Shown: piece after piece, positions 1 through 64,000 of the stretch
How positions within the stretch are numbered: the stretch's first letter is position 1
How the letters are laid out: every line of letters starts with the position of its first letter
DNA from: Cyanidioschyzon merolae
Lineage: Eukaryota
Assembly (NCBI GenBank): GCA_000091205.1
Contig: AP006490.2
DNA length: 64,000 bases
Direction: 5' to 3' (one strand)
Position numbers and translations under genes: made by a program
The notes under the pieces: model-generated
Database searches by the model: none
Seen by the model: the letters and a program-made list of their open reading frames with translations, nothing else
What the model was told of the DNA's origin: nothing

Positions 1-990
1 ATCGCAGATACATCTTTGTGACTGCTGGTTCACTCAGAGCATCTTGCTGCTCTCCGTTCGCTACGTACAATGCATACTGATTGAATCACCGGGGCAAAAT
101 GAATCAGTTCTGTCATGTTGCTGGCATCGCGCAACCCTAACTCGCGCGCCGTGCGTCGTGTCGCATCCGGTCGCTCTACAGCTGGCAAGGGACTATGCAG
201 GCAGCAACTGCACTGCTGCTGGCGACGAGGCCTATGCCAGCCCGAGGAGGATTCTCTGCTACAGGTTCTGGTCAGACGATTTTCATCGTATGCTGCATAA
301 AGAAGAGGGAGCTACATCATTAATTTGATGTTTTTTTAAGAAATACAACCACGCCAGGAGAAAGGTAAAAGTTCCCTGAACACAAGCGCATACGATAAAG
401 TTTGGGTTTCTTGCCACTGTCATCAGCACTAGCCTTTGGGGGGGGGGGGGTTCTCTGCACCTGCTTCCTTTTCCGCTCTCATATCTACGGCTCGAAGTAT
501 CCCGATCTCTCGCTACCTTCTAGCGCCGTTCTCAGCTGTCCTTAGATATTGATTTCGGCGTTAAAGTCCCGACTTTGCCGCTTCCAACTGTTGTTCACGC
601 AATGCATACACAGGAAAAAGTTGCAATCTACGCTTCGTTCGTTTTTTATCATCTTCATACACAGCCTGGTTGCCCATTTGCAGTGTTGAAAATTGACTGT
701 GATCTGATGTTCGCTTGTGTCGAGCACAACGTCCGCACCGAGAACCGCCCTGTGGCACGTAAACGCACGCTTCGTCGCTCAGTATCTGCCCTTGATGGAT
801 ACAGAAGGCTTCTATCGATGCTGCGCTACTTTCCGCACCCGGTTTCGTACCCTGGGATCACGTGCTTCTTTGTGGAGACCCCCTCGACGAGTACGCTGTC
901 CGCTGCAGAAGCGAAACGCTATTCTACTCGATAGAGGATTTGCGGAATGCAGTGTTGTCCGTTGAGCCACAAGTACCGAGAAGAAGATTC
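1..990 (+). mobile_element. 3' portion of a Fanzor/TnpB-like element (copy 0), cut by the window edge: degenerate ORF tail (1-330) plus conserved 3' module Rep2 (about 330-990)
   Basis: Nucleotide and peptide homology of 180-330 to the C-terminal end of the TnpB-like ORFs at 19918-20220 and 60600-60715 (ARDY..AAGDEAYASPRRIL vs NRDFDAATDIWRYAVPERRL). Bases 330-990 align base-for-base with 20235-20825. Confidence 0.6.
438..450. repeat. Poly-G homopolymer (13 G) inside Rep2 copy 0
   Basis: Direct read. The corresponding position in Rep2 copy 1 is ctttgcggg. Confidence 0.9.
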
Positions 991-2177
991 AAGCGGGGGC
1001 GAAAGCCAGGAAATTTCGATTCGTTTATGCTCCCTTTGTGCAAAGAGTTGACGCGCTCCCCACTGGAAGTGGTTGATGGTGTGGCTGAAGTCTCAGACCA
1101 AGACCCTTGCCGTGCAAAAAAGAGGGTCAGAAAACCTCCGGGCGCATATCCCGTGGCGGGGATCATGATGGTGCGGATTGCCGTTTTCTCGATTGGTACA
1201 GAGATGGTGGTAGATTTTTCGGAGCGATCCGATTATTTGGCGCGGAAAGTTCAGTAAACATTGGGTACGAATGTGCGAAGCAGTTGTCAACGGCCGAGGT
1301 CGCGTTATGTACGTCCTCATTCCAGCGGCGCGGACTGCTGTGCCTACGAGTCGCCTTGACACAGGCAGATCAATATTTTACAGAACGCTCGCTTCGGGCA
1401 TGCCAAATGTGAGGAAAGGAAGAAGATTGGATGCTCATGTGCTTACTAATTGGATGATGATTCGATTACTTTAAAAGTCCCTGTTCGAGAGCGTCGCAAT
1501 GCACCTTGATTCCGGTGACCAAACGAATTTCAGCAACAGAACATCCAAGGGGCCATTTCCAAAAAGCAACATACAGACAGGAAACCTAAAATTACGTACG
1601 AATCCCTAATCACCTATTAATACACTTCGCGTGTCCACTGTTCAAGAAGAATGTTCGGAATATAATGAAAATTCAACAACAGAGCGAGCAGTTCAGTCTT
1701 CCATTGTAGCCTGACAAATATGCACTGCCTACCAATCGATCACCAGCGGATACATTTGGGAGAAAATAGTCCGTTCGTGCGAACTGAAGTTTGCCGAGCC
1801 CGCCGTGAGTGCCAACCACGACACCTGCAGCGCCACCGCTGGCGGAGCATGAAGAAAAAACAGCTTTACCCGTTCCCTGTCGGACTTTGATTCGACAAGT
1901 GCAGCGTTTGGTTGCACATTTACGCGCTTGGAGGTCATTGCGCTCGCTCGTACCCTTCATTTTTATAAACGAACCTGGTACCCGTCCACAACTCGCCGCT
2001 GAAGCCGTGCGACGCGTATCGCAGCCGATGGCGGCATCATGTCCAGTCCGCGCCGGGCGTCTGGCGCGCAGGCGTCGCTCCAGCCGCTCGAGGCGCTTGC
2101 CAACAGATTGAGGCCGAGCGCTGAGCTCCGAACTTCAGCCGCAACAGCGATACGACCTTTGGGCTCGTTTACGAAAC

Positions 2178-3422
2178 ATGTTCTGCATAAGTGAACCGTT
2201 TACCCTATGTGCTTCACATACGGAACACCATAGGCGTGCATTGTGTGGCAAACAGTCAGTGTGGGGATGCTTTACAAACACGACTAGCTGGTTTGGGCGC
2301 AACCGAGGGGTCCGGAACTCGGCGTTCCTCGCTGGTGCAGCGGACGCGTTCAATTCACGTAGCAAAGCCCGGAACCTGTCGAGACGAGCTTCACTATCGA
2401 TGAAACTTCCAATGTCGTGTCGTGCTGATACGATCGGGTCGAAGCGTTGCCTGGTCATAGGTGGGACGCGCTTCAGCGGCGTCTATCTGGCGAAGGTGCT
2501 GGGAGACCTCGGCCATGAGGTCGTCCTTTACAACCGAGGCAGCAAGCCCCTTCAGCGTGTACCAAACGAGCCGGAGGGTGAGTTTGCGGCAAGAGCTGCT
2601 ATGAGCTCGACCATTATAGGTGACCGCACAAAGCCCGATGAAGTGAAGGAGAAGCTAGCATCGGAAAATTTTGATGCGATCTTTGACATGAATGGACGAG
2701 AACTCGAGGATACTCGACCATTTGCTGAGCTCTTTGCCGGAAAGATCGATCACTATGTCTACATGAGCAGCGCTGGTGTCTACTTGCAGTCGCCGGTGCT
2801 ACCACATATCGAAGGCGACGCCTGCGATCCCAAATCCCGTCACTTGGGGAAACTTCAAACGGAGGAGTTCCTAGATAGCCACGGACTGCCGTGGACCGCC
2901 ATCCGCCCGACCTACATATACGGTCCTTCGAACTATAATCCCATCGAGGAATGGTTCTTTGCTCGTATCGCGGAAGATCGTCCGATCCCAATTCCAGGCG
3001 ACGGCACCTACATGACTGGCCTGGGCCACGTGGCAGATCTGGCCAATGCGTTTGCCGCCGTACTCGGGAATCCCAGGGCAGTAGGCAAAGTCTACAACAT
3101 TCAGGATCGCAAGTCGGTAACGTACAATGGTATTGCGAAAATGTGCGCTCTTGCGATGGGACGCGATCCCGAAAGCATCCGCATCGTCCACTACGATCCT
3201 AATCGTGTGGATATCGGGAAGGCCAAGGCGTTTCCCTTTAGGTTGCAACACTTCTTTACGAGCGTGAACCGTGCGCTGAGAGAACTGGATTGGGACGTGG
3301 ACTTCGATCTCTTGGATGGTCTCCGAGATTCGTACCATAACGATTTTTTGCCCAAAAAACAAGCAGGAAAGCTTCAAGTAGACTTCAAAACGGACGACTT
3401 GATCCTCTCCCAGGTTTCTTGA
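2178..3422 (+). CDS. CSP41-like NAD-dependent epimerase/dehydratase (chloroplast stem-loop-binding protein 41 family). Alternative start at ATG 2400, with an N-terminal extension that may be a transit peptide.
   Basis: 414-aa uninterrupted ORF. Rossmann motif LVIGGTRFSGVYLAKVLGDLGHEVVLYNRG, and strong similarity over YVYMSSAGVY...RPTYIYGP...PIPGDGTYMTGLGHVADLANAF typical of CSP41a/b. Confidence 0.75.
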   Translation: MFCISEPFTLCASHTEHHRRALCGKQSVWGCFTNTTSWFGRNRGVRNSAFLAGAADAFNSRSKARNLSRRASLSMKLPMSCRADTIGSKRCLVIGGTRFSGVYLAKVLGDLGHEVVLYNRGSKPLQRVPNEPEGEFAARAAMSSTIIGDRTKPDEVKEKLASENFDAIFDMNGRELEDTRPFAELFAGKIDHYVYMSSAGVYLQSPVLPHIEGDACDPKSRHLGKLQTEEFLDSHGLPWTAIRPTYIYGPSNYNPIEEWFFARIAEDRPIPIPGDGTYMTGLGHVADLANAFAAVLGNPRAVGKVYNIQDRKSVTYNGIAKMCALAMGRDPESIRIVHYDPNRVDIGKAKAFPFRLQHFFTSVNRALRELDWDVDFDLLDGLRDSYHNDFLPKKQAGKLQVDFKTDDLILSQVS

Positions 3423-3699
3423 ACTTTGCTTGATCAGAGGAGCTGAGGCCACATTGAACAATAACCAAGTCTTACGCTTATGAGCACACTCCATGGTATG
3501 TGTACTGGATTCGGGACAGAAGCGCTAGAGGGGCGTGTGCTCCACCTGTTGGCGGGCCACGGAAAGAGCGTGCCAGTAACGTTGCCGCCGGTACTGCTGA
3601 CGGAGATTTTCGTACTCATACATGTGGACGCACAGCTTAGCCTCCTGTTCAGTAGGGCGATCCCTCAGTATCCATTTATCAGGTAGTTGAATTGGTATC

Positions 3700-4520
3700 A
3701 CCATCGTGGAGCCGGATGCACTCGGCCTATAGTATCTGACAGGGGAACAGTTTCATGCGATGCACGAACTTGCGTAAAAAATGCCCTCTCCGGTCTTTGC
3801 GAAAGCTCTTGTCTATTACGAGAACGGCGCTCCGGCTCATTGCATCATACCGGCGCTCAACTTTGCGTCTGGGCCTCGATCAGAGCGGTTTCGCTGCATA
3901 TCAGGAGTGCTTACGTACAAAGCAAATTTCATATTGAAATGGAGCGGATCTATTCAGCTAACTTGGGTATACGCGCTGAAGTTTTGGTTTCTTCCCACTG
4001 TTACCAACACCGGCGTTTGCGAGCTTTATCTGCAACTGCTTTATTTTCTCCTCTCTAGGCTTCGACATAAGATACACTGGTCATTCATTTGCCTCCAGAT
4101 CCGATTCAGCAGACGGATGATGTTGATGGCATGCTAAAATCCTGATTTCACCGCTTTCGACAGTAGTCCACATATTCAACGTGCCGGCTGTATACACGAC
4201 TGCCTTGCATACCATTTTCATCTCTATACACGGCATCGGTGCGCCCTTCGCATCTTTAGCACTTGCCCGTTGTCAGCTGTTCCTGTGTATCCATCAAACC
4301 TCCTCCGATGGTCGCTGCATGGCGCGTGAACGTCTACTTTATCGCTCGGCAGAAGTCCTTGACGGTTCCAGGAGGTGTTCGTGCATGCTTTCCTCCGTTT
4401 CTGCGCCAGATGCCATGCCTACGATCAGGGGTTTCTTCTGTAAGATCCCTTGGGCGGGTACTCTGTGTTCTGCTTGCGCAAGCGCACGCTGTTCCATTCG
4501 ATGACGCAACATTCGCCTTC
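3700..4520 (+). mobile_element. Solo 5'-truncated fragment of the Fanzor-like element family (ORF-tail remnant plus Rep2 3' module)
   Basis: 3955-3975 agctaacttgggtatacgc matches 20216-20236 agctaacttaggcgtgc. The downstream ~550 bp are colinear with Rep2 copies at 395-990 and 20235-20825, including the shared peptide MARERLLY. Confidence 0.6.
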
Positions 4521-5646
4521 TTGCACGCTCTTCATTTTCTCAAAACTCTGACTACAAAGCGTTGGCTCAAGCATGATGGGCATCGAGTTACATAAGACAC
4601 TCGCGGGTATCCTATCCATACATTCCACCCGAAAGTGATGCTGCGACGAAGGCTTCTGCAGAAGCCGTCTGTTTCGCTCGCTTCGCGAACGATTCTTTTA
4701 TTCCTTTCCTTCCTCTGATACTAGATTTAGGGGCACTCGAGCACAAGTTCTGGCGTTGGGCACAAGTCGGAGGGTTCGAAACCCGTGACCCCAAAGCGTT
4801 GCAGTTTATCGCAGGTCGGACCGCTCTTCAGGTATCATGGTGGCGCATGTGTGGCGCGTCGCTCTCCCGCGTTCCGACCTATGCAGATCGCGTTCGGTGG
4901 CAACTTTACGATGCTATGTGTCTGTATTAATCGTTATTCCTCTCGGAATTTCTCCTCCTAAGAAAGGAAGCGTATGAGCTCTAAGAGAGCCGTGAATCGT
5001 TTTGTGACGTTTGCGTTCGATGTCGGCGGGTGTCCGCACGAGATCGGTTTTGATTGAGGACAATATATCTCCTCCACGTTGCGCGAACCTCCCTTTCCCT
5101 CCTCCTGCTTTGCCATAGCATTTTTCTTGAACTACAGTCTCTTTTTTCCTACCGCGGTTCATGAGCGCTTTAACAAAGGAGGGCATCGGTTCGATCCTTC
5201 TTTACCCGTCAAGTGCATGCGCCAAACGATAAAGCAAGCCGCCATGCGCCACAGAGCGGCGCATGGAACAGAATATGTGGTGGACAGATCAGAGCACATG
5301 ACCATAGTCAAGTGTTAGGGATGCGAAGGGCGCACAAAGACTGGTTACCCTGAGAATGAAAATGGCTAGCCAGGCATAGCCCCCAGCTTTCAGATGTACA
5401 TTGCATGTGTCGAGAACATCAGGCAGCGGCGCAAACCGGACCTTTATCACTACTATCGATATCCTTCGACAAATGAGAACGGCGCTCGAGCGACACGAGA
5501 GACCGATGTATTTCAAGCCGCAGAGAATGAAAAGGAAAAGACAGCAGTCGCGGATAACCATCCCAAAGCCTTCTGCATGTGACACTGGGGAAGACCCGAA
5601 GTTTAGCGTGTGACCGCACGAGTTAGCTGAGTGGACCCGTTCCATT

Positions 5647-6384
5647 TTAGCCTGACATGGGTTTAAAGCGACGCGCAACTGGCTTGACGACGAACTGGTC
5701 TACAAGCGGCGCCAAGAGCAATGCACCCGCAATGCGAAACGGACGGGAGAAATTATTCAACAACCACATGCCCGCCACAACTTTCAAAAAGTTTTGCCAG
5801 GTTAGTGGTGCATTATCTGTCGCCCTTTTGAAAGTGATAAGTGCGATAACGAAGCTCGCTGAATAAGTGATTGCGTCGAAAAAGCCGTACGCGAGGATTG
5901 CAGCGAGCCCGTATGAACGCAGCCGTTGAAGCGCTGTTTCCTTCTCCGGGAACAAGTTAGTGAATGCACCCTGCAACCGCTTCCAAAACCCCTGTCGTTT
6001 CCGCGCTGTGTTCATGGCCTGCTCCGGAGCGCTGTCTCTCGGTCTGACAGCGTTATTCGACTGCTCCAAGCGCCGTTGCTCCAGCTGCTCAAGGTACGAC
6101 AAAGGGCGCGTACTAGTCGAGCTTGAGGAGCCATCCTCCATAGGCGGACGCCGCGTACTTTCAAGCCATTTCATATATTGGTCGGTTTGGCCGGTGCATG
6201 AAAGTCGCAACGCAAACGGAGGCGTCCTGTGGAAGCCTCGTGGAAGCTTCCGGCGAGCGCACTCTGAATCCACTGTTCGGTGTCCGTGCACGATGAAGTC
6301 GTTACGCGCTTGTTTGACTGAGGAAAACCTTTTTGCGTGCAGCGGCGCTGTGAACTGTGTTGCCGTGTTCAGAATCAAGAACAT
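5647..6384 (-). CDS. Hypothetical membrane protein (C-terminal hydrophobic domain, tentatively DUF1279/FAM210-like)
   Basis: 245-aa ORF. C-terminal region LRSYGLAAILAYGFFDAITYSASFVIALITF...AGALLLAPLVDQFVV has two predicted TM helices. No firm family assignment. Confidence 0.35.
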   Translation of the reverse strand: MFLILNTATQFTAPLHAKRFSSVKQARNDFIVHGHRTVDSECARRKLPRGFHRTPPFALRLSCTGQTDQYMKWLESTRRPPMEDGSSSSTSTRPLSYLEQLEQRRLEQSNNAVRPRDSAPEQAMNTARKRQGFWKRLQGAFTNLFPEKETALQRLRSYGLAAILAYGFFDAITYSASFVIALITFKRATDNAPLTWQNFLKVVAGMWLLNNFSRPFRIAGALLLAPLVDQFVVKPVARRFKPMSG

Positions 6385-6819
6385 TATGCTGGCTCCTTCT
6401 TGTTCTTCTCACGAGAGCAGCAGCGCAAAATAACCGTTTCTTCGAGTGATTTGAACGCAGGGTCGTCCAGGGCAGTCTCTCGTAACATGATGGACATAGC
6501 GGACAGTGCCGCATTGAATGTTAGGGCGCTCTGCGCGCTCCCTCGTGATAGCTCTTGGATTAGAGACTTCAACCAGTAGTGAAGCGAACGCTGGTTTGAC
6601 CGGGAAACCTCGGGTAGAGAGCGGGCTAGTATAGTCTAGCACAGCGTTTTCGTGGGAATGGAACGACGAGTTTTCGAAAAGTCGCGGACTCTTTGTCGCG
6701 CAACGCGGGGCTGCTCAGCGTCCTCGCAGTGCGTGCAAGCAGCAGGGTCAGAACGAGGCAGATTGGCGATTTGACCACTGCAGCTTGGCCACTCTTTTGG
6801 AGCAGTTTGCGTACTCCTC

Positions 6820-7836
6820 TCAGAACGTTTCCCTTGACAGCAGATGTTTGGCGTACGGGAGGACGCGAGCGCGCCACACCGCGCCGCGCCTCGAGAAATC
6901 GACTGCCACGTCTCTGCCGAGTGGTACGGACCAGGATTTTTGCATGACCCCAGGCGGCGAGCTCGGAGGTACCGCACGACGGCGCAAAGTTTCGGCTCGC
7001 CGGCGGCAACGCACCCTTTTGTTTGCAAAATAATCGTTCACCTGCCGCAGGGTTAACCCGCTTCGAAAGGCGAGTTCGCATTTCTCCCTCTCGGAAGGGT
7101 ATGGGTGATCAAAATGCTTGAAAAACCAGTCTTCAAGAATAGAACGGTCTGGGCAGTACGTGCAACTCCGTGATTGTAGAGTATCGCTTGTCTCGCGAAG
7201 ATCTCGCTTTGTATTGATGGATATATTCCCGCTGTCTTGGCTGCTGGAATCGAGATGCGCTGCAGATATAGGACTCGCTGGTCGGCGGCGACCAGCGCCC
7301 GTCGCTTCGGCATCTGGAAGGAGCAAGTCGAGCGTGTCCGCGGGTGTGTTGAAACGTTGCAGAGCGACCCAAGCCTGCAGGTTCCGTACATAGCAAACCG
7401 CCGCAGCGAGGGTATCCAGGATCGTAAGTATTTGTAGCTCCTCGGCGGAGGAATCTGCCGGCGGTGCCACTACTACATCTTGTACGCCGCTTGCTAGTTT
7501 TCCGAAGAAGGAATGGCTACGTACGAGGGCGAGCAACTGATGGAAAGGTACCAGCAGACCGACGGCACATACGTTCACTGGTCGCTGAAACTGTGACTGG
7601 AGACACGTATGCATTGCGCCAGCTGACTTTCGAGTTCCCCAGCAGCTGTTACCCGATCCAGGTGATAGCAGTGGCTTCTCTGCTGCTCCTCCTTGGCTGT
7701 CCATCGAAGAAACCTCGGCCTGTATGGCCGCTGCCAGGGTCTCAGGCCCGCTGTTGATACGATTTCGCTCTGTTTGTGTCTGTTTGAATGTGCAAGGAGG
7801 GTACATAATATGGCCATCCGACTTGGCGAACGCCAA
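6820..7836 (-). CDS. TALE-class homeobox transcription factor (KNOX/BELL-like homeodomain near C-terminus)
   Basis: Homeodomain signature WFFKHFDHPYPSEREKCELAFRSGLTLRQVNDYFANKRVRCRR with the PYP three-residue loop extension characteristic of TALE homeodomains. Confidence 0.65.
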   Translation of the reverse strand: MAFAKSDGHIMYPPCTFKQTQTERNRINSGPETLAAAIQAEVSSMDSQGGAAEKPLLSPGSGNSCWGTRKSAGAMHTCLQSQFQRPVNVCAVGLLVPFHQLLALVRSHSFFGKLASGVQDVVVAPPADSSAEELQILTILDTLAAAVCYVRNLQAWVALQRFNTPADTLDLLLPDAEATGAGRRRPASPISAAHLDSSSQDSGNISINTKRDLRETSDTLQSRSCTYCPDRSILEDWFFKHFDHPYPSEREKCELAFRSGLTLRQVNDYFANKRVRCRRRAETLRRRAVPPSSPPGVMQKSWSVPLGRDVAVDFSRRGAVWRARVLPYAKHLLSRETF

Positions 7837-8318
7837 CAGCCATACTGTTAAAAAGACAACTCAGGAACACGAAACGCTCTATCGAACTGGAACGGGTGGC
7901 GGCTTCTGAAAGTGGTCCATTGCCGCGGAAAACAGCTGGACTATGTCACGGCTGCTGGCGATTTGAGAAACAGCCGCGGCGAGCCCTGGCGCGTCCAGGA
8001 TCCGCGTTGTCCTTTTCGTCTATAATTGAGAGTCAGATTAAAATAGGACATTTAGCGACACGTTTTTTCCAGCATATTCTTTTTCTTTCGAACCATGTTG
8101 TTAGATACACAGCCTCGATACTCGAATTGCAGCAATAAGGGCCTACGGATTCATAGACCTTTTTGACGCTCTCGGTCTTCATTTTCGAAAAGTGCGAGCG
8201 ACTCTTTGCCACTGGAAATCGTTCCGCGACGGGAATCAAGATGATGCGCGGTGCCTTCGAACAAGGTTTCGTAAAATAACCAATTCCATGATCAGATTCA
8301 TTTGTGAAATCATCGACG

Positions 8319-8352
8319 CCTCTCCTCTCCTCTCCTCTCCTCTCCTCTCCTT
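8319..8352. repeat. (TCTCC)n pentanucleotide microsatellite, 6 units
   Basis: tctcctctcctctcctctcctctcctctcc read directly. Confidence 0.9.
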
Positions 8353-8799
8353 ACCTATCGCCTGCAACAAGCAAGCCTTCTTCAAGTGCACGATCTTTTT
8401 TCTCATGAATACCCTTGGTCACGGTAATTCGCGACCCTGGAGGGACAAGCGAAGAACTCGACGTCGTCTCATGAGGACTTTTTACCATCTCACGCCGGAA
8501 GTTTTCTGTATATGTACCGTCAAATAATCGATTCCATTCGAAGCACAAATCCTCCCCTTTTTGTGGCCAAAGAAGACACTCTATTCGACAGCAACAGAAT
8601 GATAGATTTCACGGGAAATGCTCCCAGAGGTCCCTGGATCTTCTGTTTCCATGGAACGGCGCCTCGGATTCGGAACTGAGCTATCGCAGCGATCGCATCC
8701 AGTGGGGACCGCATAAGCGCTTTGCACGATGTGAGCATAGACGGATCGAAATTTCTTGACTTTTACCCAGAATGAAATTTTTTCAGCTACTTGTTCCTT

Positions 8800-9350
8800 C
8801 GTGATAATCATCACTTTCCACAAAAATCCTCTATTGAATCGAACAGCTTGCGCTTTCATGTGCGGCAGGTAATGTTCTGGCGGAGAATATAGCCCCGGAA
8901 AGCCCATTAACGCACGATACAGCATCGGGCGAGGAAACGGAGGAGCGTATCCAGAGAACCTTTCTGTACTCTTCTATTGCATGCACGGAGTGGTATAGCA
9001 AGCGTTCACGTGCCAACGGTCGATCCCGGAGAAAAACGAGGAGTCGTGGACAAATGATAAAACCTGAAGACAGTCAAGTGCCAACTGTGCAAAGGCGCGC
9101 ACCGGGGTTGCATACAAATAAGTTGACAATGGCAAGCGATGTGTAGATCGCAGCTACCACCTGTGAATGAAATGCGTTGACAACTGCGGGAATCAGCGAA
9201 ATCGGGAAATTAACGCTGCTACCAACATCCTTCGAATGCTGACTACTCGGCGCACGATAAAACCTATGAAACGAGCAATATATCCGAGAAGAATGGCTTA
9301 TGGAACTTGGAAGCAGAGCGTGGTATGATGGATGGTTCACTGTGCGCTGA
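8800..9350 (-). mobile_element. Solo Rep2 (3' module of the Fanzor-like family) in inverted orientation
   Basis: The reverse complement of 8831-9110 aligns with Rep2 copies (ttggcacgtgaacgcttgc...ctgttcgattcaatagaggattt vs ccctgtggcacgtgaacacttgc...ctgctccattcgacagaggattcg). Boundaries are approximate. Confidence 0.55.
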
Positions 9351-9596
9351 TATCAAGCGCGCTGTTGTGGAACGATGGCCTGCGTCAACGTCTTGACAAA
9401 TTGATACGAATAACAGCTCGCGTTGTACGAACAGGAAGCATTCACTTGTCAGAGTGAGCGTGCATGAGTTGCTCATAGCCGCACCGGCGTCAAACGGGGA
9501 AGAATCGCTCTTCGCTGAACTCGAACACCTGGCTGACAGACCCTACAGCAAAAGAACGTACAACTGAGACGCGCCCCGCGTGAAACTGTTTCTGCT

Positions 9597-10124
9597 ATGT
9601 TTCTTACTGCTGCGCCCTGGTCTCTGCGACGGAGTAAACGGAGCTGCAGTCAGTGTCCGCGAACGCTCTTTTGTTGCACAGGTACGACGCGTATGGGAGC
9701 GGAGGGGTCACTGTGGCGTTTGGCAAATGCGGGACACGCGTTGCTGTTAGTAGACCACGGCAGCCGGCGTAAAGAAGCGAATGAAGCGCTTTTCGATATG
9801 ATTGAGCTATTGAGGCGTAGAGCACCACCCGGAATAATCATCCACGGCGCTCACATGGAAATGGCAGAACCGACGCTGGACGACGGTTTTCGCGCCTGTG
9901 TGGAGGCCGGAGCGCGGCATATCGTTGTGGTGCCGTATTTTCTCGCTCCAGGGAGGCACTCTACGACCGACATTCCGAATATGGCTGCAGAAGCAGCTTC
10001 AAAGCACGCCCATGTTACCTATACCGTGACCGCGCCACTGGGTGTACATGAAAGCATCGGCAACGTGGTCATTGAGCGGGCAATGGAAGCCATGGGGCTG
10101 GACGCTCTGCGAGAGCGCGACTAG
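9597..10124 (+). CDS. CbiX/SirB-type sirohydrochlorin ferrochelatase (small CbiX domain protein), possible organellar presequence
   Basis: HALLLVDHGSRR...HGAHMEMAEPTLDDGF...HIVVVPYFLAPGRHSTTDIP matches the CbiX chelatase fold signature. Confidence 0.65.
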   Translation: MFLTAAPWSLRRSKRSCSQCPRTLFCCTGTTRMGAEGSLWRLANAGHALLLVDHGSRRKEANEALFDMIELLRRRAPPGIIIHGAHMEMAEPTLDDGFRACVEAGARHIVVVPYFLAPGRHSTTDIPNMAAEAASKHAHVTYTVTAPLGVHESIGNVVIERAMEAMGLDALRERD

Positions 10125-11776
10125 CGCGACCTGGTTTGGAGCCATACGCCCGAAGCGTATTAGGAAGCTCGCGGGAATGTACGAGCGCTGGTGCGTGAAG
10201 TGGAATCATCGGGGTAAGGCAATATGGAGGCCTGAGTCTCGTCCGCTCGTGACTTTGCATCCAGGTCGCATCTCAGGAAAGGTACGTAGAAAATGTTCGA
10301 AGTTGTGCTGCAGGGTCTCTTGCTCCGTAATCCAGGAATCGGCACTGGCCGAGTTCAGTGACGTACAGCCGGATACGGGACTTGTATGTAGCGGCCCGCT
10401 ACACCACTGGTAGCAACGCGCGGACCAGAAACTTGAGATCTCTACTCGAAAGTTGCCGAAACTCCTTGAATGGTCGGCATTGTTCTGACTGAGAGCGAGA
10501 CAGAAGCTGCGTGCACGTGTCAAGGACCTGATCTATCCCGCATGGGCATACGCAATCCGCTTACAGACCACGAAGGACTGTTGTTGTTGTTGTTGGAGGC
10601 ATCCAGGAAAATACCTGCCGGGGAGCCGCTGCGCGAGCCCGTGCGAAGAGCTGCGTCACTCAGATTTGTAAGGTCACTGGCTGGTACCTTGACCTGCGGC
10701 AAGTCTTCTTTCCATGACGAGGTGCTCGCTTGACTCCATGCTCGATGCGTGAATACGCTGCAGATCAGTGAAGAGTTCCCTTGCGAGGACGAATGCATGT
10801 GATAGCGCTTTCGCCTGTTGAACAAGGCTGCCGAAGAACATGACGGCTCCTTAAGGATTCTGTTCGCTTACCCAATGACATGAACGAGCATGCTCCGCAC
10901 CACAGCGGTAACCTCGCGAAGTTCCGACGAAAAACTTGAAGAATATTTTACGAGACCGCGTCCACTGAAATGATGCATCTGACGTGACGCATCTCCCGGA
11001 TCGAGTCCCATTCGACACCAGAGACGGGTCGTTCAACTACTCGGCGAACTCTTTGATCGCGGTTGAGTTCAGCGCCCACAAGGTGATGTGCGCGCTGCGT
11101 ATACAACCAACAATACCCTGAAACTCTCCGCAGAGAGGCATCATTGGGCATTGCAAACTATCAGGTGCGTTCCAGGTAACTCGCCCGTGCCTACAAGAAA
11201 GAACACTCAAATTTTGAGGTTTACGGCGTCTTTTCCGTGACATCAGGCATCCGTGGAAGTCCTGAAGCCCTCTGACTCCTGACTGGCTGTGTCTGCGCAT
11301 CCCTGGAACACAGAAATGTTTCATGCGTGTTTCACCTTAAGCGAGTTGCGAAAAAATCACGTGAACAGGCGAGCATAGAGTCCACGGGCATCCCCGATCT
11401 GGGATTAACCCCATGAATTTTGTCCCAAACGATGATACAGACTTTAGAATGCATTCACTGCTCCCGAGACGTCGAACATGCACCATGAACTCATGAAGTC
11501 TTCGACCGACGCCCGCAAGGGTATGGCAATGGCATTATCTCTCAATGCAGCGTTTGCACGGTGCTGTAGACATCACAAAGAACGTTCGCGGCAGGCACGT
11601 AGCACCTGAAGAATCGTGTAAACTGTCGAGTTGACGTCCGCGAGGTTCCGCCAAAGCGGGTCTGTCTATGTGCAGTGCTAGCACGGACGTTATTGGCATC
11701 ACAGCGGACACTCACGGCTGGCGTAAGGCTCTTTGGCGATCGTACGAACTGACCAGCATCCCCTAAGGTATGTTTC

Positions 11777-11808
11777 GGTGGTGGTGGTGGTGGTGGTGGT
11801 GGTGGTGG
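11777..11808. repeat. (GGT)n microsatellite, about 10 units
   Basis: Direct read. Confidence 0.9.
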
Positions 11809-14800
11809 CTCGCGGAACATGCAGGTTTGATGCAAAGTGGTAACCGCTTCCCTTGCTACGAAAAACCATCTCGCAAACTGGAATTTTCTGGTTAGGTTCA
11901 ACGATCGCACGGACTCCAAAAACAGCTGACGACTGAGTGCTGTTGCCTCTGACCTGAGCGGCGCCCCGTTTCCCCTCCGGCGATGCTGGCGGAAGCTTGT
12001 ACTGAGACGCTTGCACCAAGATTCACCCCAGAGGCGCGCAGCATCTGCGACCAGACCGCAATAGCGCGTCTACAAACTCGAACAGACGGAACTAAGAACT
12101 GTTCGAAAAGAAGGTCGCGGGACACGCCGTCTCTGACGTCTCCGGGCGTAGCCGCCGCTACCCAGAGCGCACGCCGTCTGTTCACGCTAACAAGTCGTTG
12201 CAACTTGTGTATGATGCCGCAAACGGTTCCACGGCATTGAAGGCCTTTGGCAAAGGACGCGGTAAGATCAGCACCTGGAGCATTGCTGTTGAAAAAGAAT
12301 TCGCATTCCGCCCGGGCCTATGAGGAGCATTGTCCAGGAGACAAGCTGCGACGCCGGGTTCGCCACAAGACCCCGGCATTGAAATATGCTCTACTCGGAA
12401 TAATATTTCTGGAATACCTCTACCTGGATACCATTTCTGTGCTTGTTTGTATCTCTCGAAGGTATTCAACAAAAGGATACATCCTATGCACTGGAGAAAT
12501 GTTGAGCGAAGACATTATGCTGTTAATGGAAGTTTGCTACAAAGCGCTCGCTTGTCCAAGACAGTCATTCGAGCGATAGCAGGAGGATGAACTGCTCTTT
12601 TCGCAGTCCTAATCCTGAACGTCCTGCACCAGAACGGAACTCATGAAAATGCTATCTATGGGACTGTATAGTGGTCAATCCGCTCCACTCTATTCCTTCT
12701 GTGGAAAATGCTTCCGAAGAAGACAACGGATATGAAATATCCGCACCATTGATACGAACGACAGTGAACAATTGCTGATGGATAAAGAGAAAACCACGCT
12801 TTTTGGAAGACCGCTGCGCGTTCAAAAGCACACGATCGATTTCGTGCTGAAACGCGAACGCTTATATCATGCAAAGCTAATGATCGTCTCACCTGATGAG
12901 ACTTCATTCGGGAGGAATGGCATCTTTTTATGTGAGTCCTCCAAAAAAGGGAAACTGATGTTCGTGAAGAAGAGACAAGCGAGCATGCCGACAACTTCAG
13001 CATTAGCGGAGATTCTGCCGTGCGGTCGACTATAAATCGCCAAACGAACAGGACCATTGAATAATTCATGCTGCGTCGAAGCACTTTGCGGCCTGTACAT
13101 TCCACATTCTTCCGTCCTGCTCTTCCACAGCTTTGCTTTCCATGACTAAAATATGTTCATCGATTACACAGCTGAGATTCGTGCTGAGCTGCTCTTTTTA
13201 CCAACCTCTGATCCTCTTTCAAATCAGTCGAAGGCGCCTCCTTTTTCGAACGGCATTTCTACGCGCACAGATCGATAGACGACTCGTCCGTATCTTTGAT
13301 ACCCATGATCCTTCATAGGTCGTTCTCTACAGTCTCCAGCCCTGACCTGCTCTGCTGCTTCTCCGTGCGTGGGCATGTGGGAGCGGAGAGCCGCGCTGCG
13401 GTCCGTATGCATCTTCGCTATGGAAAGGTGGCGACGATGTACTCGAGGAACGCCAGATACGTGCAAATATAGAAAAGGCAAGTTTCGGTCCCATCGGCCA
13501 TCCAGCGCCTCCGAATTAGGCGAAAAAGAACGAATATCGAGGTTTTTGACTACAAAGATGCCACCACGCCAACTGAAGAAGCTGTGACCAAGGAGCAGAT
13601 CTCTGAGAACGAGTATAAAGCATTCAAATAACTTCGCGGAGAGCATTTCTGGAGCTCCTTCATGCTCTCTCGTTTAGAGGCCGGATAGCGGGAAGAATTT
13701 TCCAAGGACGACGGAGACCGATGGAATTTCAGTCTGTATGGAACTTGCGAAAACCTAAGCCTGGAATGAGCAACGAAACCCGTTTCCAACCGTTCGGGGT
13801 AAGGGAACAGAAATGCATCGTGGGGCGCGTCGTAGCCGTCTCCGTAGGTCTTAATCAAGACGAAGGAGCCCAAATTCTCAACAGAATGCGTACGAATCCG
13901 TTCAATTTATCCAGGCCTCGTTATAATCGGGAGGCGGCCATGGTCACCACCCTGAGGCATACTAACAAAGGGATGACGGCTTCAGCATACGAGTCTCGAC
14001 GCTCTGAGCACCGCTTCGAGAAGCAGAGACGCCTTGCACGCTTCTTTCCCGATAGTGTACATGAACTTCCATGGGGCTTTTTCGAACGATGTATGGCTTC
14101 GGTACATAAAGGTGTGCTGGGGTCAGCGACGGTTTCGGGTGTACGGCGGTAAGAGGCGTGCATTCGCCAACTAGTGCAATAAGTCGAAGAGGAATACAAT
14201 GGATAATTCGCGTCGTTTGGCGGTAGCATACGGTGCTGGTCGTGCTGGAGCGCGCAATAGTTGCGCTCCTGCTCCTTCGACGAGAGCGCACAAGGAGTGC
14301 AGGAATCATCCTGCGCGATTCCAATCGATACATTCGGTACGACGAACACGGTTCATGAGTACGAGTACGCACTGAAACAGTTGGATAGGAAGAGAATGAA
14401 CCAGGGACAGACGCACGAGATGTTGTGCGGTCAACTGCATGGACGTCAGATGGAGAGGCAACCGATCACGAGTTACTTCCTAAGGTTTGATGCTACAAGC
14501 GGCAATGCGCAAAAGCTCATCCCGTGCCGATACTTCAGCGCCTCGATTGACATCCGGAAATGTATCGTGCTTTCGGCGCCTTCAGTGGCTTAGAATCAAG
14601 CGAACGTTCGAGGGACTACTTTAGTATTGAGTATGAGCATTTTACTGGAACGCGTATCGCCTCTGATGAAAAGAAACAGTTGTCAGGAGAGAATGGACTG
14701 CATTCTAGACTGGAGGAAGACGCTGGAGCGATACGGTGCAGATATCCAGCAAAGCCACAGCGCCGTACCTATCCACGTAAAACGATTCTCCCAAGCAACT

Positions 14801-14913
14801 GGTAAACTATAATAGGGTTCTTTATTGTGCATAGCTGATTATATGGTTCTTTTAAGGAAGACTTTTCAAAAAAGGTTTGCAAACATCACGAATGTAGACT
14901 GTTGAATTATGAA

Positions 14914-16710
14914 CTAATCACCGATTTGCATGGAGATTGTCAAACAATCCGCTCCATCACCGTAAAACTGCATCGGACCGACGATACGATAGTCGTCGGA
15001 GAGGGCCCAGCTGTGCCGTTCTCTCTTGAAGTTCTGGAATATGGGACCCGCCATATCGACCACAGACTTGCTGATGACGGGGATATCCCGGCCTTTGCGG
15101 CGCTCGATGGTCATCATGGCGGTAAGCGGCACGCCGCCAACGTGCCACAGCTCAGGCGCCTGAGTCAAACCAGTTGCGCGGGCTATATAGCCATTGCATC
15201 CGTTTTCAACGAGACCTCCAGCAACGAGACCCAGTACATAGCAGTAGTTACAATCGAAATTCGATGGCAAGCCGCAGCGACCCTCATAGCCCAAAAAATG
15301 CGTCACCGCTGAGAATTTTCCCCGGTAGGTACCCTCTTGCTTGCGCTTCTCGAGTTCGCGCTCCACCATTTCCGCGACAAGTCGTTCTGACTCTATTTTG
15401 CTTACCTGCACATTGCCGTGAGGATCCCGGTCCATGCAAAGCTGAACCGCAAACGCAGATGGAAGTGAGCTCAGTAGCTCCGCGGATTCTTTGCTAAGCC
15501 TCTGGGCAATGCGGCGGATGACGACCAGAGACGCATCCGGATCGCCGAGGGCATTCGCCTCATCGGCTTCCTCGGAGGGATTCTGTGGTGCGTCTCCGGC
15601 GGCAACGCCGTTCCGCGCTGGTGCTTGAGCGAGCACTTCGTTCAGTTCTTGGATCAGGCTTTTGATATCGGGCATGAACTCGACGAGTCCTTCGGGCAGG
15701 ATAATGACACCGTAGTTCTTTGCAAGGGCGGCTCGCTCGCAGACCAGATCGGCAATTGTATCCACGATCATGCCCAAGGTTTGTTTGTGTGCAGCAACTT
15801 CTTCGCTGATAATCGCCAAGTTTGGATGTGTCTGGAGAGCCACCTCCAGTGTAATGTGTGAAGCAGAGCGCCCCATCAAACGGCAGATATGGTAGACTTT
15901 TTGCGCTGAAACGGCATCCAATGCCAGATTGGAGACAATTTCGGCATACAACTTGCAGGCAGAATCGAAACCAAAACTCGCTTCAATGTAGGCGTTCCGC
16001 AAATCGCCATCGATCGTCTTGGGAACGCCAACCACACAGGTCGTGCCACCTCTTGCAGCAATGTACTCTGCCAGTACACATGCATTGGTATTGGAGTCGT
16101 CACCACCGACAATGACAAGGCCGTCCAGTTGCAGACGTTCACAAGTGGTGAACGCAGCATCGAGCTGCTCAGGCGTTTCAATCTTGGTCCGTCCTGAGCC
16201 AAGCAAATGAAACCCGCCCTGATTGCGGTAGCGGAAGAGCGTCTCTTCTGTGATCTCCTTGTATTTGCCCTCGATCAGACCGGAAGGGCCTCCTAAAAAT
16301 CCAACTAATGAGCTAGAAATATTCCGGGAGGCTAAAAAGTCATGCAGACCGGCAAGAACATTGTGACCGCCAGGAGCAGGTCCGCCCGAAAACAGCACCC
16401 CCAAGCGTAGCGGTCGCCCGATGCTCATTGGCTTCTCACCGTCATGAAATGCGATCTCTACAATGGGCTTGTGATGAACGTGGGGAAACAACGCCTTGAT
16501 TCGTTCGTCATGGTCCATAGCGGACTGCGGTGACGAGGCGCGCCGCACCGTGAAAGCTCCCCGTAGTACCGGTGGGCATCGCGGCCGATACAAGTGCCGC
16601 TGCAGGGCGAGTGGCGTATGCTTCTCGACACGGATGCCAAGTCGTTTGCGCGATAGCTCAATCGCTTCCGGATCTTGCTCGTAGGGCAGCTTTGCAAGCG
16701 TCAGTGGCAT
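14914..16710 (-). CDS. Pyrophosphate-dependent 6-phosphofructokinase (PFP/PPi-PFK, long form)
   Basis: 598-aa ORF. GVLFSGGPAPGGHNVLAGLHDF, GFDSACK, MGR and the C-terminal extension are typical of group II/long PPi-PFKs. Confidence 0.85.
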   Translation of the reverse strand: MPLTLAKLPYEQDPEAIELSRKRLGIRVEKHTPLALQRHLYRPRCPPVLRGAFTVRRASSPQSAMDHDERIKALFPHVHHKPIVEIAFHDGEKPMSIGRPLRLGVLFSGGPAPGGHNVLAGLHDFLASRNISSSLVGFLGGPSGLIEGKYKEITEETLFRYRNQGGFHLLGSGRTKIETPEQLDAAFTTCERLQLDGLVIVGGDDSNTNACVLAEYIAARGGTTCVVGVPKTIDGDLRNAYIEASFGFDSACKLYAEIVSNLALDAVSAQKVYHICRLMGRSASHITLEVALQTHPNLAIISEEVAAHKQTLGMIVDTIADLVCERAALAKNYGVIILPEGLVEFMPDIKSLIQELNEVLAQAPARNGVAAGDAPQNPSEEADEANALGDPDASLVVIRRIAQRLSKESAELLSSLPSAFAVQLCMDRDPHGNVQVSKIESERLVAEMVERELEKRKQEGTYRGKFSAVTHFLGYEGRCGLPSNFDCNYCYVLGLVAGGLVENGCNGYIARATGLTQAPELWHVGGVPLTAMMTIERRKGRDIPVISKSVVDMAGPIFQNFKRERHSWALSDDYRIVGPMQFYGDGADCLTISMQIGD

Positions 16711-17399
16711 TTTTAGAGATCCGTCGCTTGAGAAACAAAGGAACGCGGCACACTATGAAATCCGGCTACTTGGAAGTGCGGATACGAACGATCAAGCGTG
16801 CAGAGAGATAGATCGGTGCGCTGCAGAGCTGATCCACGCTTCTCGGAAGTGCTGAAACAAAAGATCAAGCGTACGATGAACCAGATCACTGCCTCGCGGA
16901 CCTGATACACGCACAACTAGCCAGATCGAGCGCTACTCAAGTTCTGCACAGCCGTTGACTCTTCCAGTACCTTGGAGACACCAGGTTTTCAAAGCGCTAA
17001 CAAAGTTGCAGTTTAGCAGATCTGAAGAAGATCACAAAATCTCTCAACAAACGTATTCGAATCAGGATTACCAGGAAAAAACTGGTCACCGATAAGTCAC
17101 GATTCCGCGTACCAGGTGTGGCGTTCACGAATCCGTATCTATTGTATGCGCTGCTGCGGCGTCATCGCCGAGTGGCATCTCGCCGTTCGGTGAGGGATTC
17201 GTGGAGGCGTAGCGGTGGACGCCTGCGCTCGCCGCGCCTCATCGTGCGGCCTCCAGAGCGCATTCGATTCGCGATGCTCTGCGGCGTGTTTTGATTCTCT
17301 TCCGATGGACAGAGCGTCGTCGCCATTGACCATGGATTCCAGCTTGCGGGATGGATATTTTCATTCGGGAAAGCGTGCATCATGCTGCTGCACCCGACC

Positions 17400-17950
17400 T
17401 CCAAATTCCATTATTTATACTTGCTTTCGGGTGTACTGGTCGTTTTGTACGTTCCATCGTGTGCCGAGAACTTGACTGCACCCGCCTTAACGCTTATACC
17501 GCCGGAGCAGATGCATCACGGAGGCAGAACAGCGTTGCCATACCGCTGAGGGCGTCGGCTCGAGGCGTGGTGCAACTGACTTGGAATCTGGATTCAATAT
17601 CATTCTGGGCTCCTGAAAGTTGTGCTGATAGACCTACTGCCTGCGGCAGCGCGAAGCGATACACTAGGAGTCCACTGCGAACAGTGTGACGCTTAGGCGC
17701 AGCCCATCTGCTCATAGTTCCTGAGTGAACTGCGTTTCGGACATGCTGCTCAGATCTCGCCACAGCACCTGCCTCTGAGGGAGCGTATGAAGAATTCGCC
17801 TAGCAGACTCGTCCGGCTCGCTGGACCTTACGCCTGTAGGGTAAACTTTCGACATTACGGAGAGCTTTTCGTGCTTTTAACGCTTACCGTAGAGGGGCAA
17901 GGAGATTGTTATCTCGTTTCGAGTTCGTGGTCAGCCACTGTTCTTTTTAT
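17400..17950 (+). repeat. Rep1 copy A: ~550 bp interspersed repeat that forms the 5' module of the Fanzor-like element at 17400-20825
   Basis: Colinear with 51400-51950 (ctatcgtgtgccgag...cacggag.cagaac.gcg.tgcc.tacc...gggcgtcggctcgaggcgtg...ctaggagtccactgcga...ctcgccacagcacctgcc...agactcgtccggctcgc) and, over its first ~170 bp, with 56230-56400. Confidence 0.7.
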
Positions 17951-18211
17951 GCAGCGCGGTCGAGACACGCACCACCAAACCGAGCAGGAATGAGAAACGA
18001 CGCGCATCTCGCGGTTGAAGGGATATGCGATCCTGATCATTATCGCGTAGTTCTAAATTACAAGATGCGTCCAGGCTGAAGCCATGACAAAGTATAGTGT
18101 TTCATCTCAATTGTTTTTCGACCATCAAGTCAGTGTATTCACGTGATTTTTCGGGGCTTTATAGCAGAAGCGTTCTAAATACGTTCGTTTTCAAAGATAA
18201 GAAAGGAAAAA

Positions 18212-20220
18212 TTGGGGGGTGCAAGTCGAGGATCCTGGAGGGCCGGTATCGTCGGCTGCCGTAAAAAAAACGAAAAACAGAGCAGCATAAAGGGCAGCAA
18301 GACAAGACGAAGAACCAGAAGCAAGAGGCTATCAGAAACCGTGTCGCGTCCTCCTCCATGGGTGTTTGGGAGGCTTCTTCAAGGACGATGCATTTGGTGA
18401 AGGAGATGGATCGCGACGTCGCGGATATCAACACAGTCGAGGCTCCGGAAGAATTTTTTAACAAGACCTTCATCTGTCTCCTGATGCTTGACACGGGGGA
18501 AACGTCGAGGAGAAATGAGGGAGTGCACGCCCTCCACGAAAATCACGCCGAATTCCACTTCAACAAGACTAGATACAGGGGTGACGCGGATATTTATATT
18601 TACGGGGCCATCAAGTGCCTCATGAACCTGAAGAACCACTTGGCCATGAACGTCAAACGCTTCATGATACGTTCCATCTTTGCACCCTAGCCGGGCCTGT
18701 CTCGGAAAGAGATATGAGCATCATAAACGGCATCACGAACGATAGTAAGAATGAACAGGAGATCGAATTCGTCGACAAGAAGACATCACACAGGAGAATG
18801 AATGAAGCTTCTGTAAACCGTACGACTATTAAAGAGCACCGCGCGGCTCTGGGGCTGGTCAACCCAATAGAGAACGTATCAGATATGGAAAAAGATAAAA
18901 AAAGCTGTTCCCTTATACTGCGCTATGCCGTTTTTCTGAACCGAGAGCATGAACGCAAGGCAGTGATGGAGCCGGATGTGGAGCATAATGAAGAGTCGGA
19001 GAAATGGAAGGCTGCGCTTCCAGAGAAGCGCTTCAACGTCGTTCCGATATGCAACATCAAGTCGCATTTTGTGGCAATCGACTCCAGCGTCCTTCATGAC
19101 ATTATGAAGAGGATCAGTACGGAGTTCGATATAAGGAGGGAGGAATTTATTGGTGAAAACCCGTAGACTTACTGGTAAATTATATTCGACTTGAAGCGCG
19201 TCAACACGAGCAAGAGAAAGATTTTCAGGGCGACGATCGAAAGCGATGGAATCTCGGTATATGTGCACCCTGCAGGCGCCTAAAGGTAGATCGTCCAGTT
19301 CCGTCTTCGTTTTCGCACTTGACGGAGCAAGCAGACAAGAACGGGGTCCTGATGCGTACAAGGCACAGGAGAACGACTTCGTAGTCGGCGCGGATCTCGG
19401 GAACACGAATGTCATGACCGTAGCAGTAGCCAAGTGTGGGGAAGCTGGCATCGAAGGCAACTTACGACAAAAGGACATGCGTCTTTTAAAGTTCTCAATA
19501 GCGAGATACTACCGAGAATCGGGAATGGTGAATCCGAAGGGAAAAAGATAGAAATGGATCTCAGGAGTGAAGGGGCATCTGGGAGCGATCAGCCTGGTGA
19601 CTAGTCGAAGTGCGAACTTTCCAGCTTTGCGGGAATTCATGAAAGTTCGTGCTGCTCATGACGAGGAGCTGTGGAAAGAGTATACAAAGCCCCGGTGGGC
19701 TCGTCAGCGTATGAAATTGTACCATGGGAAGCGACATGCATTCTCCAATCTCTTCAACCAGTTGAGCGCTATCAAAGAGACCAAGAGTCAAAGGCTCGTA
19801 GTAGCATCCGGAGCAGGACGCTGAGCGTCAGGAAAAGGGAGCATACCGATTCCGTCGACTCCAGCGTACAAGGAGTGCGCACACCGTTTTGTCACAATAC
19901 TGGTAGGTGAGTTTCGAATGTCATGCATAGACCACGAGCTGGGGTGTAAAGTTCAGAAGGTCGAGATGGAAAAGTGCCAGCGGAGCGCTGAGGATATAGA
20001 AAAGCACGGAGAGCTGACAGAACAGGAAATGGAACGCAGGGCGCAAGTTCGAGGACGACACGCATTACTGATTACAGCCAACGAGCAGAGAAGCATGGAG
20101 TTCGTGAATCGAGACTTTGACGCCGCTACAGATATATGGAGATATGCGGTGCCGGAGAGGAGACTCCCGGCGCTGATGGGAGCGAATTTTCTCGAAATAC
20201 CACATAGCGAATGCATGTAG
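18212..20220 (+). pseudogene. TnpB-like (Fanzor-like) RuvC nuclease pseudogene, copy 1, broken into at least five frames
   Basis: Fragments 18358-18690, 18615-19166, 19246-19551, 19567-19824 and 19918-20220 are colinear with the copy-2 protein. It retains GADLGNTN (RuvC-I-like) and FVNRDFDAATDI (a degenerated NAAINI motif). Confidence 0.65.
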
Positions 20221-20931
20221 CTAACTTAGGCGTGCTTTCTAAGGATTAGTTCTCTCCCTGCTGTCATCAACACCAGTCTTTGCGGGATGTTCCTGCGCAT
20301 GCTTCATGTTTCTCTCTCTTAGCTCCGGCTTGGGATACGCTGGTGTCTCTGTTCCCAGCAGTTCTGCTGCCAAGAGATATTGATCGTTAATCACATTTTT
20401 CATAGCCAAATTTCGCAATGTCCGGCTATTACTGACGAATTTCATGCACAGGTGCAAGTCGCGATCGACGCTTCGCTTGCCATTTCCATCGTATTGTTTA
20501 CACGACCTGTGCCGCCTCTGCACCTGTGGCAATTTGCTCCAGTCCGGCGTACCCAGATGTCGATCGAACCTTCTTCGATGGCTGCCCTGTGGCACGTGAA
20601 CACTTGCTTTAAAGATCGGTGCACACCCTTGAGAGGTACAGAAGGCTCCGCTGGATGACCTCCTACTTTTCTGTTCCAGGTGCCGTTGCTTAGGGTCATG
20701 GGTTTCGTCTGGGAGACACCCCTGGCAATTACCCTGTCCGCTGCATGCGTCATCGCGCGCTGCTCCATTCGACAGAGGATTCGTTGAACGCAATACTTGT
20801 CGTGGCGAAACTAGTGCCAAAAGGAGAATTCATGTTGGAGAAAACGATGAGCGTTTTCGATCCGTTGACGCCCCGACGTGCAAAGCTATGACGCACGCGT
20901 CACTGGAAGTGATCGCTGCGATGACTGATGA

Positions 20932-21486
20932 CTATGCCCAAGACCCTTTTCCATGCAAACAGAAGAGAGGAGAGCCTCTGGGAGCAGATCCTGCGAGATG
21001 TATCATGTTTTTGTCGAATGTCGTTTCTTCTGTGACCATAAAGAAAGAAAGATTCGTATTTTGAACGAAATGGATTATTTGGCGTGAAAGGCTAAGTGAA
21101 CTTTTGGTATAAACTTGCGAACAAGTCTTCAGGAGACCACAACGTCGAATGTTTTTCGCTCGTCGATCCACCTGCTCGAATTGTGACGCCACGAGTTGCT
21201 TGGAAACACCAAGATCGATAACTTGAAGCATGCGTGAATTGAACATGCCGCACGTAATGAAAGGAGGAGAACGCAACCTTGCACTTCTGAACTGGATGAT
21301 TTTTTTCGATTCTTTTACGAGCCCTCGTTCGAGGGCATCGCGTATCACTTTGGTTTCGGTGACGTGACGAATTCCATCGACAAAAAGATTCGAGAGCGTT
21401 TTGCCCGATAAACAAGCGAGAATCCTAAGACTTCCTCTGAACCCATACGCCCTCATTACTGTGCTGTGAGTGTCGAGGCAGCGCAT
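20932..21486 (-). CDS. Hypothetical protein (184 aa), no confident family
   Basis: ORF only. Weak Rossmann-like stretch LRILACLSGKTLSNLFVDGIRHV. Confidence 0.2.
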   Translation of the reverse strand: MRCLDTHSTVMRAYGFRGSLRILACLSGKTLSNLFVDGIRHVTETKVIRDALERGLVKESKKIIQFRSARLRSPPFITCGMFNSRMLQVIDLGVSKQLVASQFEQVDRRAKNIRRCGLLKTCSQVYTKSSLSLSRQIIHFVQNTNLSFFMVTEETTFDKNMIHLAGSAPRGSPLFCLHGKGSWA

Positions 21487-22970
21487 CTACAAAACCTGAG
21501 AAAAAAGAAATCTTAGGGTAGGAACAGAGCGCGCAGCTCACTTTTCTATTTCTTTACTGAAACGAGTCTAAAAGTCCATGAAGGACCGTGTGCCCGAAAG
21601 AGAAAACCGTCCCGAGTCTGCGTTGCTCGCTGATGTCGTGATTGAAACTCGATGCTAGACGTATTCTTTACTTACGAGATTTTCCAAATGAGCCCATTCC
21701 AGAAACCTGTTGGTGGCTGCTCGATTTCTAGAGCCAGCTTGTGCACGCTGGCGGCCACCAGGTACAGGAAGAGCTAAACGCAGACTTGAAAAATAGGCCG
21801 CTCGGCAAGCAGGTGCCAACTGGCCAACGTAGCGCCCTAAGCTGCTTTGTAGTCGCACCTAACCATTCCATGCAGGATCGCAGAGGATGCAATTCATCGA
21901 TAGCTCTCCACCGTTGCGTGAGCATGCTTCCAATTCAACAACACGCTGGTATCACATCGGATCCATATACTGCATGCAGTTTTGCGAAGCATGCATCGAA
22001 CGAATGCATCGCTATCGATCCTATATACATTTTTGCATTTTCATACTCGTTTGTACTCCGTTTCGTGTTGTCCATGCGCTCATTTCCAGATTCTCGTCAA
22101 TTATCCTGGGTATTCGCAGATGGTGCAAGTCAGCGAGCATCCTGCAGCTGCCCCAAGTGAGATGCATTCTGTGAGCTCCTGGGTCCGAGTCTTCAAAATT
22201 ACATTGCTGACGGTTTCACTGCCAGAAAAATTATCTTCCGAATATTGACCGATCCTCAATTGCCACGGGAACATATCCACGCTCGCCGACAACGGGTCTA
22301 CTTGCGTAAGAGCAGGATCAGGCCGTGTATACACATCCGAGGATACCGTGCGAGCGCTCCAGTGAGCCGTACACCAAGTGTCTCTGTTCCGTGATATACG
22401 GTTAGCTCTAAACCGCAGTTCTGCCTCTATCGATGCGGTAATATGAACTTGAAACAGTCCTCCAGTAGACTTTTGCGGCAGAAACAAAGTAATCTATGCA
22501 GAAGCGTTTTTTTGCCCCGGAAACGCTTCTGAATAGTCGTTAGGCGTGATCGTCATCCGCTGAGGATGCAAACGCCTATCCGTAGACATCGTCTGACTTG
22601 AGTGCAAAACTCAAGCACGGCAGCACCATAACTTTGTGAACCTCAACAGGTCCCGCGCTTTGAGACACGCAGCCTGCACGCGTGTCGCCGACTCCACTCG
22701 AGCGCTGCTCGGCATATCGGGTGTTTTCAGCAGTCTCACAGGTCTTCTAAACACACCCCACACGTTGAAGAGAGGGCTCGCTGCCCTTTCTTTTTATAAG
22801 CCAGTGATCAGCGCTTGCCCCCGCAAACTACCTCGAGCAATTATCTGCAACGCACAGAGCGTACAGCTTAATGGACGGCCATTGAGATGTGCGCTGCGGC
22901 ATCGCTGTAGCCGCCTGGCAGCAAACACGCCGCTCGATGACGGTGGACTCTCGCGACTTGCAAACACGCG

Positions 22971-25900
22971 TTGCTAGCCACACATGCGTCAGAGCTTGTA
23001 TTCGAAAGCGTTTGGGTTTCAGAAGGAACTTGCTCATTGAAGCTCCACGCTCATCTGAAGATGGAAAGCAGCGAATTGGCGGACTCTGAACCCAGTGCAC
23101 AACAAGACGGCGTCGCTGCGAGCGACAGCCCAGCGTCTACCGATGGCACTCATGAGCCTCGGAGCGGCAAGTCTTCTGAACACGAAGCCCACAACTTTCC
23201 CAGAACGGGCAGCATCATGGAAGTAGAACTTGAGTTTGATTACATCGAACATCTCTTAGAAGAGAAACTGCACCGAATCTTGGAAAAACTCTGGGAGCAA
23301 CGGCGAGTTGAGCGTTCGCTCGTGACCGCTGCCACAGCACGACTCTTTGCAGCTCAAACACTTCGCAGGGTGAAGTTGGAGATTCGCGATGCGCACGGAA
23401 GCCTGCTGGGGTCTACCTCATACGTCGACTACGACAAGCAGTCTAACAAGGTACAGTTTCGTCGGCAAAAGGTGAAGTTTTTCGTGCACATCGCAGACAA
23501 GCCTACCGCTAGAGACCTCATCCGCGTGAACGTCATTGGCCGAACAACGCCGCTGAAAAGGTATTCATCGTATGTGCTGCCAATCCCGCCAGCGCTGGCG
23601 AAGCAAGCAGCAGCTAGTGAGCATGCTACCTTGGAGCACCAATCGCTTGCGGTTCGAGAGCAATACTTTGCGAGCTTGCCTGTGGATGAGAGCGCTGCCT
23701 TATCTCCAGTGCCTTTCCCCAGCAAGCTTCTTCTGGAGCATTCCAAGCGAAAACCCACGTCAAGCGCAGTGCACCAAGACGCGACACGTGGCGCATCCAC
23801 TGTGGATACTGAAGACGAGCCAGAGGCGCTGCCGAACACGCAAAATAGCACTGAGGCATCACCGCCGACGGATGCTGCTGTTGCTTCTTCCCATCATAGC
23901 TTACATTCGACTAGGATCCATTTAGGTCACTGCAGCCTGGAGCTGCATCGCCTGTGGGCACACCAGGGTAATGCGGTGTACCACGCCCTCCATGCAGCGG
24001 GGCGTCACGCACGTTTGTTGCTGCGTCGTCAGGTGCACCTGTTGCCGTTCTGCTCGCTATCATTGGCGGCACGACTCCCGACCTTCCCGCACGGCAGCTA
24101 CTCTATAAGGATTCATGTCCATGATGTATCGATCTTTCAGTCAGGTCCGAAGGCTTTCACATCTATGAATCCAGTCGTTCACGTGTACGCTCTGGGCGAT
24201 ACCCAGCACACGCAGGTGTGTCGCTGGTCATTCACTGCAATCTTCGACCGAATGTTGTTCTTCAGCAAGACGCTGGGTCAAGAGCAGATCCGCGATGAAG
24301 TGATCACACTGGCTGTGTGGAACTGGAACTTTTGGCGACCTTCGCAGCTTATCGGCTCCTATAGCTTTGATTTCTTAGCCTTGTGGAACCAGAAAGATCA
24401 CTGTTTCAGAGAGCGGTGGCTTCCTCTCACCAATACGACTGGCAATGAGGACGATCTTGTTGGTTATATTCGCATCTCTGCTGTTGTCTACGGACCAGGT
24501 ATCATGCCGGTTGCAGAGCACTCGACACACGCAGCACGTACAACTGCAGCCGCTCCTCGTTTGCTCAAGAATCTGGTCATTCAGCGCCCGAGCTTATTGA
24601 TAGAGCGCTGGAGACTGTATATTGCGATTCTGGGTATCGAGCTGGCGCCATCGACGCCAGAGGCGGCTCTCAATGCCTCAGAGGCATCGCATACGCCAGC
24701 TGGCACCAACGAGAAAAGCTCCAAGCTGACGAGACATCGGGCGAGCCAAGCACGCCTCCTATCGAGAAGGTCAGAGGCCGGGGAGTCCAATGGGAAGCAA
24801 GTATACTGTGAAATTGTTTTTGCGGGACGCGAGAAAAAAGCCGTTATCGCGTCCGAAGTTGTGCGCGTTGGGTTCGGCAAGGAAACGAGTTTGTCCATGG
24901 GATTCTGTCTCCCGATCTCGCTTACCAATCACGAGGAGGCCAATTTTGAGGACATCTTACTGCGGCTGCGAGAATCTCCCAGCAGTCGCCTCATAGCGGA
25001 TGTTCATTTGCCCTTGAGCGGCTTGCTGCAGCGGGGATGTACCGCAAGCATCCAGTATCGCGATCAAACGCAGCTGAGTCTAACTGCAGATACAGAGATG
25101 CACCATCACCGCACAAGTGCCGCGAGTTCGCACTTGGGTCATCGCACCCACGGCGAATCCACGACCAAGCTGGAGCGTTTGTTCCGTATCGTGCATTGGC
25201 TGGAGCAACTTGTCCACAGTCACCTGCTCCACCAGCACAAGCAACACGGCCACATCCGCGAGCGTCGAGTGTTTGAGATGCGGCCGCACTACATCCATCT
25301 GAATGCGTCTCCCACGAAGTATGTGGGGAGAATTCTGCTCGCTGCCCGAATGTGGCCGCATTCGCCCCATTGCAAAGCGATCCCGCTGTGGTACCAGCGG
25401 CTGAACTGGGCTGAGCTGTTCACGGCCAGTCAGCGGGCCCCGCATCGTCTCCAGTACACGCTGTATGTGAGACTGCAGCGCATCACAGAGCTCCCACTGC
25501 CGGATTCCAGCTTGGTTCGGGTGTACCTGAAGATCGGCGACCGCCTCATTGCCCAGACTGACTTGGCTCCGGTGCATCATCACAGTGCGGTGACGGGGGC
25601 GCTGCTTCCGGTACCACCGGTTCAGTCGGTGACGAACCAAAAGACGCAGGCCATGAAGCTGGAAGTAGAGCAGGACCTGCGAAATATTCCAGACTTGTTT
25701 CTGCAAGTATTCTATCGGATGGGGCACGATGCCCCAGAACGATATTTTTCGCTGTTGCGGCTGCCAGCGTCGCTGCTTCACGCTCTGCCGGATGACGGCC
25801 TGTGTCGATCCTGGCTCATGGATATGCCTGTGACGGAAACGGAGGGCACTGATGTGTCCGTTGCCGGCACCGCGTATCTCTATATCTGTTTGCGGCACCA

Positions 25901-28900
25901 GGGGGATGCGCACGCTCCGACCAAAGTCACCCGAGAGCCATCCAGGTCGCGTCATTCAGGGACCAGAGAGGTGTCGTCAACGGGACCTGTGGACGGACAC
26001 AATATCTCAGCAGATACTTACTGGGTTGAGTGCAATATTCTTCGCTGCCGAAATTTACCGGCAGCGGACCCTACCGGCTTCTCGGATCCTTTTCTAGTTG
26101 TGCGCTTTGGGGCGGCGCGAGCGTTTGGCACCCGTCTCTGTCACCAGACTTGTGATCCGAGCTTTCAGGAACGACTGCTGGTGGGTCCTGTGCAGCTCAG
26201 CCGCTTCGAAGCGCTACCACCGGTGTCCGTCAAAGTCTTCGATTGGGACGATGACCCAGCCGCGTTTGATCCTAGAAAACTTGATAAGGCGGAATATCTC
26301 TGTCGTGCTGAGGTGGATCTCACAGCGTTGGACGCTTCGGAACCCACCTGGTTTGACATGTTCATCACGAACCCCTTGATTGTACATGGCGGTATGCTGG
26401 CAAGCTTCAGGCTGCTAAATTCGAGCCTAGCGAGTCCGAGCGCGCTCGAGACACGAGTTCTGCGGGATCCGCACATCCATTTGCGAGCGCATGTAGATAC
26501 TCCGACGCAGGCGCTTACATCAGGTAACAACCCGCAGTCGCCAGACCAACGAGACGGGGATATGGCGGTGCAGCGGCCGCCGCTGACGATTACACCAAAA
26601 CCTGCCGACCTGCAGTCGCAACCTAGTCGCGGACCCGCTGCCTCGTATTGGATGCTCGTGGGTCTTGTGTCCATTCACCATCTGGGTCTGGGCTGCTTTG
26701 GTCTCGATCCGAGCCGAGACTCACTCAGTTTGCGAATGTTTCTCAACTTTCGTGATGGAATGCAACGAAGCGAGCCGATCCACCTGAGTGCTGGCAGCAG
26801 CGGCAGTCTGGGCGCAGACCAGAACCATATAGGGGATGTTGTGATCCTGCGGTTGCCCCCTGATATTGGTGATCTTTCCTCACTGCATATTATACTCGAG
26901 AGCCGAGATGGTGAGCGCTTCTACGCGAGCGCGAACATCACTCCAGAGGAATTTGCAAAAAAGCATCTACTCGTCGGCGGCCTCCAGCAGTACGGCCTAG
27001 AGTATCTGGAGCAGAGGGTGCTCATGCGGCGTGCGAAACGTCAGCACGGGCCGCTTGCGGGTATGCAAGAGGCCTTGGAAACTGCCAGCAATGGAGCGCC
27101 TCAACGAAGCGGTTTCGATCTGAGCAGCTTTCGCCGACAACTCAAGCAAGTCTGGCAGCACGACGTGCGCGCATCGGGACTGGCGCTATGGGCAGCGCTT
27201 GTGAATTACCTCGTGGAGATTGCTCCTGAGATTGCACTGCGATTTGGACTGGAGGAGATGGAATTTCCGTCATCGCGCCTGACGCCGTGGCTTCTCCGTT
27301 TCTTTCGCCTCTTGCACCACCGGGGCCTCGTGACGGCCCTAGAGCATTACGAGAGATCCGTCATTGGTGGGCGCTCTAAGGGCCCCGAAAGGCCAGACCA
27401 CGCTGTTTCAGACAAGTCGGACGCACACGGCGTTCACTCGGTCTCCGATGAGCTCGAGCGAAGCCTTGAACCGCATGCCCAGTTCAGCGAGGCCCTTCTC
27501 CGACATGGCCTCGTTCGCCGCAAGAGGCGCCGGGTCAACCTGACTGCTACTGGCGAGCGCGGAATGCTTACCGGAATCAAGAAGATGCGCTTACCGCAGA
27601 TTCGGCCGAGTTTCCGAGCGGAGCCGTCGCGGAAGCCGCGGCATGCTCCGAGCACAATACATCCAGAGGCCGCCGCACTCGAACAAACAGCACCTGCTCC
27701 ATGCAGCGTCCTTGCAGCGGAAACGCCGAACTCTCCCGCCACCGAAGATGCTGAAGTTGTCGCGGAGGAGCGTTCCTTGTCAGGGGCTCAAGCGGGTCCC
27801 ACTGCGGGTACGGTAACCAGACGGTCATCGTCGACAGCGGTGTGCGCGGCTGTAAGCCCGGTGCGAAGACGCCTCCGAAGCGGCTCAGGGCATGAACGTC
27901 GAGGTGCGAGACCTCTGAGGCGAGGTCGCGTCTCCGGCCGTGCAACCGCCTCGATGCTATATCGTAGAGATGAAACCGAGCGCCGACTCAGTCTCTTGCA
28001 CCACGAGTCGAGGCGTTACAATGACCCGGTTCCGGTGGGCAAGCTGGCCCTCGACTGGCGCATCGTGCGAACCGGATACGCTGCAGTCGCTGCTGACACG
28101 AACGTGGTGACGGCACTGCAGCGCGTCGAGGATGTTTCCGATCTGGAAGCATACGCGGCAGCGTTTCGAGAGCAAATGCGACGCCGCTACGTCGAACGGA
28201 ACGACGTGGTGGTGCGCTTGCATGTATATCATGCACGCGGCCTTAGAGTACCCAGCGGAGATCCAAACATCTACCTCAAAGTGGAGCTCAACGGCGGCGA
28301 GAAGACCCTATCGACGAAGCGATCACCGGTTCGGCACTCTTTGAACCCGGACATATTCCAGTCGTTCGAGTTCACCAATGTGCGCCTGCCTGGCTCTCGC
28401 CTCACGATCCGAGTGAAGCACTTTGCCGGTCCGGACTTTGAGGTACCGAATGCCGCAGCGCTGGTGCCCAGGTATGCGACCTGGACGTTTGGCCCATTTG
28501 TCCACCGTGCGATGAGCAGGGACGTGCGCGTGGACTTGGTGCGGGCGGGAATCGGACGCGCCCTGCTCCTCGGCGAGACAGAGATCGACCTGGACCAGCG
28601 TTGGTACACGGACTTGCCGCCGTTATCTCGTCTGGAATCGCCAATGGAGACGCGGCGTCTGTTTGTGCCAGACCGTGTCATACCCCGTGGCGAGCTGACG
28701 CTACGACTTGAGCTGCTCAGCGCTGAAGAGGCAGCGAATAGACCGTTTCGTCCACTGGAACCGCTCGATCCGCACCAATACGAGCTGCGGCTGGTCATAT
28801 GGCGCGTCATAGGTTGCAAACTGGAGAGGGTCTCGGAGCCAGTCCATGGCGGCGATGTCGATGGAGCTGCGGACGGTGGGCGCACCAGGGGAACGACCGC

Positions 28901-29651
28901 GTCAGCAGCGGTCGGCACGACTCCAAGTGGCAACGCCAACGCGTCTGTGCCGTTGCAGGACCTCCAGGTGCGAGCGCAGCTCGGAAACGACACCTCTTCC
29001 GAGATTCATACCTCTGTTGTCCATAATTGCGACGATGGGTCTGCGAATTTCAATTACCGCCTCGTGTGGCGCCCGCTGCACTGGCCGGATCCAGAGCTGG
29101 TGCCACGGCTGCGACTGCACGTCTGGGACGTCCACAGTCCGTCGGGCTTCCCGCTCGTTGGTCAACTGGCGCCATCTGATCCGCAGCTGTTAGCGACTGT
29201 CACTTTAGACCTTTCTTCCATTTTCGAGGAGGCCCATCGGAACAACGGGCGAGCGCAGCGCTTCCGCCAGTGGATTATGATGCATCGAGTGGGCTCCGGG
29301 CCGGTCGCCGCATCGCCGCGCATACAGGTCTCGCTCGACCTGCTCAGCAAAGAGCAGGCCATGCAGCATCGGGCAGGCTCGCAAGTCGGTCAGAGTGGCC
29401 TCCCGGAACCGCTGCAACCGGTGCCATTTTCAGCCTTTGCGCCTCAGAGGTACATCCGCTACCGCATTGCTCGGCAGTGGCAGGATGGATTCTGGTATTT
29501 CGTGCAGGCGGTCTTGCTGGTGCCTGGCGGCATCGCTGTGCTCAAAATCCTTGCAGCGCTGCCGCTGCTGCTGTACATTGCCGGTGCGATTGTTGGGATT
29601 TTCCTGGTCTTGCGTATGCGTCGAGTCGAGCAAGAGCTCGAGGCCATGTAA
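22971..29651 (+). CDS. Ferlin-like giant protein with multiple C2 domains and a C-terminal transmembrane anchor. The likely true start is ATG 23061 (MESSELADSE).
   Basis: 2226-aa uninterrupted ORF. C2 domains at YWVECNILRCRNLPAADPTGFSDPFLVVRFG and VVRLHVYHARGLRVPSGDPNIYLKVELNGGEKTLSTKRSPVRHSLNPDIF. A ferlin C2F-like YELRLVIWRV...TSVVHNCDDGSANFNYRLVW is preceded by LELLSAEEAANRPFRPLEPLDPHQ. C-terminal TM FWYFVQAVLLVPGGIAVLKILAALPLLLYIAGAIVGIFLV. Confidence 0.7.
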   Translation: MLATHASELVFESVWVSEGTCSLKLHAHLKMESSELADSEPSAQQDGVAASDSPASTDGTHEPRSGKSSEHEAHNFPRTGSIMEVELEFDYIEHLLEEKLHRILEKLWEQRRVERSLVTAATARLFAAQTLRRVKLEIRDAHGSLLGSTSYVDYDKQSNKVQFRRQKVKFFVHIADKPTARDLIRVNVIGRTTPLKRYSSYVLPIPPALAKQAAASEHATLEHQSLAVREQYFASLPVDESAALSPVPFPSKLLLEHSKRKPTSSAVHQDATRGASTVDTEDEPEALPNTQNSTEASPPTDAAVASSHHSLHSTRIHLGHCSLELHRLWAHQGNAVYHALHAAGRHARLLLRRQVHLLPFCSLSLAARLPTFPHGSYSIRIHVHDVSIFQSGPKAFTSMNPVVHVYALGDTQHTQVCRWSFTAIFDRMLFFSKTLGQEQIRDEVITLAVWNWNFWRPSQLIGSYSFDFLALWNQKDHCFRERWLPLTNTTGNEDDLVGYIRISAVVYGPGIMPVAEHSTHAARTTAAAPRLLKNLVIQRPSLLIERWRLYIAILGIELAPSTPEAALNASEASHTPAGTNEKSSKLTRHRASQARLLSRRSEAGESNGKQVYCEIVFAGREKKAVIASEVVRVGFGKETSLSMGFCLPISLTNHEEANFEDILLRLRESPSSRLIADVHLPLSGLLQRGCTASIQYRDQTQLSLTADTEMHHHRTSAASSHLGHRTHGESTTKLERLFRIVHWLEQLVHSHLLHQHKQHGHIRERRVFEMRPHYIHLNASPTKYVGRILLAARMWPHSPHCKAIPLWYQRLNWAELFTASQRAPHRLQYTLYVRLQRITELPLPDSSLVRVYLKIGDRLIAQTDLAPVHHHSAVTGALLPVPPVQSVTNQKTQAMKLEVEQDLRNIPDLFLQVFYRMGHDAPERYFSLLRLPASLLHALPDDGLCRSWLMDMPVTETEGTDVSVAGTAYLYICLRHQGDAHAPTKVTREPSRSRHSGTREVSSTGPVDGHNISADTYWVECNILRCRNLPAADPTGFSDPFLVVRFGAARAFGTRLCHQTCDPSFQERLLVGPVQLSRFEALPPVSVKVFDWDDDPAAFDPRKLDKAEYLCRAEVDLTALDASEPTWFDMFITNPLIVHGGMLASFRLLNSSLASPSALETRVLRDPHIHLRAHVDTPTQALTSGNNPQSPDQRDGDMAVQRPPLTITPKPADLQSQPSRGPAASYWMLVGLVSIHHLGLGCFGLDPSRDSLSLRMFLNFRDGMQRSEPIHLSAGSSGSLGADQNHIGDVVILRLPPDIGDLSSLHIILESRDGERFYASANITPEEFAKKHLLVGGLQQYGLEYLEQRVLMRRAKRQHGPLAGMQEALETASNGAPQRSGFDLSSFRRQLKQVWQHDVRASGLALWAALVNYLVEIAPEIALRFGLEEMEFPSSRLTPWLLRFFRLLHHRGLVTALEHYERSVIGGRSKGPERPDHAVSDKSDAHGVHSVSDELERSLEPHAQFSEALLRHGLVRRKRRRVNLTATGERGMLTGIKKMRLPQIRPSFRAEPSRKPRHAPSTIHPEAAALEQTAPAPCSVLAAETPNSPATEDAEVVAEERSLSGAQAGPTAGTVTRRSSSTAVCAAVSPVRRRLRSGSGHERRGARPLRRGRVSGRATASMLYRRDETERRLSLLHHESRRYNDPVPVGKLALDWRIVRTGYAAVAADTNVVTALQRVEDVSDLEAYAAAFREQMRRRYVERNDVVVRLHVYHARGLRVPSGDPNIYLKVELNGGEKTLSTKRSPVRHSLNPDIFQSFEFTNVRLPGSRLTIRVKHFAGPDFEVPNAAALVPRYATWTFGPFVHRAMSRDVRVDLVRAGIGRALLLGETEIDLDQRWYTDLPPLSRLESPMETRRLFVPDRVIPRGELTLRLELLSAEEAANRPFRPLEPLDPHQYELRLVIWRVIGCKLERVSEPVHGGDVDGAADGGRTRGTTASAAVGTTPSGNANASVPLQDLQVRAQLGNDTSSEIHTSVVHNCDDGSANFNYRLVWRPLHWPDPELVPRLRLHVWDVHSPSGFPLVGQLAPSDPQLLATVTLDLSSIFEEAHRNNGRAQRFRQWIMMHRVGSGPVAASPRIQVSLDLLSKEQAMQHRAGSQVGQSGLPEPLQPVPFSAFAPQRYIRYRIARQWQDGFWYFVQAVLLVPGGIAVLKILAALPLLLYIAGAIVGIFLVLRMRRVEQELEAM

Positions 29652-30025
29652 AGCGTGCTATGTCGCAAACACCATCACTGTTATCACCAGCGGCTACGGC
29701 AGCAGCCGGCCTTCTTATACGAGTCTAAGACGCAACGGCTGCGTTGCCAGCGGATTGATATGATCCGGCTACTGGGAGAGCCTGCTACCCACGCAGCGGA
29801 GCGCTTGTTGCGAGAATCTGCATGCTTGGGCGGTACTGTCCCACGCAGCCATGTACACCAGCATCTCTACTACAACTACTTCTGATACTACGACTGCTGA
29901 GAAAGAGACCAGCGGATTCTTACTGCCTGTCCTTGTAACGACAAATGCCTGCTAGCGTTCACCATTTGCCGCCATCGCATCCATGCGTGCTGCTGTGCAC
30001 GCATCTACAGAGGCACGCATCGCTT

Positions 30026-30260
30026 AATATCTATGCACGCATATCCCGAATCATGAATAAAGTGCTGTGCTGTCTATCTATGCACGCATATCCCGAATCA
30101 TGAATAAAGTGCTGTGCTGTCTATCTATGCACGCATATCCGAATCTTGAATAAAGTGCTGTGCTGTCTATCTATGTATGTATATCCCGAATCATGAATAA
30201 AGTGCTGTGCTGTCTATCTATGCACGCATATCCCGAATCATGAATAAAGTGCTGTGCTGG
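30026..30260. repeat. Tandem repeat, ~47-bp unit x ~5, each unit containing AATAAA
   Basis: Unit atgcacgcatatcccgaatcatgaataaagtgctgtgctgtctatct is repeated head-to-tail, with one unit carrying a 1-bp deletion. It lies ~380 bp downstream of the ferlin-like stop and ~170 bp upstream of the kinase ORF. Confidence 0.9.
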
Positions 30261-30434
30261 TGGCGGAGCGCGAAAGCGGCATCCGGCATGAATCACCCAC
30301 CATAGCGCCGCATTGATGCGGGTCTACAGCACGCGAGCGCTCTGTCAAAGCGCGCAACTGAACTCGTTGAATGCCGCCGCGTCTGCGATACGCTGCGATC
30401 CACAGAACGTCTCTACTGACCATGGATTCCCGGA

Positions 30435-32786
30435 TTGCGCACTGGCGATCGGTTTGTCAAGCCATCTGCGCTGCTACGTGTCCGTGTGGCAATCGCAGCA
30501 TGGCGCAATCGGCGCGTCGCATTGCGGGTCGTGTACCGAGCGTTGGGCGCGCGATGCAAGCCGCAGCGCTTGCGGTTCATCCATCGCTGCCTGGGGCGGG
30601 GCGAGTCTCGAGCGGAGACTAGTGCTCCGCGGAAGTGCGGGTTTTCTCAGGCGCTTTGTTCATGGGTACAAGGCGTGTTTCCATTGACTGGCACGTCACG
30701 CACTGAAGTCCACATGTCGTATGGAGGACACGAAAGCTCTCTGCAGAAGAGGGCGTGGTCTGCTAGAACGCGCTCGACGCCGACTGCAGACGGGGCGAGC
30801 ACCTCTGCCTCCGCTGGTGCGCGTCAGCGGAAGCCGCTGCTGGAGCTCCTAACCACCGATATTTTACGCACGTACCGACGAGTATCTTCCGTATTCGAGT
30901 ACGATCCGAAGCTGAATCCTCGAAGAACTTTGACGAGGCCAGACCAGCCGCGGTTTAACAACGGCTACGATAATGAGAATCACGACTTCATTCTCCGTGT
31001 GCATGATGCTATTCGCTCCCCGAACGGGGACGTTTACGAAGTGCTGGACCTGCTTGGTGTGGGCACTTTTGGACAGGTAGTGAAATGCTTAGAACTGGGC
31101 AGCAGCCGGACGGTGGCTCTCAAGGTGGTGAAAAACCAAGAGGCATACCTGCGACAGGCCCTCATGGAAGTCTACGTGTTGCAGATGCTCCATCGCACTT
31201 TTCCTGCGGAACGCGTCCGCCACGTGGTTAAGTTACTGCAGCACTTTCAGTTTCACCATCATCTATGCCTCGTCTTGGAGAAGCTGGGAATGTCCTTGTT
31301 TGATCTTTTGAAACAGAATCGATTTCGAGGCTTGGGCCTCCTCATTGTTCGTTCCGTGCTGCAGCAGTTGCTTCCGACGTTGGATCTGCTCGCGCAAGCG
31401 GGAATCATCCACTGCGATTTGAAGCCTGAGAACCTGCTCCTCTGCCGAAACGATGGTGTGGAGGTGAAACTCATCGACTTTGGCTCGGCGTGCCAGGAAA
31501 ATCACGTCATATATTCGTACGTCCAGTCGCGTTTCTATCGCTCACCCGAGGTGATCCTGGGACTGCCCTACGGAACGAAGATCGATATTTGGTCTCTGGG
31601 CTGTATCGTTGGGGAACTGTTTTTGGGTTTGCCACTGTTTCCGGGCCACGACGACGAAAACATGATTCAGCGAATGGTGGACATGCTTGGTATGCCGCCG
31701 GCGTGGATGATTCAAAGCGGCAAGCAGAGCCATCGCTTCTTTCACAACGGGCATCTTCGCGGTCTGACTTCGGACGCGCTGACAGGGCAGGGGCCTGTAC
31801 CCTGGAAACAGTACTTTAAGCACCGGAAACTGGAGGATATCATTGTGAAGAGCCCCATGAAACCAAACACGGATGAGCGCGAGGAACTGGCACAGCGGCG
31901 CGCACTGCTCAGCCTCTTGCGCGGAATGTTGGAGTGGGATCCTGGTCGGCGTTGGACGAGCACCGAATGCATGCTGCATCCGTTTCTGAGTGGACGCGGC
32001 ATGATGGACCAGGAGACATGGTTGCCTCCGCGCCTTCGATCGCCGAACATGGGCCTTCGTTTCCACACCCGCGATCTTGCAACCTATGGCGATGAGGCAG
32101 CGGAGGATGCACGGGCACTGGCTTCAGCATCATCAGCAGCACATGGTAGCTCGAAAGCGCAGCTACCTCCGGCGTACGTGCTGTCCACAAGCGCACCAGC
32201 ATTCGCTCTGCACGAGCGTGCCGGTGACGAGGCGGCTTCGCTGCCTGCTGCAGCCTCCGATGCCACCGCCAGGGAGCAGCGCACGCGCAGACTCGCACGA
32301 CCCCGCCAGGACAGCTCCATGATGCAATCGCTCAGTGCGACACTGGAGCAGGCGCTGCAAACCGTCCAAGATTGTCAGCGAATGGAGCGCACGCCCCAGC
32401 AGTCGAACGCTCAATGCTCCATCGCCTCCGGTGCGAGCCGCACATTCGTCGAGGGCAATCCAATGCTTGCCAGTTCGCCTGGTATGCTGGCAGACATTGC
32501 TGCATGCACATCGAGCGCGCTGTACGATGCCGCATGGAATCCATTCGCCATTGAGGAGGCGGTAGAGCCCACGAACGCCTACATGTTGGGTGACGCTTCA
32601 TCCAACATGCCGCACGATCCTGAGATTCCCGAAGACGATGCAGATATCGTGCCACCCGCTGTACCAAAGGCACCGACCACGGCTCTGGACTCAGGCGCTG
32701 TGGCTGCGGCGAGCGCACCAGAGCCGGGCGGTTTAGCGAGCAATGTCCGAATATGGCCGTTTGCGGGCCAAGGACGCGGCCACTAA
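30435..32786 (+). CDS. DYRK-family dual-specificity protein kinase. The start may be ATG 30714.
   Basis: LGVGTFGQVVKC...ALKVVKN...HCDLKPENLLL...DFGSAC...YVQSRFYRSPEVILGLPY...DIWSLGCIVGELFLGLPLFPG are DYRK/YAK hallmarks, including the activation-loop Y-x-Y and DYRK-specific motifs. Confidence 0.8.
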   Translation: MRTGDRFVKPSALLRVRVAIAAWRNRRVALRVVYRALGARCKPQRLRFIHRCLGRGESRAETSAPRKCGFSQALCSWVQGVFPLTGTSRTEVHMSYGGHESSLQKRAWSARTRSTPTADGASTSASAGARQRKPLLELLTTDILRTYRRVSSVFEYDPKLNPRRTLTRPDQPRFNNGYDNENHDFILRVHDAIRSPNGDVYEVLDLLGVGTFGQVVKCLELGSSRTVALKVVKNQEAYLRQALMEVYVLQMLHRTFPAERVRHVVKLLQHFQFHHHLCLVLEKLGMSLFDLLKQNRFRGLGLLIVRSVLQQLLPTLDLLAQAGIIHCDLKPENLLLCRNDGVEVKLIDFGSACQENHVIYSYVQSRFYRSPEVILGLPYGTKIDIWSLGCIVGELFLGLPLFPGHDDENMIQRMVDMLGMPPAWMIQSGKQSHRFFHNGHLRGLTSDALTGQGPVPWKQYFKHRKLEDIIVKSPMKPNTDEREELAQRRALLSLLRGMLEWDPGRRWTSTECMLHPFLSGRGMMDQETWLPPRLRSPNMGLRFHTRDLATYGDEAAEDARALASASSAAHGSSKAQLPPAYVLSTSAPAFALHERAGDEAASLPAAASDATAREQRTRRLARPRQDSSMMQSLSATLEQALQTVQDCQRMERTPQQSNAQCSIASGASRTFVEGNPMLASSPGMLADIAACTSSALYDAAWNPFAIEEAVEPTNAYMLGDASSNMPHDPEIPEDDADIVPPAVPKAPTTALDSGAVAAASAPEPGGLASNVRIWPFAGQGRGH

Positions 32787-34966
32787 TCGCAAACGCGTGC
32801 ACCGAAAGAAACTGGTGCCGGAAACTCGAACTCGCGACGCAGTTGATTCGCGGTGATGTATGCCATGCGCTGTGATCCGACAATGCGGTGCAACGCCAGG
32901 GCATCATCTGGCATGATGAACAGCGTGCATGCTTGTCGGAAACTCGACCCAGAGGCTTCTAAACTCGCAACGAGCTCGGTGTAGAACTGGGGGAATTGAG
33001 GAACTCCGTAGAAGAAGATGTACTGGGAGCCTCGAAGATGATAGCGGCGATAGAAATGGAAACGCTCGGTAACGAGGAGGAAGCGTACGCGCCCTTCGAA
33101 GAAAAGCAGGCGATAGCGACTGATATCCTGAGGTTTGCTGTACTCGGAGCAGGCTGCGAAACTGAGTTTCGAGGCCGGGTAGACCGCTTGCTCTGTCCAT
33201 TTGCGGAAGAGGTTGCGCACCCGCACAAAATCGAAATACGAGGGAATGTAGATTAGAATGTGCGTGTGCGTACTCTGGACAAGTTTCGGTAACCAGTCGT
33301 GGGAAAACGCAGCAAATCGCAGCTCTGCCGCCTCCACCGCCGAAAGTGTGTTCGTTGCAGCGCCTTCGCGTCCCGACCCGGTGCCGTGCGGTGTCGCGAG
33401 CCGGCGGAACACATGACGGACTCGTCTGGGTGCTGGAATATCCGCGATCACCCCAGCGTGCCGTGTTCGAAGTAGTTTTAGCACGCCACTTACATTACCT
33501 TGGTGATCTCTTCGCGCTAGACGGAACCATGCATGGCATTCGGGAAAATCAAATGCCGACAAGAGAATATCCTGGCGGTAGGCCGCAGCGTGGTCTTCAA
33601 GAAAGCGCTGCTCCACTCGTGAAAAGTCTGTCTTTTGCGGCACCTGAGCCGGCATTCTGTTCACGGCCTCTCGCACAACGCGCAGCAAATGGTCCCAGTT
33701 CTGCATGAGCATCATATGCGACCGTAAAATCACCGCGATTTCAATACTGGAAAGTGGATCTGCTGCACCGCCTCGCATGCCGCCCTTGTCGGGATCGTCG
33801 AGCACACGCTGGAGGCCCAGCGGGGACACAACCACAAAGTCAGAGTCCGCGAAATCCGCGAAAAAGTGGAGGGATCGGCGCTCAACGCGAACCCCCAGAC
33901 GAAAGTCATCATCGATATTGCCTTTGAATGCGGCTCGGTGGTCGCGAGGTTTTGCACGCCAATGTCGAGCGCGGCTGGTATCTGCACCTGGATCAGGCAC
34001 CGGTTCCGTAGGCGGCACCAGTAAAGTGTTCGGCTCTTCGGAGACAGTCCCATCGTCTGCGTCGGGTCCGAATGCTCCCTCAAAGCGCTGCGCGTGCCCG
34101 ATCTGCCGTGGGTTCAGGTATCTGAGCACCGCAGACAGGAACGCATACGCTACCTGCCGGGTTGGCGCAAAGACAAGCACTCGAGCGCGACTGAGGCCCC
34201 GGTCACGGTACTGATCCCAGTCGTCGTCGACGACAGACGCACCCGGCCGCTGTGCCAGCTGCACATTGTGCTGCTCCTGTCGCGCCTGTGCCTGCAGAAT
34301 GTGCGCACAAGTGTAGGCCGCAACGATCTCCAGGTGAAGCTGCTCCTCGTCAACGGAATCGATACAAGCAAGCAGAACATCGGCCTTGGTAACGAGAGCT
34401 CGAGCGAAGCACAGACCGCGCTGCAGGAGCAGGTCGCGCTCTCCGTAACGAAAAGGCGCCGAGGCGGCAACGTCCCCGGCACTAGGATCCACCAGTGCCG
34501 CGAGGCGCCGCTGGAGCATGGGCGTAGCCGCCACCAGGTCTGGTATGGAGCATAGTCGACGCTGCGCCTCTTCATAACGTTTTCTGGTGACGTGTCCTTT
34601 CACAGCGGACGCAAAAATGTCCGGTGCATCCCAGGAACGGGCGTGCGCTCCAGTGACTGGCTCCGTGTCCATGCAGTTCGCCTCGCAGCGTTGCCACGTA
34701 AGGGCATCTTCCGTGGCGTCCGCCGCCGTGGGGCTCAAGCTCAGGTGCTCGCGTAGCATCTGGACGCTCAGGTGCTCAGAGGCGCTCTCCGGTGCAGGTC
34801 GCTGGCAAGTCTGGCGATCGGAAACAGACGAGCCTACGGTGTTCGCCTTTGAGGTAACACCACCAGCTTTCGTTGCTGTTTCGAAGGTCAGGGAGTCAGC
34901 TTCGTCGGCGCCGCGCTGATCGCCTACCACGACAGACGCCCGACGCTTCCCCGCTTCGGCGCGCAT
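32783..34966 (-). CDS. Utp25 / digestive-organ expansion factor (DEF) homolog, nucleolar SSU processome protein
   Basis: 727-aa ORF whose C-terminal half matches Utp25/DUF1253 (FLLVTERFHFYRRYHLRGSQYIFFYGVPQFPQFYTELV, RMAYITANQLRR). Its stop overlaps the kinase stop by 4 nt (convergent). Confidence 0.7.
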   Translation of the reverse strand: MRAEAGKRRASVVVGDQRGADEADSLTFETATKAGGVTSKANTVGSSVSDRQTCQRPAPESASEHLSVQMLREHLSLSPTAADATEDALTWQRCEANCMDTEPVTGAHARSWDAPDIFASAVKGHVTRKRYEEAQRRLCSIPDLVAATPMLQRRLAALVDPSAGDVAASAPFRYGERDLLLQRGLCFARALVTKADVLLACIDSVDEEQLHLEIVAAYTCAHILQAQARQEQHNVQLAQRPGASVVDDDWDQYRDRGLSRARVLVFAPTRQVAYAFLSAVLRYLNPRQIGHAQRFEGAFGPDADDGTVSEEPNTLLVPPTEPVPDPGADTSRARHWRAKPRDHRAAFKGNIDDDFRLGVRVERRSLHFFADFADSDFVVVSPLGLQRVLDDPDKGGMRGGAADPLSSIEIAVILRSHMMLMQNWDHLLRVVREAVNRMPAQVPQKTDFSRVEQRFLEDHAAAYRQDILLSAFDFPECHAWFRLARRDHQGNVSGVLKLLRTRHAGVIADIPAPRRVRHVFRRLATPHGTGSGREGAATNTLSAVEAAELRFAAFSHDWLPKLVQSTHTHILIYIPSYFDFVRVRNLFRKWTEQAVYPASKLSFAACSEYSKPQDISRYRLLFFEGRVRFLLVTERFHFYRRYHLRGSQYIFFYGVPQFPQFYTELVASLEASGSSFRQACTLFIMPDDALALHRIVGSQRMAYITANQLRREFEFPAPVSFGARVCD

Positions 34967-35108
34967 GGCAGCAAGCGCCCAAAACTAGGCCCTCCTGATA
35001 CCAGGCGCCGCTCACTGGTCCGCAGCACTCCACGAGCAAGAGCTCTGAACGTCGTCTGTGAAACCGCTGCGGTACCAGAAACAACAGCTTCGTAAAATAC
35101 TGCTATTG

Positions 35109-35149
<41 letters not shown>

Positions 35150-35842
35150 GCCATCGATCCTGCGTTCGCGAATCGCCACCGAGACGCCGCTGCGGTGACG
35201 TCGGCGGAAGCGCGCTGTCGGCTGGGAGCGTCCACAGGGACACGCACCCGTATCGCCTGGATCGCTATTGGGGAGTGTGGGTCATGGAACTTGGAGATAG
35301 AATGTGGAACGATAGCTGCTTTACCAGTTTCTAATACCAAACGCGCCATCGGAAATCCCCTGGTCTACTTAAACGCTCTTTCTACAATGGAGCGGTGCAC
35401 AAGCATCGCCTGGATCTTTTGGAGCGGCGATTCACTCGCTGGAGACCGCCACCGCCGTCGCGCGCCGGCAGCGCAGGCGTCCCGCGACTCCCGAAACTGC
35501 CTCGTGCGCTACATATTCTTTTGACCAAACGCGGCACTGAACGTCGTTCGAAAGAGGCGTCCTGTTTGACCGCGAACGTCGGGTTCTTGCCAGAACTTTC
35601 TCCCACGCTTAGTAGAACCGCAAAACGCTGTATGAACGCGTTGGTTGCGGTGTGCAGCGAACGCAGCGAGCGAAACTGGCGAACGCTTCGTACGAACATA
35701 GCGCTGGAGCGGGGAGTGCGGGTCTCGAAACTGCCGCGTTACCGGTGGCGATGCGCATGGACTTGCACGTGAACTGCCTGCTTGGAGAATAGACTATCAA
35801 CTACGGCTCTGATAAGAGAGAATCCGTTTCGAGTTTCACGTC
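34967..35842. promoter_or_regulatory. Putative bidirectional promoter between divergent Utp25 and eIF5, containing a (GCT)n microsatellite
   Basis: Inferred only from the divergent gene arrangement. (GCT)13 at about 35110-35148. Confidence 0.3.
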
Positions 35843-37717
35843 ATGGAGCTGGGAGGATCTTCCGGACTCGTCAATATCGGAGGCGGTAGTGAAGATGCGC
35901 ACTACCGCTACAAGATGCCTCGCATCATGGGCAAGATTGAGGGCAGGGGGAACGGCATCAAAACAAGAATCGTGAACTGCTCCCAAATTGCCAAGGCGCT
36001 GCACCGGCCGCCGGGGTATATCTGCAAGTTCTTCGGCTGTGAGCTCGGAGCGCAGACCAAGATCAGCGATGATGAAGATGTATACATCGTGAACGGCGCG
36101 CATGATCAGAAACTGTTAGCCGACACGCTTGACAAATTCGTGCGGATGTTTGTTTTGTGTCCAAGCTGCAATATGCCGGAGACGGACCTCGTCATCGATA
36201 AGCGCGGCAACATATACCACGTCTGTAACGCGTGCGGTGCGCAACATCTCGTTGACATGAGCCACCGCGTGACCACCTACATGTTGAACAACCCCCCTGA
36301 TGGCGCTAGATCGAAGAAATCTGGCAAGTCGAAAAAGGAGCGGAAGGAGTCGAAGAAAAAGAAAGGGCACGAAAAAGGCTCAAATGTACACGAGGAGGCA
36401 CCGGATGCGGACGACGCACCTGATTCCGGAACGGACGGCAAAACGAAAAAGAAAAAATCGAGCAAGCGGCGAGATGGGGAAACAGAAGAGGCGTACCGCG
36501 AGCGCCGAGCGGCAGAGAAGGCGGCGCGTCGTCAGGAACGTGCTGCGCAAAAGGCTGGTGCGTCTGCTCCCTGGCACGCAAATGGAACCGAAGCGCTCGT
36601 TGCACCCACGGATTTGGACGCGTTGGCTCAAGAAGCGGAGGCCATGAACGCTGCACTGAATCAGAGACGTCGCCAGACAAATGCTACCGGCCAGGAGGAC
36701 TCTGAGCTGGACGAATCCGGTAGCGGCGATACCAGCCCGAGCTCACCAGCCGCTGCGCAGCCGCATGGATTCCCGTCTGATGCGGCTCAGCGGCACGCTG
36801 GCGATCGCGGCATGCGCACGGCATCCCACAAGTCCGGTGGGCATCTCGAGAGCGATCGCAATGCGTTGCGTCCAAATGGTGACCACCACTACAACGACGA
36901 TGACGACCATGAAGATGATGATGACGACGATGACGACGACGGCGAAGACCCGCAAGCAGACGGCGACTGGACTGCACACGACGATCAGACGACGTCCCAA
37001 ATGAAACTGGCGGCTGCGAGAGCAGCGGCGCTCCTGACCAATGCCGGAGTGAATGGCAACGGGGAATCGCCTCAGCGTGCCGTGAGCAAGACAACGTCGA
37101 AACTGGACGAACTGCACCTCGTCAGTAGCAAAGGAACAGTGCAACGCGCTACCACAGATGTGTCCGTGGACGACGAGAAGCTGGATCGTTTTGAAGCGTG
37201 GCTTCGCCAAGGTCACCATTCTCCCGCGTCCATTGCCAGCGAAGCGCGCAAATATTTCCCGAACGATAGCGCCAGTGCTGCGCAAGCGATCTTTTGTGCT
37301 GTTGTTGCGCACGCCGCGCATCCGGAATGCAGACCCGGAGAATCCCCCGCGCGGCACGCAGTGCACGCAGTCGATGCGCTGCGTGCGCTTTCGCTCAATC
37401 ACGCAGCACAGGCGCGCCTGTTGGATGCGTTCGAGGCATTGGCGGGGGTCGGATCGGACGAGGCGCGCAACCTAGCGCCCTCGGATGTGCAGCGTGGAGC
37501 CAAGCTTAGTCTCCAGAGTCGTCTGAATTCGATACCCCACATCCTGAAACTGTTTTATGATGAGGATATTCTGGATGAACAGGTGATTATCGATTGGTTT
37601 ACTCGGAGATCGCCAGGTTCATCGACCGCGGCGGGCGAGCGGGCACGGGATGCGGCCAAGCCGCTCGTTGAATGGCTGCAGCAACCCAGCGAGGCAGAGG
37701 ACAGTACTGAGGAATAG
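35843..37717 (+). CDS. Translation initiation factor eIF5 (eIF2beta/eIF5 N-domain plus acidic linker plus W2 domain)
   Basis: YRYKMPRIMGKIEGRGNGIKTRIVNCSQIAKALHRPPGYICKFFGCELGAQT...VLCPSCNMPETDL closely matches the eIF5 N-terminus. C-terminal W2-like region with an acidic tail. Confidence 0.9.
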   Translation: MELGGSSGLVNIGGGSEDAHYRYKMPRIMGKIEGRGNGIKTRIVNCSQIAKALHRPPGYICKFFGCELGAQTKISDDEDVYIVNGAHDQKLLADTLDKFVRMFVLCPSCNMPETDLVIDKRGNIYHVCNACGAQHLVDMSHRVTTYMLNNPPDGARSKKSGKSKKERKESKKKKGHEKGSNVHEEAPDADDAPDSGTDGKTKKKKSSKRRDGETEEAYRERRAAEKAARRQERAAQKAGASAPWHANGTEALVAPTDLDALAQEAEAMNAALNQRRRQTNATGQEDSELDESGSGDTSPSSPAAAQPHGFPSDAAQRHAGDRGMRTASHKSGGHLESDRNALRPNGDHHYNDDDDHEDDDDDDDDDGEDPQADGDWTAHDDQTTSQMKLAAARAAALLTNAGVNGNGESPQRAVSKTTSKLDELHLVSSKGTVQRATTDVSVDDEKLDRFEAWLRQGHHSPASIASEARKYFPNDSASAAQAIFCAVVAHAAHPECRPGESPARHAVHAVDALRALSLNHAAQARLLDAFEALAGVGSDEARNLAPSDVQRGAKLSLQSRLNSIPHILKLFYDEDILDEQVIIDWFTRRSPGSSTAAGERARDAAKPLVEWLQQPSEAEDSTEE

Positions 37718-37999
37718 AGGAAAGCATGACTCCACCGAAAGTGAATGCGAAAAACGGATCTGCAAGGAGCGTAAAACGATTGTCGACGGCTTGATTGCGG
37801 GTCGCGTGTCGCTGGCGCGCATTCCATATCCCGATATCCGTTCCGAGTCCGTGCAAAGCGCTGCGTTTGAGCATGTCATGGAGCGGAAGCGAGACACTTT
37901 TCATTTTGAGGCCGCTTATTCTCGATTCCCTACATAGACGAAGAGCGGTGATTCACGGTCTGTTTAGGTGATCGCGGTCCACGGATCGTCCCGGTCGCG

Positions 38000-40264
38000 C
38001 TAGTGACTGCGTTCGACACCGGCGAGGCGCTCAGCGAGACTGAGCGGACGCGGCGGCAGTACCGGCATCGTGTCGGGCGCCTGCGAGAGACGGGCGTATT
38101 GCTCGCTGTCCAGGCGTTGTTGTTGTTGTTGTTTCTCTTGGGCTTTGCGTTGTTCGCTCTCGCGCTGCTGTCGTGCTTGTTCTTTCTGCGCGAACGCAGC
38201 GGCGGTGGCGGCGAGGCGATCCCTTTGGATGCGACGGTACAAGCTGACTTGTTCACCAAGTCTCGGGATATTGCGTAGGAAATAGTCCTCTGGACGTTTG
38301 CCCGTGCGCGTTTCAAACACATCGACCATGCCGACGTCGTCGATAACGAATTCGGTGTCGTTCGTACCGATATATTCGCTGTCCATCGCAGTGCCAAGCG
38401 CGGGTGATCCGGAAGCAGAGGCGGTTGCGGCGCGATGCCTGAGCAGCGCCCGGTACTTGAGACAGAAAAGCGCAGCGAGCACTTGTTCGGTGCTGTGGTC
38501 CGCAGACCCGCCCAAACCTAGGTATTGTGAGAGCTTCTGTACGTCTATGGTGCGATAGATGCGTAGATAGGAGCTCAGCTGCGCAGGCAGACCTGATTCG
38601 CTCTGTGCAACTTGCTGCAGAAACACCTCACGACAGGTGTTCGCAACGCTCGGTTGCAGAAACTTGGGACACGCATGATTATAAAGTTCTTCGAAAGCAC
38701 TCAGATCGCCCTGTCGTATGCGCGTGGTGCGATCGCCGAGTTTTTCTCTCAGCCAACTGTTCATGGAATCGTCGAGACGGTTCCGCCCTAGGCACTGAGC
38801 TAACGAGAGGAGCGCAAGCATCTGATCAATCCGCTTGTTCACCTGTTCATATTGGAAGGATCGGACGTGGATATGTTTGGTGCGCGTGATGTGCACGATG
38901 GTCGGCTGCAACGCTCTAATCGCCTCCTCGTAGCGTCGAAGCATCAGCGCGCTGAATCCTATGTAGTAGTACACGGCTACATGGCAGGCGGTAACGTGGG
39001 TATGCAGCCGCAAACGGAGGTCTGTTGATTGCATGAGGCTGCCTTCGGTTCCCGCAGGCTCTGCGTTAGCGGCACTGGGGATAGGTTTTTCTCGCGAAGC
39101 CCTGGCAACTGCGGAAATGGTTACAGAGCGAATCCACTCGGTTTCAAATAGTGATGGAGGATCTAAAACTGAAAGCGCCGCGAAGAAATCTCCCGTGGCA
39201 CAGTGCAAGCGTAATAAACCGACCATCGCAAAATAACCGAGGTAGCGATACAGCAGCGAGTCGGCAGCCAGACAGCGTTCAGGGGCGAGTGTACCTAGAT
39301 CCTCATCCGCATCCGTTAGGCTCTGGTCTTCAGAATCGTTGGCCATGTCTTCTTCATCTTCTTCTGCAGCTCCAGGTGCACCGCGAAAGTCTTCAGCATC
39401 ATCCTCGTGGACGCCGATATTGTCAGGGCTCGCCTCCCCAGCTCCGCCCCCGGTATCTTTGGCAGTTTCCTCGGCAGAGTCGCCTCTTGCAGCCGGCGCG
39501 ATGGAGCCCGTAGCGGCTGTCGCTGCGCGTGCGCCCTCTGCTGTTGCTGTTGCTGCTGCTGCGTTATTCACCGATGCAAATGGGTAGTTGTCATCGGGTT
39601 TGGGAGCACCGACCGCTTCTCGCAGCCAGCCGACGATGCCACTCTTCTCTACTAGTGTACTCAGTATCTCTAGAGTTGTTCGGACATTCCACATCGAATT
39701 CATGTTCTCCGTTTCGAGCTCTTCAAGCGTGTGCCCATCTTGGCTTCGGGCGCGATACTGATGGTAGTCCTCAAACTGGTAGAGAAACTCGTCGATCAGA
39801 TCCCAGAGCCAGGAGGCTGGCAGCGCACACTCCTGCAGGTGCCCCTGGGCAAAATGCGCAAACAGAGCAAGATAGTTTGACCACGACTGGGACCTCTGTT
39901 TCAGGGTCGGGTGCAGCCTCATGTGCATATGTCTATATCCCAGTTCTTGGTAAAGCAGCATGAATAGCTCGATGTAACTAGGGGCATGCCCAGCAGCAGC
40001 GTTCGCCGATTCGTCGTCGTCGTCAGCTTCGGTACCGCGCTGCACCTTGGCCTCCAAATCTCGCAGTAGCTCACGCACAACAGATGATTGCGGCAGCAGG
40101 CAACTTTTGTAGAAGCGCTCAGCGATACGCGTGAAGCCACTCTCGTAGAGGCCGTGTACTGCCACGCTGTCACCGTCCACGAACTTGTTATAAAAGTTTA
40201 CCAAGTACTGCGATACCTCTTCGGGGAGCGTTGATTTCCGCGGATCAACGATTGTTTCAACCAT
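38000..40264 (-). CDS. Translation initiation factor eIF3 subunit L
   Basis: YIELFMLLYQELGYRHMHMRL, LPASWLWDLIDEFLYQFEDYHQYRA, YFAMVGLLRLH, YYYIGFSALMLRRYEEAIRAL and LREKLGDRTTRIRQGD align along the length of eIF3l. A lineage-specific acidic/low-complexity insert is present. Confidence 0.85.
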   Translation of the reverse strand: MVETIVDPRKSTLPEEVSQYLVNFYNKFVDGDSVAVHGLYESGFTRIAERFYKSCLLPQSSVVRELLRDLEAKVQRGTEADDDDESANAAAGHAPSYIELFMLLYQELGYRHMHMRLHPTLKQRSQSWSNYLALFAHFAQGHLQECALPASWLWDLIDEFLYQFEDYHQYRARSQDGHTLEELETENMNSMWNVRTTLEILSTLVEKSGIVGWLREAVGAPKPDDNYPFASVNNAAAATATAEGARAATAATGSIAPAARGDSAEETAKDTGGGAGEASPDNIGVHEDDAEDFRGAPGAAEEDEEDMANDSEDQSLTDADEDLGTLAPERCLAADSLLYRYLGYFAMVGLLRLHCATGDFFAALSVLDPPSLFETEWIRSVTISAVARASREKPIPSAANAEPAGTEGSLMQSTDLRLRLHTHVTACHVAVYYYIGFSALMLRRYEEAIRALQPTIVHITRTKHIHVRSFQYEQVNKRIDQMLALLSLAQCLGRNRLDDSMNSWLREKLGDRTTRIRQGDLSAFEELYNHACPKFLQPSVANTCREVFLQQVAQSESGLPAQLSSYLRIYRTIDVQKLSQYLGLGGSADHSTEQVLAALFCLKYRALLRHRAATASASGSPALGTAMDSEYIGTNDTEFVIDDVGMVDVFETRTGKRPEDYFLRNIPRLGEQVSLYRRIQRDRLAATAAAFAQKEQARQQRESEQRKAQEKQQQQQRLDSEQYARLSQAPDTMPVLPPRPLSLAERLAGVERSH

Positions 40265-40809
40265 ATTTCCGATTCCTGACTACGATCCGGCAACGGGTGG
40301 CGTGCGAAGAAACCGAGTCGTTATGCTAGGAGCAAACTGATGGAAGCAGAGTTGCCCCAGTGCGTCGAAGTGCGCACAGTCAGGCAACCGAAAAGAACGC
40401 TCTCCAAGGAAACGCGTCTGTAACAGTCTCCGTCTACCCTAGCAACCGACAAACGTTCGCCAGGAACAAGTGCTTGTGAGCGGTATATCGCGAAACTCAG
40501 CGATGAGGCGAAGAGCGCAACGTCGACGTTGACTCCGAAGCATGCATCTCGCAACACGCAGCTCTCCCTGCGGCACATCGCGGCGCGCTACGATCATCCA
40601 AGTGGCAATGCAAGCGGGATCGCGCGGCGCGCGGCATGCCATCGCAGCGTCACGTGACACCTGAGGAAGGAAACGACGGCGCCTGACTCGGAGACGCTGC
40701 TGCATGCGTGCTGCGGCGTTGCTGTCCAAGCACGTGCGTGCAACGCAGTTTGTAGACACGAGGCAAGGCTCCCATAGTCTACCACTGCGGCAACGTTTTC
40801 ACTATCTTC
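40265..40809. promoter_or_regulatory. Putative shared promoter between divergent eIF3l and eIF3a
   Basis: Inferred from the head-to-head arrangement only. Confidence 0.3.
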
Positions 40810-43800
40810 ATGAGTGGTGCTTACCCAGGGCGTTACGGTAGTATGAGCCGCGGTGGTGGTACTGGTGGTGGTGGTGGTGGTGGTGGTGGCTACGGTGGTC
40901 ACCGCGGCCGTAACCAACGGTTCGGTTCGCGTTACGGCAGGCCGATCCTCAAGCCCGAGAACGCCCTGAACCGGGCAGAGCAGCTTCTGGCAGTGGGTCA
41001 AAAGTCTGCAGCTCACGAAGCGTTGTACACGTTGATAACTGAGCATACACCGATAAACGTCGGCGGCCGCGAAGCCCAAGCACTCGTCGCCCAGGCGCAA
41101 GCGCAAGCGCAGGCTGCTGCACAGGTGGCTGCGAACGCGGCTGCCGTCGCTCAGGAGCAGGATGAAGGCGGTGCTCGCAGCACAGCTGCTGCAGCTGCAG
41201 CTGCGGCCGCGGCCGCTGCCGCAGCTGCAAGCGCGATCCAGTCGTCAACCTCAGGCTGGAGCAAAGTCCACGAGGGTATCATGATGCGGCTGGTTGAGCT
41301 CAGCGTTGAGCTTCGCCGGCCACTGGCACTCAAGGAATCGCTACACCGTTACCGTGCGCTCTGCGGAGTCGCGAACACTGCTTCCCTTGAAGCCGTTGTG
41401 CTCCATGCAGTGGAGTGCTCTGAGGCGGCGGTGGACGCGGCAAGGACGCTGGCTATGGAGAGTTTCCACGCGAGCGCCGCTGCTCAGAGCCCAATTACGG
41501 AGGACGCTGGAGATGCGGAAGGCGACGGGAATGAACTGATATCCGAGGGCACGGACGACATCGTTGCCGATGAGGTTGCTGACAGCGACGACCGCGGCAA
41601 CGCCACCGACGACGATGCCCAGCCCGCATGGGGCGTTGAGGTGCCCCAAACGCTGCTGCTTGAGGCCAATGGTATGCTTGCGTCTCGCACACGAATAGAG
41701 AGACAGCTGCTCGCACCAACCCTTATGTTCGCATGGGAAGTTTTCCGCATGTGCCTGGATATTCTCAAAAATAATATTCGTGTAGAGAAAGCGTATAATG
41801 AAGTAGCAGAGCGAGCGCTGCTTTTCACGGCAAAGTTCAATCGGGCAACGGAGTTCCGCCGATTATGCGACATTCTTCGGCAGCACATGGCAGGTTTGGT
41901 GCGTACCATTGTGCGCTCGCCGCAGAGCGAGATCGACCAGGTTCATTGGCCGACCGTCCAGCGTATGATTCGGATCCGCTTTCAGCAGGCAGATCAAGCG
42001 ATGGCCAGTGGACACTGGCAGGAGGCCTATCGTACCATGGACGACCTGCATGAACTTTTGCGGATATGTACGCGAGGTCGCAGCCCTGAAATTTTGGCTG
42101 GTTACTTTGAGCGACTCGCAACTATCTTCGAAACGACTGACAATCTACTTCTGCATGCACTTGCGCTTTACAAGTTGTATCTGGTCCGGCAGGCTGCCGC
42201 AGAGGCTCTCCAGAACCAGGATCCGAACCAGGATGCGGACGGGCAGGTTCCAGGACCCTCGTCGGAGACGCCACGAGACACAGCAGTTCGACTTTTGGTG
42301 GCGACGCTTTCCATCCCCGTCAAGGAGCTCTCTGCTCACAGTAAGGTCATGGAAGTCTTCGCCGATGCAGCGACGCTAACGAGCTTTGAGCAGGCGCGTC
42401 AGGCCAAAATGCTAGACCTGTTGCAGTGGCCAAGCGCGGCCTCTGCGGGCTCGAACGAGGCATGGGATCGCTTGATTTCAAATCCAACAAAATCGTGGCT
42501 GATCGGAGAAGTTATATCCAATGGTATTGAGGAGGCGTGCCCTGAAGCGCTTCGCGAATTGTTGTACGAATTCATCGATCCGGGACTGCTCCGCTGGAAG
42601 CAAGCGGGCAAAGCTCGACTTGGAACGCCACAGTCGCTGGCTGCTAAGGCACAGCGCTGGTTCACCAGTATGCATCTTGACGTCGGTTCCGAGGTCGCCG
42701 GAGTTACTGGCTCAGGCGGTGTCGATGGCACCGGTGGCGACTGTACCGGGGCGGGCGCACCCAGCAGCAAACCTGGCCAGAGCGCACGTGCCTCCATGAT
42801 GCCGCTGAGTCGTGCCATCATTGCTGAGCTTTTGTTACGAATCGCTCAGTACTACGACAGTTTCTTGCTGTGGGAGCTTCGCTCTATGGTGAATTTCCTT
42901 CCGTTTGTGCAGGTGCATGCCATCGTGCTCGAATTTCTTCGAGCGGAGCTGGTCCCATTTCGCCTGGATTTCCGAAAGGGTGTCCTCTATCGCTTCTGCA
43001 GAACCATAGAACAGGAGGAGCTGGGCGATGCTCTTTGTCGCATTGCCACGCGCCTGCAAGCAGCGGCTAGCACCATCACACAGCGAGCATCCACAGCGGA
43101 CGAGCATGAGATCCGTATTCTGAACGCCAAAGAGGCAGCATTTCCGTTGGAGCGCTTGGAGAGAGAGCAGCAGCGGCGCGTGACGCAGTTGGAAGTGCTG
43201 CAGTCATTCCTGAAGCAACTGGATGAGGTTGCACAACGCATGGAACGCGAGGAGCAACGCCAAGCGCAGCTTGAGGCCGCAAGACACGCCGAGGAAGAAA
43301 AGCGGCGCCTCGCAGAAGAGGCGCGTCGTCGCGAGCTCGAAGCGATCCGGCGCGAAATGGAAGAGAAAGAGCAGGCTGAATTGCGGCGTCTGAAAGCTGA
43401 AATGGATGCACGCCGAAGAGTCGGCCTCTCAGCGAGTGGTGCAGCGGCTGGGCTTGCGCTGCCCTCAAGTGTTGCTGGGATAGAATCCACCGCCGCCGGA
43501 GCGTCCCTAGGAACCGTTGGTATCGGAGTGGATAGCGTGGGCGGGGCTGGCGGGCCAGCGCGAAGCGTCTGGAGTCGCAGCGGATCCGGGACAGCGGCCG
43601 TGCTTTCCGGTGCTCGTGCAACAAGCGCGCTGCCTGGTGTTGCCGTCGACTCTGTGCCGGGCATCGGTGCCGGTGCAGCAGATGGCTTCACGGCGGTTGG
43701 CGCCGATGCACTGGATCATGACGGTGATCGCCTCAGTCGACAGGAGCTTTTGCAACAGCAGCAGCAGGAGCGTCTCCAGCAACGCAAGATGCTCGAACAA

Positions 43801-44775
43801 AAGATATTCCAGCTGTCTCGTCGAATGGACTATTTGGATCGTGCGCTCCACGAAAAGCAGGCGACGCATCTGGATCAGGTTCACAAGGAAATGGTACGCG
43901 AATTGATTGCACGTCGGCAGTCGGCAGCAACCTGCCGTCTGCGTCAGCTGCAGGAGCAGTTTGAGAGCGATCTTGCACGCCGTGCGCGGCTGGAGAGCAT
44001 TTTTAGGGATCCGCTTTACCAGAAGGCTGTCGATCACATCAAAGAGGAGGCTCGGGCACGTGCACTGCGTGAGTGGAAGCCGCGTCAAGGCAACGGTTCT
44101 CCGAATCAACAGACGCCTATAGGCAATGTATCCGCAGAAGAAACCCCTGCAGAGCAGACACCTGGTCGCACAGCAGCAGCAGCAGCAGCAGCAGAACAAC
44201 AACGACAACAACAACAACCACGGAGCGACACTGGGTCCAATGGAGTGCCTGCTTCTGCGTACGAGGCAGCGGCGGAACATTCGCCGACAGCGACTGTCCC
44301 GTATCCCAAACAGGTGCCTCTGGCGGGTACACCCACTGGCAATACCGTGAGCGCGACTCGCTCGAGCGGCGATAACCACTCGGGGCCTGAGCGGCCGGTG
44401 CCACCCGCTGGAGAAACAGTCTCCGAACGTGAACAACAAGCGCGGCACGCACCTGCACCTGCACTTGCACCTGTAGCGCCCCGTTCTGGCATTGTGACGA
44501 TCGTTCACGCTGCGGACAAGGGTCTCCTCGGTGATCAGCCGTTTGTCACGCCATCCACGGCGACGTCAGCTGGAATCCCGGCCCCGAAAGCGACAGGAAA
44601 TGAAGAGTCGAGCCAAAGGCGTGGCTACGTACCGCCACACTTACGCCGTCAGCAACAGGCACCACAGCGTCTAGCTGCAAACCAAGAACCAGAGCAACGA
44701 GCAGGGCTAGGTGCCAGGGCCGGGCCACGGCGCGGTTTTGGCTTCACGGACTCGAATCCACGCCCGTCTTCATAG
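40810..44775 (+). CDS. Translation initiation factor eIF3 subunit A (PCI domain plus long charged coiled-coil tail), with a Gly-rich N-terminal extension
   Basis: RPILKPENALNRAEQLLAVGQKSAAHEALYTLI matches the eIF3a N-terminus (RPENALKRANE...). PCI region, then an E/R/Q-rich coiled coil (EEARRRELEAIRREMEEKEQAELRRLKAEMDARRR). Confidence 0.8.
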   Translation: MSGAYPGRYGSMSRGGGTGGGGGGGGGYGGHRGRNQRFGSRYGRPILKPENALNRAEQLLAVGQKSAAHEALYTLITEHTPINVGGREAQALVAQAQAQAQAAAQVAANAAAVAQEQDEGGARSTAAAAAAAAAAAAAAASAIQSSTSGWSKVHEGIMMRLVELSVELRRPLALKESLHRYRALCGVANTASLEAVVLHAVECSEAAVDAARTLAMESFHASAAAQSPITEDAGDAEGDGNELISEGTDDIVADEVADSDDRGNATDDDAQPAWGVEVPQTLLLEANGMLASRTRIERQLLAPTLMFAWEVFRMCLDILKNNIRVEKAYNEVAERALLFTAKFNRATEFRRLCDILRQHMAGLVRTIVRSPQSEIDQVHWPTVQRMIRIRFQQADQAMASGHWQEAYRTMDDLHELLRICTRGRSPEILAGYFERLATIFETTDNLLLHALALYKLYLVRQAAAEALQNQDPNQDADGQVPGPSSETPRDTAVRLLVATLSIPVKELSAHSKVMEVFADAATLTSFEQARQAKMLDLLQWPSAASAGSNEAWDRLISNPTKSWLIGEVISNGIEEACPEALRELLYEFIDPGLLRWKQAGKARLGTPQSLAAKAQRWFTSMHLDVGSEVAGVTGSGGVDGTGGDCTGAGAPSSKPGQSARASMMPLSRAIIAELLLRIAQYYDSFLLWELRSMVNFLPFVQVHAIVLEFLRAELVPFRLDFRKGVLYRFCRTIEQEELGDALCRIATRLQAAASTITQRASTADEHEIRILNAKEAAFPLERLEREQQRRVTQLEVLQSFLKQLDEVAQRMEREEQRQAQLEAARHAEEEKRRLAEEARRRELEAIRREMEEKEQAELRRLKAEMDARRRVGLSASGAAAGLALPSSVAGIESTAAGASLGTVGIGVDSVGGAGGPARSVWSRSGSGTAAVLSGARATSALPGVAVDSVPGIGAGAADGFTAVGADALDHDGDRLSRQELLQQQQQERLQQRKMLEQKIFQLSRRMDYLDRALHEKQATHLDQVHKEMVRELIARRQSAATCRLRQLQEQFESDLARRARLESIFRDPLYQKAVDHIKEEARARALREWKPRQGNGSPNQQTPIGNVSAEETPAEQTPGRTAAAAAAAEQQRQQQQPRSDTGSNGVPASAYEAAAEHSPTATVPYPKQVPLAGTPTGNTVSATRSSGDNHSGPERPVPPAGETVSEREQQARHAPAPALAPVAPRSGIVTIVHAADKGLLGDQPFVTPSTATSAGIPAPKATGNEESSQRRGYVPPHLRRQQQAPQRLAANQEPEQRAGLGARAGPRRGFGFTDSNPRPSS

Positions 44776-44828
44776 TCGTCGTCGTCGTCGTAGAAAGTGC
44801 TTCTCTTGGGCGCTTTCCCTCGTTACGA

Positions 44829-45713
44829 CTAGGCGGCGTCACGTCGAAGCGATCTTCGCTCGGTCTGTGCCATGAATCCCTGTCGAATCGGAGCCACCGA
44901 CCGAGAGGAGCCGCAGTTTTCGCACTTCATAAAGTAGAGCCGCGTATGGGCATCGCGCATGAGCACGGTCTCGGGGCTCTTGCAACTCGCACACATGACG
45001 TATTCGCGGATGTAACGCCGCAGCACACCCTCGAAACCAGCGGGCTGGAATCGCCCTTTGAGAACCAGACGGGCACTCTCCTGCAGATTCCCGGTGGTGC
45101 CGAGCTCAGCGGCCATGTAGGCTGCCAAGTGCTCCGGTTGTCGACGCAGTGACTGGCATATATCCCCAAAATTAAGGAAAACGGTACGCTTGGAGCCTTC
45201 TCGTGCAATCTGCGGAGGTCGTAGCGATAAGCGGCGACGACCGTCCGGGTTCCCGCCCAGACCCGGGTGCCGTCCGTGGAGCATGTCGAAGATGCGGCGA
45301 AGGAGCTCGTCGTAGGTGTAGTCACGATCCGTACCTTGCCACGGCTCCGCTGCCTCCATATTGTTTTCATGGCTAACGCTGCTGCTGGACGTCGTGATGG
45401 TGCCTGCGTTCACCGCTGTCCCGCTGTCGACAGGCGACGCCGCTCGATCGCCGTCGGATTCGACCTGGAAGTGCACGTGCCGTTCTGTCGGAGCCTGTTC
45501 CGAGTCAAGCGCAGTTGTCGTATCCCCGGCATTCGTTCCTTGTTCTACAGGTTTCTTCTTCTTCTTTTTCTTCATCGATGGGTCGAACAGCAGCGGCTCC
45601 GCTGTGTTCAAAGCAGCAGCGGTGTCCGCAGTTGCGCCGGCGCCAGTCGACGCGGACACCTCGGCAAGGTTCCCGCTCGACTCCTGGAAGGCACCATTTT
45701 CATTCGGGGGCAT
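44829..45713 (-). CDS. Translation initiation factor eIF2 beta subunit. The ORF extends to 45824, but the likely start is MPPNENG at 45713.
   Basis: Poly-Lys K-box (KKKKKKKP). LRRIFDMLHGRHP...GSKRTVFLNFGDICQSLRRQPEHLAAYMAAELGTTGNL...VMCASCKSPETVLMRDAHTRLYFMKCENCGSSRSV contains the C4 zinc finger of eIF2beta. Confidence 0.85.
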   Translation of the reverse strand: MPPNENGAFQESSGNLAEVSASTGAGATADTAAALNTAEPLLFDPSMKKKKKKKPVEQGTNAGDTTTALDSEQAPTERHVHFQVESDGDRAASPVDSGTAVNAGTITTSSSSVSHENNMEAAEPWQGTDRDYTYDELLRRIFDMLHGRHPGLGGNPDGRRRLSLRPPQIAREGSKRTVFLNFGDICQSLRRQPEHLAAYMAAELGTTGNLQESARLVLKGRFQPAGFEGVLRRYIREYVMCASCKSPETVLMRDAHTRLYFMKCENCGSSRSVAPIRQGFMAQTERRSLRRDAA

Positions 45714-45881
45714 GTTAGACGTCCAGGTGCACGTTTGGAAAACTGCTATCGAGACTTGCGGAAACGCCTGCACCGCAGTAAGCAGCTCTGTTTTTCCTCG
45801 CAGAACGCGTAGCGTACAGCGCAAAGCGTCAGCGCGGCGGTGGATGCGGCGGTGGCGGTGGCGGTGGCGGGCGCCCCGCCA

Positions 45882-45901
45882 GTGTGTGTGTGTGTGTTTG
45901 T
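45882..45901. repeat. (GT)n microsatellite, preceded by a (GCGGTG)n hexamer repeat at 45838-45870
   Basis: Direct read. Confidence 0.85.
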
Positions 45902-46900
45902 GGGTGCTACCTGGGAGCCGAGTCCTAGTGTTGACTCCCGGGCATCGCTGTGACGATGTTTACCATGAAGGTTGTGATTCCTGGAATATCTATAACAGGG
46001 CTGGTGCTTGCCTCCGATAGTTTTTTCTCGATGGTATGCCCTCAAAGGAGCATATCGTGTAGACTGGGGTACCGCCATGGGGAAGCTGGATGCTAGAGCT
46101 GCTCTCTAGAATAAACCGAACTATTTTTTGATTTTTGTTGTGCATACGCGAGAAGCGTGCATTTGGGCACCTGTTCATGGAGTTGGAAAAGGAAACGACA
46201 GATACGTTGCGTCGCTTGGTGGTAGCGTATGGCGCTGGATTGCTAACGATCGGGAACAATTGCAGCACACCTGCACCGTTGACGTGCGTGTCCAATGCGT
46301 GCAAGCATCGATGCTGCACGATTCCCATCGATGTGTTCAGAATGCTATACAAGTATCACAAGCAACATTGCACGCTGAAACAGGTGGACCATACCTGCGT
46401 GAAACAGAGCTGGATGCACGGAATGGAGTGCGGCAAGCGGAGCGAACGTCAGACGGCGAGGCAGTGGAAGGTGACCGGCATTCTACGCTGCGATTCTCTG
46501 ACACCTAGTGCATGGTATCACTGTCTGCTCCGAAACTTGACCCTATAAGATCAACGTCCGGTAATATCTTGTGTTTTCAGAGCGTCCAGCGGCTTTACGT
46601 CGAGCGCGCTTACCAGGGAATATGGGAGTACTCAGTATAGGCAGTGGTGTGAAGCGCGGAAGACTTGTGACTAAAAAATCAATGTGCTGGAGAAAGTGAT
46701 TGGAAACTCGTCTAGTGCGAGACACTGGTATCAGGTGGTTCAACAATCAAGCCCGAAAAACTGAAGCGCCGTCGATGCATACTCGGAACCATTTTCCTGC
46801 GCAACTGGTGTACCACACCATCGTGATCCATCATGATTCGATAGATACCAGGGAAAAGGCCTTGTGTACGTTGGGCACGTTCGCGTTTTGCTGCTGAACC

Positions 46901-47629
46901 GTGTGTGGGGCTCGTTGGTCTCGTAGGGAACCGGAGGATGGACGCGGGGAGCAGGTCGGTTTCCAAGAGATGGACCTAGAGAGTGAGTGGCGAGAAAATC
47001 CACACGAAACTGCGCGGTTCGAAGTGCTGCTCGAGCGCGTACTCGGCAACGGCACTGACTCGGACACTGTGACGACTCCTGAACCGTCGTTGAAGGTACC
47101 AGCTTCCTCGTTGCGGTTGCAGCTGGCTCCACAAGCTGGCGAAAGACTTGACTGGGAATCAGAGGCGGACGCTGCACACCACAGAGGAAACGAGGCGTTT
47201 CGCGCGCGTTTCCTGTACTACGCGTGGCTCGAGTACACCCGTGCGTTGCTCTCTAAACCAACGAACGCAGCTGTGTATGCGAATCGAGCGCAGGTAGATT
47301 TGCTGCTGGCACAATCCGTTCCCGAACATTCGCTATCAACTGCTGTTGACTGGTACCAGCAAGCGCGGCGAGACGCACGACACGCGTGGGGTTGCCTCGG
47401 CGGGAGCGTTACCGCTGAAGGCAACCCTGACTGGGACGAGCGCTCTGCCACCGCGTCTATCCCTGAACCCAAACTAGCCCGTTTGCGATGGAAGGTGTGT
47501 TTACGGTACGCAGCAGCGGCTCGCGGACTAGGTTTGGTGGCTGAGGCAGACGCCGCAGCTGCGAGCGCCCAGCGCCTGAAACTTGCTGCGCGAGCGTCTC
47601 AGCAACGACAGCGAAACGCAAGCTTCTAG
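46901..47629 (+). CDS. Hypothetical protein with a TPR-like repeat
   Basis: HHRGNEAFRARFLYYAWLEYTRALLSKPTNAAVYANRAQ resembles a TPR unit. Otherwise unassigned. Confidence 0.3.
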   Translation: MCGARWSRREPEDGRGEQVGFQEMDLESEWRENPHETARFEVLLERVLGNGTDSDTVTTPEPSLKVPASSLRLQLAPQAGERLDWESEADAAHHRGNEAFRARFLYYAWLEYTRALLSKPTNAAVYANRAQVDLLLAQSVPEHSLSTAVDWYQQARRDARHAWGCLGGSVTAEGNPDWDERSATASIPEPKLARLRWKVCLRYAAAARGLGLVAEADAAAASAQRLKLAARASQQRQRNASF

Positions 47630-49429
47630 CGTATGGAAGAGCGCTGCGAATGGGCCGTTTGCTGATCCAGCGAAACCTGGTTGCATCTGCCGAAACCCAG
47701 ACGGCAACGCGTGACTTGACTCTTGCGATACCCCGAGCTGTGGATGAGGTCTGGGATCGCGTGCTCAGGATTCGTGTCAGTGGCGGCGCTTGTGTGCGAC
47801 ACGTGTGGACGCGCATCTGAGCATACTCGTGAAAGGCAACTGGCACAGAGAGCCCAGCTCGGCACCTGGCGAAGACTAATACCGCCGTCTCCGCAAGTCG
47901 TCGATGTGCCTTTCCTGGTATCAGCGAACGATACAGCGGTTTGCAACGCCTTCAAGTCCATGCATTGTACATGTATGCCGCACGGTGCAGAGTAGGATAG
48001 CCTAGTATTTCACGAGTTTGTTGCCCGACGCCGTCGATACCGACATGACTTTATATCGTGCGAGGACGTGCACCCGAACCTGCGGATTCTTGGCGAGGCC
48101 ATACCGCCGGTGTCAAGGCCCGCGTCATCGCCTGAGGCCGTTCGGTATGCGCTGCGACAGGTGTTGGCGGGATCATAGATCATTTGGGAGCACACGTCTT
48201 TCCATCCACATTCCGAGTGCCATTCCATTGATCAAACGCTATGAAGGAATAGAGTCGATGCTTCGATCAAGAATAACCGAGTATGCGGGCGCTCTCAAGC
48301 AGCAAGCAGTACATGACAGCGTACGCGCCAACTGCGCGTCTCGAATGGCTGCGTACCGAAGCTGTCGGCAGGAGGCGGTCGTGCCGCGATACCCGCGATT
48401 CCGGTCTATGGTCGCCGCCGTTGCCTTTTGGTGCCAAGTGCGGTGCCTCTAGCTGACACGTGCGTCCCGAAGACCCTGGTTCAACGCATACGTTACAAAA
48501 CCGAAAAAATTGGTAGGTTTCGCACCGCCACCAACGGCTGGTCGCTCGTTGGCTTCACCAGGGCCGCACCACGCGCTCAGTTGGCCACCTGCACCGAGGC
48601 CTCGGACGCTCACGAGCGCTCGGAAACGCTTCGGAGGAGCTGCTCTTCTCAACAGTTGACAGAGGGGCTTGCGAACTGTGCGGATGCAGTTATGTGCTTG
48701 TTTCCTACGCGAGTTGCTTGCGTGCGCGTGACGGAGGCGTTCTGTCACGGACACGGCGGGTTTTACCCGGCCGCAGCGCTGCTCGACCAAATCGTCGCAC
48801 TGATCGAAAGATGGCAACCCGGCTCGAAAGCAAACTTGCGAGGCGTCAACAGCCTGGTTGGTGGTTCACCCACAGGCACCTCGTGGACCGCTGAGGCTTC
48901 GTTGGTTGACAACCCCCAAACCGGGGCCCGGAGCACCGCGGTCACCTGCTCTCGGGGAAAGCGGCCGCTACTCCCCGAACGTATCAGTTCGGCAAACACC
49001 CCGTTTGAACTCGTGCAGGCACGCTTTCGGGAGATCGTACGACCACCATGTGATCTGGTTTTACGAATTGAGCGACACGAGGACGGTCCGCGAGGTCGCA
49101 TGGTATTCGTGACGGCTCGTAGCGCGTCACGACTAGTCGCGGATGTATGCTTCATGTTGCCCGCAGGGTCAGCGTAGAGCGTCATGCAATCCTCCAGGAG
49201 GAGCGCTTTGGTGTACGCGCACCAGCTGCTGCACGTGCACAAGGCGAGCAGCTGTTTCATCTGCGCATATAGCACTGAGGCCAAGCTCCTGGCCCGATGC
49301 ATAGAGCATGCGTATCTCTATGTCAGCATTGGGGTTGCTGCACGCCCTGGACACGCCATCACGTAAAAGCGCCTGTTCTGAATGGTGCTCGCTATGGCTC
49401 TGCTACCGTAATCGCAGTTCCCCGGTAGC

Positions 49430-50272
49430 TTATCGCTTGTCAAGCAGCAAACGACGATTACGATACCATCCGAGGAACCCAAGCGCAGCACTCAATGTGA
49501 ACCAGGTCATACTGTATCCAGCGTGTGTCTCCGGTGAAATGTAGAACTGACAGAGTTCAGCGGTTAACGGGCGGGAGACGGACAAGTCGTGGAGCGGATC
49601 GTTTTGCGCAGTCTCTCCTGGGATGGTGCTTGCCGGCTCTGCGAGCTCCGCAAGCAGCAGCTCGCCCCCAAGATCGGTAGGATCAAGACGAAACCACTTG
49701 TGCTCCGCGGGGTGGTTGCGAGGTATAAAGAATGTCGAGCGCTCTGTTTTCTGCAGAACGGCAATCAAGCTGTTCTGGTGTTCAACGTGACCGGTGAGGT
49801 TTTCCTCGACCTGCCGAACACGCTGCCAGTACTCATTGACTTCCAAGCGCGGAATCCAGCCCCGATTGACGAGGACAGGCCAGTTTATCAAACCGCCGTC
49901 CAGTTGAGGCACGTTCGGCTGTTCCGTGCCCGCCACACGGAAAGGTGTTACGACAAAATAGCCGTATGGATCAGCCGCAGACGCTTGTGCTCCTTGGTCG
50001 CCGCGTGGGCAGGGACGCGGCCCGACTAGACGAGTTTCGTGGTGAACCCACTCGCCCTGCAAACGAACCAACCGATAGGGTTGTGTTTCGAGTGTTCCCC
50101 TGTCCTGTGAAAAGATAGACTCATCGAGCGGTGGAAGTGCAACTTGCTCCCTGCAATCGTTGAGTTGTTCGATTTTCTCTCGACGACGATCGAGCTGCCA
50201 CAGTCCAAGACCAAGCGTTATACTCGCTGGTACATAGGAAATCAGTCTGCTCCATGCTCGAGGGTAAATCAT
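49430..50272 (-). CDS. SURF1: SURF1/Shy1 cytochrome c oxidase assembly protein
   Basis: LGLGLWQLDRRREK, GYFVVTPFRV, VNRGWIPRL and THAGYSMTWFTLSAALGFLGW are SURF1 family signatures. Two terminal TM segments. Confidence 0.8.
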   Translation of the reverse strand: MIYPRAWSRLISYVPASITLGLGLWQLDRRREKIEQLNDCREQVALPPLDESIFSQDRGTLETQPYRLVRLQGEWVHHETRLVGPRPCPRGDQGAQASAADPYGYFVVTPFRVAGTEQPNVPQLDGGLINWPVLVNRGWIPRLEVNEYWQRVRQVEENLTGHVEHQNSLIAVLQKTERSTFFIPRNHPAEHKWFRLDPTDLGGELLLAELAEPASTIPGETAQNDPLHDLSVSRPLTAELCQFYISPETHAGYSMTWFTLSAALGFLGWYRNRRLLLDKR

Positions 50273-51399
50273 GCACGAGAGCCAAAAACCCCTGCCGCAT
50301 CACAGGGAGAAGCGCAGTCAACGCATTGTTGAACGTGCTCGCTGGCTGGGCGTGCTGTCGCCGCAGGACGCCGCCGCAGGAGCGCCAGCGCTCTGAACGC
50401 TGCCCGCAGGCCCTGCGGATACCCGGCACGCTTCTGGTGTGTATCGGGCAAAACAGGACGCTGAAACAGACCACAAACCGTTGCAAGGAACCGCAGCTGC
50501 AATGACGGAGACGACCTACGCGAGTCGAGTGTCCGGTGGAGGCGAGCTCATCCAGAAAAAAAAGCGTCTGCATGCGCAGTTGCTTCGATGCGGCGAGCTG
50601 TTCAACGAGTCCTAGGCGGAAACGCGTCTGTTGTCGTCGTTGCTGCATCCATGAAGTGCGATACCAGTATTGTCGTGGAAGCTGCACCCGCACACTGACT
50701 CCATGCATGCGCTTTGCGTTCACGAAACACGCTCGGGGAGCGGGTTGCGGCGGTGAACACGAATCGAAGGGACGTTGGTCATGTGCAAGTGGTACTGAGC
50801 AGCACAGGCGTCGCTACTTTGGTGCACGAGCGCGAGTGTCCAGATCGGATAGCGTTCCCGCGGACGTAGCGGGCAGCAGTGCGTATCGCGCTACCCACAA
50901 GTGCGTCGACGAGGTACCCGAAGGCGAGCAGCATGCCGTCGAGGTGCGCCCTAGGAGCAAGTGTACTCGCGCGCGCTCTCTCTCTCGCTCTCAAGTCGCA
51001 GGCAATGGATCCAGGAACGTGCGCTAGTCCGCGTATCTCTGCCGGCTCTGTTGACAGCATCGATTGTATACACCAGGATACGATTGGTTGCTTCGCTAAA
51101 CAAACTTTCAAAACAATGGAACACTGGCGCAGGCGTCAGGGCGTCGCGCACTGCAGCATAAGGGAAGAGTGCTTTTGGAGTCACTGCTGCAACATATGGA
51201 AATAAGGACTCCAGGTCGACTCGCGTAGCATGGCTGCGGTAAGGCCTGCCGCCCGCCATGCGCCTCTTCTGCCTCGTACGCAGCGGCGTTCGGACGCCGA
51301 ATTCTCGCGTCCAGTTCTTTTTTTCAGATTCCAAAACGTTTACATTGACCATGCGTCCCAGAATTCGCAATGGATAATGGCGCTCGGGAAAGCGTCCAT

Positions 51400-51950
51400 C
51401 ATGAAGCACCAGCCTTCAAGTTCCATTACCCATACTTCCTCTCGGATAGACTGGTCGTTACGTATATTCTATCGTGTGCCGAGTGTCTGCCTCGAGCACC
51501 CGCCATAGCGCTTATATACCGCTGAAGCAGGTGCTGCACGGAGACAGAACGGCGCTGCCGTACCAGTCAGGGCGTCGGCTCGAGGCGTGATTCATCCGAC
51601 GCGGGGTCCGGGAACATAACCATTCTAGGAGCCTGCGACAGTGCGAACCGATCTACTAGGAGTCCACTGCGACCAGGGCGACGCCCGGATGCAGCTTTAC
51701 TGCGTCTATTCCCAGAATGAAATGCGTTGTAGAGGAGCTGCGCACGTCTCGCCACAGCACCTGCCACAGAGATAAGCATGAAGCACTAGCTAGCCCTGCA
51801 GACTCGTCCGGCTCGCGGGACCTTCCGCCGAGAAGGTAAACCTTCGAAGATACGGAAGCTTTTCCCCTATCAACGCTTATCATACAGGTCGAACGAAACT
51901 GTTATCGAGTTGCTAGTCAGTGGTTAGATTCTGTTCTTTCTTCCCCAGGA
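51400..51950 (+). repeat. Rep1 copy B: solo copy of the 5' module of the Fanzor-like family, ending ~50 bp upstream of the DEP/DUF547 ORF
   Basis: Colinear with 17400-17950 over its full length. Confidence 0.7.
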
Positions 51951-51999
51951 GAGTGCTCGCAGCTCAGGGGCAGGCACCCTCGCATCCACTGCTGCTGCA

Positions 52000-53637
52000 A
52001 TGCGATTCGCAGACCCGAAGCCGCAGGCGTCGATACAGACACCGTGCTGCGCCAGCCAGTCGCAGCCTGCTCGCTTCGAGGCGATACCACGTCCAGCGAG
52101 CCAGTCGTGCAGCGCGGGAGGCAAAGCGGTTTCCATGGCTCCCGCCAAGAGCGACGAGCAAGTGGTGCCAGACGTGGCTTCCGAACGAGGCACACCGCAG
52201 AGAACAAGTCTGGAAAGCTTGTTCGAGGAAGAGTCGCTCGCACAGGGAGAAAGGGTACGTTCGCAGGTATCCCGCCTGGGGCTGCGTCGAGCACCTCCCC
52301 TGGCTAGTCAAGGCGACGAAAGCATAGAAACTGCTGCGAGCCTTCCTGAGACGGAGGTTGAGTCTTCCGTCCAGACAGAGAGCAGGCAACGCAGCGAAAG
52401 CGTTGGCGTCACCGTGGACCTGGAGCAGGTCTATAACCGGTTGCGCGACTCGCAGACGGGTCTGCAGCTTGCTGACCGCCGCTGGCGACTAATCACGTAT
52501 TCCCGCTGCTTCGTCGGATCCGAGGCGGTTCAGTGGATGCAGATCAACCTGGGAATATCTCGTGAAGAGGCCATTGACCTGGGCCAGCGACTGATGGATG
52601 CTGGTTTGTTTCACCACGTGACCTACTCGGAGCCGTTTCGTGATGGAAACTTCTTTTACGCTTTCCAAGAGGACGAGGAATCGAACGTTCTGAATACGAA
52701 ACTAATATGGGATCCGACACGGCGGCCACGGGACCCGGTTGTCGTGGCAAAAGAGCTGATTACCCGCCTTGCGCTGCTCTGCGAGGTCTTTCGCCATCCA
52801 TCCAATGCGAACGAGGTCGACTTTGAAAGTCTCCGGTCGAGTGACGCGTTTCGCAAGTACACCTTTGCGGCAGCTGAACTCCAGCGGGTCGATTTAGGGC
52901 CGCTCAGCCCGGAAGAGCGCCTCTGCTTCTTTTGCAATGTGTACAACGCGCTCTGCCTGCATGCTCACGTCGTCCATGGACCACCGAATACCGTGCTTCG
53001 GCGATGGAGCTTCTTCAAGTCGCTTAGCTACCGAATAGCGGGAATGGACTTTACCCTTGATGACATTGAACACGGTGTTTTGCGCGGGAATCAAACCCGT
53101 CCCTATGGCTTGATCCGACAGTTCCGGCCGGGCGACCCCCGCATGCAGTACGTGCTGAGTCGCCGCGACCCGCGCATCCATTTTGTGATCAGCGCGGGTA
53201 CGCAGAGCGATCCGCCCATGCGCATTCTCGATGGCGAGAATATCGATGAAGAACTTCACTTTGCCACAGAATCGTTTCTCGAAGAGAGTTGCAAGGTATC
53301 CGCATCTGCTCTTGAGGTGACGTTGCCGCGAATTTTTTCTTGGTATCGAGACGACTTTGCCAAGGGGAATCTTGAGCTTTTACGATGGATTTTGCCGTAC
53401 CTGGGTCTGGAGAAGCGGCGAGCGCTGGAGTCGATGCTTGACAATGCCAAGAGTGACTCGAGCATATCGATACGATACGAGGCATTCACCTGGAATGCAG
53501 GGGCCCGCTTCAGTGCTGCCATTGTTCGCCGCAAACGCAGACGATTGGAGCAGGAGCGGGCGTCATCGCAGCCGCCTGCCGACGAGGAACCTGCTGCGGC
53601 TACTGCCGCAAGCCCTGTTTCGAGCAAGCCAGCGTAA
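52000..53637 (+). CDS. DEP-domain plus DUF547-domain protein. Alternative start at ATG 52135.
   Basis: DEP-like RWRLITYSRCFVGSEAVQWMQINLGISREEAIDLGQRLMDAGLFHHV. DUF547-like LCFFCNVYNALCLHAHVVHGPPNTVLRRWSFFKSLSYRIAGMDFTLDDIEHGVLRGN. Confidence 0.7.
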   Translation: MRFADPKPQASIQTPCCASQSQPARFEAIPRPASQSCSAGGKAVSMAPAKSDEQVVPDVASERGTPQRTSLESLFEEESLAQGERVRSQVSRLGLRRAPPLASQGDESIETAASLPETEVESSVQTESRQRSESVGVTVDLEQVYNRLRDSQTGLQLADRRWRLITYSRCFVGSEAVQWMQINLGISREEAIDLGQRLMDAGLFHHVTYSEPFRDGNFFYAFQEDEESNVLNTKLIWDPTRRPRDPVVVAKELITRLALLCEVFRHPSNANEVDFESLRSSDAFRKYTFAAAELQRVDLGPLSPEERLCFFCNVYNALCLHAHVVHGPPNTVLRRWSFFKSLSYRIAGMDFTLDDIEHGVLRGNQTRPYGLIRQFRPGDPRMQYVLSRRDPRIHFVISAGTQSDPPMRILDGENIDEELHFATESFLEESCKVSASALEVTLPRIFSWYRDDFAKGNLELLRWILPYLGLEKRRALESMLDNAKSDSSISIRYEAFTWNAGARFSAAIVRRKRRRLEQERASSQPPADEEPAAATAASPVSSKPA

Positions 53638-53654
53638 ATACGCGCTCATCACTC

Positions 53655-54077
53655 CTACGACGCAGAAGTCTTTGTTTCAGATCGGAGTCGTCCCAGTTCA
53701 TGTTTGATGAGCTGGCTGCGTCGCTTCCTTGCAACCATCACGCGAAACCGATCAAAGTCGGTTAACCGGGCACGCACTCGTTGCTTTTCAACCTTTTGAC
53801 CCCATGCAGTTTCCCGGAAACGCTGCACAGCCTGCTGCGCCTCAAGAGCTTTCCGTACGACGCTCGTTTTGCAAGCACGAGGCAACTTAACGACCACGTC
53901 CGTCAACTTCAAGCGCTTCACGTTGATGACCGTACGAGGGACTCCGGAGTCGGCCGTGGCATCAATCACAACATGACCCTGATCCTGGATATCCACGATA
54001 ACACAGATCTTGTCAGCATGCTCACCGTAGCTGATAATACACAGTCGGCCAACTTCCACAAACCTTTTGAAAGCCAT
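53655..54077 (-). CDS. RPL14: 60S ribosomal protein L14e
   Basis: MAFKRFVEVGRLCIISYGEHADKICVIVDIQDQGHVVIDA shows the KOW-like N-terminus of eL14. Basic C-terminal tail. Convergent with the DEP gene, 17 bp apart. Confidence 0.8.
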   Translation of the reverse strand: MAFKRFVEVGRLCIISYGEHADKICVIVDIQDQGHVVIDATADSGVPRTVINVKRLKLTDVVVKLPRACKTSVVRKALEAQQAVQRFRETAWGQKVEKQRVRARLTDFDRFRVMVARKRRSQLIKHELGRLRSETKTSAS

Positions 54078-54329
54078 TCCTGTTCGTGTGAACTGCGTAC
54101 CAGCGAGGCAACGCGGTAAGGAGCTAGTTGCAAAAGCACGCGCGCCCGTCGTGGACGACCATGCAGGCGTCCGCCGATCGATCGGCGGCTCATGTGGGAT
54201 AAACCTGAATCTTTAGGAACAAAAATGATAATTGTGGAATGAAACTGACACACAGCACGTATGACGTCGACGGGTACTTCCAGCTGCGAGGCTTGACGTA
54301 CATGCTTCGTTTCGTGCGGGGCGTCACGC

Positions 54330-55022
54330 GTGACCACAGCGTTCATGAACAGCGGGGCTGTCGGTCTCTGGCGGCGACAGACCTGGGCTCTTTCTGCGCT
54401 TTCACGGGCTGCTACAGGGCTATGTCCAGCCCTGCGGCCGCTTGCAACTGAGGCGACTGACACCAACGGCAGTAGCGTCGGCAGCGGCGGCAACGGCCAA
54501 ACGGCTGCAACGGGCAGGCCTGAGGACGTTTCCGCAGAACGAACGTCGGTCACTGCACCGCCACAGTCGTTCCCAGTAGCTGCGGAGCTCGTCGGCATAC
54601 CGCGAAACGTTTACGACTCGTTGCCAGAACCTGTGCAGACGGCACTGCTCGCGGAGTTCGCCACAGGGGAACAGCTCCAGACCTGGCGGGAGCGCGTTGC
54701 AGTGAGAGCCTTTCAGCGACACGAACTCGACACGGGCTCTCCCGAGGTGCAGATCGCTATTCTGACCACTCGCATAGCGAACCTGACCCGACACTTGCGA
54801 CTCCATAGGAAAGACGTGAGGACGAAACGAAGCCTGGAGCATATCGTCGCACAACGCCGAAGACTTTTGCGATACTTGTTTCGCACAGAACCAGGGCGCT
54901 ATGAGGACACCGTGGAGCGACTCGGTATTCGCTCGGGTTCTCTTGTGGATCCACAGACAGAACGTCGTGCACGTCGACCCGGTGATCTGAGTGTACCCAC
55001 CGGCAACCGTAATCGACCTTGA
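54330..55022 (+). CDS. Bacterial-type ribosomal protein S15 with N-terminal extension (nuclear-encoded organellar S15)
   Basis: TGSPEVQIAILTTRIANLTRHLRLHRKDVRTKRSLEHIVAQRRRLLRYLFRTEPGRYEDTVERLGIR matches the bS15 core. About 100 aa of N-terminal presequence or extension. Confidence 0.7.
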   Translation: MTTAFMNSGAVGLWRRQTWALSALSRAATGLCPALRPLATEATDTNGSSVGSGGNGQTAATGRPEDVSAERTSVTAPPQSFPVAAELVGIPRNVYDSLPEPVQTALLAEFATGEQLQTWRERVAVRAFQRHELDTGSPEVQIAILTTRIANLTRHLRLHRKDVRTKRSLEHIVAQRRRLLRYLFRTEPGRYEDTVERLGIRSGSLVDPQTERRARRPGDLSVPTGNRNRP

Positions 55023-55480
55023 GCATGACACCACATGATCGCTGCAGGTCTCTAGATGAGGGCAGTACCGACCCACGTCGACGTCGTCGTGTTGGTAGAA
55101 AAAAAAGCCATGCGAAGAGAATGATGCGCTGATGAATGCGCTCCCAGCAAGAATGCATACTGCCGGGAGGCGTTTTGCGCTACGTTGGACGCCTACGAAA
55201 GGGGCGAGAGCGGCGGCCCTGGCAGTGAACCGTTGGCGCTGCTTCGGCGCTGTTGGATGAGGTGCTTTGAACCAATCCAAGCGCTTTCCAAGTCGGTCAG
55301 AGATGACGGCGACAACAGAATTGAATAGAATTGAGAGGTACTCGTGTCTACCCCGGTTGTCGTTCTGGTGCTGGCGGCAGGCAATATCGGTTTCAGCCGT
55401 AAACGCTTCGCTGCATTCCTGGTCGAGCAGCAGCAGACTCGCGTCGAGCTGATCTACGAGGTCGTTTCTGCCGCTCCAGA

Positions 55481-55502
55481 CACAGACACACACACACACA
55501 GA
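55481..55502. repeat. (CA)n microsatellite
   Basis: Direct read. Confidence 0.85.
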
Positions 55503-56229
55503 GCCATATGCGCTGTGACTTTTCCCTGTCCAAGCTTTTGTTCTGCGTTCTTCGAGACAGTTATGGGCCAAATAGCTCCTGATGCTCTGTTGCAGTTCCT
55601 GTCGACGCCATTGTCGAGCATCCTTTGCCGCAGGTCAGGACGAGGATCGCTCGTCCTCAGAGTGAATCCGACGGCCGGTGGCGCCGCTCGTTGTGCCCAC
55701 TCGACCCTTCCCGTAGAGGTCGTTGCCACCGATGAGCACCAAGTCTGAAGCACCGGCGCCACGCACCGCCGGCGTTCGGCTGCGAGTGCTAGGTTTTCGC
55801 TCCCTCTCGGGTTTGTACACGAACCAGTAGAAAACTGCGCCCGCAATCGACCAAGCAAGCAGGTTCCTGCTAAGCGGAAGCTGAAACCCCATGGCCACGT
55901 CCAGCACGTTTACCAAACAAACTCTAGTTCTATTCAGGGACGCCTTTTTTCCTCGACAAAGCGAACGAGGTACCGCGACCAAACCCAGTTAGCCAGCGTA
56001 CGCTATCGCGTCGCTTGGTCGCTGCGTGAACCGCACGAAACCTGCTGCTCCTGTGGAAGTGTACTCGACTCGGACGAAAACTGACTGCCAGTGTCACGAG
56101 AACCCTGCGCGAATTATTTTCATGGACAAAACGTTTCCTTAGGCCAGCGATCTCCGATTATGCGCTTTTCCTTTCTTTTTGTGTTTTTTCTCAGTGCACG
56201 GTGAAGTATCCATCAAACCCCTACCTCCA

Positions 56230-56400
56230 ATTTACATTTCCTATACTTCATCTCGGATATTCTGGTCATCTCACAAGTCCTATCGTGTGCCGAGCCTGCC
56301 GAAAGAGACCGCAATGGCGCGTGTAGCATCGGTGCGGTCGCTGCACGGAGACAGGACGGCGTTGCCGTACCACACAGAGGGCGTCGACTTGAGGCGTGGT
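56230..56400 (+). repeat. Rep1 copy C (first ~170 bp only)
   Basis: ctatcgtgtgccgag...gctgcacggagacaggacggcgttgccgtacca...gggcgtcgacttgaggcgtg matches the 5' part of Rep1 A and B, then diverges. Confidence 0.55.
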
Positions 56401-58398
56401 ATCGAGAGTGTCCCTGTTGTCTCGTCTTCTGGGGTCACCAGTATCATCCACTACGCAGGGATACCGTCGATGCCAGGTGTTTTGCGGTTGCTTGAGCATA
56501 GCACGGTCCGAACAGATTCAGGCCAGAAGATTGGGTCGTTCCATTCCGGTACCGGGTCGAGGCGCGGTAGTTGTGCAGCATATCGGTGCCAATAGATTCT
56601 GTCCTGGCAGTGCCCAGTTGCGTCTTCATGCAGCTCTGTCCAGTGGTCTGTGCAGGCCTCATTCACTGAGGCACTCTCCGTCCTCAGCGCCTCCTTTTAA
56701 CAGTTGGTGTGAGCCCCAGGCACTTTTTTGGTGGGTCCAGTCTCGATCGAATATAGCGCCAGGTCTCATTCTCGTTGGTGCTCTCTAGCATAGATTTCGC
56801 CAGGGAGGCGATTTTGCGGTTTCGATCCTCTCGTTTGTCTTCTCTGGGAAGTTTCTTCTTTCTTTTGATAGCATCCTCATGTTCCGCCTGTAGCGCCGGT
56901 AGCGCTGCCTTCGGTTCCTCTTCTCCGGCGTTGGCATGTATGGCGGTGCGGTTGACGATCTTGTTGAGTCGGTGGCATTCATCATTCCGAGTTTTGGTAC
57001 GTCGTTTCAAGAACTGAGGTTTGCAACTGTTGTGTTCTGGTCCAAGCAGTCCCAGCTCTCTGGCAATCTTCTGATTCCCATCTACAAACTCGCGTCCTAG
57101 TTGGTCTCAAAATCTGCATGCACGGCTTTTCGGATCTACAGCGCTGTGAGTAAGTGACTGGGTTTGGCGACGGCTTTCTTGGGTTCCCGCTGGGGCACTC
57201 TTTCAGGGGATCACTCATGATGGGTTCGTTCGGGAGTTCTTCTCTCTATTCTTCTGTTTTTTCTTGTTGGTCTTCTTCTTCTTCGGGCTCTTTCCTGAGC
57301 TGCTTTCTCTGGATATTTTGCATCTAGGTGGATCATGAGGTTTCTGTGCCTCCTTCTCCGTATCTGGTTGGGTCTCTTTACCTAACGCAGAGTCCTCCAC
57401 TTGTATCAGTTCTTCGTTACAGTACTGGTAATTCGATATCTCGTCGTCTAGTATCGAGGCTGTCCCACAAATATTCCATGATGCGAAACTTATCGAGTCG
57501 TGGCGCGTAAGGGAATAGGAGTAACGCTGCGGTGCTCCAGAGATACGTCGTCGATTTAGGTGCACCCTCGACGAGGTGTGTGAACGCACATGCCACAAGC
57601 GCCTCCCGCATTCCAGTCGTTCATTGAGTGCTTGGCGCAGCGCTAGCATAGAATCAGAAGTACTCTAGTCAAGGTCGATTCGAATGCGACCGTTACGCTG
57701 CCGGACGCGTGAAGCTACCCGCAACCACAGGGGATACTCTATGAACCACCCTTTCAGCAGCTTCGTGTCCGCTCCCCAAATACATAGGCGGGCAAGTCGC
57801 TTATTCCAGCTTCGACCGCGAACATGCTGCCAGCCGTCTTCCAAAATATCCGCCGAGATTGTTTCCAAAGTTGAGGTAGGTACCCATGGTAGGTGGTAAA
57901 ACGGAGCCCGAGTTCGAGGATGGATCTAGGATTTGCGCCCGAACCTGCAGCGTTATTTCGAGAGCAGCGGATAACTACTCAGAATTCTCGTCAATATTTT
58001 CTGCTGCTACTGCCTCCGCCCCTCCGTTCGTTGCGGTCAAGGTCCGTGTCGTGGGCTCCCTTCGTTGTCGCACGAACACCACGGTTTAACCCACTTTCAG
58101 AGCTTCTGCGGAAAAACTGGACCCCTTAGGCGGGCGTGATGTGTAGAGCTTTAAGATAGTTGGTCTTTAATAAATAGTTTGCGACTAGTTTGCATTGCGC
58201 TCGGTGAGCACGCCTGGGAGATCCGGCAGGCATGAGACACGACGCACATGTTGCCGTTGAAGGGGAACGTGATCCTGATCTCTAGCATGTAGATCTAATG
58301 TAAAAGTTGTAATTTCTTTAACTTCATAGCCAAGTACAGTTTTTCAGTTCATTTTTGTTTCAAACCTCAAGTAAAAATATTCAATTGATTTTTAGCAG

Positions 58399-58409
58399 TA
58401 TATAATAGA
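58399..58409 (+). promoter_or_regulatory. TATA-like motif (gtatataatag) in the conserved leader, ~55 bp upstream of the first ATG of the nuclease gene. The copy-1 counterpart ctttatagcag is at 18157-18167.
   Basis: Conserved position in both element copies. Promoter function is inferred only. Confidence 0.35.
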
Positions 58410-58454
58410 AGCGTTCAAAGAGCGTCCTTTTTCACAAAACAAAAAAGGAAAGTC

Positions 58455-60715
58455 ATGAAAAAGCAAGTTCACGATTCTAGAGGCCCAGGGTCGCCGGCTG
58501 CCAGAAAAAAACAAAAAACAGTGCCGAGTCCAGAAGAAAAGGAAGAGAAGAAGGACCGAAAGGGGAGGTCGTACGTCGAAGGCGGCAAGATAGACGGCTG
58601 TACGACGAGATGGTGGTGAAAACCTTTCTTCTTGGACATATCAAGGATCCCTACAGAGAAAAGTTGCGAGACGCTATCAAAAAACGTGTCGACTCATACT
58701 CCAAGAGTATTGTCAAGGCGTCGTCAGGACTGATGCATTTGGCGAGGGAGATGTATCGCGACGTGACGGACATGGAAACGGTCGAGATTCCAGACGAGTT
58801 CTTCGACAAGACCTTTATTCGTCAGCTGATGCTTGGTACAGAGGAAACGCGGAAGGAAAATGAGCGGGTTCACGCTCTTCACGAAAACTTCGCGGAATTC
58901 CGCTTCGAGAGTAATCGATACAGAGGTGATCGGGATATTTAGACATACGGAGCGAAAACGCACATCACGAGTCTGAAGTACCATTTGACAGTGAACCTCG
59001 AACGTTTCATGATACGCGCCGTGGTTGCACTCTACCCGGGCATCTCTCGCAAAGGAATATGGGCGATTATCAATGGCATCACGAAAGATCGTAAGCATGA
59101 AGATGAGATCGAATGCGTCGACAAGCAGGCGTCAAACGAGGGCACGAATGAGGATTCTGTAATCCGTGCGGCTAAACAAGAGCATCGTGCGGTACTGGGG
59201 CTGGCGAATCCAACAGACAAGATATCGGAGTTGAAAAAAGAAAGATATTATCGCCTCGTCCTGCTCTATTTCGTGTTTCTGGACCGAGAGCTCGAACGCA
59301 AAGCAGAGATGAAGCTGAGCGAAGAGATAAATGAAGAGTGGGAGAGACGGAAGGCTGTCCTAATGGGGAAGCGCTTCAACGTGGTTCCAATGTCAAATAT
59401 CAAGTCACATTTTGTGACGATCGACTCCAGAGTCCTTTATGGCATCATGAAGGAGATCAGTCCGGAGTTCGATGTTAGCAGGGAGGAGTTCACCAGCGGA
59501 AACCGGCAGACATGCTGGAAGAGTATCTTCGATTTCAAACGTCTCAAAGTCAGCAAACGAAAGGTATTCACTGGGATGATCGAGACCGATGGAGTAGCCT
59601 TGTGTGTACACTATCGGCGATTGAAGAAAGATCGTCCAGTTCCGCCCTCGGCTGCGCCTGTGACGAAGGATGCAGAAAACAAAGAGGAAGATCCTGCGAC
59701 GCAGGAGGTGGAGGATAACGACATTGTCGTTGACGTGACGAAGGATGAAGATGAGAAGGTGACGGATCCTGCGACACAGGAGGTGCAAGATAACGACCAT
59801 GTCGTTGATGCGGCGAAGCATGAAGATGAGAAGGAGGAGGATACCGCGACGCAGAAAGTGCAGGATAACGACTTTGTCGTTGACGTGGCGCAGCATGAAG
59901 ATGAGAAGGAGGCGGATCCTGCGGTGCAGAAAGTGCAAGATAACGGCTTTGTTGCTGGCGCGGACCCCGGGAATACGAATATCATCACCATCGCAGCACC
60001 GAGGCGTGCGGAAGATGGTACTGACGGTTCCTTGCGTCAGAAAGACTTGCGTCTTTTGAGGTTCTCGAGAGCAAGATACTATCGAGAATCGGGAATCATG
60101 AATGCGAGGAAGAAAATTCCTGCATGGAATGCAGGAATGAAGGATCACCTGGAAGCTTTGAGCGAGGTGACGAGCCGAGGAGCAGACTTTCAAGCTTTTC
60201 GGAAATTCATGGAAGTTCGCATTGCGCGTTGGCATGCACTGTGGGAGGAGTATACCAAGCCTCTGTGGGCTCGTCTGCGAATGAGTCTATACGGCGGGAG
60301 GCAGCGCGCGCTCGCGAACTTTTTCAATGAGTTGAGCGCACTCAAAGAGGATGAGAGTCAGAGGCTCGTAGTAGCATACGGAGCAGGGCGCTGGAAGACC
60401 CAAAAAGGGACTACGCCAGCTCCAACGACAAGAACTTACAAGGAGTGTGCAAGGCGTTTTGTTACGATACCTGTACATGAGTTTCGAACGTCCTATACAC
60501 ACCATGAACTGGGGTGTACACTTCAGAGGGTCGAGATGGAAAAGTGCCAACGGGGTCCTGAGGAAATAGGAAAGCACGGAGAGGTGACTGAGCAGCAAAT
60601 GGAAAGGAGGGCGAAAGTGCGAGGGCTACTTGCATTAGCAAATACAACCACTGATGGCAAGGAACGTATGGAGTTTGTGAATCGTGACCTTAATGCCGCT
60701 ATCAATATAAGGTGA
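58455..60715 (+). pseudogene. TnpB-like (Fanzor-like) RuvC nuclease, copy 2. Near-intact: one frame break near 58600, one in-frame TAG at 58940-58942, and a main 576-aa ORF at 58985-60715.
   Basis: Lys-rich N-terminus (MKKQVHDSRGPGSPAARKKQKT..., NLS-like). RuvC-I-like [45 protein letters not shown] (Zn-finger-like). C-terminal FVNRDLNAAINIR, the TnpB/Fanzor RuvC-III motif. The TAG lies where copy 1 has TAT. Confidence 0.75.
59690..59989 (+). repeat. In-frame 75-bp (25-aa) tandem repeat x4 inside the copy-2 nuclease ORF, ending in the RuvC-I motif
   Basis: The units [75 protein letters not shown] and [22 protein letters not shown] follow one another. Copy 1 has a single unit (KAQENDFVVGADLGNTN). 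Confidence 0.9.
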
Positions 60716-61146
60716 TGTGCGGTGCTCGAGAGCAGATCTCCAGAGTCGACAAAAGAAAACGTTATTGGCCAGCCTCTAAAAGTTGAACTATATGAGAAAC
60801 AATTGGAAGCAGTGGCAGGTGGCCGCTCCAAAAAGACTGGCAGCCATCAGCACGTCAGTTGGAGATGTCTAGCCTAGGGCGCGGTTGCCGCCACTACTGT
60901 ACCACAGGCAGCAACGTTTTTCTTTTGAAAGACGTTTGTTTCCAGGGGTACGCTCTCGTACACCACCGTTCAGTACAGTGCAGTGCAGTGCAGTTTGGTA
61001 CAGAGTACTGCTCATCAAGTGAACACAAGGTCTAGCTACGCTCTTCGTGCACAGGCACTACGCAGAGCTACCGAAGAAAGTGTAGGAACCCTGTACAGAC
61101 TCAGAGCGCTGGAAGAGAGAAAAGGCTCTGACACGTAGTCGGCAAT

Positions 61147-63003
61147 ATGCTCGTGAAGGCTCCGCTTCCGACTGCTGAGGAGCTGCCGCAGGCCAAGGGC
61201 GCAGCGCACACGGTTGGGAGCAGCACGCCCACCGATGTGCAGGATACAGACCGTGCACTGGACCTGGAGAACCTGAACCTGGACTCCAACACGGAAGTGT
61301 CTCTGATAGCCGCGGACTTGCCCCCAGAAAGCGACGAGGGTAACACGGAGTACAAGCGGCAGCTGGTGCAGCCGTCACCCCAACGTTTCGCAGAGCTGGT
61401 GACACAACTCAAGTACCGCATGGCAGCGGGGCACGGGGAAGCTATGTACCAGCTAGGGTACGACGATGACGGACGCGCACGTGGTGTTCCAGAGGACGTT
61501 TTGGAGGCCTCAATTGAGACCGTGGAACGCATGGCTGCAGAGCTCCGAGCAGACGCCACCGTGTGGCGACGGGCTCGCGGACGCGACGGCTGGGTCGCAC
61601 AGCTGCTCATTCGAGCGCGACCGCGAAGCTGCGAAGAGTTTACGGATACTCGTATTTGTGTATCTGGCAATGTGGACGCGGGCAAGTCCTCTCTTCTCGG
61701 TGTATTGTGCGGAACCGGCCAACTCGATAACGGACGAGGTCTGGCACGAGCGCAGGTCCTGACACATAAACACGAGCTGGAGAGCGGGCGCACCTCGGCG
61801 ATTAGCATGCAGCTCATGGGATTCGACAGCGCCGGTCATGTGGTGAACTACACGAACGTTACCACGAATCGCCAGCTATCCTGGGCTGAGATCGTCACAA
61901 ATTCATCCAAACTAATCACGTTTTGTGATCTCGCCGGGCACGAAAAGTACCTCAAAACGACAATGTTCGGCCTAACGGCACATGCACCAGACTATTGTAT
62001 GATGGTCGTTGCCTTGAATCAAGGCGTGCTGCGAATGACCCAGGAACACTTTGCTATAGCACTTGCGCTCAAGATTCCAGTTTTTGTTGTTTTCTCCAAG
62101 AGTGACCTGGCACCTGCCAACGTTGCCGAGCATACCATCAGCGTCATGACGCGTATGCTCAAGTCGAGCGGTGCTCGCAAAATCCCCGTCCTGGTGAACT
62201 CCCTGGATGAGGTGAGCATCTGCGCGCGAAATATCCCGAACGACCGCATGGTACCGATGTTTGTGGTCAGCAATGTTACCGGAGCCGGACTCGATCTACT
62301 GCGAGCGTTTCTGAACCTGTTGCCATGGCGTCACGACTGGAACGAGCGGAAGAAGAGCGCTTTTGCCGAGTTCACCGTCGATGATCACTTCAGCGTACCA
62401 GGAGTTGGCACAGTTGTTTCGGGCGTGTGCCTGCGCGGTGTTCTCCAGCAGGGACAGAGCGTTTTTCTGGGACCCGATCGACATGGTCATTTCGCGCGCA
62501 TTGCGATCAAGTCCATCCACTACAAAAGGGTCCCTGTGCAGCGACTATATGCCGGTCAGTCGGGATCGTTGGCGCTCAAGAAAATTCGCCGTGAGCGTGT
62601 TCGCAAAGGCATGGTGGTGCTGAGCACCGCTGGCTTCTCCAACGGAGCCAAGTCGGGGTCGTCACCGGCAGCGTCCGGAAACGGGAATACGCCGACGACG
62701 CCCGTATCTGTCATCGAGTTCGAAGCGGATGTTGCGCTCATGTACCACAGCACGAGCGTCCGGGCGGGCTACCAACCGATCGTTCACTGCAGTACGATCC
62801 GGCAGGCCGCCCAGGTGACCTGGATGGATCGCGACGTGGTGCGCATGGGTGAGCGTGCACGCGCTCAGTTTCGCTTCCTCTACCGCCCTGAATGGCTCCG
62901 GGTCGGTGATCGTTTCTGTTTTCGTGAAGGAAGGACCAAAGGTATTGGTCATGTGACGCGCCTTGTGGAGTGCTGGACTCGTGACCTCATCACGATAAAT
63001 TGA
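61147..63003 (+). CDS. GTPBP1/GTPBP2-family translational GTPase (AGP-1-like)
   Basis: EYKRQLV, G1 motif GNVDAGKSSLLGVL, DLAGHEKYLKTT (G3) and FSKSDLAP (G4), followed by EF-Tu-like beta-barrel domains, characteristic of GTPBP1. Confidence 0.8.
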   Translation: MLVKAPLPTAEELPQAKGAAHTVGSSTPTDVQDTDRALDLENLNLDSNTEVSLIAADLPPESDEGNTEYKRQLVQPSPQRFAELVTQLKYRMAAGHGEAMYQLGYDDDGRARGVPEDVLEASIETVERMAAELRADATVWRRARGRDGWVAQLLIRARPRSCEEFTDTRICVSGNVDAGKSSLLGVLCGTGQLDNGRGLARAQVLTHKHELESGRTSAISMQLMGFDSAGHVVNYTNVTTNRQLSWAEIVTNSSKLITFCDLAGHEKYLKTTMFGLTAHAPDYCMMVVALNQGVLRMTQEHFAIALALKIPVFVVFSKSDLAPANVAEHTISVMTRMLKSSGARKIPVLVNSLDEVSICARNIPNDRMVPMFVVSNVTGAGLDLLRAFLNLLPWRHDWNERKKSAFAEFTVDDHFSVPGVGTVVSGVCLRGVLQQGQSVFLGPDRHGHFARIAIKSIHYKRVPVQRLYAGQSGSLALKKIRRERVRKGMVVLSTAGFSNGAKSGSSPAASGNGNTPTTPVSVIEFEADVALMYHSTSVRAGYQPIVHCSTIRQAAQVTWMDRDVVRMGERARAQFRFLYRPEWLRVGDRFCFREGRTKGIGHVTRLVECWTRDLITIN

Positions 63004-64000
63004 GATGGAGTTGCGAAGCGGGCTGCAGCACATTTTGAGCAGCGCTCCAGAGAAGCTACGCTGGCGGTGGCACGCTTACCACGAATGCAGCGCAGAACGG
63101 TAATTGATGCGGGAAGCACGACGCTGTGAAGCTTTGTGTTGCATGATGCGGCATGTATCCGGGGCTTTGGTTGTGAGGAAAATGCGGGTTCAGGCGCTCT
63201 TGAGGCGTTGACAGTGCAAAGCATGTTCATTCGAGGTACATTGTCCGTGCGATATGGTTGCGGGCTCGCACATCTGGAGGAGGACTCTACGGGACTCGAG
63301 CTATCGGTGATGCAAGACCCGGGGGTACGAAAGCTAGCTGGCTAGCTAGCTGGCTGAGCGCCGAGGCCCCCTGCAGGACAACCTGGTGCATATTTGTGCA
63401 AGTCCTCGCAAATCGCTCGACAAGACATGCGGCCTCGTGTCTGGAACTGCACGCGTATCAGATGCCGCGGGAATACCAGACCGCTGGCTCTATTCCTGCT
63501 TTGCGATCTTTTCGGAGCCTGTTCAGACTTATTGTCTCTATTTTCAAATTTAAGCGATAAGGGCTTACGGATTCAGATGCAGTTCTAGGATGCTGTGTCG
63601 TCGTTTCGGAGACGTTCGTTCGAGTCTCTCTGCCACTGCAACTCGTTACGTCAGTGGAATCAAGATGCTACGCGGCATTCCGGAATGTGCGTTCGTAAAA
63701 TAACCGACAGCATGATGCCGTGCATGTGAGCAAGCTTCCGTGCTTCTTGTTGCTCCATGAAACACCGCCATGAACTCGTTCACATGGGTCATCGCAGCGA
63801 TAACTTCCAGCAGGGCGTGCGTCGACGTTTTGCATGAAGCGACCAGAGACGCATCGAAGTTTCGTGACGTGGTATCCAGCGTGGATTCCCATTCCTCTAC
63901 CAGTTCTATCATGGGCAACGTCGAGTTTCACAAATCCTCGGTCGAATTGAATGGAGCGTGCTTGCGCGTGCAGCTGGCACAGTGCTCGCCGAACAGATCG

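Follow-up and report, generated by a model that had tools for sequence, protein, structure and literature searches.

A decayed Fanzor1 transposon copy in Cyanidioschyzon merolae that has probably lost its 3′ end beside an unrelated repeat

RESULTS

A probable old copy of the CMe-1A transposon

We conclude, with a probability of roughly 0.85, that positions 17291-20217 of the window (the whole 64,000-nucleotide stretch of DNA analyzed) are an old, strongly mutated, 3′-truncated copy of the CMe-1A Fanzor1 transposon, that the true 3′ end of this transposon is a short tail, and that the repeat adjoining the copy (Rep2) is unrelated to it. Going by sequence, the window belongs to the C. merolae nuclear genome: three flanking window proteins match BAM79750, BAM79760, and BAM79763 of C. 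merolae 10D at 100% identity. CMe-1A is a C. merolae Fanzor1 family of ~150 copies of ~3 kb, which are ~80% identical to their consensus and lack terminal inverted repeats (TIRs) (Bao & Jurka 2013, Mob DNA 4:12; PMC3627910). Its first (5′) 635 bp are TE-N2_CMe, itself dispersed separately in ~70 copies (PMC3627910). We assigned the unit to CMe-1A, and its 5′ module (Rep1) to TE-N2_CMe, by way of this published description, using host, length, position, and the existence of solo copies (PMC3627910). Compared by description, the two agree in host genome, in a ~3-kb Fanzor1 unit with many copies ~75-87% alike, in the absence of TIRs, in the separate dispersal of the 5′ ~635 bp, and in the decay of most copies, with a few intact; no conflicting feature was found. 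Family copies are 73-87% identical in pairwise comparisons, and the length from Rep1 to the tail is ~3.3 kb. At least 298 stretches matching the family were found in metagenomes, with at least 30 copies in contigs of one metagenome. The family is already known, having been published and in Repbase since 2013; the finding therefore chiefly confirms a known transposon.

Copy 1 retains a 5′ module, a leader, and a shattered gene

The first of two nuclease copies in the window (copy 1) has the following parts:
17291-17950, plus strand: Rep1, the 5′ module of copy 1, fitting the TE-N2_CMe description (BLAST, boundaries, and alignment)
17951-18204, plus strand: non-coding leader, comprising the 5′ UTR and a putative promoter region bearing a degenerate TATA-like motif
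18205-20217, plus strand: decayed Fanzor1 open reading frame (ORF) with many stops and frameshifts

A module is indeed present where the sequence-only reading had placed Rep1 (17400-17950). In 24 of 44 matches across loci, the module begins sharply at 17324-17326, and a multiple alignment of 18 copies with their flanks moves the start ~30 nt further upstream; a start at 17400 therefore lies ~80-110 nt inside the module. The leader proposed at 17950-18357 is real, since 17951-18357 matches 58226-58524 (BLAST; 69% identity, E = 1e-24) and the leader is present in 58 of 84 related loci. The order Rep1, leader, ORF also recurs: of 21 copies from one metagenome that have readable upstream sequence, 8 have Rep1 immediately 5′.

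That the ORF is shattered was confirmed with the family HMM, which finds six pieces in different frames within 18265-20217, and tblastn with the protein P0001 gives 4 pieces with 48-58% identity. At the DNA level, the ORF is ~73% identical to the second nuclease copy (copy 2) at 58666-60741. Intact relatives point to an N-terminal extension, with the ancestral start ~165 nt upstream of the ATG chosen in the sequence-only reading. Homology to other family copies ends at 20167-20202, and the ORF is short of ~45 3′ codons plus the 3′ UTR. We found no empty site for copy 1 in the eight strains or assemblies examined, all of which carry the same arrangement.

The true 3′ end is a short tail with a terminal hairpin

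Copy 2 has the following parts:
58190-58445, plus strand: non-coding leader with a 5′ palindrome of the GCGCTCGGTGAGCGC class (alignment of 47 leaders)
58446-60877, plus strand: nearly intact Fanzor1 pseudogene
59660-59963, plus strand: 75-bp (25-amino-acid) acidic tandem repeats in the ORF, directly before RuvC-I
60721-60950, plus strand: true 3′ module (tail), comprising the last ~55 codons and ~75 nt of UTR; candidate ωRNA scaffold and right end
60914-60935, plus strand: terminal hairpin, ACGTTTTTC-TTTT-GAAAGACGT, at the 3′ end (per-copy folds)

The copy 2 leader (conservation, 0.73) has a TATATAA-like motif ~60 nt ahead of the ancestral ATG. The gene is interrupted by a frameshift within its N-terminal extension and by in-frame stop codons at 58940 (TAG) and 60713 (TGA). 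Copies 1 and 2 are both pseudogenes, and neither can yield a functional protein. Two very old ORF relics, both missed in the sequence-only reading, were located with the HMM:
13678-14372, plus strand: Fanzor1 ORF relic, HMM positions ~319-524
46132-46545, plus strand: Fanzor1 ORF relic, HMM positions ~472-563

After the ORF, 76 of 84 related loci and all 30 copies from one metagenome have a tail of ~230 nt, made up of the last ~55 codons and a UTR of ~75-85 nt with a hairpin at its end. Matches to the tail end in clusters at 60902, 60936-60940, and 60949, and conservation drops to 0.35 past 60950. Most copies have the 3′ hairpin, some keeping a hairpin at the same place with a different sequence; its median ΔG is -11.5, versus -6.2 in flanks, with z < -2 in 16 of 42 copies. 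The ωRNA is located at the 3′ end of the Fanzor gene (Saito et al. 2023, PMC10432273), and by analogy the tail is probably where the ωRNA and the right end of the C. merolae family lie, which makes it a candidate for both. The RNAalifold consensus fold of the tail is weak (-5.4 kcal/mol). Helices drawn by hand are 79% paired, yet column-based covariation in the tail is not above that of shuffles, in part because the hairpin has two variants that do not line up in register. Conservation of the 3′ UTR (0.64) is not above that of third codon positions, and an Rfam scan of the whole window matched no family. The host is a thermoacidophilic red alga that retains a few intact Fanzor1 copies.

The ends of the unit were also searched for transposon hallmarks. 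No inverted pair links both ends in L024 (one of the related loci), copy 2, or copy 1, and no target-site duplication (TSD) is visible for the C. merolae family. The unit consists of a single gene and has no transposase gene. A longer upstream region common to some loci (L040) was inspected by eye for a transposase and held only host-like fragments.

Rep2 lies outside the Fanzor unit

Rep2 occurs in the window as follows:
20206-21494, plus strand: older non-coding dispersed repeat adjoining copy 1, outside the Fanzor unit (coverage profile)
417-1541, plus strand: copy with no adjacent nuclease
3943-4501, plus strand: partial copy with no adjacent nuclease
8202-9177, minus strand: inverted copy
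63557-63834, minus strand: inverted fragment, missed in the sequence-only reading

The 3′ repeat had been placed at 20235-20825, beginning at the ORF stop. A repeat does start there, at ~20206, but its end is at ~21494 rather than 20825; it is ~1.3 kb long, and its best-conserved stretch in the coverage profile is 20900-21400. None of its four other copies in the window adjoins a nuclease. Copies proposed at 330-990, 3975-4520, and 8800-9350 exist, at 417-1541, 3943-4501, and (inverted) 8202-9177, but 9244-9350 is Rep1. Repeat matches in the window are far beyond chance but old (64-73% identity). A coding origin for Rep2 was rejected because all six tblastx frames score alike, and we treat Rep2 as non-coding.

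Copy 1 had been thought to bear every module of the family, with Rep1, leader, ORF, and Rep2 forming the full-length unit, Rep2 being its conserved 3′ end and solo Rep2 copies being 5′-truncated or internally deleted derivatives. This arrangement fits the start of Rep2 within a few nucleotides of the end of the copy 1 ORF, and it fits L017, a non-orthologous locus in which a 3′-truncated Fanzor gene, the second such case, has Rep2 after it, oriented as in copy 1. An inverted Rep1 fragment adjoining inverted Rep2 (9177-9350) likewise resembles an internal-deletion derivative. However, the module that follows the gene in the 76 loci and 30 metagenome copies described above is the short tail, and Rep2 is found in 0 of those 30 copies. 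Across the 84 loci, the first part of Rep2 is present in 4 and the second part in 17, at varying distance and orientation. The window's other nuclease copy, copy 2 (58190-60950), ends in the true tail and lacks Rep2. The last ~90 ORF codons, reported at 1-330 and 3700-3975, are undetectable there by tblastn (best E, 0.06-0.7), blastn, and a six-frame search with the family HMM; the solo Rep2 copies, which have no ORF remnants upstream, are not 5′-truncated derivatives of the nuclease element. The two Fanzor-Rep2 junctions fall at unlike tail positions (~+25 and ~+130), and copies of Rep2 (64-68% identical) are more diverged than those of the nuclease (73-87%). A full unit ending in Rep2 is thus already largely refuted, and we regard it as highly improbable. 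In copy 1, the true 3′ end is absent and Rep2 stands in its place; therefore, on the 3′ side, neither the ends proposed earlier nor the ~3.4-kb unit that they define is correct.

The arrangement in L017 means that the association of copy 1 with Rep2 may not be pure coincidence. An old sub-lineage could have taken Rep2 in place of the tail and been copied as a composite, with copy 1 and L017 copy 1 as its survivors. The rest of the tail, which a simple insertion of Rep2 would leave downstream, was not found in copy 1 or L017, and these two non-orthologous loci share order and orientation. With ~73-75% identity to all others, both copies rank among the most diverged, the family clearly tolerates alternative 5′ flanking modules, and TE-N2_CMe becoming the 5′ part of CMe-1A would be a parallel. 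Against such a sub-lineage, the junctions lie ~100 nt apart between the two loci, which argues for independent events; the two copies are 73% alike, which is no more than they share with other copies; and only 2 cases occur among the ~90 copies examined. We consider a composite sub-lineage quite unlikely and favor the loss of the tail from copy 1 beside an unrelated Rep2.

Rep1 is both a separate repeat and a 5′ partner of the gene

Further Rep1 sequences, and an alternative module, occupy these positions:
51309-51943, plus strand: solo Rep1, directly upstream of a DEP/DUF547 host gene
56191-56400, plus strand: Rep1 fragment (approximately Rep1 positions 45-250), upstream of copy 2
9244-9350, minus strand: inverted Rep1 fragment adjoining the inverted Rep2 copy
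56401-58189, plus strand: c2_up, a 1.8-kb repeated module directly 5′ of the copy 2 leader

The first two of these bear out the additional Rep1 copies suggested at 51400-51950 and 56230-56400, which BLAST recovers at 51343-51939 (70% over 632 nt, E = 3e-76) and 56219-56400 (E = 3e-13). Rep1 is ~630-660 bp long, is present in 36 of 84 related loci, and occurs by itself as well as joined to the leader. The c2_up module is an alternative 5′ neighbor, also found immediately ahead of the leader in ~10 related loci, with 86-98% identity in L005, L015, L019, L020, L026, L030, and L043. No conserved TAM-like 5′ flanking motif was evident by eye upstream of the leader or Rep1.

These variable partners bear on where the mobile unit begins. 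It might comprise only leader, ORF, and tail (~2.75 kb), with Rep1, c2_up, and the other upstream classes being independent elements or targets that it landed beside or recombined with. The start of the leader is a breakpoint common to at least five unrelated upstream sequence classes, copy number drops stepwise going upstream from it, Rep1 is sharp-ended on both sides and occurs alone, and in some loci part of Rep1 also lies inverted just upstream of the leader. However, copies bearing Rep1 form a recognizable subfamily with its own leader variant, so Rep1 was copied along with the gene. Internally deleted copies retain a complete Rep1 fused to various points of the ORF, as if Rep1 were a functional 5′ end, and the published consensus includes Rep1 (PMC3627910). 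We therefore see the shorter unit as a possibility, albeit a doubtful one. The sequence-only reading took as its own refutation that Rep1 and Rep2 be repeat families independent of the nuclease and next to it only by coincidence, and this holds in part. Rep2 behaves as such a family; Rep1 is an independent family and also the 5′ part of one subfamily, as published.

A complete member of that subfamily would then consist of a ~640-bp module that is also the separate element TE-N2_CMe (Rep1), a non-coding leader of ~255 nt, a Fanzor1 gene of ~2.3-2.4 kb encoding a basic, NLS-like N terminus, and a tail of ~230 nt ending in a hairpin. Copy 1 would have lost its tail and been joined at ~20202 to an unrelated, older Rep2.

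The gene encodes a Fanzor1 protein

The gene had been called Fanzor-like, and profile, fold, and catalytic residues all identify it as Fanzor1. A 65-sequence family profile matched Fanzor1 structures in the PDB (9cf0 [PpFz], E = 1.7e-20; 8gkh [SpuFz], 6e-12; 9cer [GtFz], 1e-7). PDB searches with single proteins (phmmer) and with a 10-sequence profile matched no Fanzor, and neither the window ORF nor ten relatives had a significant match in Pfam or NCBIfam (best scores, Cas12f1-like_TNB, E = 0.0023, and guided_TnpB, E = 0.14). The precomputed Pfam label of the family is DUF8286. We used an AlphaFold model of P0001, which is 76% identical to copy 2 (pLDDT, 79.5), for a Foldseek search of the PDB; the best seven entries were all Fanzor1 (E = 2.8e-16 to 8e-14; target-normalized TM, 0.70), followed by Cas12 proteins. 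The RuvC D-E-D residues (D414, E579, and D621 in P0082 numbering) are invariant across the 65-sequence alignment. RuvC motifs, including NRDLNAAINIR, are kept in copy 2, and the region of the RuvC glutamate is destroyed by a frameshift in copy 1. Conservation by codon position is 0.84-0.87, 0.86-0.90, and 0.74-0.79, including the C-terminal extension, indicating that selection acts on the protein, with that extension.

The family thus resembles characterized Fanzor1 proteins (SpuFz1, 8gkh/9ceu-9cez; PpFz, 9cf0-9cf3; GtFz, 9cer-9cet) in profile-level sequence similarity, modeled overall fold, D-E-D RuvC triad, and basic N terminus. As in other Fanzor1 systems, the gene lies on the 3′ side of the transposon, and conserved sequence continues beyond the stop codon. 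In contrast, identity to the Fanzor1 structures is only 12-15%, and the zinc-finger cysteines are reduced (HH...C...C in C. merolae copies and none in P0082). The C. merolae family also differs in having the acidic 25-amino-acid tandem-repeat insertion before RuvC-I; the repeats differ in number between family members and are disordered in the AlphaFold model. By analogy with characterized Fanzor1 and TnpB systems, the family protein would be an ωRNA-guided RuvC DNA endonuclease. Its ωRNA scaffold would most likely be transcribed from the tail, and the guide from the DNA just past the right end.

DISCUSSION

Beyond the published description of CMe-1A, our analysis adds the 3′ tail and its hairpin, the alternative 5′ modules, and the 3′ truncation of copy 1 beside another repeat. 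The anatomy is thereby corrected: the real 3′ end is a short, hairpin-ended tail, not Rep2. This correction is useful for repeat annotation in C. merolae or in a search for the ωRNA of its Fanzor1. Given that C. merolae lives at ~42-45°C and low pH, a Fanzor1 that was active, tolerated heat, and had a defined guide RNA could be of interest for genome editing.

Two other groups of elements share parts of this organization. In Mucor circinelloides, the Fanzor1 family MCi-2 consists of young copies that are almost identical and have TSDs of 11-12 bp (Bao & Jurka 2013, PMC3627910). Like the C. merolae family, MCi-2 joins a constant Fanzor-coding 3′ region to several 5′ regions, lacks TIRs, and is unclassified; in contrast to MCi-2, the C. 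merolae family is old, with no TSD visible. With the TnpB-only (non-autonomous) IS200/IS605 elements of bacteria, the family shares a lone nuclease gene, the lack of TIRs and of any obvious target-site duplication, a palindrome or hairpin at the 3′ end, a palindrome where the core unit starts (in C. merolae, the leader), and, by analogy, an ωRNA that would overlap the 3′ end of the gene. However, the C. merolae family resides in a eukaryotic nucleus and has no known Y1 HUH TnpA, and its unit is much larger, with variable 5′ parts.

How the family transposes is a modest question, on which three features bear: its 5′ partners vary, its 3′ end is constant, and it lacks TIRs. One rather unlikely scenario is that the tail encodes the ωRNA and that this hairpin-ended unit, with swappable partners at its 5′ and occasionally its 3′ side and with neither TIRs nor TSDs, spreads by a single-strand or hairpin-dependent route or by Fanzor-triggered recombination or homing. 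If true, such a route would be one not described for eukaryotic transposons, and it would explain why the class of the family has been unknown since 2013.

The nuclease gene fits a described Fanzor1 family

Three proteins encoded in the window are residue-for-residue identical to C. merolae 10D proteins (BAM79750, BAM79760, and BAM79763), and on this basis we judged the window to be nuclear DNA of C. merolae. Its ORFs are long and intron-free and lie on both strands, G+C is ~55%, and several hot-spring metagenomes hold contigs nearly identical to it. The sequence-only reading had proposed a mobile unit ordered Rep1, leader, nuclease ORF, and Rep2. Self-BLAST of the window showed that the first three are real repeats.

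Features of the window, with self-BLAST matches
17291-17950, Rep1, the module 5′ of copy 1 (17324-17946 matches 51343-51939 at 70%, E = 3e-76, and, as a second match, 56219-56400)
17984-18283, leader of copy 1, between Rep1 and the ORF (matches 58226-58524)
18321-20167, ORF of copy 1 (matches copy 2, 58666-60741, at 73%)
~20206 to ~21494, Rep2, adjoining the ORF end of copy 1
417-1541, Rep2
3943-4501, Rep2
8202-9177, inverted, Rep2
63557-63834, inverted, Rep2
56401-58189, 1.8-kb repeat directly 5′ of the leader of copy 2
58190-60950, copy 2, including the tail at 60721-60950

Single-sequence searches and Pfam/NCBIfam returned nothing significant for the nuclease. The family, whose public precomputed label is DUF8286, has 2,734 cluster representatives (50% identity) at E ≤ 1e-3, and a 65-member profile matched the solved Fanzor1 proteins of Parasitella (E = 1.7e-20), Spizellomyces (6e-12), and Guillardia (1e-7). 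P0001, an intact relative with 76% identity to copy 2, was modelled with AlphaFold (mean pLDDT, 79.5). The seven top-ranked PDB matches of the model were all Fanzor1 (E = 2.8e-16 to 8e-14; target-normalised TM, 0.70), with Cas12 proteins ranking far behind. The RuvC aspartate, glutamate, and aspartate are invariant in the family, and copy 2 has all three.

One Fanzor1 family, CMe-1A, has been listed for C. merolae, with ~150 copies at ~80% identity to a ~3-kb consensus, no TIRs, TSDs undetermined, and some copies still intact; its 5′ 635 bp match a second element, TE-N2_CMe (~70 copies), over that element's full length at 95% identity (Bao & Jurka 2013, PMC3627910). By this description, Rep1 (~640 bp, 5′ of the gene and also dispersed alone) resembles TE-N2_CMe, and the arrangement of Rep1, leader, and ORF fits CMe-1A; these assignments are consistent with the published elements. 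The profile, fold, RuvC triad, and Rep1-leader-ORF order thus bear out the gene family and 5′ architecture recognised from sequence alone.

Outside C. merolae, the closest intact relatives (L093, L096, and L098-L101; 30 to 40% identity) lie in giant-virus-like contexts, some on GVMAG contigs of 242 to 344 kb, with neighbours that include D5_N primase, HNH, 2OG-Fe oxygenase, and RNase_T genes. At L093, a DDE_3 transposase gene is immediately 5′ of the Fanzor gene.

The 5′ side is modular

BLAST placed a sharp 5′ edge of Rep1 at 17324-17326. Multiple alignment, which the sequence-only reading had recommended, added ~30 conserved bases 5′ of this edge, so that Rep1 starts near 17291. The recommended search for TIRs revealed none, and no conserved flanking motif was seen.

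At the leader start (CATCGCGCTCGGTGAGCG...), a shared breakpoint, the upstream sequence of the related loci falls into at least five classes: Rep1; the 1.8-kb repeat; a ~780-bp module that has, on its own 5′ side, an isolated copy of the final ~100 nt of the tail; a class carrying an inverted Rep1 piece; and unique sequence. In one metagenome, Rep1 was directly 5′ in 8 of the 21 copies with upstream sequence available. The 1.8-kb repeat, found at copy 2 and ~10 related loci (e.g., L015, L019, L020, L026, L030, and L043) at 86 to 98% identity, is an alternative 5′ neighbour; by eye, its short ORFs have no recognisable domain. Rep1-bearing copies have a leader variant of their own, and some of them carry internal deletions that join a complete Rep1 to differing points of the ORF; this favours Rep1 being a true 5′ end of one subfamily.

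At several loci (L044:2836-3683, L072:428-1270, L023:377-1225, L040, and L071), a solitary copy of the final ~100 nt of the tail, with its hairpins, stands ~750 to 850 nt 5′ of the leader across a conserved spacer, so that direct copies of the 3′ terminal sequence flank these elements on both sides. Whole copies also commonly form tandem pairs in the same orientation (L044, L046, L055/L067, and L036).

Most copies are pseudogenes of a once-selected gene

The ORF of copy 1 is shattered, as had been described; its pieces, six or more, lie in different frames. It is far more damaged than copy 2, in which the reading frame shifts near the start and is interrupted by in-frame TAG (58940) and TGA (60713) codons. 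A long ORF is kept in only 2 of 27 anchorable copies (L004 and L009, apparently the same copy); most family copies are pseudogenes. Conservation at codon positions 1, 2, and 3 (0.84 to 0.87, 0.86 to 0.90, and 0.74 to 0.79; 29 nonredundant copies) indicates that the protein was under selection in the lineages that produced the copies.

The ancestral start codon lies ~165 nt 5′ of the ATG chosen in the sequence-only reading. Part of the supposed leader is therefore coding. The added basic N-terminal stretch (MKKQVHDPGGP...ARKKQK...RRRRQERR) looks like a nuclear localisation signal.

Directly before RuvC-I, 75-bp tandem repeats (59660-59963; also in P0001, P0005, and P0008) encode acidic 25-residue units, disordered in the AlphaFold model. 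Their number varies among family members: copy 1 and distant relatives have none, and P0008 has more than five.

Beyond copies 1 and 2, a six-frame search with the family HMM recovered nothing but two very old relics of Fanzor1 ORFs that are new to this analysis (13678-14372 and 46132-46545; ~40% amino acid identity to the family), which share a weak DNA match (14152-14460 with 46151-46463). A marginal match at 9167-9325 (+) (E = 0.03; NRD..NAA..NI region), on the strand opposite the inverted Rep1/Rep2 fragments, is probably due to chance.

Copy 1 is truncated beside an unrelated repeat

We mapped the modules of both copies onto 84 loci (80 related loci from metagenomes, drawn from at least 298 matches, and 4 others). 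The ~180 to 230 nt after position 60720 of copy 2, the tail, are present in 76 of the 84 and directly follow the gene in all 30 copies on contigs of one metagenome; Rep2 occurs in none of those 30, and so is not the 3′ end of the family. The final ~55 codons lie in the tail, where the codon-position pattern marks them as coding; a UTR of ~75 to 85 nt comes next, and conservation falls to background right after 60950. The alignment of copy 1 with the rest of the family stops at ~20202, where Rep2 begins; copy 1 has lost ~220 nt of its 3′ end.

The repeat does start at the ORF end, as claimed, but continues well past the proposed 20825. Its copies are ~65% identical to each other and show no reading-frame preference, and its two halves were found in 4 and 17 of the 84 loci, with neither distance nor orientation fixed. 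Neither tblastn, blastn, nor the six-frame HMM found the ORF remnants reported at 1-330 and 3700-3975, and 9244-9350, taken for Rep2, is an inverted Rep1 fragment; the supposed derivatives were thus misassigned.

At L017, a nonorthologous locus (1-3123, compared with window 18388-21376), Rep2 likewise comes after a 3′-truncated Fanzor gene, with order and orientation as in copy 1. However, the junctions differ, falling ~25 nt into the tail in copy 1 and ~130 nt in L017, and the rest of the tail was not found after Rep2 at either locus. We read the two junctions as independent rearrangements, or insertions with deletion; a small, old composite Fanzor-Rep2 lineage is a less likely reading. We concluded that the feature is real and of an ordinary kind: copy 1 is a decayed and truncated representative of a Fanzor1 transposon family already in the literature, and it lies beside an unrelated repeat.

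With three Rep2 copies and one Rep1 fragment inside 9 kb, 1-9400 is a repeat-rich patch; host genes are densely packed elsewhere. A 47-bp intergenic tandem repeat (30028-30259; five copies, 94% identity) has no relation to the Fanzor1 finding, and two short, near-identical simple-sequence stretches far apart (11776-11810 and 40851-40891) probably represent microsatellites or coding sequence of low complexity.

The tail as a candidate RNA

Characterised Fanzor systems derive their ωRNA from the right-end region of the transposon; this RNA may overlap the stop codon, and the 3′ flanking sequence serves as its guide (PMC10432273). A terminal hairpin folds in most copies of the tail (median ΔG, -11.5 kcal/mol, versus -6.2 in flanks; z < -2 in 16 of 42) and is kept in two sequence variants; it also occurs in a few unrelated sequences at the same place. 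RNAalifold gave a weak -5.4 kcal/mol, covariation was not above that of shuffles, the UTR did not exceed third codon positions in primary conservation, and Rfam had no match; given these results, we infer an ωRNA role for the tail only provisionally. By homology, the protein would be an ωRNA-guided RuvC DNA endonuclease, and the tail is the obvious ωRNA candidate in the C. merolae family.

Follow-up and report, generated by a model that had tools for sequence, protein, structure and literature searches.

The window analysed here, a 64,000-nucleotide stretch of Cyanidioschyzon merolae 10D chromosome 8, contains a run of five neighbouring genes, all intronless, that encode Utp25, eIF5, eIF3l, eIF3a and eIF2beta and carry the tags CMH057C to CMH061C in a published table (PMC6606799, Data Set S1). 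An uninterrupted reading frame was found for each of the five at the positions collected in Table 1, and four of the five proteins are identical to C. merolae 10D entries (BAM79753, BAM79754, BAM79755 and BAM79757). The strands alternate strictly along the run (- + - + -), which is not the co-directional order of an operon or other polycistronic unit. The spacers are very short, and coding sequence makes up 86% of the 12.9 kb cluster. A preliminary description of this DNA had given the gene order, the orientations and the spacer sizes (53-282 bp between convergent genes, 0.5-0.9 kb between divergent ones), and the ORF coordinates bear all of these out. Its 5′ boundary for eIF2beta needs correction, as position 45824 is an upstream TTG of the mechanical ORF and the annotated ATG lies at 45713. 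RPL14e, organellar S15 and GTPBP1, which were said to lie nearby, were all located in the window. We also looked for snoRNA or tRNA genes hidden in the spacers and obtained no Rfam or tRNA matches across the window.

Table 1. Coordinates of genes, spacers and other sequence features in the window.
Feature	Position	Strand	Remarks
YAK1-type kinase gene	30714-32786	+	convergent with Utp25
Utp25 (CMH057C)	32783-34966	-	727 aa; small-subunit processome / ribosome biogenesis; equals BAM79753.1
Utp25/eIF5 divergent spacer	34967-35842	.	876 bp
eIF5 uORF1	35632-35772	+	46 codons; start context cgctgtATGa, pyrimidine at -3
eIF5 uORF2	35757-35792	+	11 codons from conserved cgcATGg at -86; overlaps the end of uORF1
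eIF5 (CMH058C)	35843-37717	+	624 aa; Pfam; equals BAM79754.1
eIF5/eIF3l convergent spacer	37718-37999	.	282 bp
eIF3l (CMH059C)	38000-40264	-	754 aa; annotated 'eIF3 subunit E interacting protein'; equals BAM79755.1
eIF3l/eIF3a divergent spacer	40265-40809	.	545 bp; only promoter region common to two eIF genes
G-box/E-box-like palindrome GTCACGTGAC	40649-40658	.	152-161 bp upstream of the eIF3a ATG
eIF3a (CMH060C)	40810-44775	+	1321-aa ORF; Pfam, orthologues, published annotation
eIF3a/eIF2beta convergent spacer	44776-44828	.	53 bp between stop codons
eIF2beta (CMH061C)	44829-45713	-	294 aa; C-terminal zinc-ribbon domain; equals BAM79757.1
Small TPR protein (CMH062C)	46970-47629	+	219 aa; cluster boundary; divergent partner of eIF2beta
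RPL14e	53655-54077	-	
Organellar S15	54345-55022	+	
GTPBP1	61147-63003	+	E = 2e-155 against human GTPBP1

Pfam matches above the curated cut-offs, the exact protein matches and, for eIF3l and eIF2beta, matches in the PDB confirm the identities proposed for the five genes. For example, Utp25, which is named U3 snoRNA-associated protein 25 in UniRef, carries both a UTP25_NTPase-like domain (PF22916, E = 1e-58) and a Utp25_C domain (PF06862, E = 3e-46). eIF5 combines an N-terminal GAP/zinc-ribbon domain (PF01873, eIF-5_eIF-2B, 5e-34, residues 17-134) with a long acidic linker and a C-terminal W2 domain (PF02020, 2e-15, residues 524-621), and its YRYKMPR motif and Cys4 positions are invariant in an alignment of five orthologues. 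Similarly, eIF3l matches Paf67 (PF10255, E = 4e-91) as well as human eIF3l chains (4e-68), and eIF3a, which in tblastn aligns from residue 1 with an orthologue, has the expected PCI/TPR region (eIF3a_PCI_TPR-like, PF22591, E = 5e-70). eIF2beta matches PF01873 (2e-36) and human eIF2 subunit 2 (2e-54), and has one N-terminal lysine run, KKKKKKK, as compared to the three K-boxes described for the yeast and human proteins in excerpts of PMC12439599. Because Utp25 is a small-subunit processome factor rather than an initiation factor, the initiation-factor run comprises four genes.

The run is bounded on both sides by unrelated genes. The 3′ end of Utp25 overlaps that of the convergent YAK1-type kinase gene by 4 bp, and this tail-to-tail overlap is kept in all relatives. 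On the other side, orthologues of the small TPR gene hold the same position in all relatives. The C. merolae CMH062C protein has no Pfam match, and its profile matches Sti1/SGT/RPAP3-type TPR chains and no translation factor. We considered CMH062C as eIF3k or a further factor extending the cluster and ruled this out, as its only profile matches are to TPR co-chaperone domains of the Sti1/SGT type. Only one divergent pair, eIF3l/eIF3a, consists of two eIF genes; eIF5 faces Utp25 and eIF2beta faces the small TPR gene. Of the two convergent spacers, that between eIF5 and eIF3l measures 176-212 bp in relatives, and footprinting detected no sequence conservation within it. The eIF3a and eIF2beta stop codons are so close together that the two transcripts can have only very short 3′ UTRs unless these overlap; this spacer is even smaller (25-42 bp) in three relatives.

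The preliminary description proposed a comparison with related genomes, and there the arrangement is indeed conserved. The same order and orientations recur in Cyanidium caldarium, Cyanidiococcus yangmingshanensis, one ENA contig and two relatives known from metagenomes, even where protein identity is as low as ~40-45%. The flanking genes (C2-domain gene, YAK1 kinase, TPR, SURF1 and DEP/DUF547) are also kept in order, and the whole collinear block, which includes them, measures ~30 kb. Overall, 86% of genes are collinear among Cyanidiales genomes (PMC9812998). Therefore, although the adjacency is kept in three genera, its conservation says little about selection, because the unrelated flanks are kept equally well against this background. 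Outside of these genera the cluster was not found around eIF3a or eIF5 of Galdieria partita, around eIF5 of Porphyridium, or at any of 77 eIF3l loci in other eukaryotes; synteny between Galdieria and the Cyanidiales is generally lost (PMC9812998). The run is a genuine, lineage-specific adjacency of already known genes. It is apparently unreported: a literature search found no published mention of the cluster, and a ribosome-profiling paper (PMC11808204) does not mention eIFs.

Such a run is unlikely to arise by chance. With N = 4803 genes in random order, and K = 30-40 eIF genes as assumed from the canonical factor list, 6e-6 to 2e-5 runs of four adjacent eIF genes are expected per genome (1.1e-5 for K = 35). 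Allowing for roughly 300 alternative functional classes of like size raises the expectation to ~3e-3 per genome, and it rises further if many compact genomes are scanned. Chromosome 8 also carries eIF3c (CMH126C) and eIF3g (CMH159C), and these two extra eIF genes are about what its genome share predicts, providing no sign of a wider enrichment of translation genes on this chromosome. In addition, the products touch physically in the multifactor complex, where, according to excerpts of PMC13055193 and PMC12439599, the eIF5 W2 domain meets the eIF2beta K-boxes and eIF3a belongs to the same assembly. Both this contact and the expectation of ~1e-5 per genome count against an accident, and a pure accident is hard to accept without a large look-elsewhere correction.

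The grouping had been taken to point to co-regulation of the five genes, possibly through shared bidirectional promoters. To examine this we used a published diel (day/night) microarray (PMC6606799, Data Set S1), which comprises one replicate and seven time points under one condition. Mean pairwise correlation among the four eIF genes in this series was 0.05, a value reached by 39% of random four-gene sets and by 47% of consecutive four-gene sets from the same chromosome stretch (comparison means of 0.04 for the background and 0.07 for the consecutive sets). Unlinked eIF genes correlated among themselves at a mean of 0.23, and across these seven points from a single replicate co-expression within the cluster did not surpass that of unlinked genes in the pathway. 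Signals within the cluster ranged from 396 to 33378, with diel amplitudes below 2.1-fold. Both divergent pairs have the head-to-head geometry of less than 1 kb, but Utp25 and eIF5 were anticorrelated (r = -0.76) and ~84-fold apart in signal, and eIF3l and eIF3a reached only r = 0.25. The suggestion of shared bidirectional promoters, for which there is just the one eIF-eIF pair, is not upheld by these values, and co-regulation of the cluster is unsupported rather than excluded by a series of one replicate, seven points and one condition.

Mining the promoters for motifs, which had also been proposed, gave a similar picture. K-mer counts over the three spacers on the promoter side, taken from five lineages, gave no shared motif above chance. 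The best k-mers were CGACGGCG (7 matches versus 5.2 expected) and GGACACGCA (3 versus 0.8 expected); both were rejected as shared motifs, as neither is clearly above chance for post hoc picks among many k-mers. Footprinting of the Cyanidioschyzon spacers against those of Cyanidiococcus revealed only the eIF5 leader and one palindrome as conserved, and against Cyanidium nothing was alignable. Two Cyanidiococcus-type loci retain the palindrome, GTCACGTGAC (at -120 and -122), and Cyanidium lacks it. As TCACGTGA turns up again in unrelated intergenic DNA of the window, at 11357 and 18139, the palindrome is not specific to the cluster; CACGTG and CACGTGA are present in the window at expected frequency.

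These data bear most directly on the idea that the locus is a selected co-expression neighbourhood, in which a shared chromatin domain and two bidirectional promoters would give coordinated, stoichiometric expression of the multifactor complex. The low chance probability of the four-gene run and the compactness of the cluster would suit such a neighbourhood, as would the ribosome-related adjacent pairs with tighter co-regulation that are documented in other eukaryotes (PMC3500266) and the presence of the palindrome between eIF3l and eIF3a in both Cyanidioschyzon and Cyanidiococcus. Signals are similar for eIF3l (2331), eIF3a (2306) and eIF2beta (1849); however, unlinked eIF3k, eIF3g and eIF3b also give signals of 2000-4000, and linkage is not needed to explain comparable levels. 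Likewise, eIF3a correlates with its neighbour eIF2beta at r = 0.72, and with unlinked eIF3c and eIF5B at 0.70 and 0.78. Set against a mean correlation that random and consecutive gene sets match, the behaviour of the two divergent pairs, the distribution of the palindrome and a cluster that is conserved no more than its flanks, we regard a selected co-expression neighbourhood as unlikely.

Selection might instead have assembled, at the Cyanidiales stem and during extreme genome reduction, a neighbourhood of the directly interacting multifactor partners eIF5, eIF3a and eIF2beta, together with eIF3l, either for dosage balance or for linkage of co-adapted interfaces. We hold this to be a doubtful proposition, in which the dosage-balance variant would involve a shared chromatin state showing only under growth-rate or stress transitions. 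If true, the locus would represent a rare eukaryotic non-metabolic cluster of non-paralogous genes serving one protein assembly.

A related proposal is that selection on recombination has linked co-adapted partners, such that eIF5, eIF3a and eIF2beta, lying within 10 kb, would avoid mismatched alleles. It needs no co-expression and is therefore untouched by the diel microarray. Consistent with it, the products interact directly (in excerpts of PMC13055193 and PMC12439599), a sexual cycle is reported in the Cyanidiophyceae (in an excerpt of PMC13353863), the proteins evolve fast (40-60% identity between genera), and there are lineage-specific expansions in the eIF5 linker and eIF3l. However, eIF3l is not known to contact eIF5 or eIF2beta, and other strong partners are encoded outside the cluster, eIF3c by CMH126C and eIF3b by a gene on chromosome K. 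The argument is wholly inferential, and we consider it improbable.

The mirror layout of the locus ([eIF5 > < eIF3l] followed by [eIF3a > < eIF2beta]), in which a PF01873-domain gene twice stands opposite a PCI-type gene, could be imagined as the relic of an ancient inverted duplication and a fossil of paralogue birth, and the eIF5 N-terminal domain and eIF2beta are indeed homologous (26% identity, E = 6e-13). This reading is almost certainly wrong, however, and a duplicated two-gene unit was rejected: that homology is confined to an ancient domain, a direct comparison of eIF3a with eIF3l gave no similarity (E = 4.5), both paralogue splits (eIF5/eIF2beta and eIF3a/eIF3l) predate the last eukaryotic common ancestor, and the layout is missing in Galdieria, Porphyridium and the 77 other eukaryotic loci.

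Overall, the arrangement is probably a historical accident kept by stable gene order. According to this explanation the locus would consist of five independent, intronless, single-gene transcription units, four of whose products (eIF5, eIF3l, eIF3a and eIF2beta) are partners in the 43S / multifactor initiation machinery. The arrangement predates the split of Cyanidium, Cyanidiococcus and Cyanidioschyzon. It would have arisen a single time, through rearrangement or the loss of genes while the genomes of this lineage were being reduced, and weak selection for grouping constitutive essential genes may have contributed. Its later persistence would be passive, given how little gene order shifts in these genomes. 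Each gene would have kept its own promoter and expression level, without forming a co-regulated unit, and eIF5 would have an additional, putative translational control of its own through a conserved leader with two upstream open reading frames (uORFs). Taken as a whole, independent units whose adjacency arose once and was then carried passively rather than co-regulated is the explanation towards which we lean, if only slightly.

The locus may be compared to several known systems. In the adjacent pairing of ribosome-biogenesis and ribosomal-protein regulons described by Arnone, McAlear and colleagues (PMC3500266), genes of the translation pathway adjoin beyond chance, as they do here, in divergent, convergent and tandem orientations and with no origin by duplication; indeed, Utp25/eIF5 likewise places a biogenesis gene beside a translation gene. 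However, that system consists mostly of pairs, is defined by tighter co-regulation, which the single diel series does not reveal here, and concerns a gene class that did not include initiation factors, whereas the present run has four or five genes. The locus also resembles the bidirectional promoter pairs of compact eukaryotic genomes in having two head-to-head pairs less than 1 kb apart (876 and 545 bp) and one candidate shared element, GTCACGTGAC, between eIF3l and eIF3a. It differs in that neither pair shows co-expression in the diel microarray (r = -0.76 and 0.25, with one pair 84-fold apart) and in that ~230 nt of the Utp25/eIF5 spacer are eIF5 leader, not promoter. Essential and housekeeping genes are also said to cluster in eukaryotic chromosomes, as reportedly noted by Pal and Hurst in 2003 and by Lercher, Urrutia and Hurst in 2002. 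The five genes here are likewise constitutive core-machinery genes in an unusually gene-dense stretch, but housekeeping clusters are trends seen statistically across tens of genes that have no common molecular function, whereas here four neighbours serve one assembly.

Eukaryotic clusters of unrelated genes that serve one machine are rare outside of metabolic and paralogous clusters, and the four-gene initiation-factor run is a clean, statistically striking example. Genes of C. merolae can be moved by homologous recombination, and the importance of the adjacency is therefore directly testable. If splitting the cluster were without effect, it would stand as a cautionary case in which an improbable functional adjacency is a frozen accident in a little-rearranged genome.

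A separate observation concerns the conserved two-uORF leader upstream of eIF5. The eIF5-proximal ~230 nt of the spacer shared with Utp25 appear as a conserved 5′ leader rather than a promoter: in blastn only positions 35615-35643 and 35740-35774 of the 876-bp spacer align with Cyanidiococcus, and column identity across the leader is 79% between the two genera. uORF1 is of like length (45-46 codons) and in the same context in all five Cyanidiales loci. All five lineages likewise have an upstream ATG, located at -86 or -88 and embedded in cacATGg or cgcATGg; an extra in-frame uORF2 ATG at 35751 occurs in C. merolae alone. Two uORFs with a pyrimidine at -3 are thus present at five of five loci, which recalls the autoregulation of eIF5 through poor-context uORFs (Loughran et al., PMC3326321), where conserved weak-context upstream AUGs are also found; in a further likeness, conservation of the C. 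merolae leader greatly exceeds that of the neighbouring non-coding sequence. As differences, uORF1 is long here (46 codons), and autoregulation in the red alga is putative, proposed from sequence alone. Cyanidioschyzon and Cyanidiococcus also share a conserved uORF1 peptide, a hint that control may depend in part on the peptide itself. Such a leader would extend the feedback loop between eIF5 and start-codon stringency to an early-branching red alga.

Five long uninterrupted open reading frames lie at the positions assigned to them in a preliminary description of this region, and Pfam supports all five gene identities, the scores lying well clear of the curated thresholds. PDB sequence searches matched eIF3l to mammalian eIF3l (4e-68) and eIF2beta, which carries one lysine run, to human eIF2 subunit 2 (2e-54), and since the eIF5 gene encodes both an N-terminal GAP domain and a W2 domain, identification as an eIF5-mimic protein is ruled out. 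For four of the five genes, the protein is identical to a Cyanidioschyzon merolae 10D entry (BAM79753, BAM79754, BAM79755 and BAM79757), on a chromosome of 739,753 bp. Locus tags, taken here from the published microarray table, and annotation exist for these genes, which are thus already public; only the clustering itself could be new. The preliminary description listed Utp25 within a cluster of translation-initiation genes that ended at 45824. Utp25, however, acts in ribosome biogenesis, which leaves four consecutive initiation factor genes, and eIF2beta starts at the ATG at 45713 instead of 45824. RPL14e, organellar S15 and GTPBP1 were found downstream, where they had been placed. In Cyanidioschyzon and Cyanidiococcus the eIF5 and eIF3l proteins are long (~590-624 and ~720-755 aa, vs ~410-480 and ~530-565 aa in orthologues elsewhere), the extra 150-200 residues being acidic low-complexity insertions, among them a long stretch of Asp in the linker of eIF5. 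Strands alternate strictly across seven consecutive genes (30714-47629, + - + - + - +); non-random gene orientation in C. merolae was described by Davila Lopez et al. (PMC2871058).

Coordinates of the cluster and other features, in the window unless another locus is named
Feature	Locus tag	Position (strand)	Mean signal	Remarks
Homeobox gene, KN/TALE class	CMH049C	6820-7806 (-)	5-14	annotated 'unknown homeobox protein'; 5-14 is a signal range
TCACGTGA copies		11357-11364; 18139-18146		intergenic, unrelated to cluster
YAK1-type kinase	CMH056C	(+)	432
YAK1/Utp25 overlap		32783-32786; L001 18667-18670; L002 17881-17884		4 bp
YAK1/Utp25 overlap		L008 2492-2505; L010 2730-2743		14 bp in L008 (Cyanidium)
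Utp25	CMH057C	32783-34966 (-)	396	annotated 'hypothetical protein, conserved'; 876 bp to eIF5, divergent
eIF5 5' leader		35615-35842
uORF1		35632-35772		in five Cyanidiales loci: 45-46 codons; start -211 to -242; context cgctgYATG
uORF2		35757-35792		in five Cyanidiales loci: 9-20 codons; start -86 or -88; context cacATGg or cgcATGg
eIF5	CMH058C	35843-37717 (+)	33378	282 bp to eIF3l, convergent
eIF3l	CMH059C	38000-40264 (-)	2331	annotated 'eIF3 subunit E interacting protein'; 545 bp to eIF3a, divergent
Palindrome GTCACGTGAC		40649-40658		upstream of eIF3a; contains third TCACGTGA copy
eIF3a	CMH060C	40810-44775 (+)	2306	53 bp to eIF2beta, convergent
eIF2beta	CMH061C	44829-45713 (-)	1849
Small TPR protein	CMH062C	46970-47629 (+)		annotated hypothetical protein
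SURF1	CMH063C
RPL14e and mitochondrial S15 precursor	CMH065C, CMH066C	53655-55022 (-, +)		head to head, 267 bp apart
Conserved GTP-binding protein	CMH069C
S19-family gene; P1/P2 gene		L011 11554-12124; 6704-7054		beside eIF5; three genes off
RPL23a		L012 11826-12263		beside eIF5

The run of four is statistically unusual, because with ~35 eIF genes (an assumption from the canonical factor list) among 4803 protein genes (PMC9812998) in random order only 1.1e-5 such runs are expected per genome (6e-6 to 2e-5 for 30-40 eIF genes), or ~3e-3 once a few hundred other functional classes are allowed for; pooling all translation-related genes (~200) gives 1.4e-2, and the margin is smaller if many compact genomes are screened. 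As the preliminary description asked, we looked for the arrangement in relatives. Indeed, all five genes occur in identical order and orientation in Cyanidiococcus yangmingshanensis (L001), a second Cyanidiococcus-like lineage from hot-spring metagenomes (L002-L004), Cyanidium caldarium (L008) and a related ENA contig (L010), with protein identities dropping to 40-60%. Unrelated flanking genes are collinear too (a 2196-aa C2-domain protein, YAK1, the small TPR protein, SURF1 and DEP/DUF547), the sole difference in Cyanidium being a single inserted ABC-transporter gene that lies outside the cluster, and Cho et al. reported 86% collinear genes among three Cyanidiales genera (PMC9812998). Given this background, conserved order inside Cyanidiales is to be expected anyway and says next to nothing about selection. 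CMH062C, whose profile matches clamp-type TPR domains of Hsp70/Hsp90 co-chaperones (Sti1, SGT, RPAP3, SPAG1), stands head to head with eIF2beta in every Cyanidiales locus.

The cluster was absent from the Galdieria partita eIF3a locus (neighbours NDUFS4, CKS, COX16 and ubiquitin genes), from the Galdieria eIF5 locus, whose neighbours include an S19-family ribosomal protein gene, and from the Porphyridium eIF5 locus (RPL23a, ProRS). Similarly, a search for eIF3l returned 80 loci, 50 of them at least 10 kb long, and in the 77 metagenomic ones that belong to other eukaryotes none of eIF5, eIF3a, eIF2beta or Utp25 flanked eIF3l. It follows that the last ancestor shared by Cyanidium and Cyanidioschyzon already had the arrangement, which may be older if Galdieria lost it; Cho et al. 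found gene order without strong conservation between Cyanidiales and Galdieriales (PMC9812998). In both Galdieria partita (L011) and Porphyridium purpureum (L012) eIF5 directly adjoins a cytosolic ribosomal protein gene, a different one each time, which may be coincidence or one instance of translation genes tending to lie together.

The preliminary description had read the cluster as co-regulated, possibly through shared bidirectional promoters. That model is limited by gene geometry, because only the eIF3l/eIF3a spacer joins two eIF genes divergently (r = 0.25); eIF5 diverges from Utp25 (r = -0.76) and eIF2beta from CMH062C. These values are Pearson correlations on log2 signal from an Agilent microarray (Data Set S1, Miyagishima et al. 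2019, PMC6606799; 12 h light/12 h dark, hours 0-24, replicate 1, seven points, amplitudes <2.1-fold). Mean pairwise r among the four eIF genes was 0.05, vs 0.04 for 62 neighbouring chromosome-8 genes, and 39% of random and 47% of consecutive four-gene sets scored at least as high. The convergent pairs gave 0.00 (eIF5/eIF3l) and 0.72 (eIF3a/eIF2beta), the latter comparable to eIF3a with unlinked eIF3c (0.70) and eIF5B (0.78). Unlinked eIF3k, eIF3g and eIF3b also have signals within 2000-4000, so no linkage is needed to explain why eIF3l, eIF3a and eIF2beta resemble one another in level. Within this one-replicate, seven-point diel series, coordinated transcription thus finds no support. YAK1 and Utp25, whose coding regions overlap tail to tail in every Cyanidiales lineage examined, have almost equal signals (432 and 396) and correlate much more tightly (r = 0.98) than any pair inside the run; overlapping transcripts or an artefact of the probes are possible reasons.

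The evidence best supports a real, lineage-specific adjacency of known genes, apparently unreported, since the literature searched makes no mention of it. It would have arisen once, in the Cyanidiales ancestor, and been kept by exceptional gene-order stability, each gene presumably being regulated separately. Selection for a shared expression neighbourhood, or for linkage of co-adapted partners, would be a less likely reading, prompted by the low chance probability of the run and the physical interactions among its products (PMC13055193, PMC12439599). Among known phenomena the closest is the pairing of ribosome-related genes as chromosomal neighbours in diverse eukaryotes (PMC3500266), which is defined by co-regulation; the C. 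merolae run shows no sign of this in the diel data. Duplication is excluded as the origin of the run: no similarity is detectable between eIF3a and eIF3l, and eIF5 and eIF2beta share only an ancient domain (26% identity).

The preliminary description had also suggested a search of the shared promoters for motifs; k-mer counting across three promoter-side spacers in five lineages gave nothing clearly above chance. Footprinting revealed two conserved elements. The first, palindrome GTCACGTGAC, is conserved in Cyanidiococcus and absent in Cyanidium; its perfect core TCACGTGA (G-box/E-box) has three copies in the window, each outside long ORFs, and could serve these algae as a promoter element more widely. 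The second comprises the ~230 nt directly before the eIF5 ATG, a leader whose conservation far exceeds that of all remaining non-coding sequence in the block (79% identity between Cyanidioschyzon and Cyanidiococcus upstream of eIF5; other spacers unalignable). Two upstream ORFs, overlapping in C. merolae, precede eIF5 in all five Cyanidiales loci, both with weak-context AUGs (pyrimidine at -3), and Cyanidioschyzon and Cyanidiococcus have kept the uORF1 peptide together with its stop codon. Part of the Utp25/eIF5 'shared promoter' is therefore probably 5' UTR. The leader matches the pattern of eIF5 autoregulation via poor-context uORFs (PMC3326321) and, judged from sequence, is probably its red-algal version.

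Elsewhere in the window, RPL14e and S15, cytosolic and mitochondrial ribosomal proteins, share one spacer. The homeobox gene CMH049C is essentially silent in vegetative cells, which is of possible interest given the sexual cycle recently described for Cyanidiophyceae (PMC13353863).

Follow-up and report, generated by a model that had tools for sequence, protein, structure and literature searches.

The window analysed here, a stretch of 64,000 nucleotides of nuclear DNA from the red alga Cyanidioschyzon merolae 10D, contains a degenerate, non-autonomous copy of a Fanzor1 element, almost certainly a member of the Repbase family CMe-1A (we put the probability of this reading at about 0.9). A frameshift (1-nt deletion) and two in-frame stops break its reading frame, so that the window copy cannot make a Fanzor1 protein, and it has drifted as a pseudogene. 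We infer the CMe-1A identity from the host, size, copy number, divergence and lack of terminal inverted repeats. This fits a Fanzor1 family already published in 2013 as CMe-1A (Bao & Jurka 2013, Mob DNA 4:12; Repbase; PMC3627910). Five neighbouring proteins are exact matches of the C. merolae 10D entries BAM79753-79763. The element core and its coding features are:

58192..60940, + strand: Fanzor1 element core (CMe-1A-like), ~2.75 kb, without terminal inverted repeats
58455..58561, + strand: start of the ancestral ORF (ATG 58455), in a frame that differs from the rest, collinear with the N-terminus of homologue P0067
58561..58562, + strand: lesion 1, 1-nt deletion (frameshift) in GAAA/GGGG, from alignments with copies L001, L040, L004 and L070
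58610..58942, + strand: in-phase N-terminal coding segment, presumably part of WED/REC, ending in lesion 2
58940-58942, + strand: lesion 2, TAG (ancestral TAC, Tyr), from a 53-sequence alignment
58985-60715, + strand: 576-aa ORF with the rest of REC/WED, the acidic repeat insert and RuvC with a degenerate TNB insert, ending in TGA
59690..59952, + strand: 75-bp tandem repeat, 3.5 copies, acidic 25-aa units (TRF)
59963..59965, + strand: codon (GAC) of the RuvC-I catalytic Asp, D327 in G-A-D-P-G, from the clade alignment
60479..60481, + strand: codon of the alternative (rearranged) RuvC-II Glu, E499 in H-E-F-R-T-S (motif YKECARRFVTIPVHEFRTSYT)
60686..60688, + strand: codon of the RuvC-III catalytic Asp, D568 in N-R-D-L-N-A-A-I-N-I (motif FVNRDLNAAINI)
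60713..60715, + strand: lesion 3, premature TGA replacing Arg/Lys (AGA/AAA), from aligned copies
60716..60877, + strand: former C-terminal tail, 53 open in-frame codons up to the ancestral stop TAG 60875-60877

Assignment to Fanzor1

The first-pass annotation called the gene TnpB/Fanzor-like, and this family assignment is right. The 576-aa ORF that it described does exist. It has 84 close homologues, far beyond chance (best E = 4e-291), and 2,521 cluster representatives were found at E <= 1e-3. The link to Fanzor1 proteins of solved structure needed a wider clade profile: searched against the PDB, the 40-sequence profile matched only PpFz1 (1.3e-21), SpuFz1 (7.1e-15) and GtFz1 (1.7e-9), whereas neither the single sequence (phmmer) nor a narrow-family profile reached these entries. 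The bacterial TnpB models that we tried (Pfam OrfB_IS605 and Cas12f1-like_TNB, NCBIfam guided_TnpB) gave nothing significant. There was no Pfam match for the window ORF, and homologue P0001 reached E 0.23 with the Pfam TnpB models, below threshold. Among the 40 clade members the best value was E 0.0012, in three members, which is below the curated cut-off; guided_TnpB gave E 0.14, at 11 bits versus a cut-off of 100. Hence, the profile search that had been proposed as a check fails with the TnpB models but succeeds with the clade profile.

In precomputed annotation the protein family is linked only weakly to DUF8286, a domain of unknown function. Since the standard TnpB models miss the family as well, annotation pipelines will go on overlooking such Fanzors.

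Structure prediction, also proposed as a check, agrees with the family assignment. The AlphaFold model of the 576-aa ORF (pLDDT 74.9, pTM 0.68) has a predicted WED/REC and split-RuvC fold, and the top seven Foldseek matches are all Fanzor1 (E 3.6e-11 to 3.3e-8). Neither outcome named beforehand as refuting the first-pass call, no significant profile match or a fold without the split RuvC, was observed. A model built with near-identical Cyanidiales copies only had a pLDDT of 43 and was not used. The acidic repeat insert, just upstream of RuvC-I, is disordered, with pLDDT <50 over ORF residues 218-313. Its repeat copy number varies between elements, as P0002, P0008, P0067 and L074 differ.

The motifs G-A-D-x-G-N-T-N (RuvC-I) and D..NAA.NI (RuvC-III) reported earlier are present, the former in full as G-A-D-P-G-N-T-N. 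In the 40-sequence clade alignment the D327 and E499 columns are invariant, and R567 and D568 each show conservation of 90% or more. GAC or GAT is found at the RuvC-I Asp in 65 of 70 BLAST-aligned copy segments and at the RuvC-III Asp in 69 of 69. D327 aligns with the DP motif of SpuFz1 and PpFz1, E499 with their dE[FY][RK]TS motif, while the canonical RuvC-II position is a Gly, in VVAYGAG. A rearranged glutamate with Gly at the canonical RuvC-II position has been described for Fanzors (PMC10530073). The window copy has all three residues of the predicted catalytic triad, D327/E499/D568.

The CCCC zinc finger has been termed strictly conserved in TnpB/Fanzor (PMC3627910) and is present in SpuFz1 and ISDra2 (PMC10432273). 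However, no such finger (OrfB_Zn_ribbon / TNB or NUC domain) was found between the Glu and the RD motif. The Cys/His cluster of the first-pass annotation is there, but it has the arrangement HHELGC-x10-C (HH-x3-C-x10-C), without any CxxC, and is not a CxxC...CxxC zinc ribbon. CxxC is lacking in 38 of the 40 clade-alignment sequences, including the window copy, and many of them have only 0-1 Cys. Because the finger is missing, the catalytic competence of even intact members is putative.

A reading frame broken by three lesions

The window copy had been described as near-intact, with two lesions, but it carries three, in addition to private missense changes. The frame break had been placed near 58600. 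It is actually a 1-nt deletion at 58561/58562, where L001, L040, L004 and L070 each have one base more than the window copy; the orthologous locus L074 alone has the deletion as well. As reported, a TAG closes the in-phase upstream segment 58610-58942, although the ancestral codon was TAC and not TAT. In the 53-sequence alignment this TAG is confined to a single clade made up of the window copy, L040 and L004, and all others have TAC. The alignment indicates that the stop goes back to a common ancestor of the window copy and these two paralogous copies. A BLAST-based count of 12 copies with TAG was a gap-placement artefact, as multiple alignment left only three.

Lesion 3 lies at a codon that is AGA/AAA in 38 of 41 aligned copies and a stop in only 3 of 41; the TGA also occurs in L074. 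Homologues P0005 and P0008 read through the stretch 60716..60877. With the frame open for 53 codons past the TGA, the repaired protein would have ~807 aa, rather than the ~750 aa estimated previously. Read from ATG 58455, 18 of its first 52 residues are K or R, consistent with the Lys-rich N-terminus noted before. This Lys/Arg-rich stretch is NLS-like and may have served as a nuclear localization signal. The 576-aa ORF shares 76% identity with the 752-aa homologue P0001 across its entire length, and the window copy differs from the rest of its family at 10 of 170 positions that are otherwise well conserved (e.g., R427L).

Alternative explanations

One might argue that the Fanzor gene at this locus is functional and in essence intact; a small intron or programmed frameshift would then account for the break, and readthrough or sequencing errors for the stops. 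The frame is indeed mostly open (576 aa, 110 aa and 53 codons), the catalytic triad is kept, and dN/dS of the window copy versus its orthologue L074 is nominally 0.37. Yet, the break, which the first-pass annotation suggested might be a small intron, aligns as a single-base deletion against four paralogues, and there is no intron-like sequence. L074 is an orthologous insertion on an independently assembled metagenome contig from an environmental strain; it has all three lesions, including the same TAG and TGA, and therefore these stops are not sequencing errors. Moreover, L074 lacks the RuvC-I Asp through a D-to-G change of its own, and the window copy has its 10 private changes at conserved positions. 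The dN/dS of 0.37 is unreliable, because the differences from L074 are unevenly spread, with a cluster of 23 within the 250 nt at 60250-60500 versus 0-4 elsewhere, and we rejected it as a sign of selection. Such clustering suggests gene conversion or a chimeric assembly. A functional gene is thus extremely improbable.

Alternatively, the 576-aa ORF could be expressed alone from an internal start, giving a truncated, domesticated or regulatory Fanzor-derived protein without the N-terminal ~175 residues and the C-terminal tail. Persistence of the long ORF, its internal ATG at 59009 and the presence of the whole RuvC domain within it would be consistent with such a product. We nevertheless consider this very unlikely: the catalytic Asp is mutated in the orthologous copy, many other copies of the element are decaying too, and solved Fanzor1 structures place the lost N-terminal part in the domains that grip RNA and DNA (PMC11423790). 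Furthermore, a collection of 15 billion proteins that includes the annotated C. merolae neighbours lacks the exact product, so the ORF is not annotated with these bounds. The probability is negligible that the locus derives from another RuvC-fold nuclease, such as a transferred bacterial TnpB or Cas12 or an unrelated RNase H-like enzyme. Against this stand the clade profile, which matched only Fanzor1 chains in the PDB, the top seven Foldseek matches, all of them Fanzor1, and the Gly at the canonical RuvC-II position with a downstream Glu, which is the Fanzor/TnpB2 arrangement (PMC10530073). The one relative bearing a species name among ten looked up is also eukaryotic, the green alga Tetrabaena socialis. 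A degenerate Fanzor1 element remains our preferred reading.

Extent and age of the element

The element core was delimited by blastn against 73 related loci. Coverage steps from ~8 to ~37-46 loci at 58192 and is zero beyond ~60940-60953, and both junctions are sharp in flank alignments. The 5' boundary is ambiguous, with at least three different upstream sequences joining at 58192. Directly upstream of the core lies a 636-bp repeat unit (57549-58184), which occurs in inverted orientation inside L023, and many metagenome copies are preceded by another upstream segment of ~650-715 nt. Either of the two could be TE-N2_CMe. No inverted match of at least 8 nt was found between the element ends, and we rejected terminal inverted repeats. 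Helitron-like ends were rejected too, as the 5' end has no initial TC and the 3' end no terminal CTRR. Inside 58192-60940 there is no other long ORF except overlapping reverse-strand ORFs, and no TnpA partner (Y1 or serine recombinase) was found. The neighbouring ORFs tested had no Pfam match.

The core is seen again in more than 40 metagenome loci at ~80-85% identity, nearly all of them broken, and 71 related metagenome loci have the same element ends. The window itself contains one further degenerate copy and two divergent fragments. DNA identity among copies is 73-86%. Past selection has acted on the family, with a dN/dS of 0.40 versus L001. Among 72 Cyanidiales loci a near full-length ORF was found only in L001 and its 99%-identical duplicate L003. 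The first-pass annotation had proposed a very recent, possibly still active family. Our results show instead that the family is old and mostly dead: the window copy combines three lesions with private missense changes, its TAG is shared with paralogues, an orthologue with the same lesions exists in an environmental strain, copies differ by ~15-27%, and there is only one distinct near-full-length copy.

A candidate guide RNA at the 3' end

The right end of the element contains two further features:

60725..60940, + strand: candidate guide-RNA (omega-RNA/fRNA) scaffold, overlapping the ORF end and reaching the right end of the element
60913..60936, + strand: predicted terminal hairpin, 10-bp stem and 4-nt loop, immediately before the right end

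The 3' end of the element is also the position of the guide-RNA scaffold in known Fanzors (PMC10530073, PMC10432273). The predicted parts are a stem at 60725-60743, a long-range helix pairing 60811-60819 with 60891-60900, and the terminal hairpin. In the predicted helices 81.6% of cells were paired, versus 35-58% in slid controls. Covariation in these helices was not above that of shuffles, the candidate scaffold had no Rfam match, and RNAalifold gave no consensus structure on the 3' alignment. A structure assembled from individual folds is compatible with the 3' alignment, without significant covariation. The terminal hairpin has z = -3.1 in the window copy. Folds with z < -2 occur in 19 of 41 copies, with at least three unrelated stem sequences. 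Conservation of the 3' non-coding part (0.85) is no higher than that of third codon positions (0.86). By analogy with known systems, the terminal hairpin is a plausible part of an omega-RNA scaffold.

By homology, an intact ancestor would have encoded an ~800-aa Fanzor1 protein with a basic N-terminus, WED/REC and a split RuvC with the D / rearranged-E / D triad. This protein would bind an RNA copied from the 3' end of the element that encodes it. Sequence immediately beyond the right end would act as guide, and matching DNA would be cut beside a short motif. Possibly, such guided cutting helps the element to persist or spread. Both the guide RNA and RNA-guided cleavage are putative for this family.

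Implications and comparison with known systems

C. merolae is an acid-loving thermoacidophile that grows at 42-45 °C. Tentatively, and with the odds well against it, the alignments might be read as follows: the family would belong to a very large Fanzor1 branch (2,521 cluster representatives) in which the CCCC zinc finger is gone but the triad persists; a consensus-repaired member with its 3'-end RNA could be an active, heat-tolerant RNA-guided nuclease without zinc ribbon; and the element might spread without a transposase of its own by guide-directed homing. The locus itself holds a single dead member of a transposon family known since 2013 from the paper that named Fanzor. A clade without the zinc finger that is usually taken as a hallmark may be a useful side point, and its consensus merits biochemical attention.

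ISDra2 TnpB (8H1J) and Cas12f differ in being bacterial proteins of ~400 aa that have a canonical RuvC-II glutamate, a CCCC zinc ribbon and, in IS200/IS605, a TnpA partner. The protein of the alga is not recognised by the Pfam and NCBIfam TnpB models. SpuFz1 (8GKH), PpFz1 (9CF0) and GtFz1 (9CER) resemble it in overall fold, domain order and basic N-terminus, and share the DPG of RuvC-I, the Glu just before the TNB insert and the RD..NAA..N of RuvC-III; as in these systems, an RNA from the 3' end would be expected. The differences are an identity of only ~10-16%, the lack of the CCCC zinc finger and the 3.5-copy acidic repeat before RuvC-I in the window copy.

Compared to the published CMe-1A consensus, which is somewhat longer, our mapped core spans 2.75 kb. 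The 635-bp TE-N2_CMe part at the 5' end of CMe-1A is either absent from the window copy or represented by the 636-bp repeat unit (57549-58184), and the window copy carries its three lesions. Several features agree: CMe-1A has the same host, is multicopy (~150 copies, each ~80% identical to the consensus), measures ~3 kb, has no terminal inverted repeats, and encodes a Fanzor1 protein only, without transposase, in copies most of which are broken (PMC3627910).

Family assignment

The window comes from the nuclear genome of the red alga Cyanidioschyzon merolae 10D, and the translations of five ORFs flanking the element match GenBank entries BAM79753-BAM79763 exactly. The first-pass annotation had recognized a Fanzor/TnpB-like gene from the raw sequence, which turned out to be the right family. 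The 576-aa ORF, the in-phase segment at 58610-58942 and every motif that it quoted are present.

Element and neighboring genes
52000-53637: DEP/DUF547 gene, on one side
58192 to ~60940 (+): Fanzor1-type element core
58985-60715 (+): 576-aa ORF
61147-63003: GTPase gene, on the other side

Searched on its own, the ORF matched zero Pfam families at E ≤ 1, phmmer against the PDB returned neither Fanzor nor TnpB chains, and NCBIfam guided_TnpB reached only E = 0.14. Its 84 close homologues all come from hot-spring-type metagenomes; the top one, P0001 (752 aa), is 76% identical across the whole ORF, and the sole precomputed Pfam label among them is PF26935 (DUF8286). An exhaustive HMMER search with the family profile retrieved 2,521 cluster representatives at E ≤ 1e-3, with a typical length of 600-700 aa. 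One of ten branch members looked up is a hypothetical protein of Tetrabaena socialis. Compared with the PDB, a profile built from 40 diverse members hit only three sequences, all of them Fanzor1.

PDB matches of the 40-member profile (E-value)
Parasitella PpFz1: 1.3e-21
Spizellomyces SpuFz1: 7.1e-15
Guillardia GtFz1: 1.7e-9

The AlphaFold model of the window ORF, with the 40-member alignment as input, reached a pLDDT of 74.9 and a pTM of 0.68, and low confidence was limited to the acidic repeat insert and one loop. The window protein is a Fanzor1 by descent and fold, from a branch whose TNB zinc site is degenerate. That Fanzor1 proteins of this branch escape standard domain models is a mildly new point.

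A pseudogene of an old family

The copy had been described as near-intact, with two lesions in a protein of ~750 aa. We count three, and the repaired product would be ~807 aa. One base is absent at 58561/58562 relative to the related metagenome loci L001, L040, L004 and L070, which separates ATG 58455 and its Lys/Arg-rich leader from the remaining frame. This leader, with K or R at 18 of 52 residues, bears out the Lys-rich N-terminus noted earlier; the small intron suggested for the frame break is ruled out, since the alignment to the same four loci shows a single-base deletion. The second lesion is the TAG at 58940-58942, seen in the first-pass annotation as well, although the replaced codon is TAC rather than TAT. 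The third is the terminal TGA of the ORF (60713-60715), which stands in place of AGA/AAA; 38 of 41 aligned copies continue through this codon, and the window frame beyond it stays open for 53 codons more, until TAG 60875-60877. In addition, among 170 well-conserved positions the window copy departs from the family at 10.

Nor is the family very recent, as had been proposed. DNA divergence among copies is about 15-27%, and among 72 Cyanidiales metagenome loci a long ORF is kept only by L001 and its duplicate L003; even in L001 the ORF stops prematurely and the ATG is in another frame. Because the paralogues L040 and L004, in one clade with the window copy, have the TAG too, this sub-lineage was already defective when it last multiplied. 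The dN/dS of 0.40 between the window copy and paralogue L001 fits with selection having acted on the family protein in the past.

The environmental contig L074 is collinear with window 54034-64000 at ~98-99% identity. It contains this insertion too, all three lesions (deletion, TAG and TGA) included; L074 additionally has a compensating +1 insertion, and at RuvC-I its D is changed to G. Differences between the two cluster strongly inside repeats (18 in 57000-57250, 11 in 58000-58250 and 23 in 60250-60500); the rest of 54034-64000 shows 0-4 per 250 nt. Such a pattern points to either gene conversion between element copies or a chimeric metagenome assembly. Because of this clustering (23 in 250 nt at 60250-60500), the nominal dN/dS of 0.37 against this orthologue is uninformative as a signal of selection.

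Bao & Jurka (2013) listed one Fanzor1 family for C. merolae, CMe-1A, with about 150 copies each ~80% identical to the consensus. It is ~3 kb long, without TIRs and of unknown class, some copies are intact, and it was explicitly called an old family (PMC3627910). The window element agrees with it in host, size, divergence, absence of TIRs and coding content, and from these features we infer that it is CMe-1A. The window copy is a pseudogene of an old family already known since its publication in 2013.

Element structure and other copies

By blastn against 73 fetched loci, the shared unit runs from 58192 to ~60940, and the element contains neither terminal inverted repeats nor a transposase gene. 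Further Fanzor1 sequences lie in the window.

Repeats and other copies
59690-59952: 75-bp tandem repeat, encoding acidic 25-aa units within the protein
~17984-20202 (+): second, more degraded copy in three frames, about 56% aa and 73% nt identity to the window copy
13995-14300 and 46153-46485 (+): two short fragments, 37-41% aa identity to the RuvC half

The tandem repeat varies from about 0-1 to 7 copies among elements, and L074 has one unit fewer than the window. In the second copy the 3' terminal module is not recognizable. The two fragments are possibly remnants of Fanzor1 subfamilies that are older or different.

Several sequences adjoin the element. A ~290-bp repeat ending in an A-run occurs at 56113-56400 (reading on the - strand), 51400-51589 and 17393-17571. 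Six or more metagenome loci (L014, L016, L017, L020, L023, L031) have this repeat directly against the 5' end of the element, exactly at the equivalent of 58192. The repeat may be a variant 5' part of the element, or else a retroposon with a shared target. A 636-bp unit (57549-58184) lies directly upstream and occurs inverted in L023, while the stretch 56831-58191 is contiguous with the core in L004, L008, L009 and L047; these may correspond to TE-N2_CMe within CMe-1A. Another segment, of ~650-715 nt, lies upstream of many other copies (L005, L036, L058, L070); at its start the 3' terminal 55 nt of the element are repeated. A stretch of ~15 nt (TTTGYTTCCAGGGGT-like) immediately beyond the terminal hairpin (60938-60953) is common to 4-5 otherwise unrelated copies (flanks of L038, L043, L057, L059 and L067). 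Either the right end lies ~15 nt farther out in a subfamily, or this is a shared, guide-like target sequence.

Candidate guide RNA

Characterized Fanzors derive their guide RNA from the 3' end of the element, extending past its right end (PMC10530073, PMC10432273). The last ~215 nt of the window element are predicted to form three structures.

Predicted 3' structures
60725-60743: stem
60811-60819 with 60891-60900: long-range helix
60913-60936: terminal hairpin

Across 41 copies, 81.6% of cells pair, compared to 35-58% in slid controls. Covariation in these copies does not exceed that of shuffles, RNAalifold found no consensus structure for the region, and Rfam gave no match to it. The 3' non-coding part is conserved to the same degree (0.85) as third codon positions (0.86), and hence gives no sign of extra constraint. 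The terminal hairpin is the best element, with z below -2 in 19 of 41 copies and at least three unrelated stem sequences among copies. It is reasonable to infer a candidate guide RNA at the 3' end; the terminal hairpin might just as well act as a DNA signal in transposition.

Zinc finger and active site

At the site of the CCCC zinc finger of TnpB and SpuFz1 (PMC3627910, PMC10432273), the window ORF reads HHELGC-x10-C. CxxC is absent in 38 of the 40 aligned sequences, many of which lack any cysteine. Judged by these 40 proteins, almost all of the branch of 2,521 cluster representatives is without the CxxC...CxxC zinc finger and has a conserved VRGLLWC.ST motif instead; DNA cutting by such members is putative. 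This loss across a large Fanzor1 branch is also mildly new. P0082 (662 aa, 38% identity), the most distant close relative found, has a TNB region without cysteines. Its ORF (L002, 1553-3541) lies directly downstream of a DDE_3 (Tc1/mariner-type) transposase ORF (412-1599), as has been reported for several Fanzor1 elements.

In the 40-sequence alignment, D327 (G-A-D-P-G, RuvC-I) and E499 (H-E-F-R-T-S) are invariant, and conservation of D568 (N-R-D-L-N-A-A, RuvC-III) is 90% or higher. Gly occupies the canonical RuvC-II position (VVAYGAG), with the acidic residue 33 residues downstream. This matches the rearranged RuvC-II reported in all Fanzors (PMC10530073), and the position of E499 agrees with that of the Fanzor glutamate, described as following the fifth strand and preceding the TNB domain (PMC11423790).
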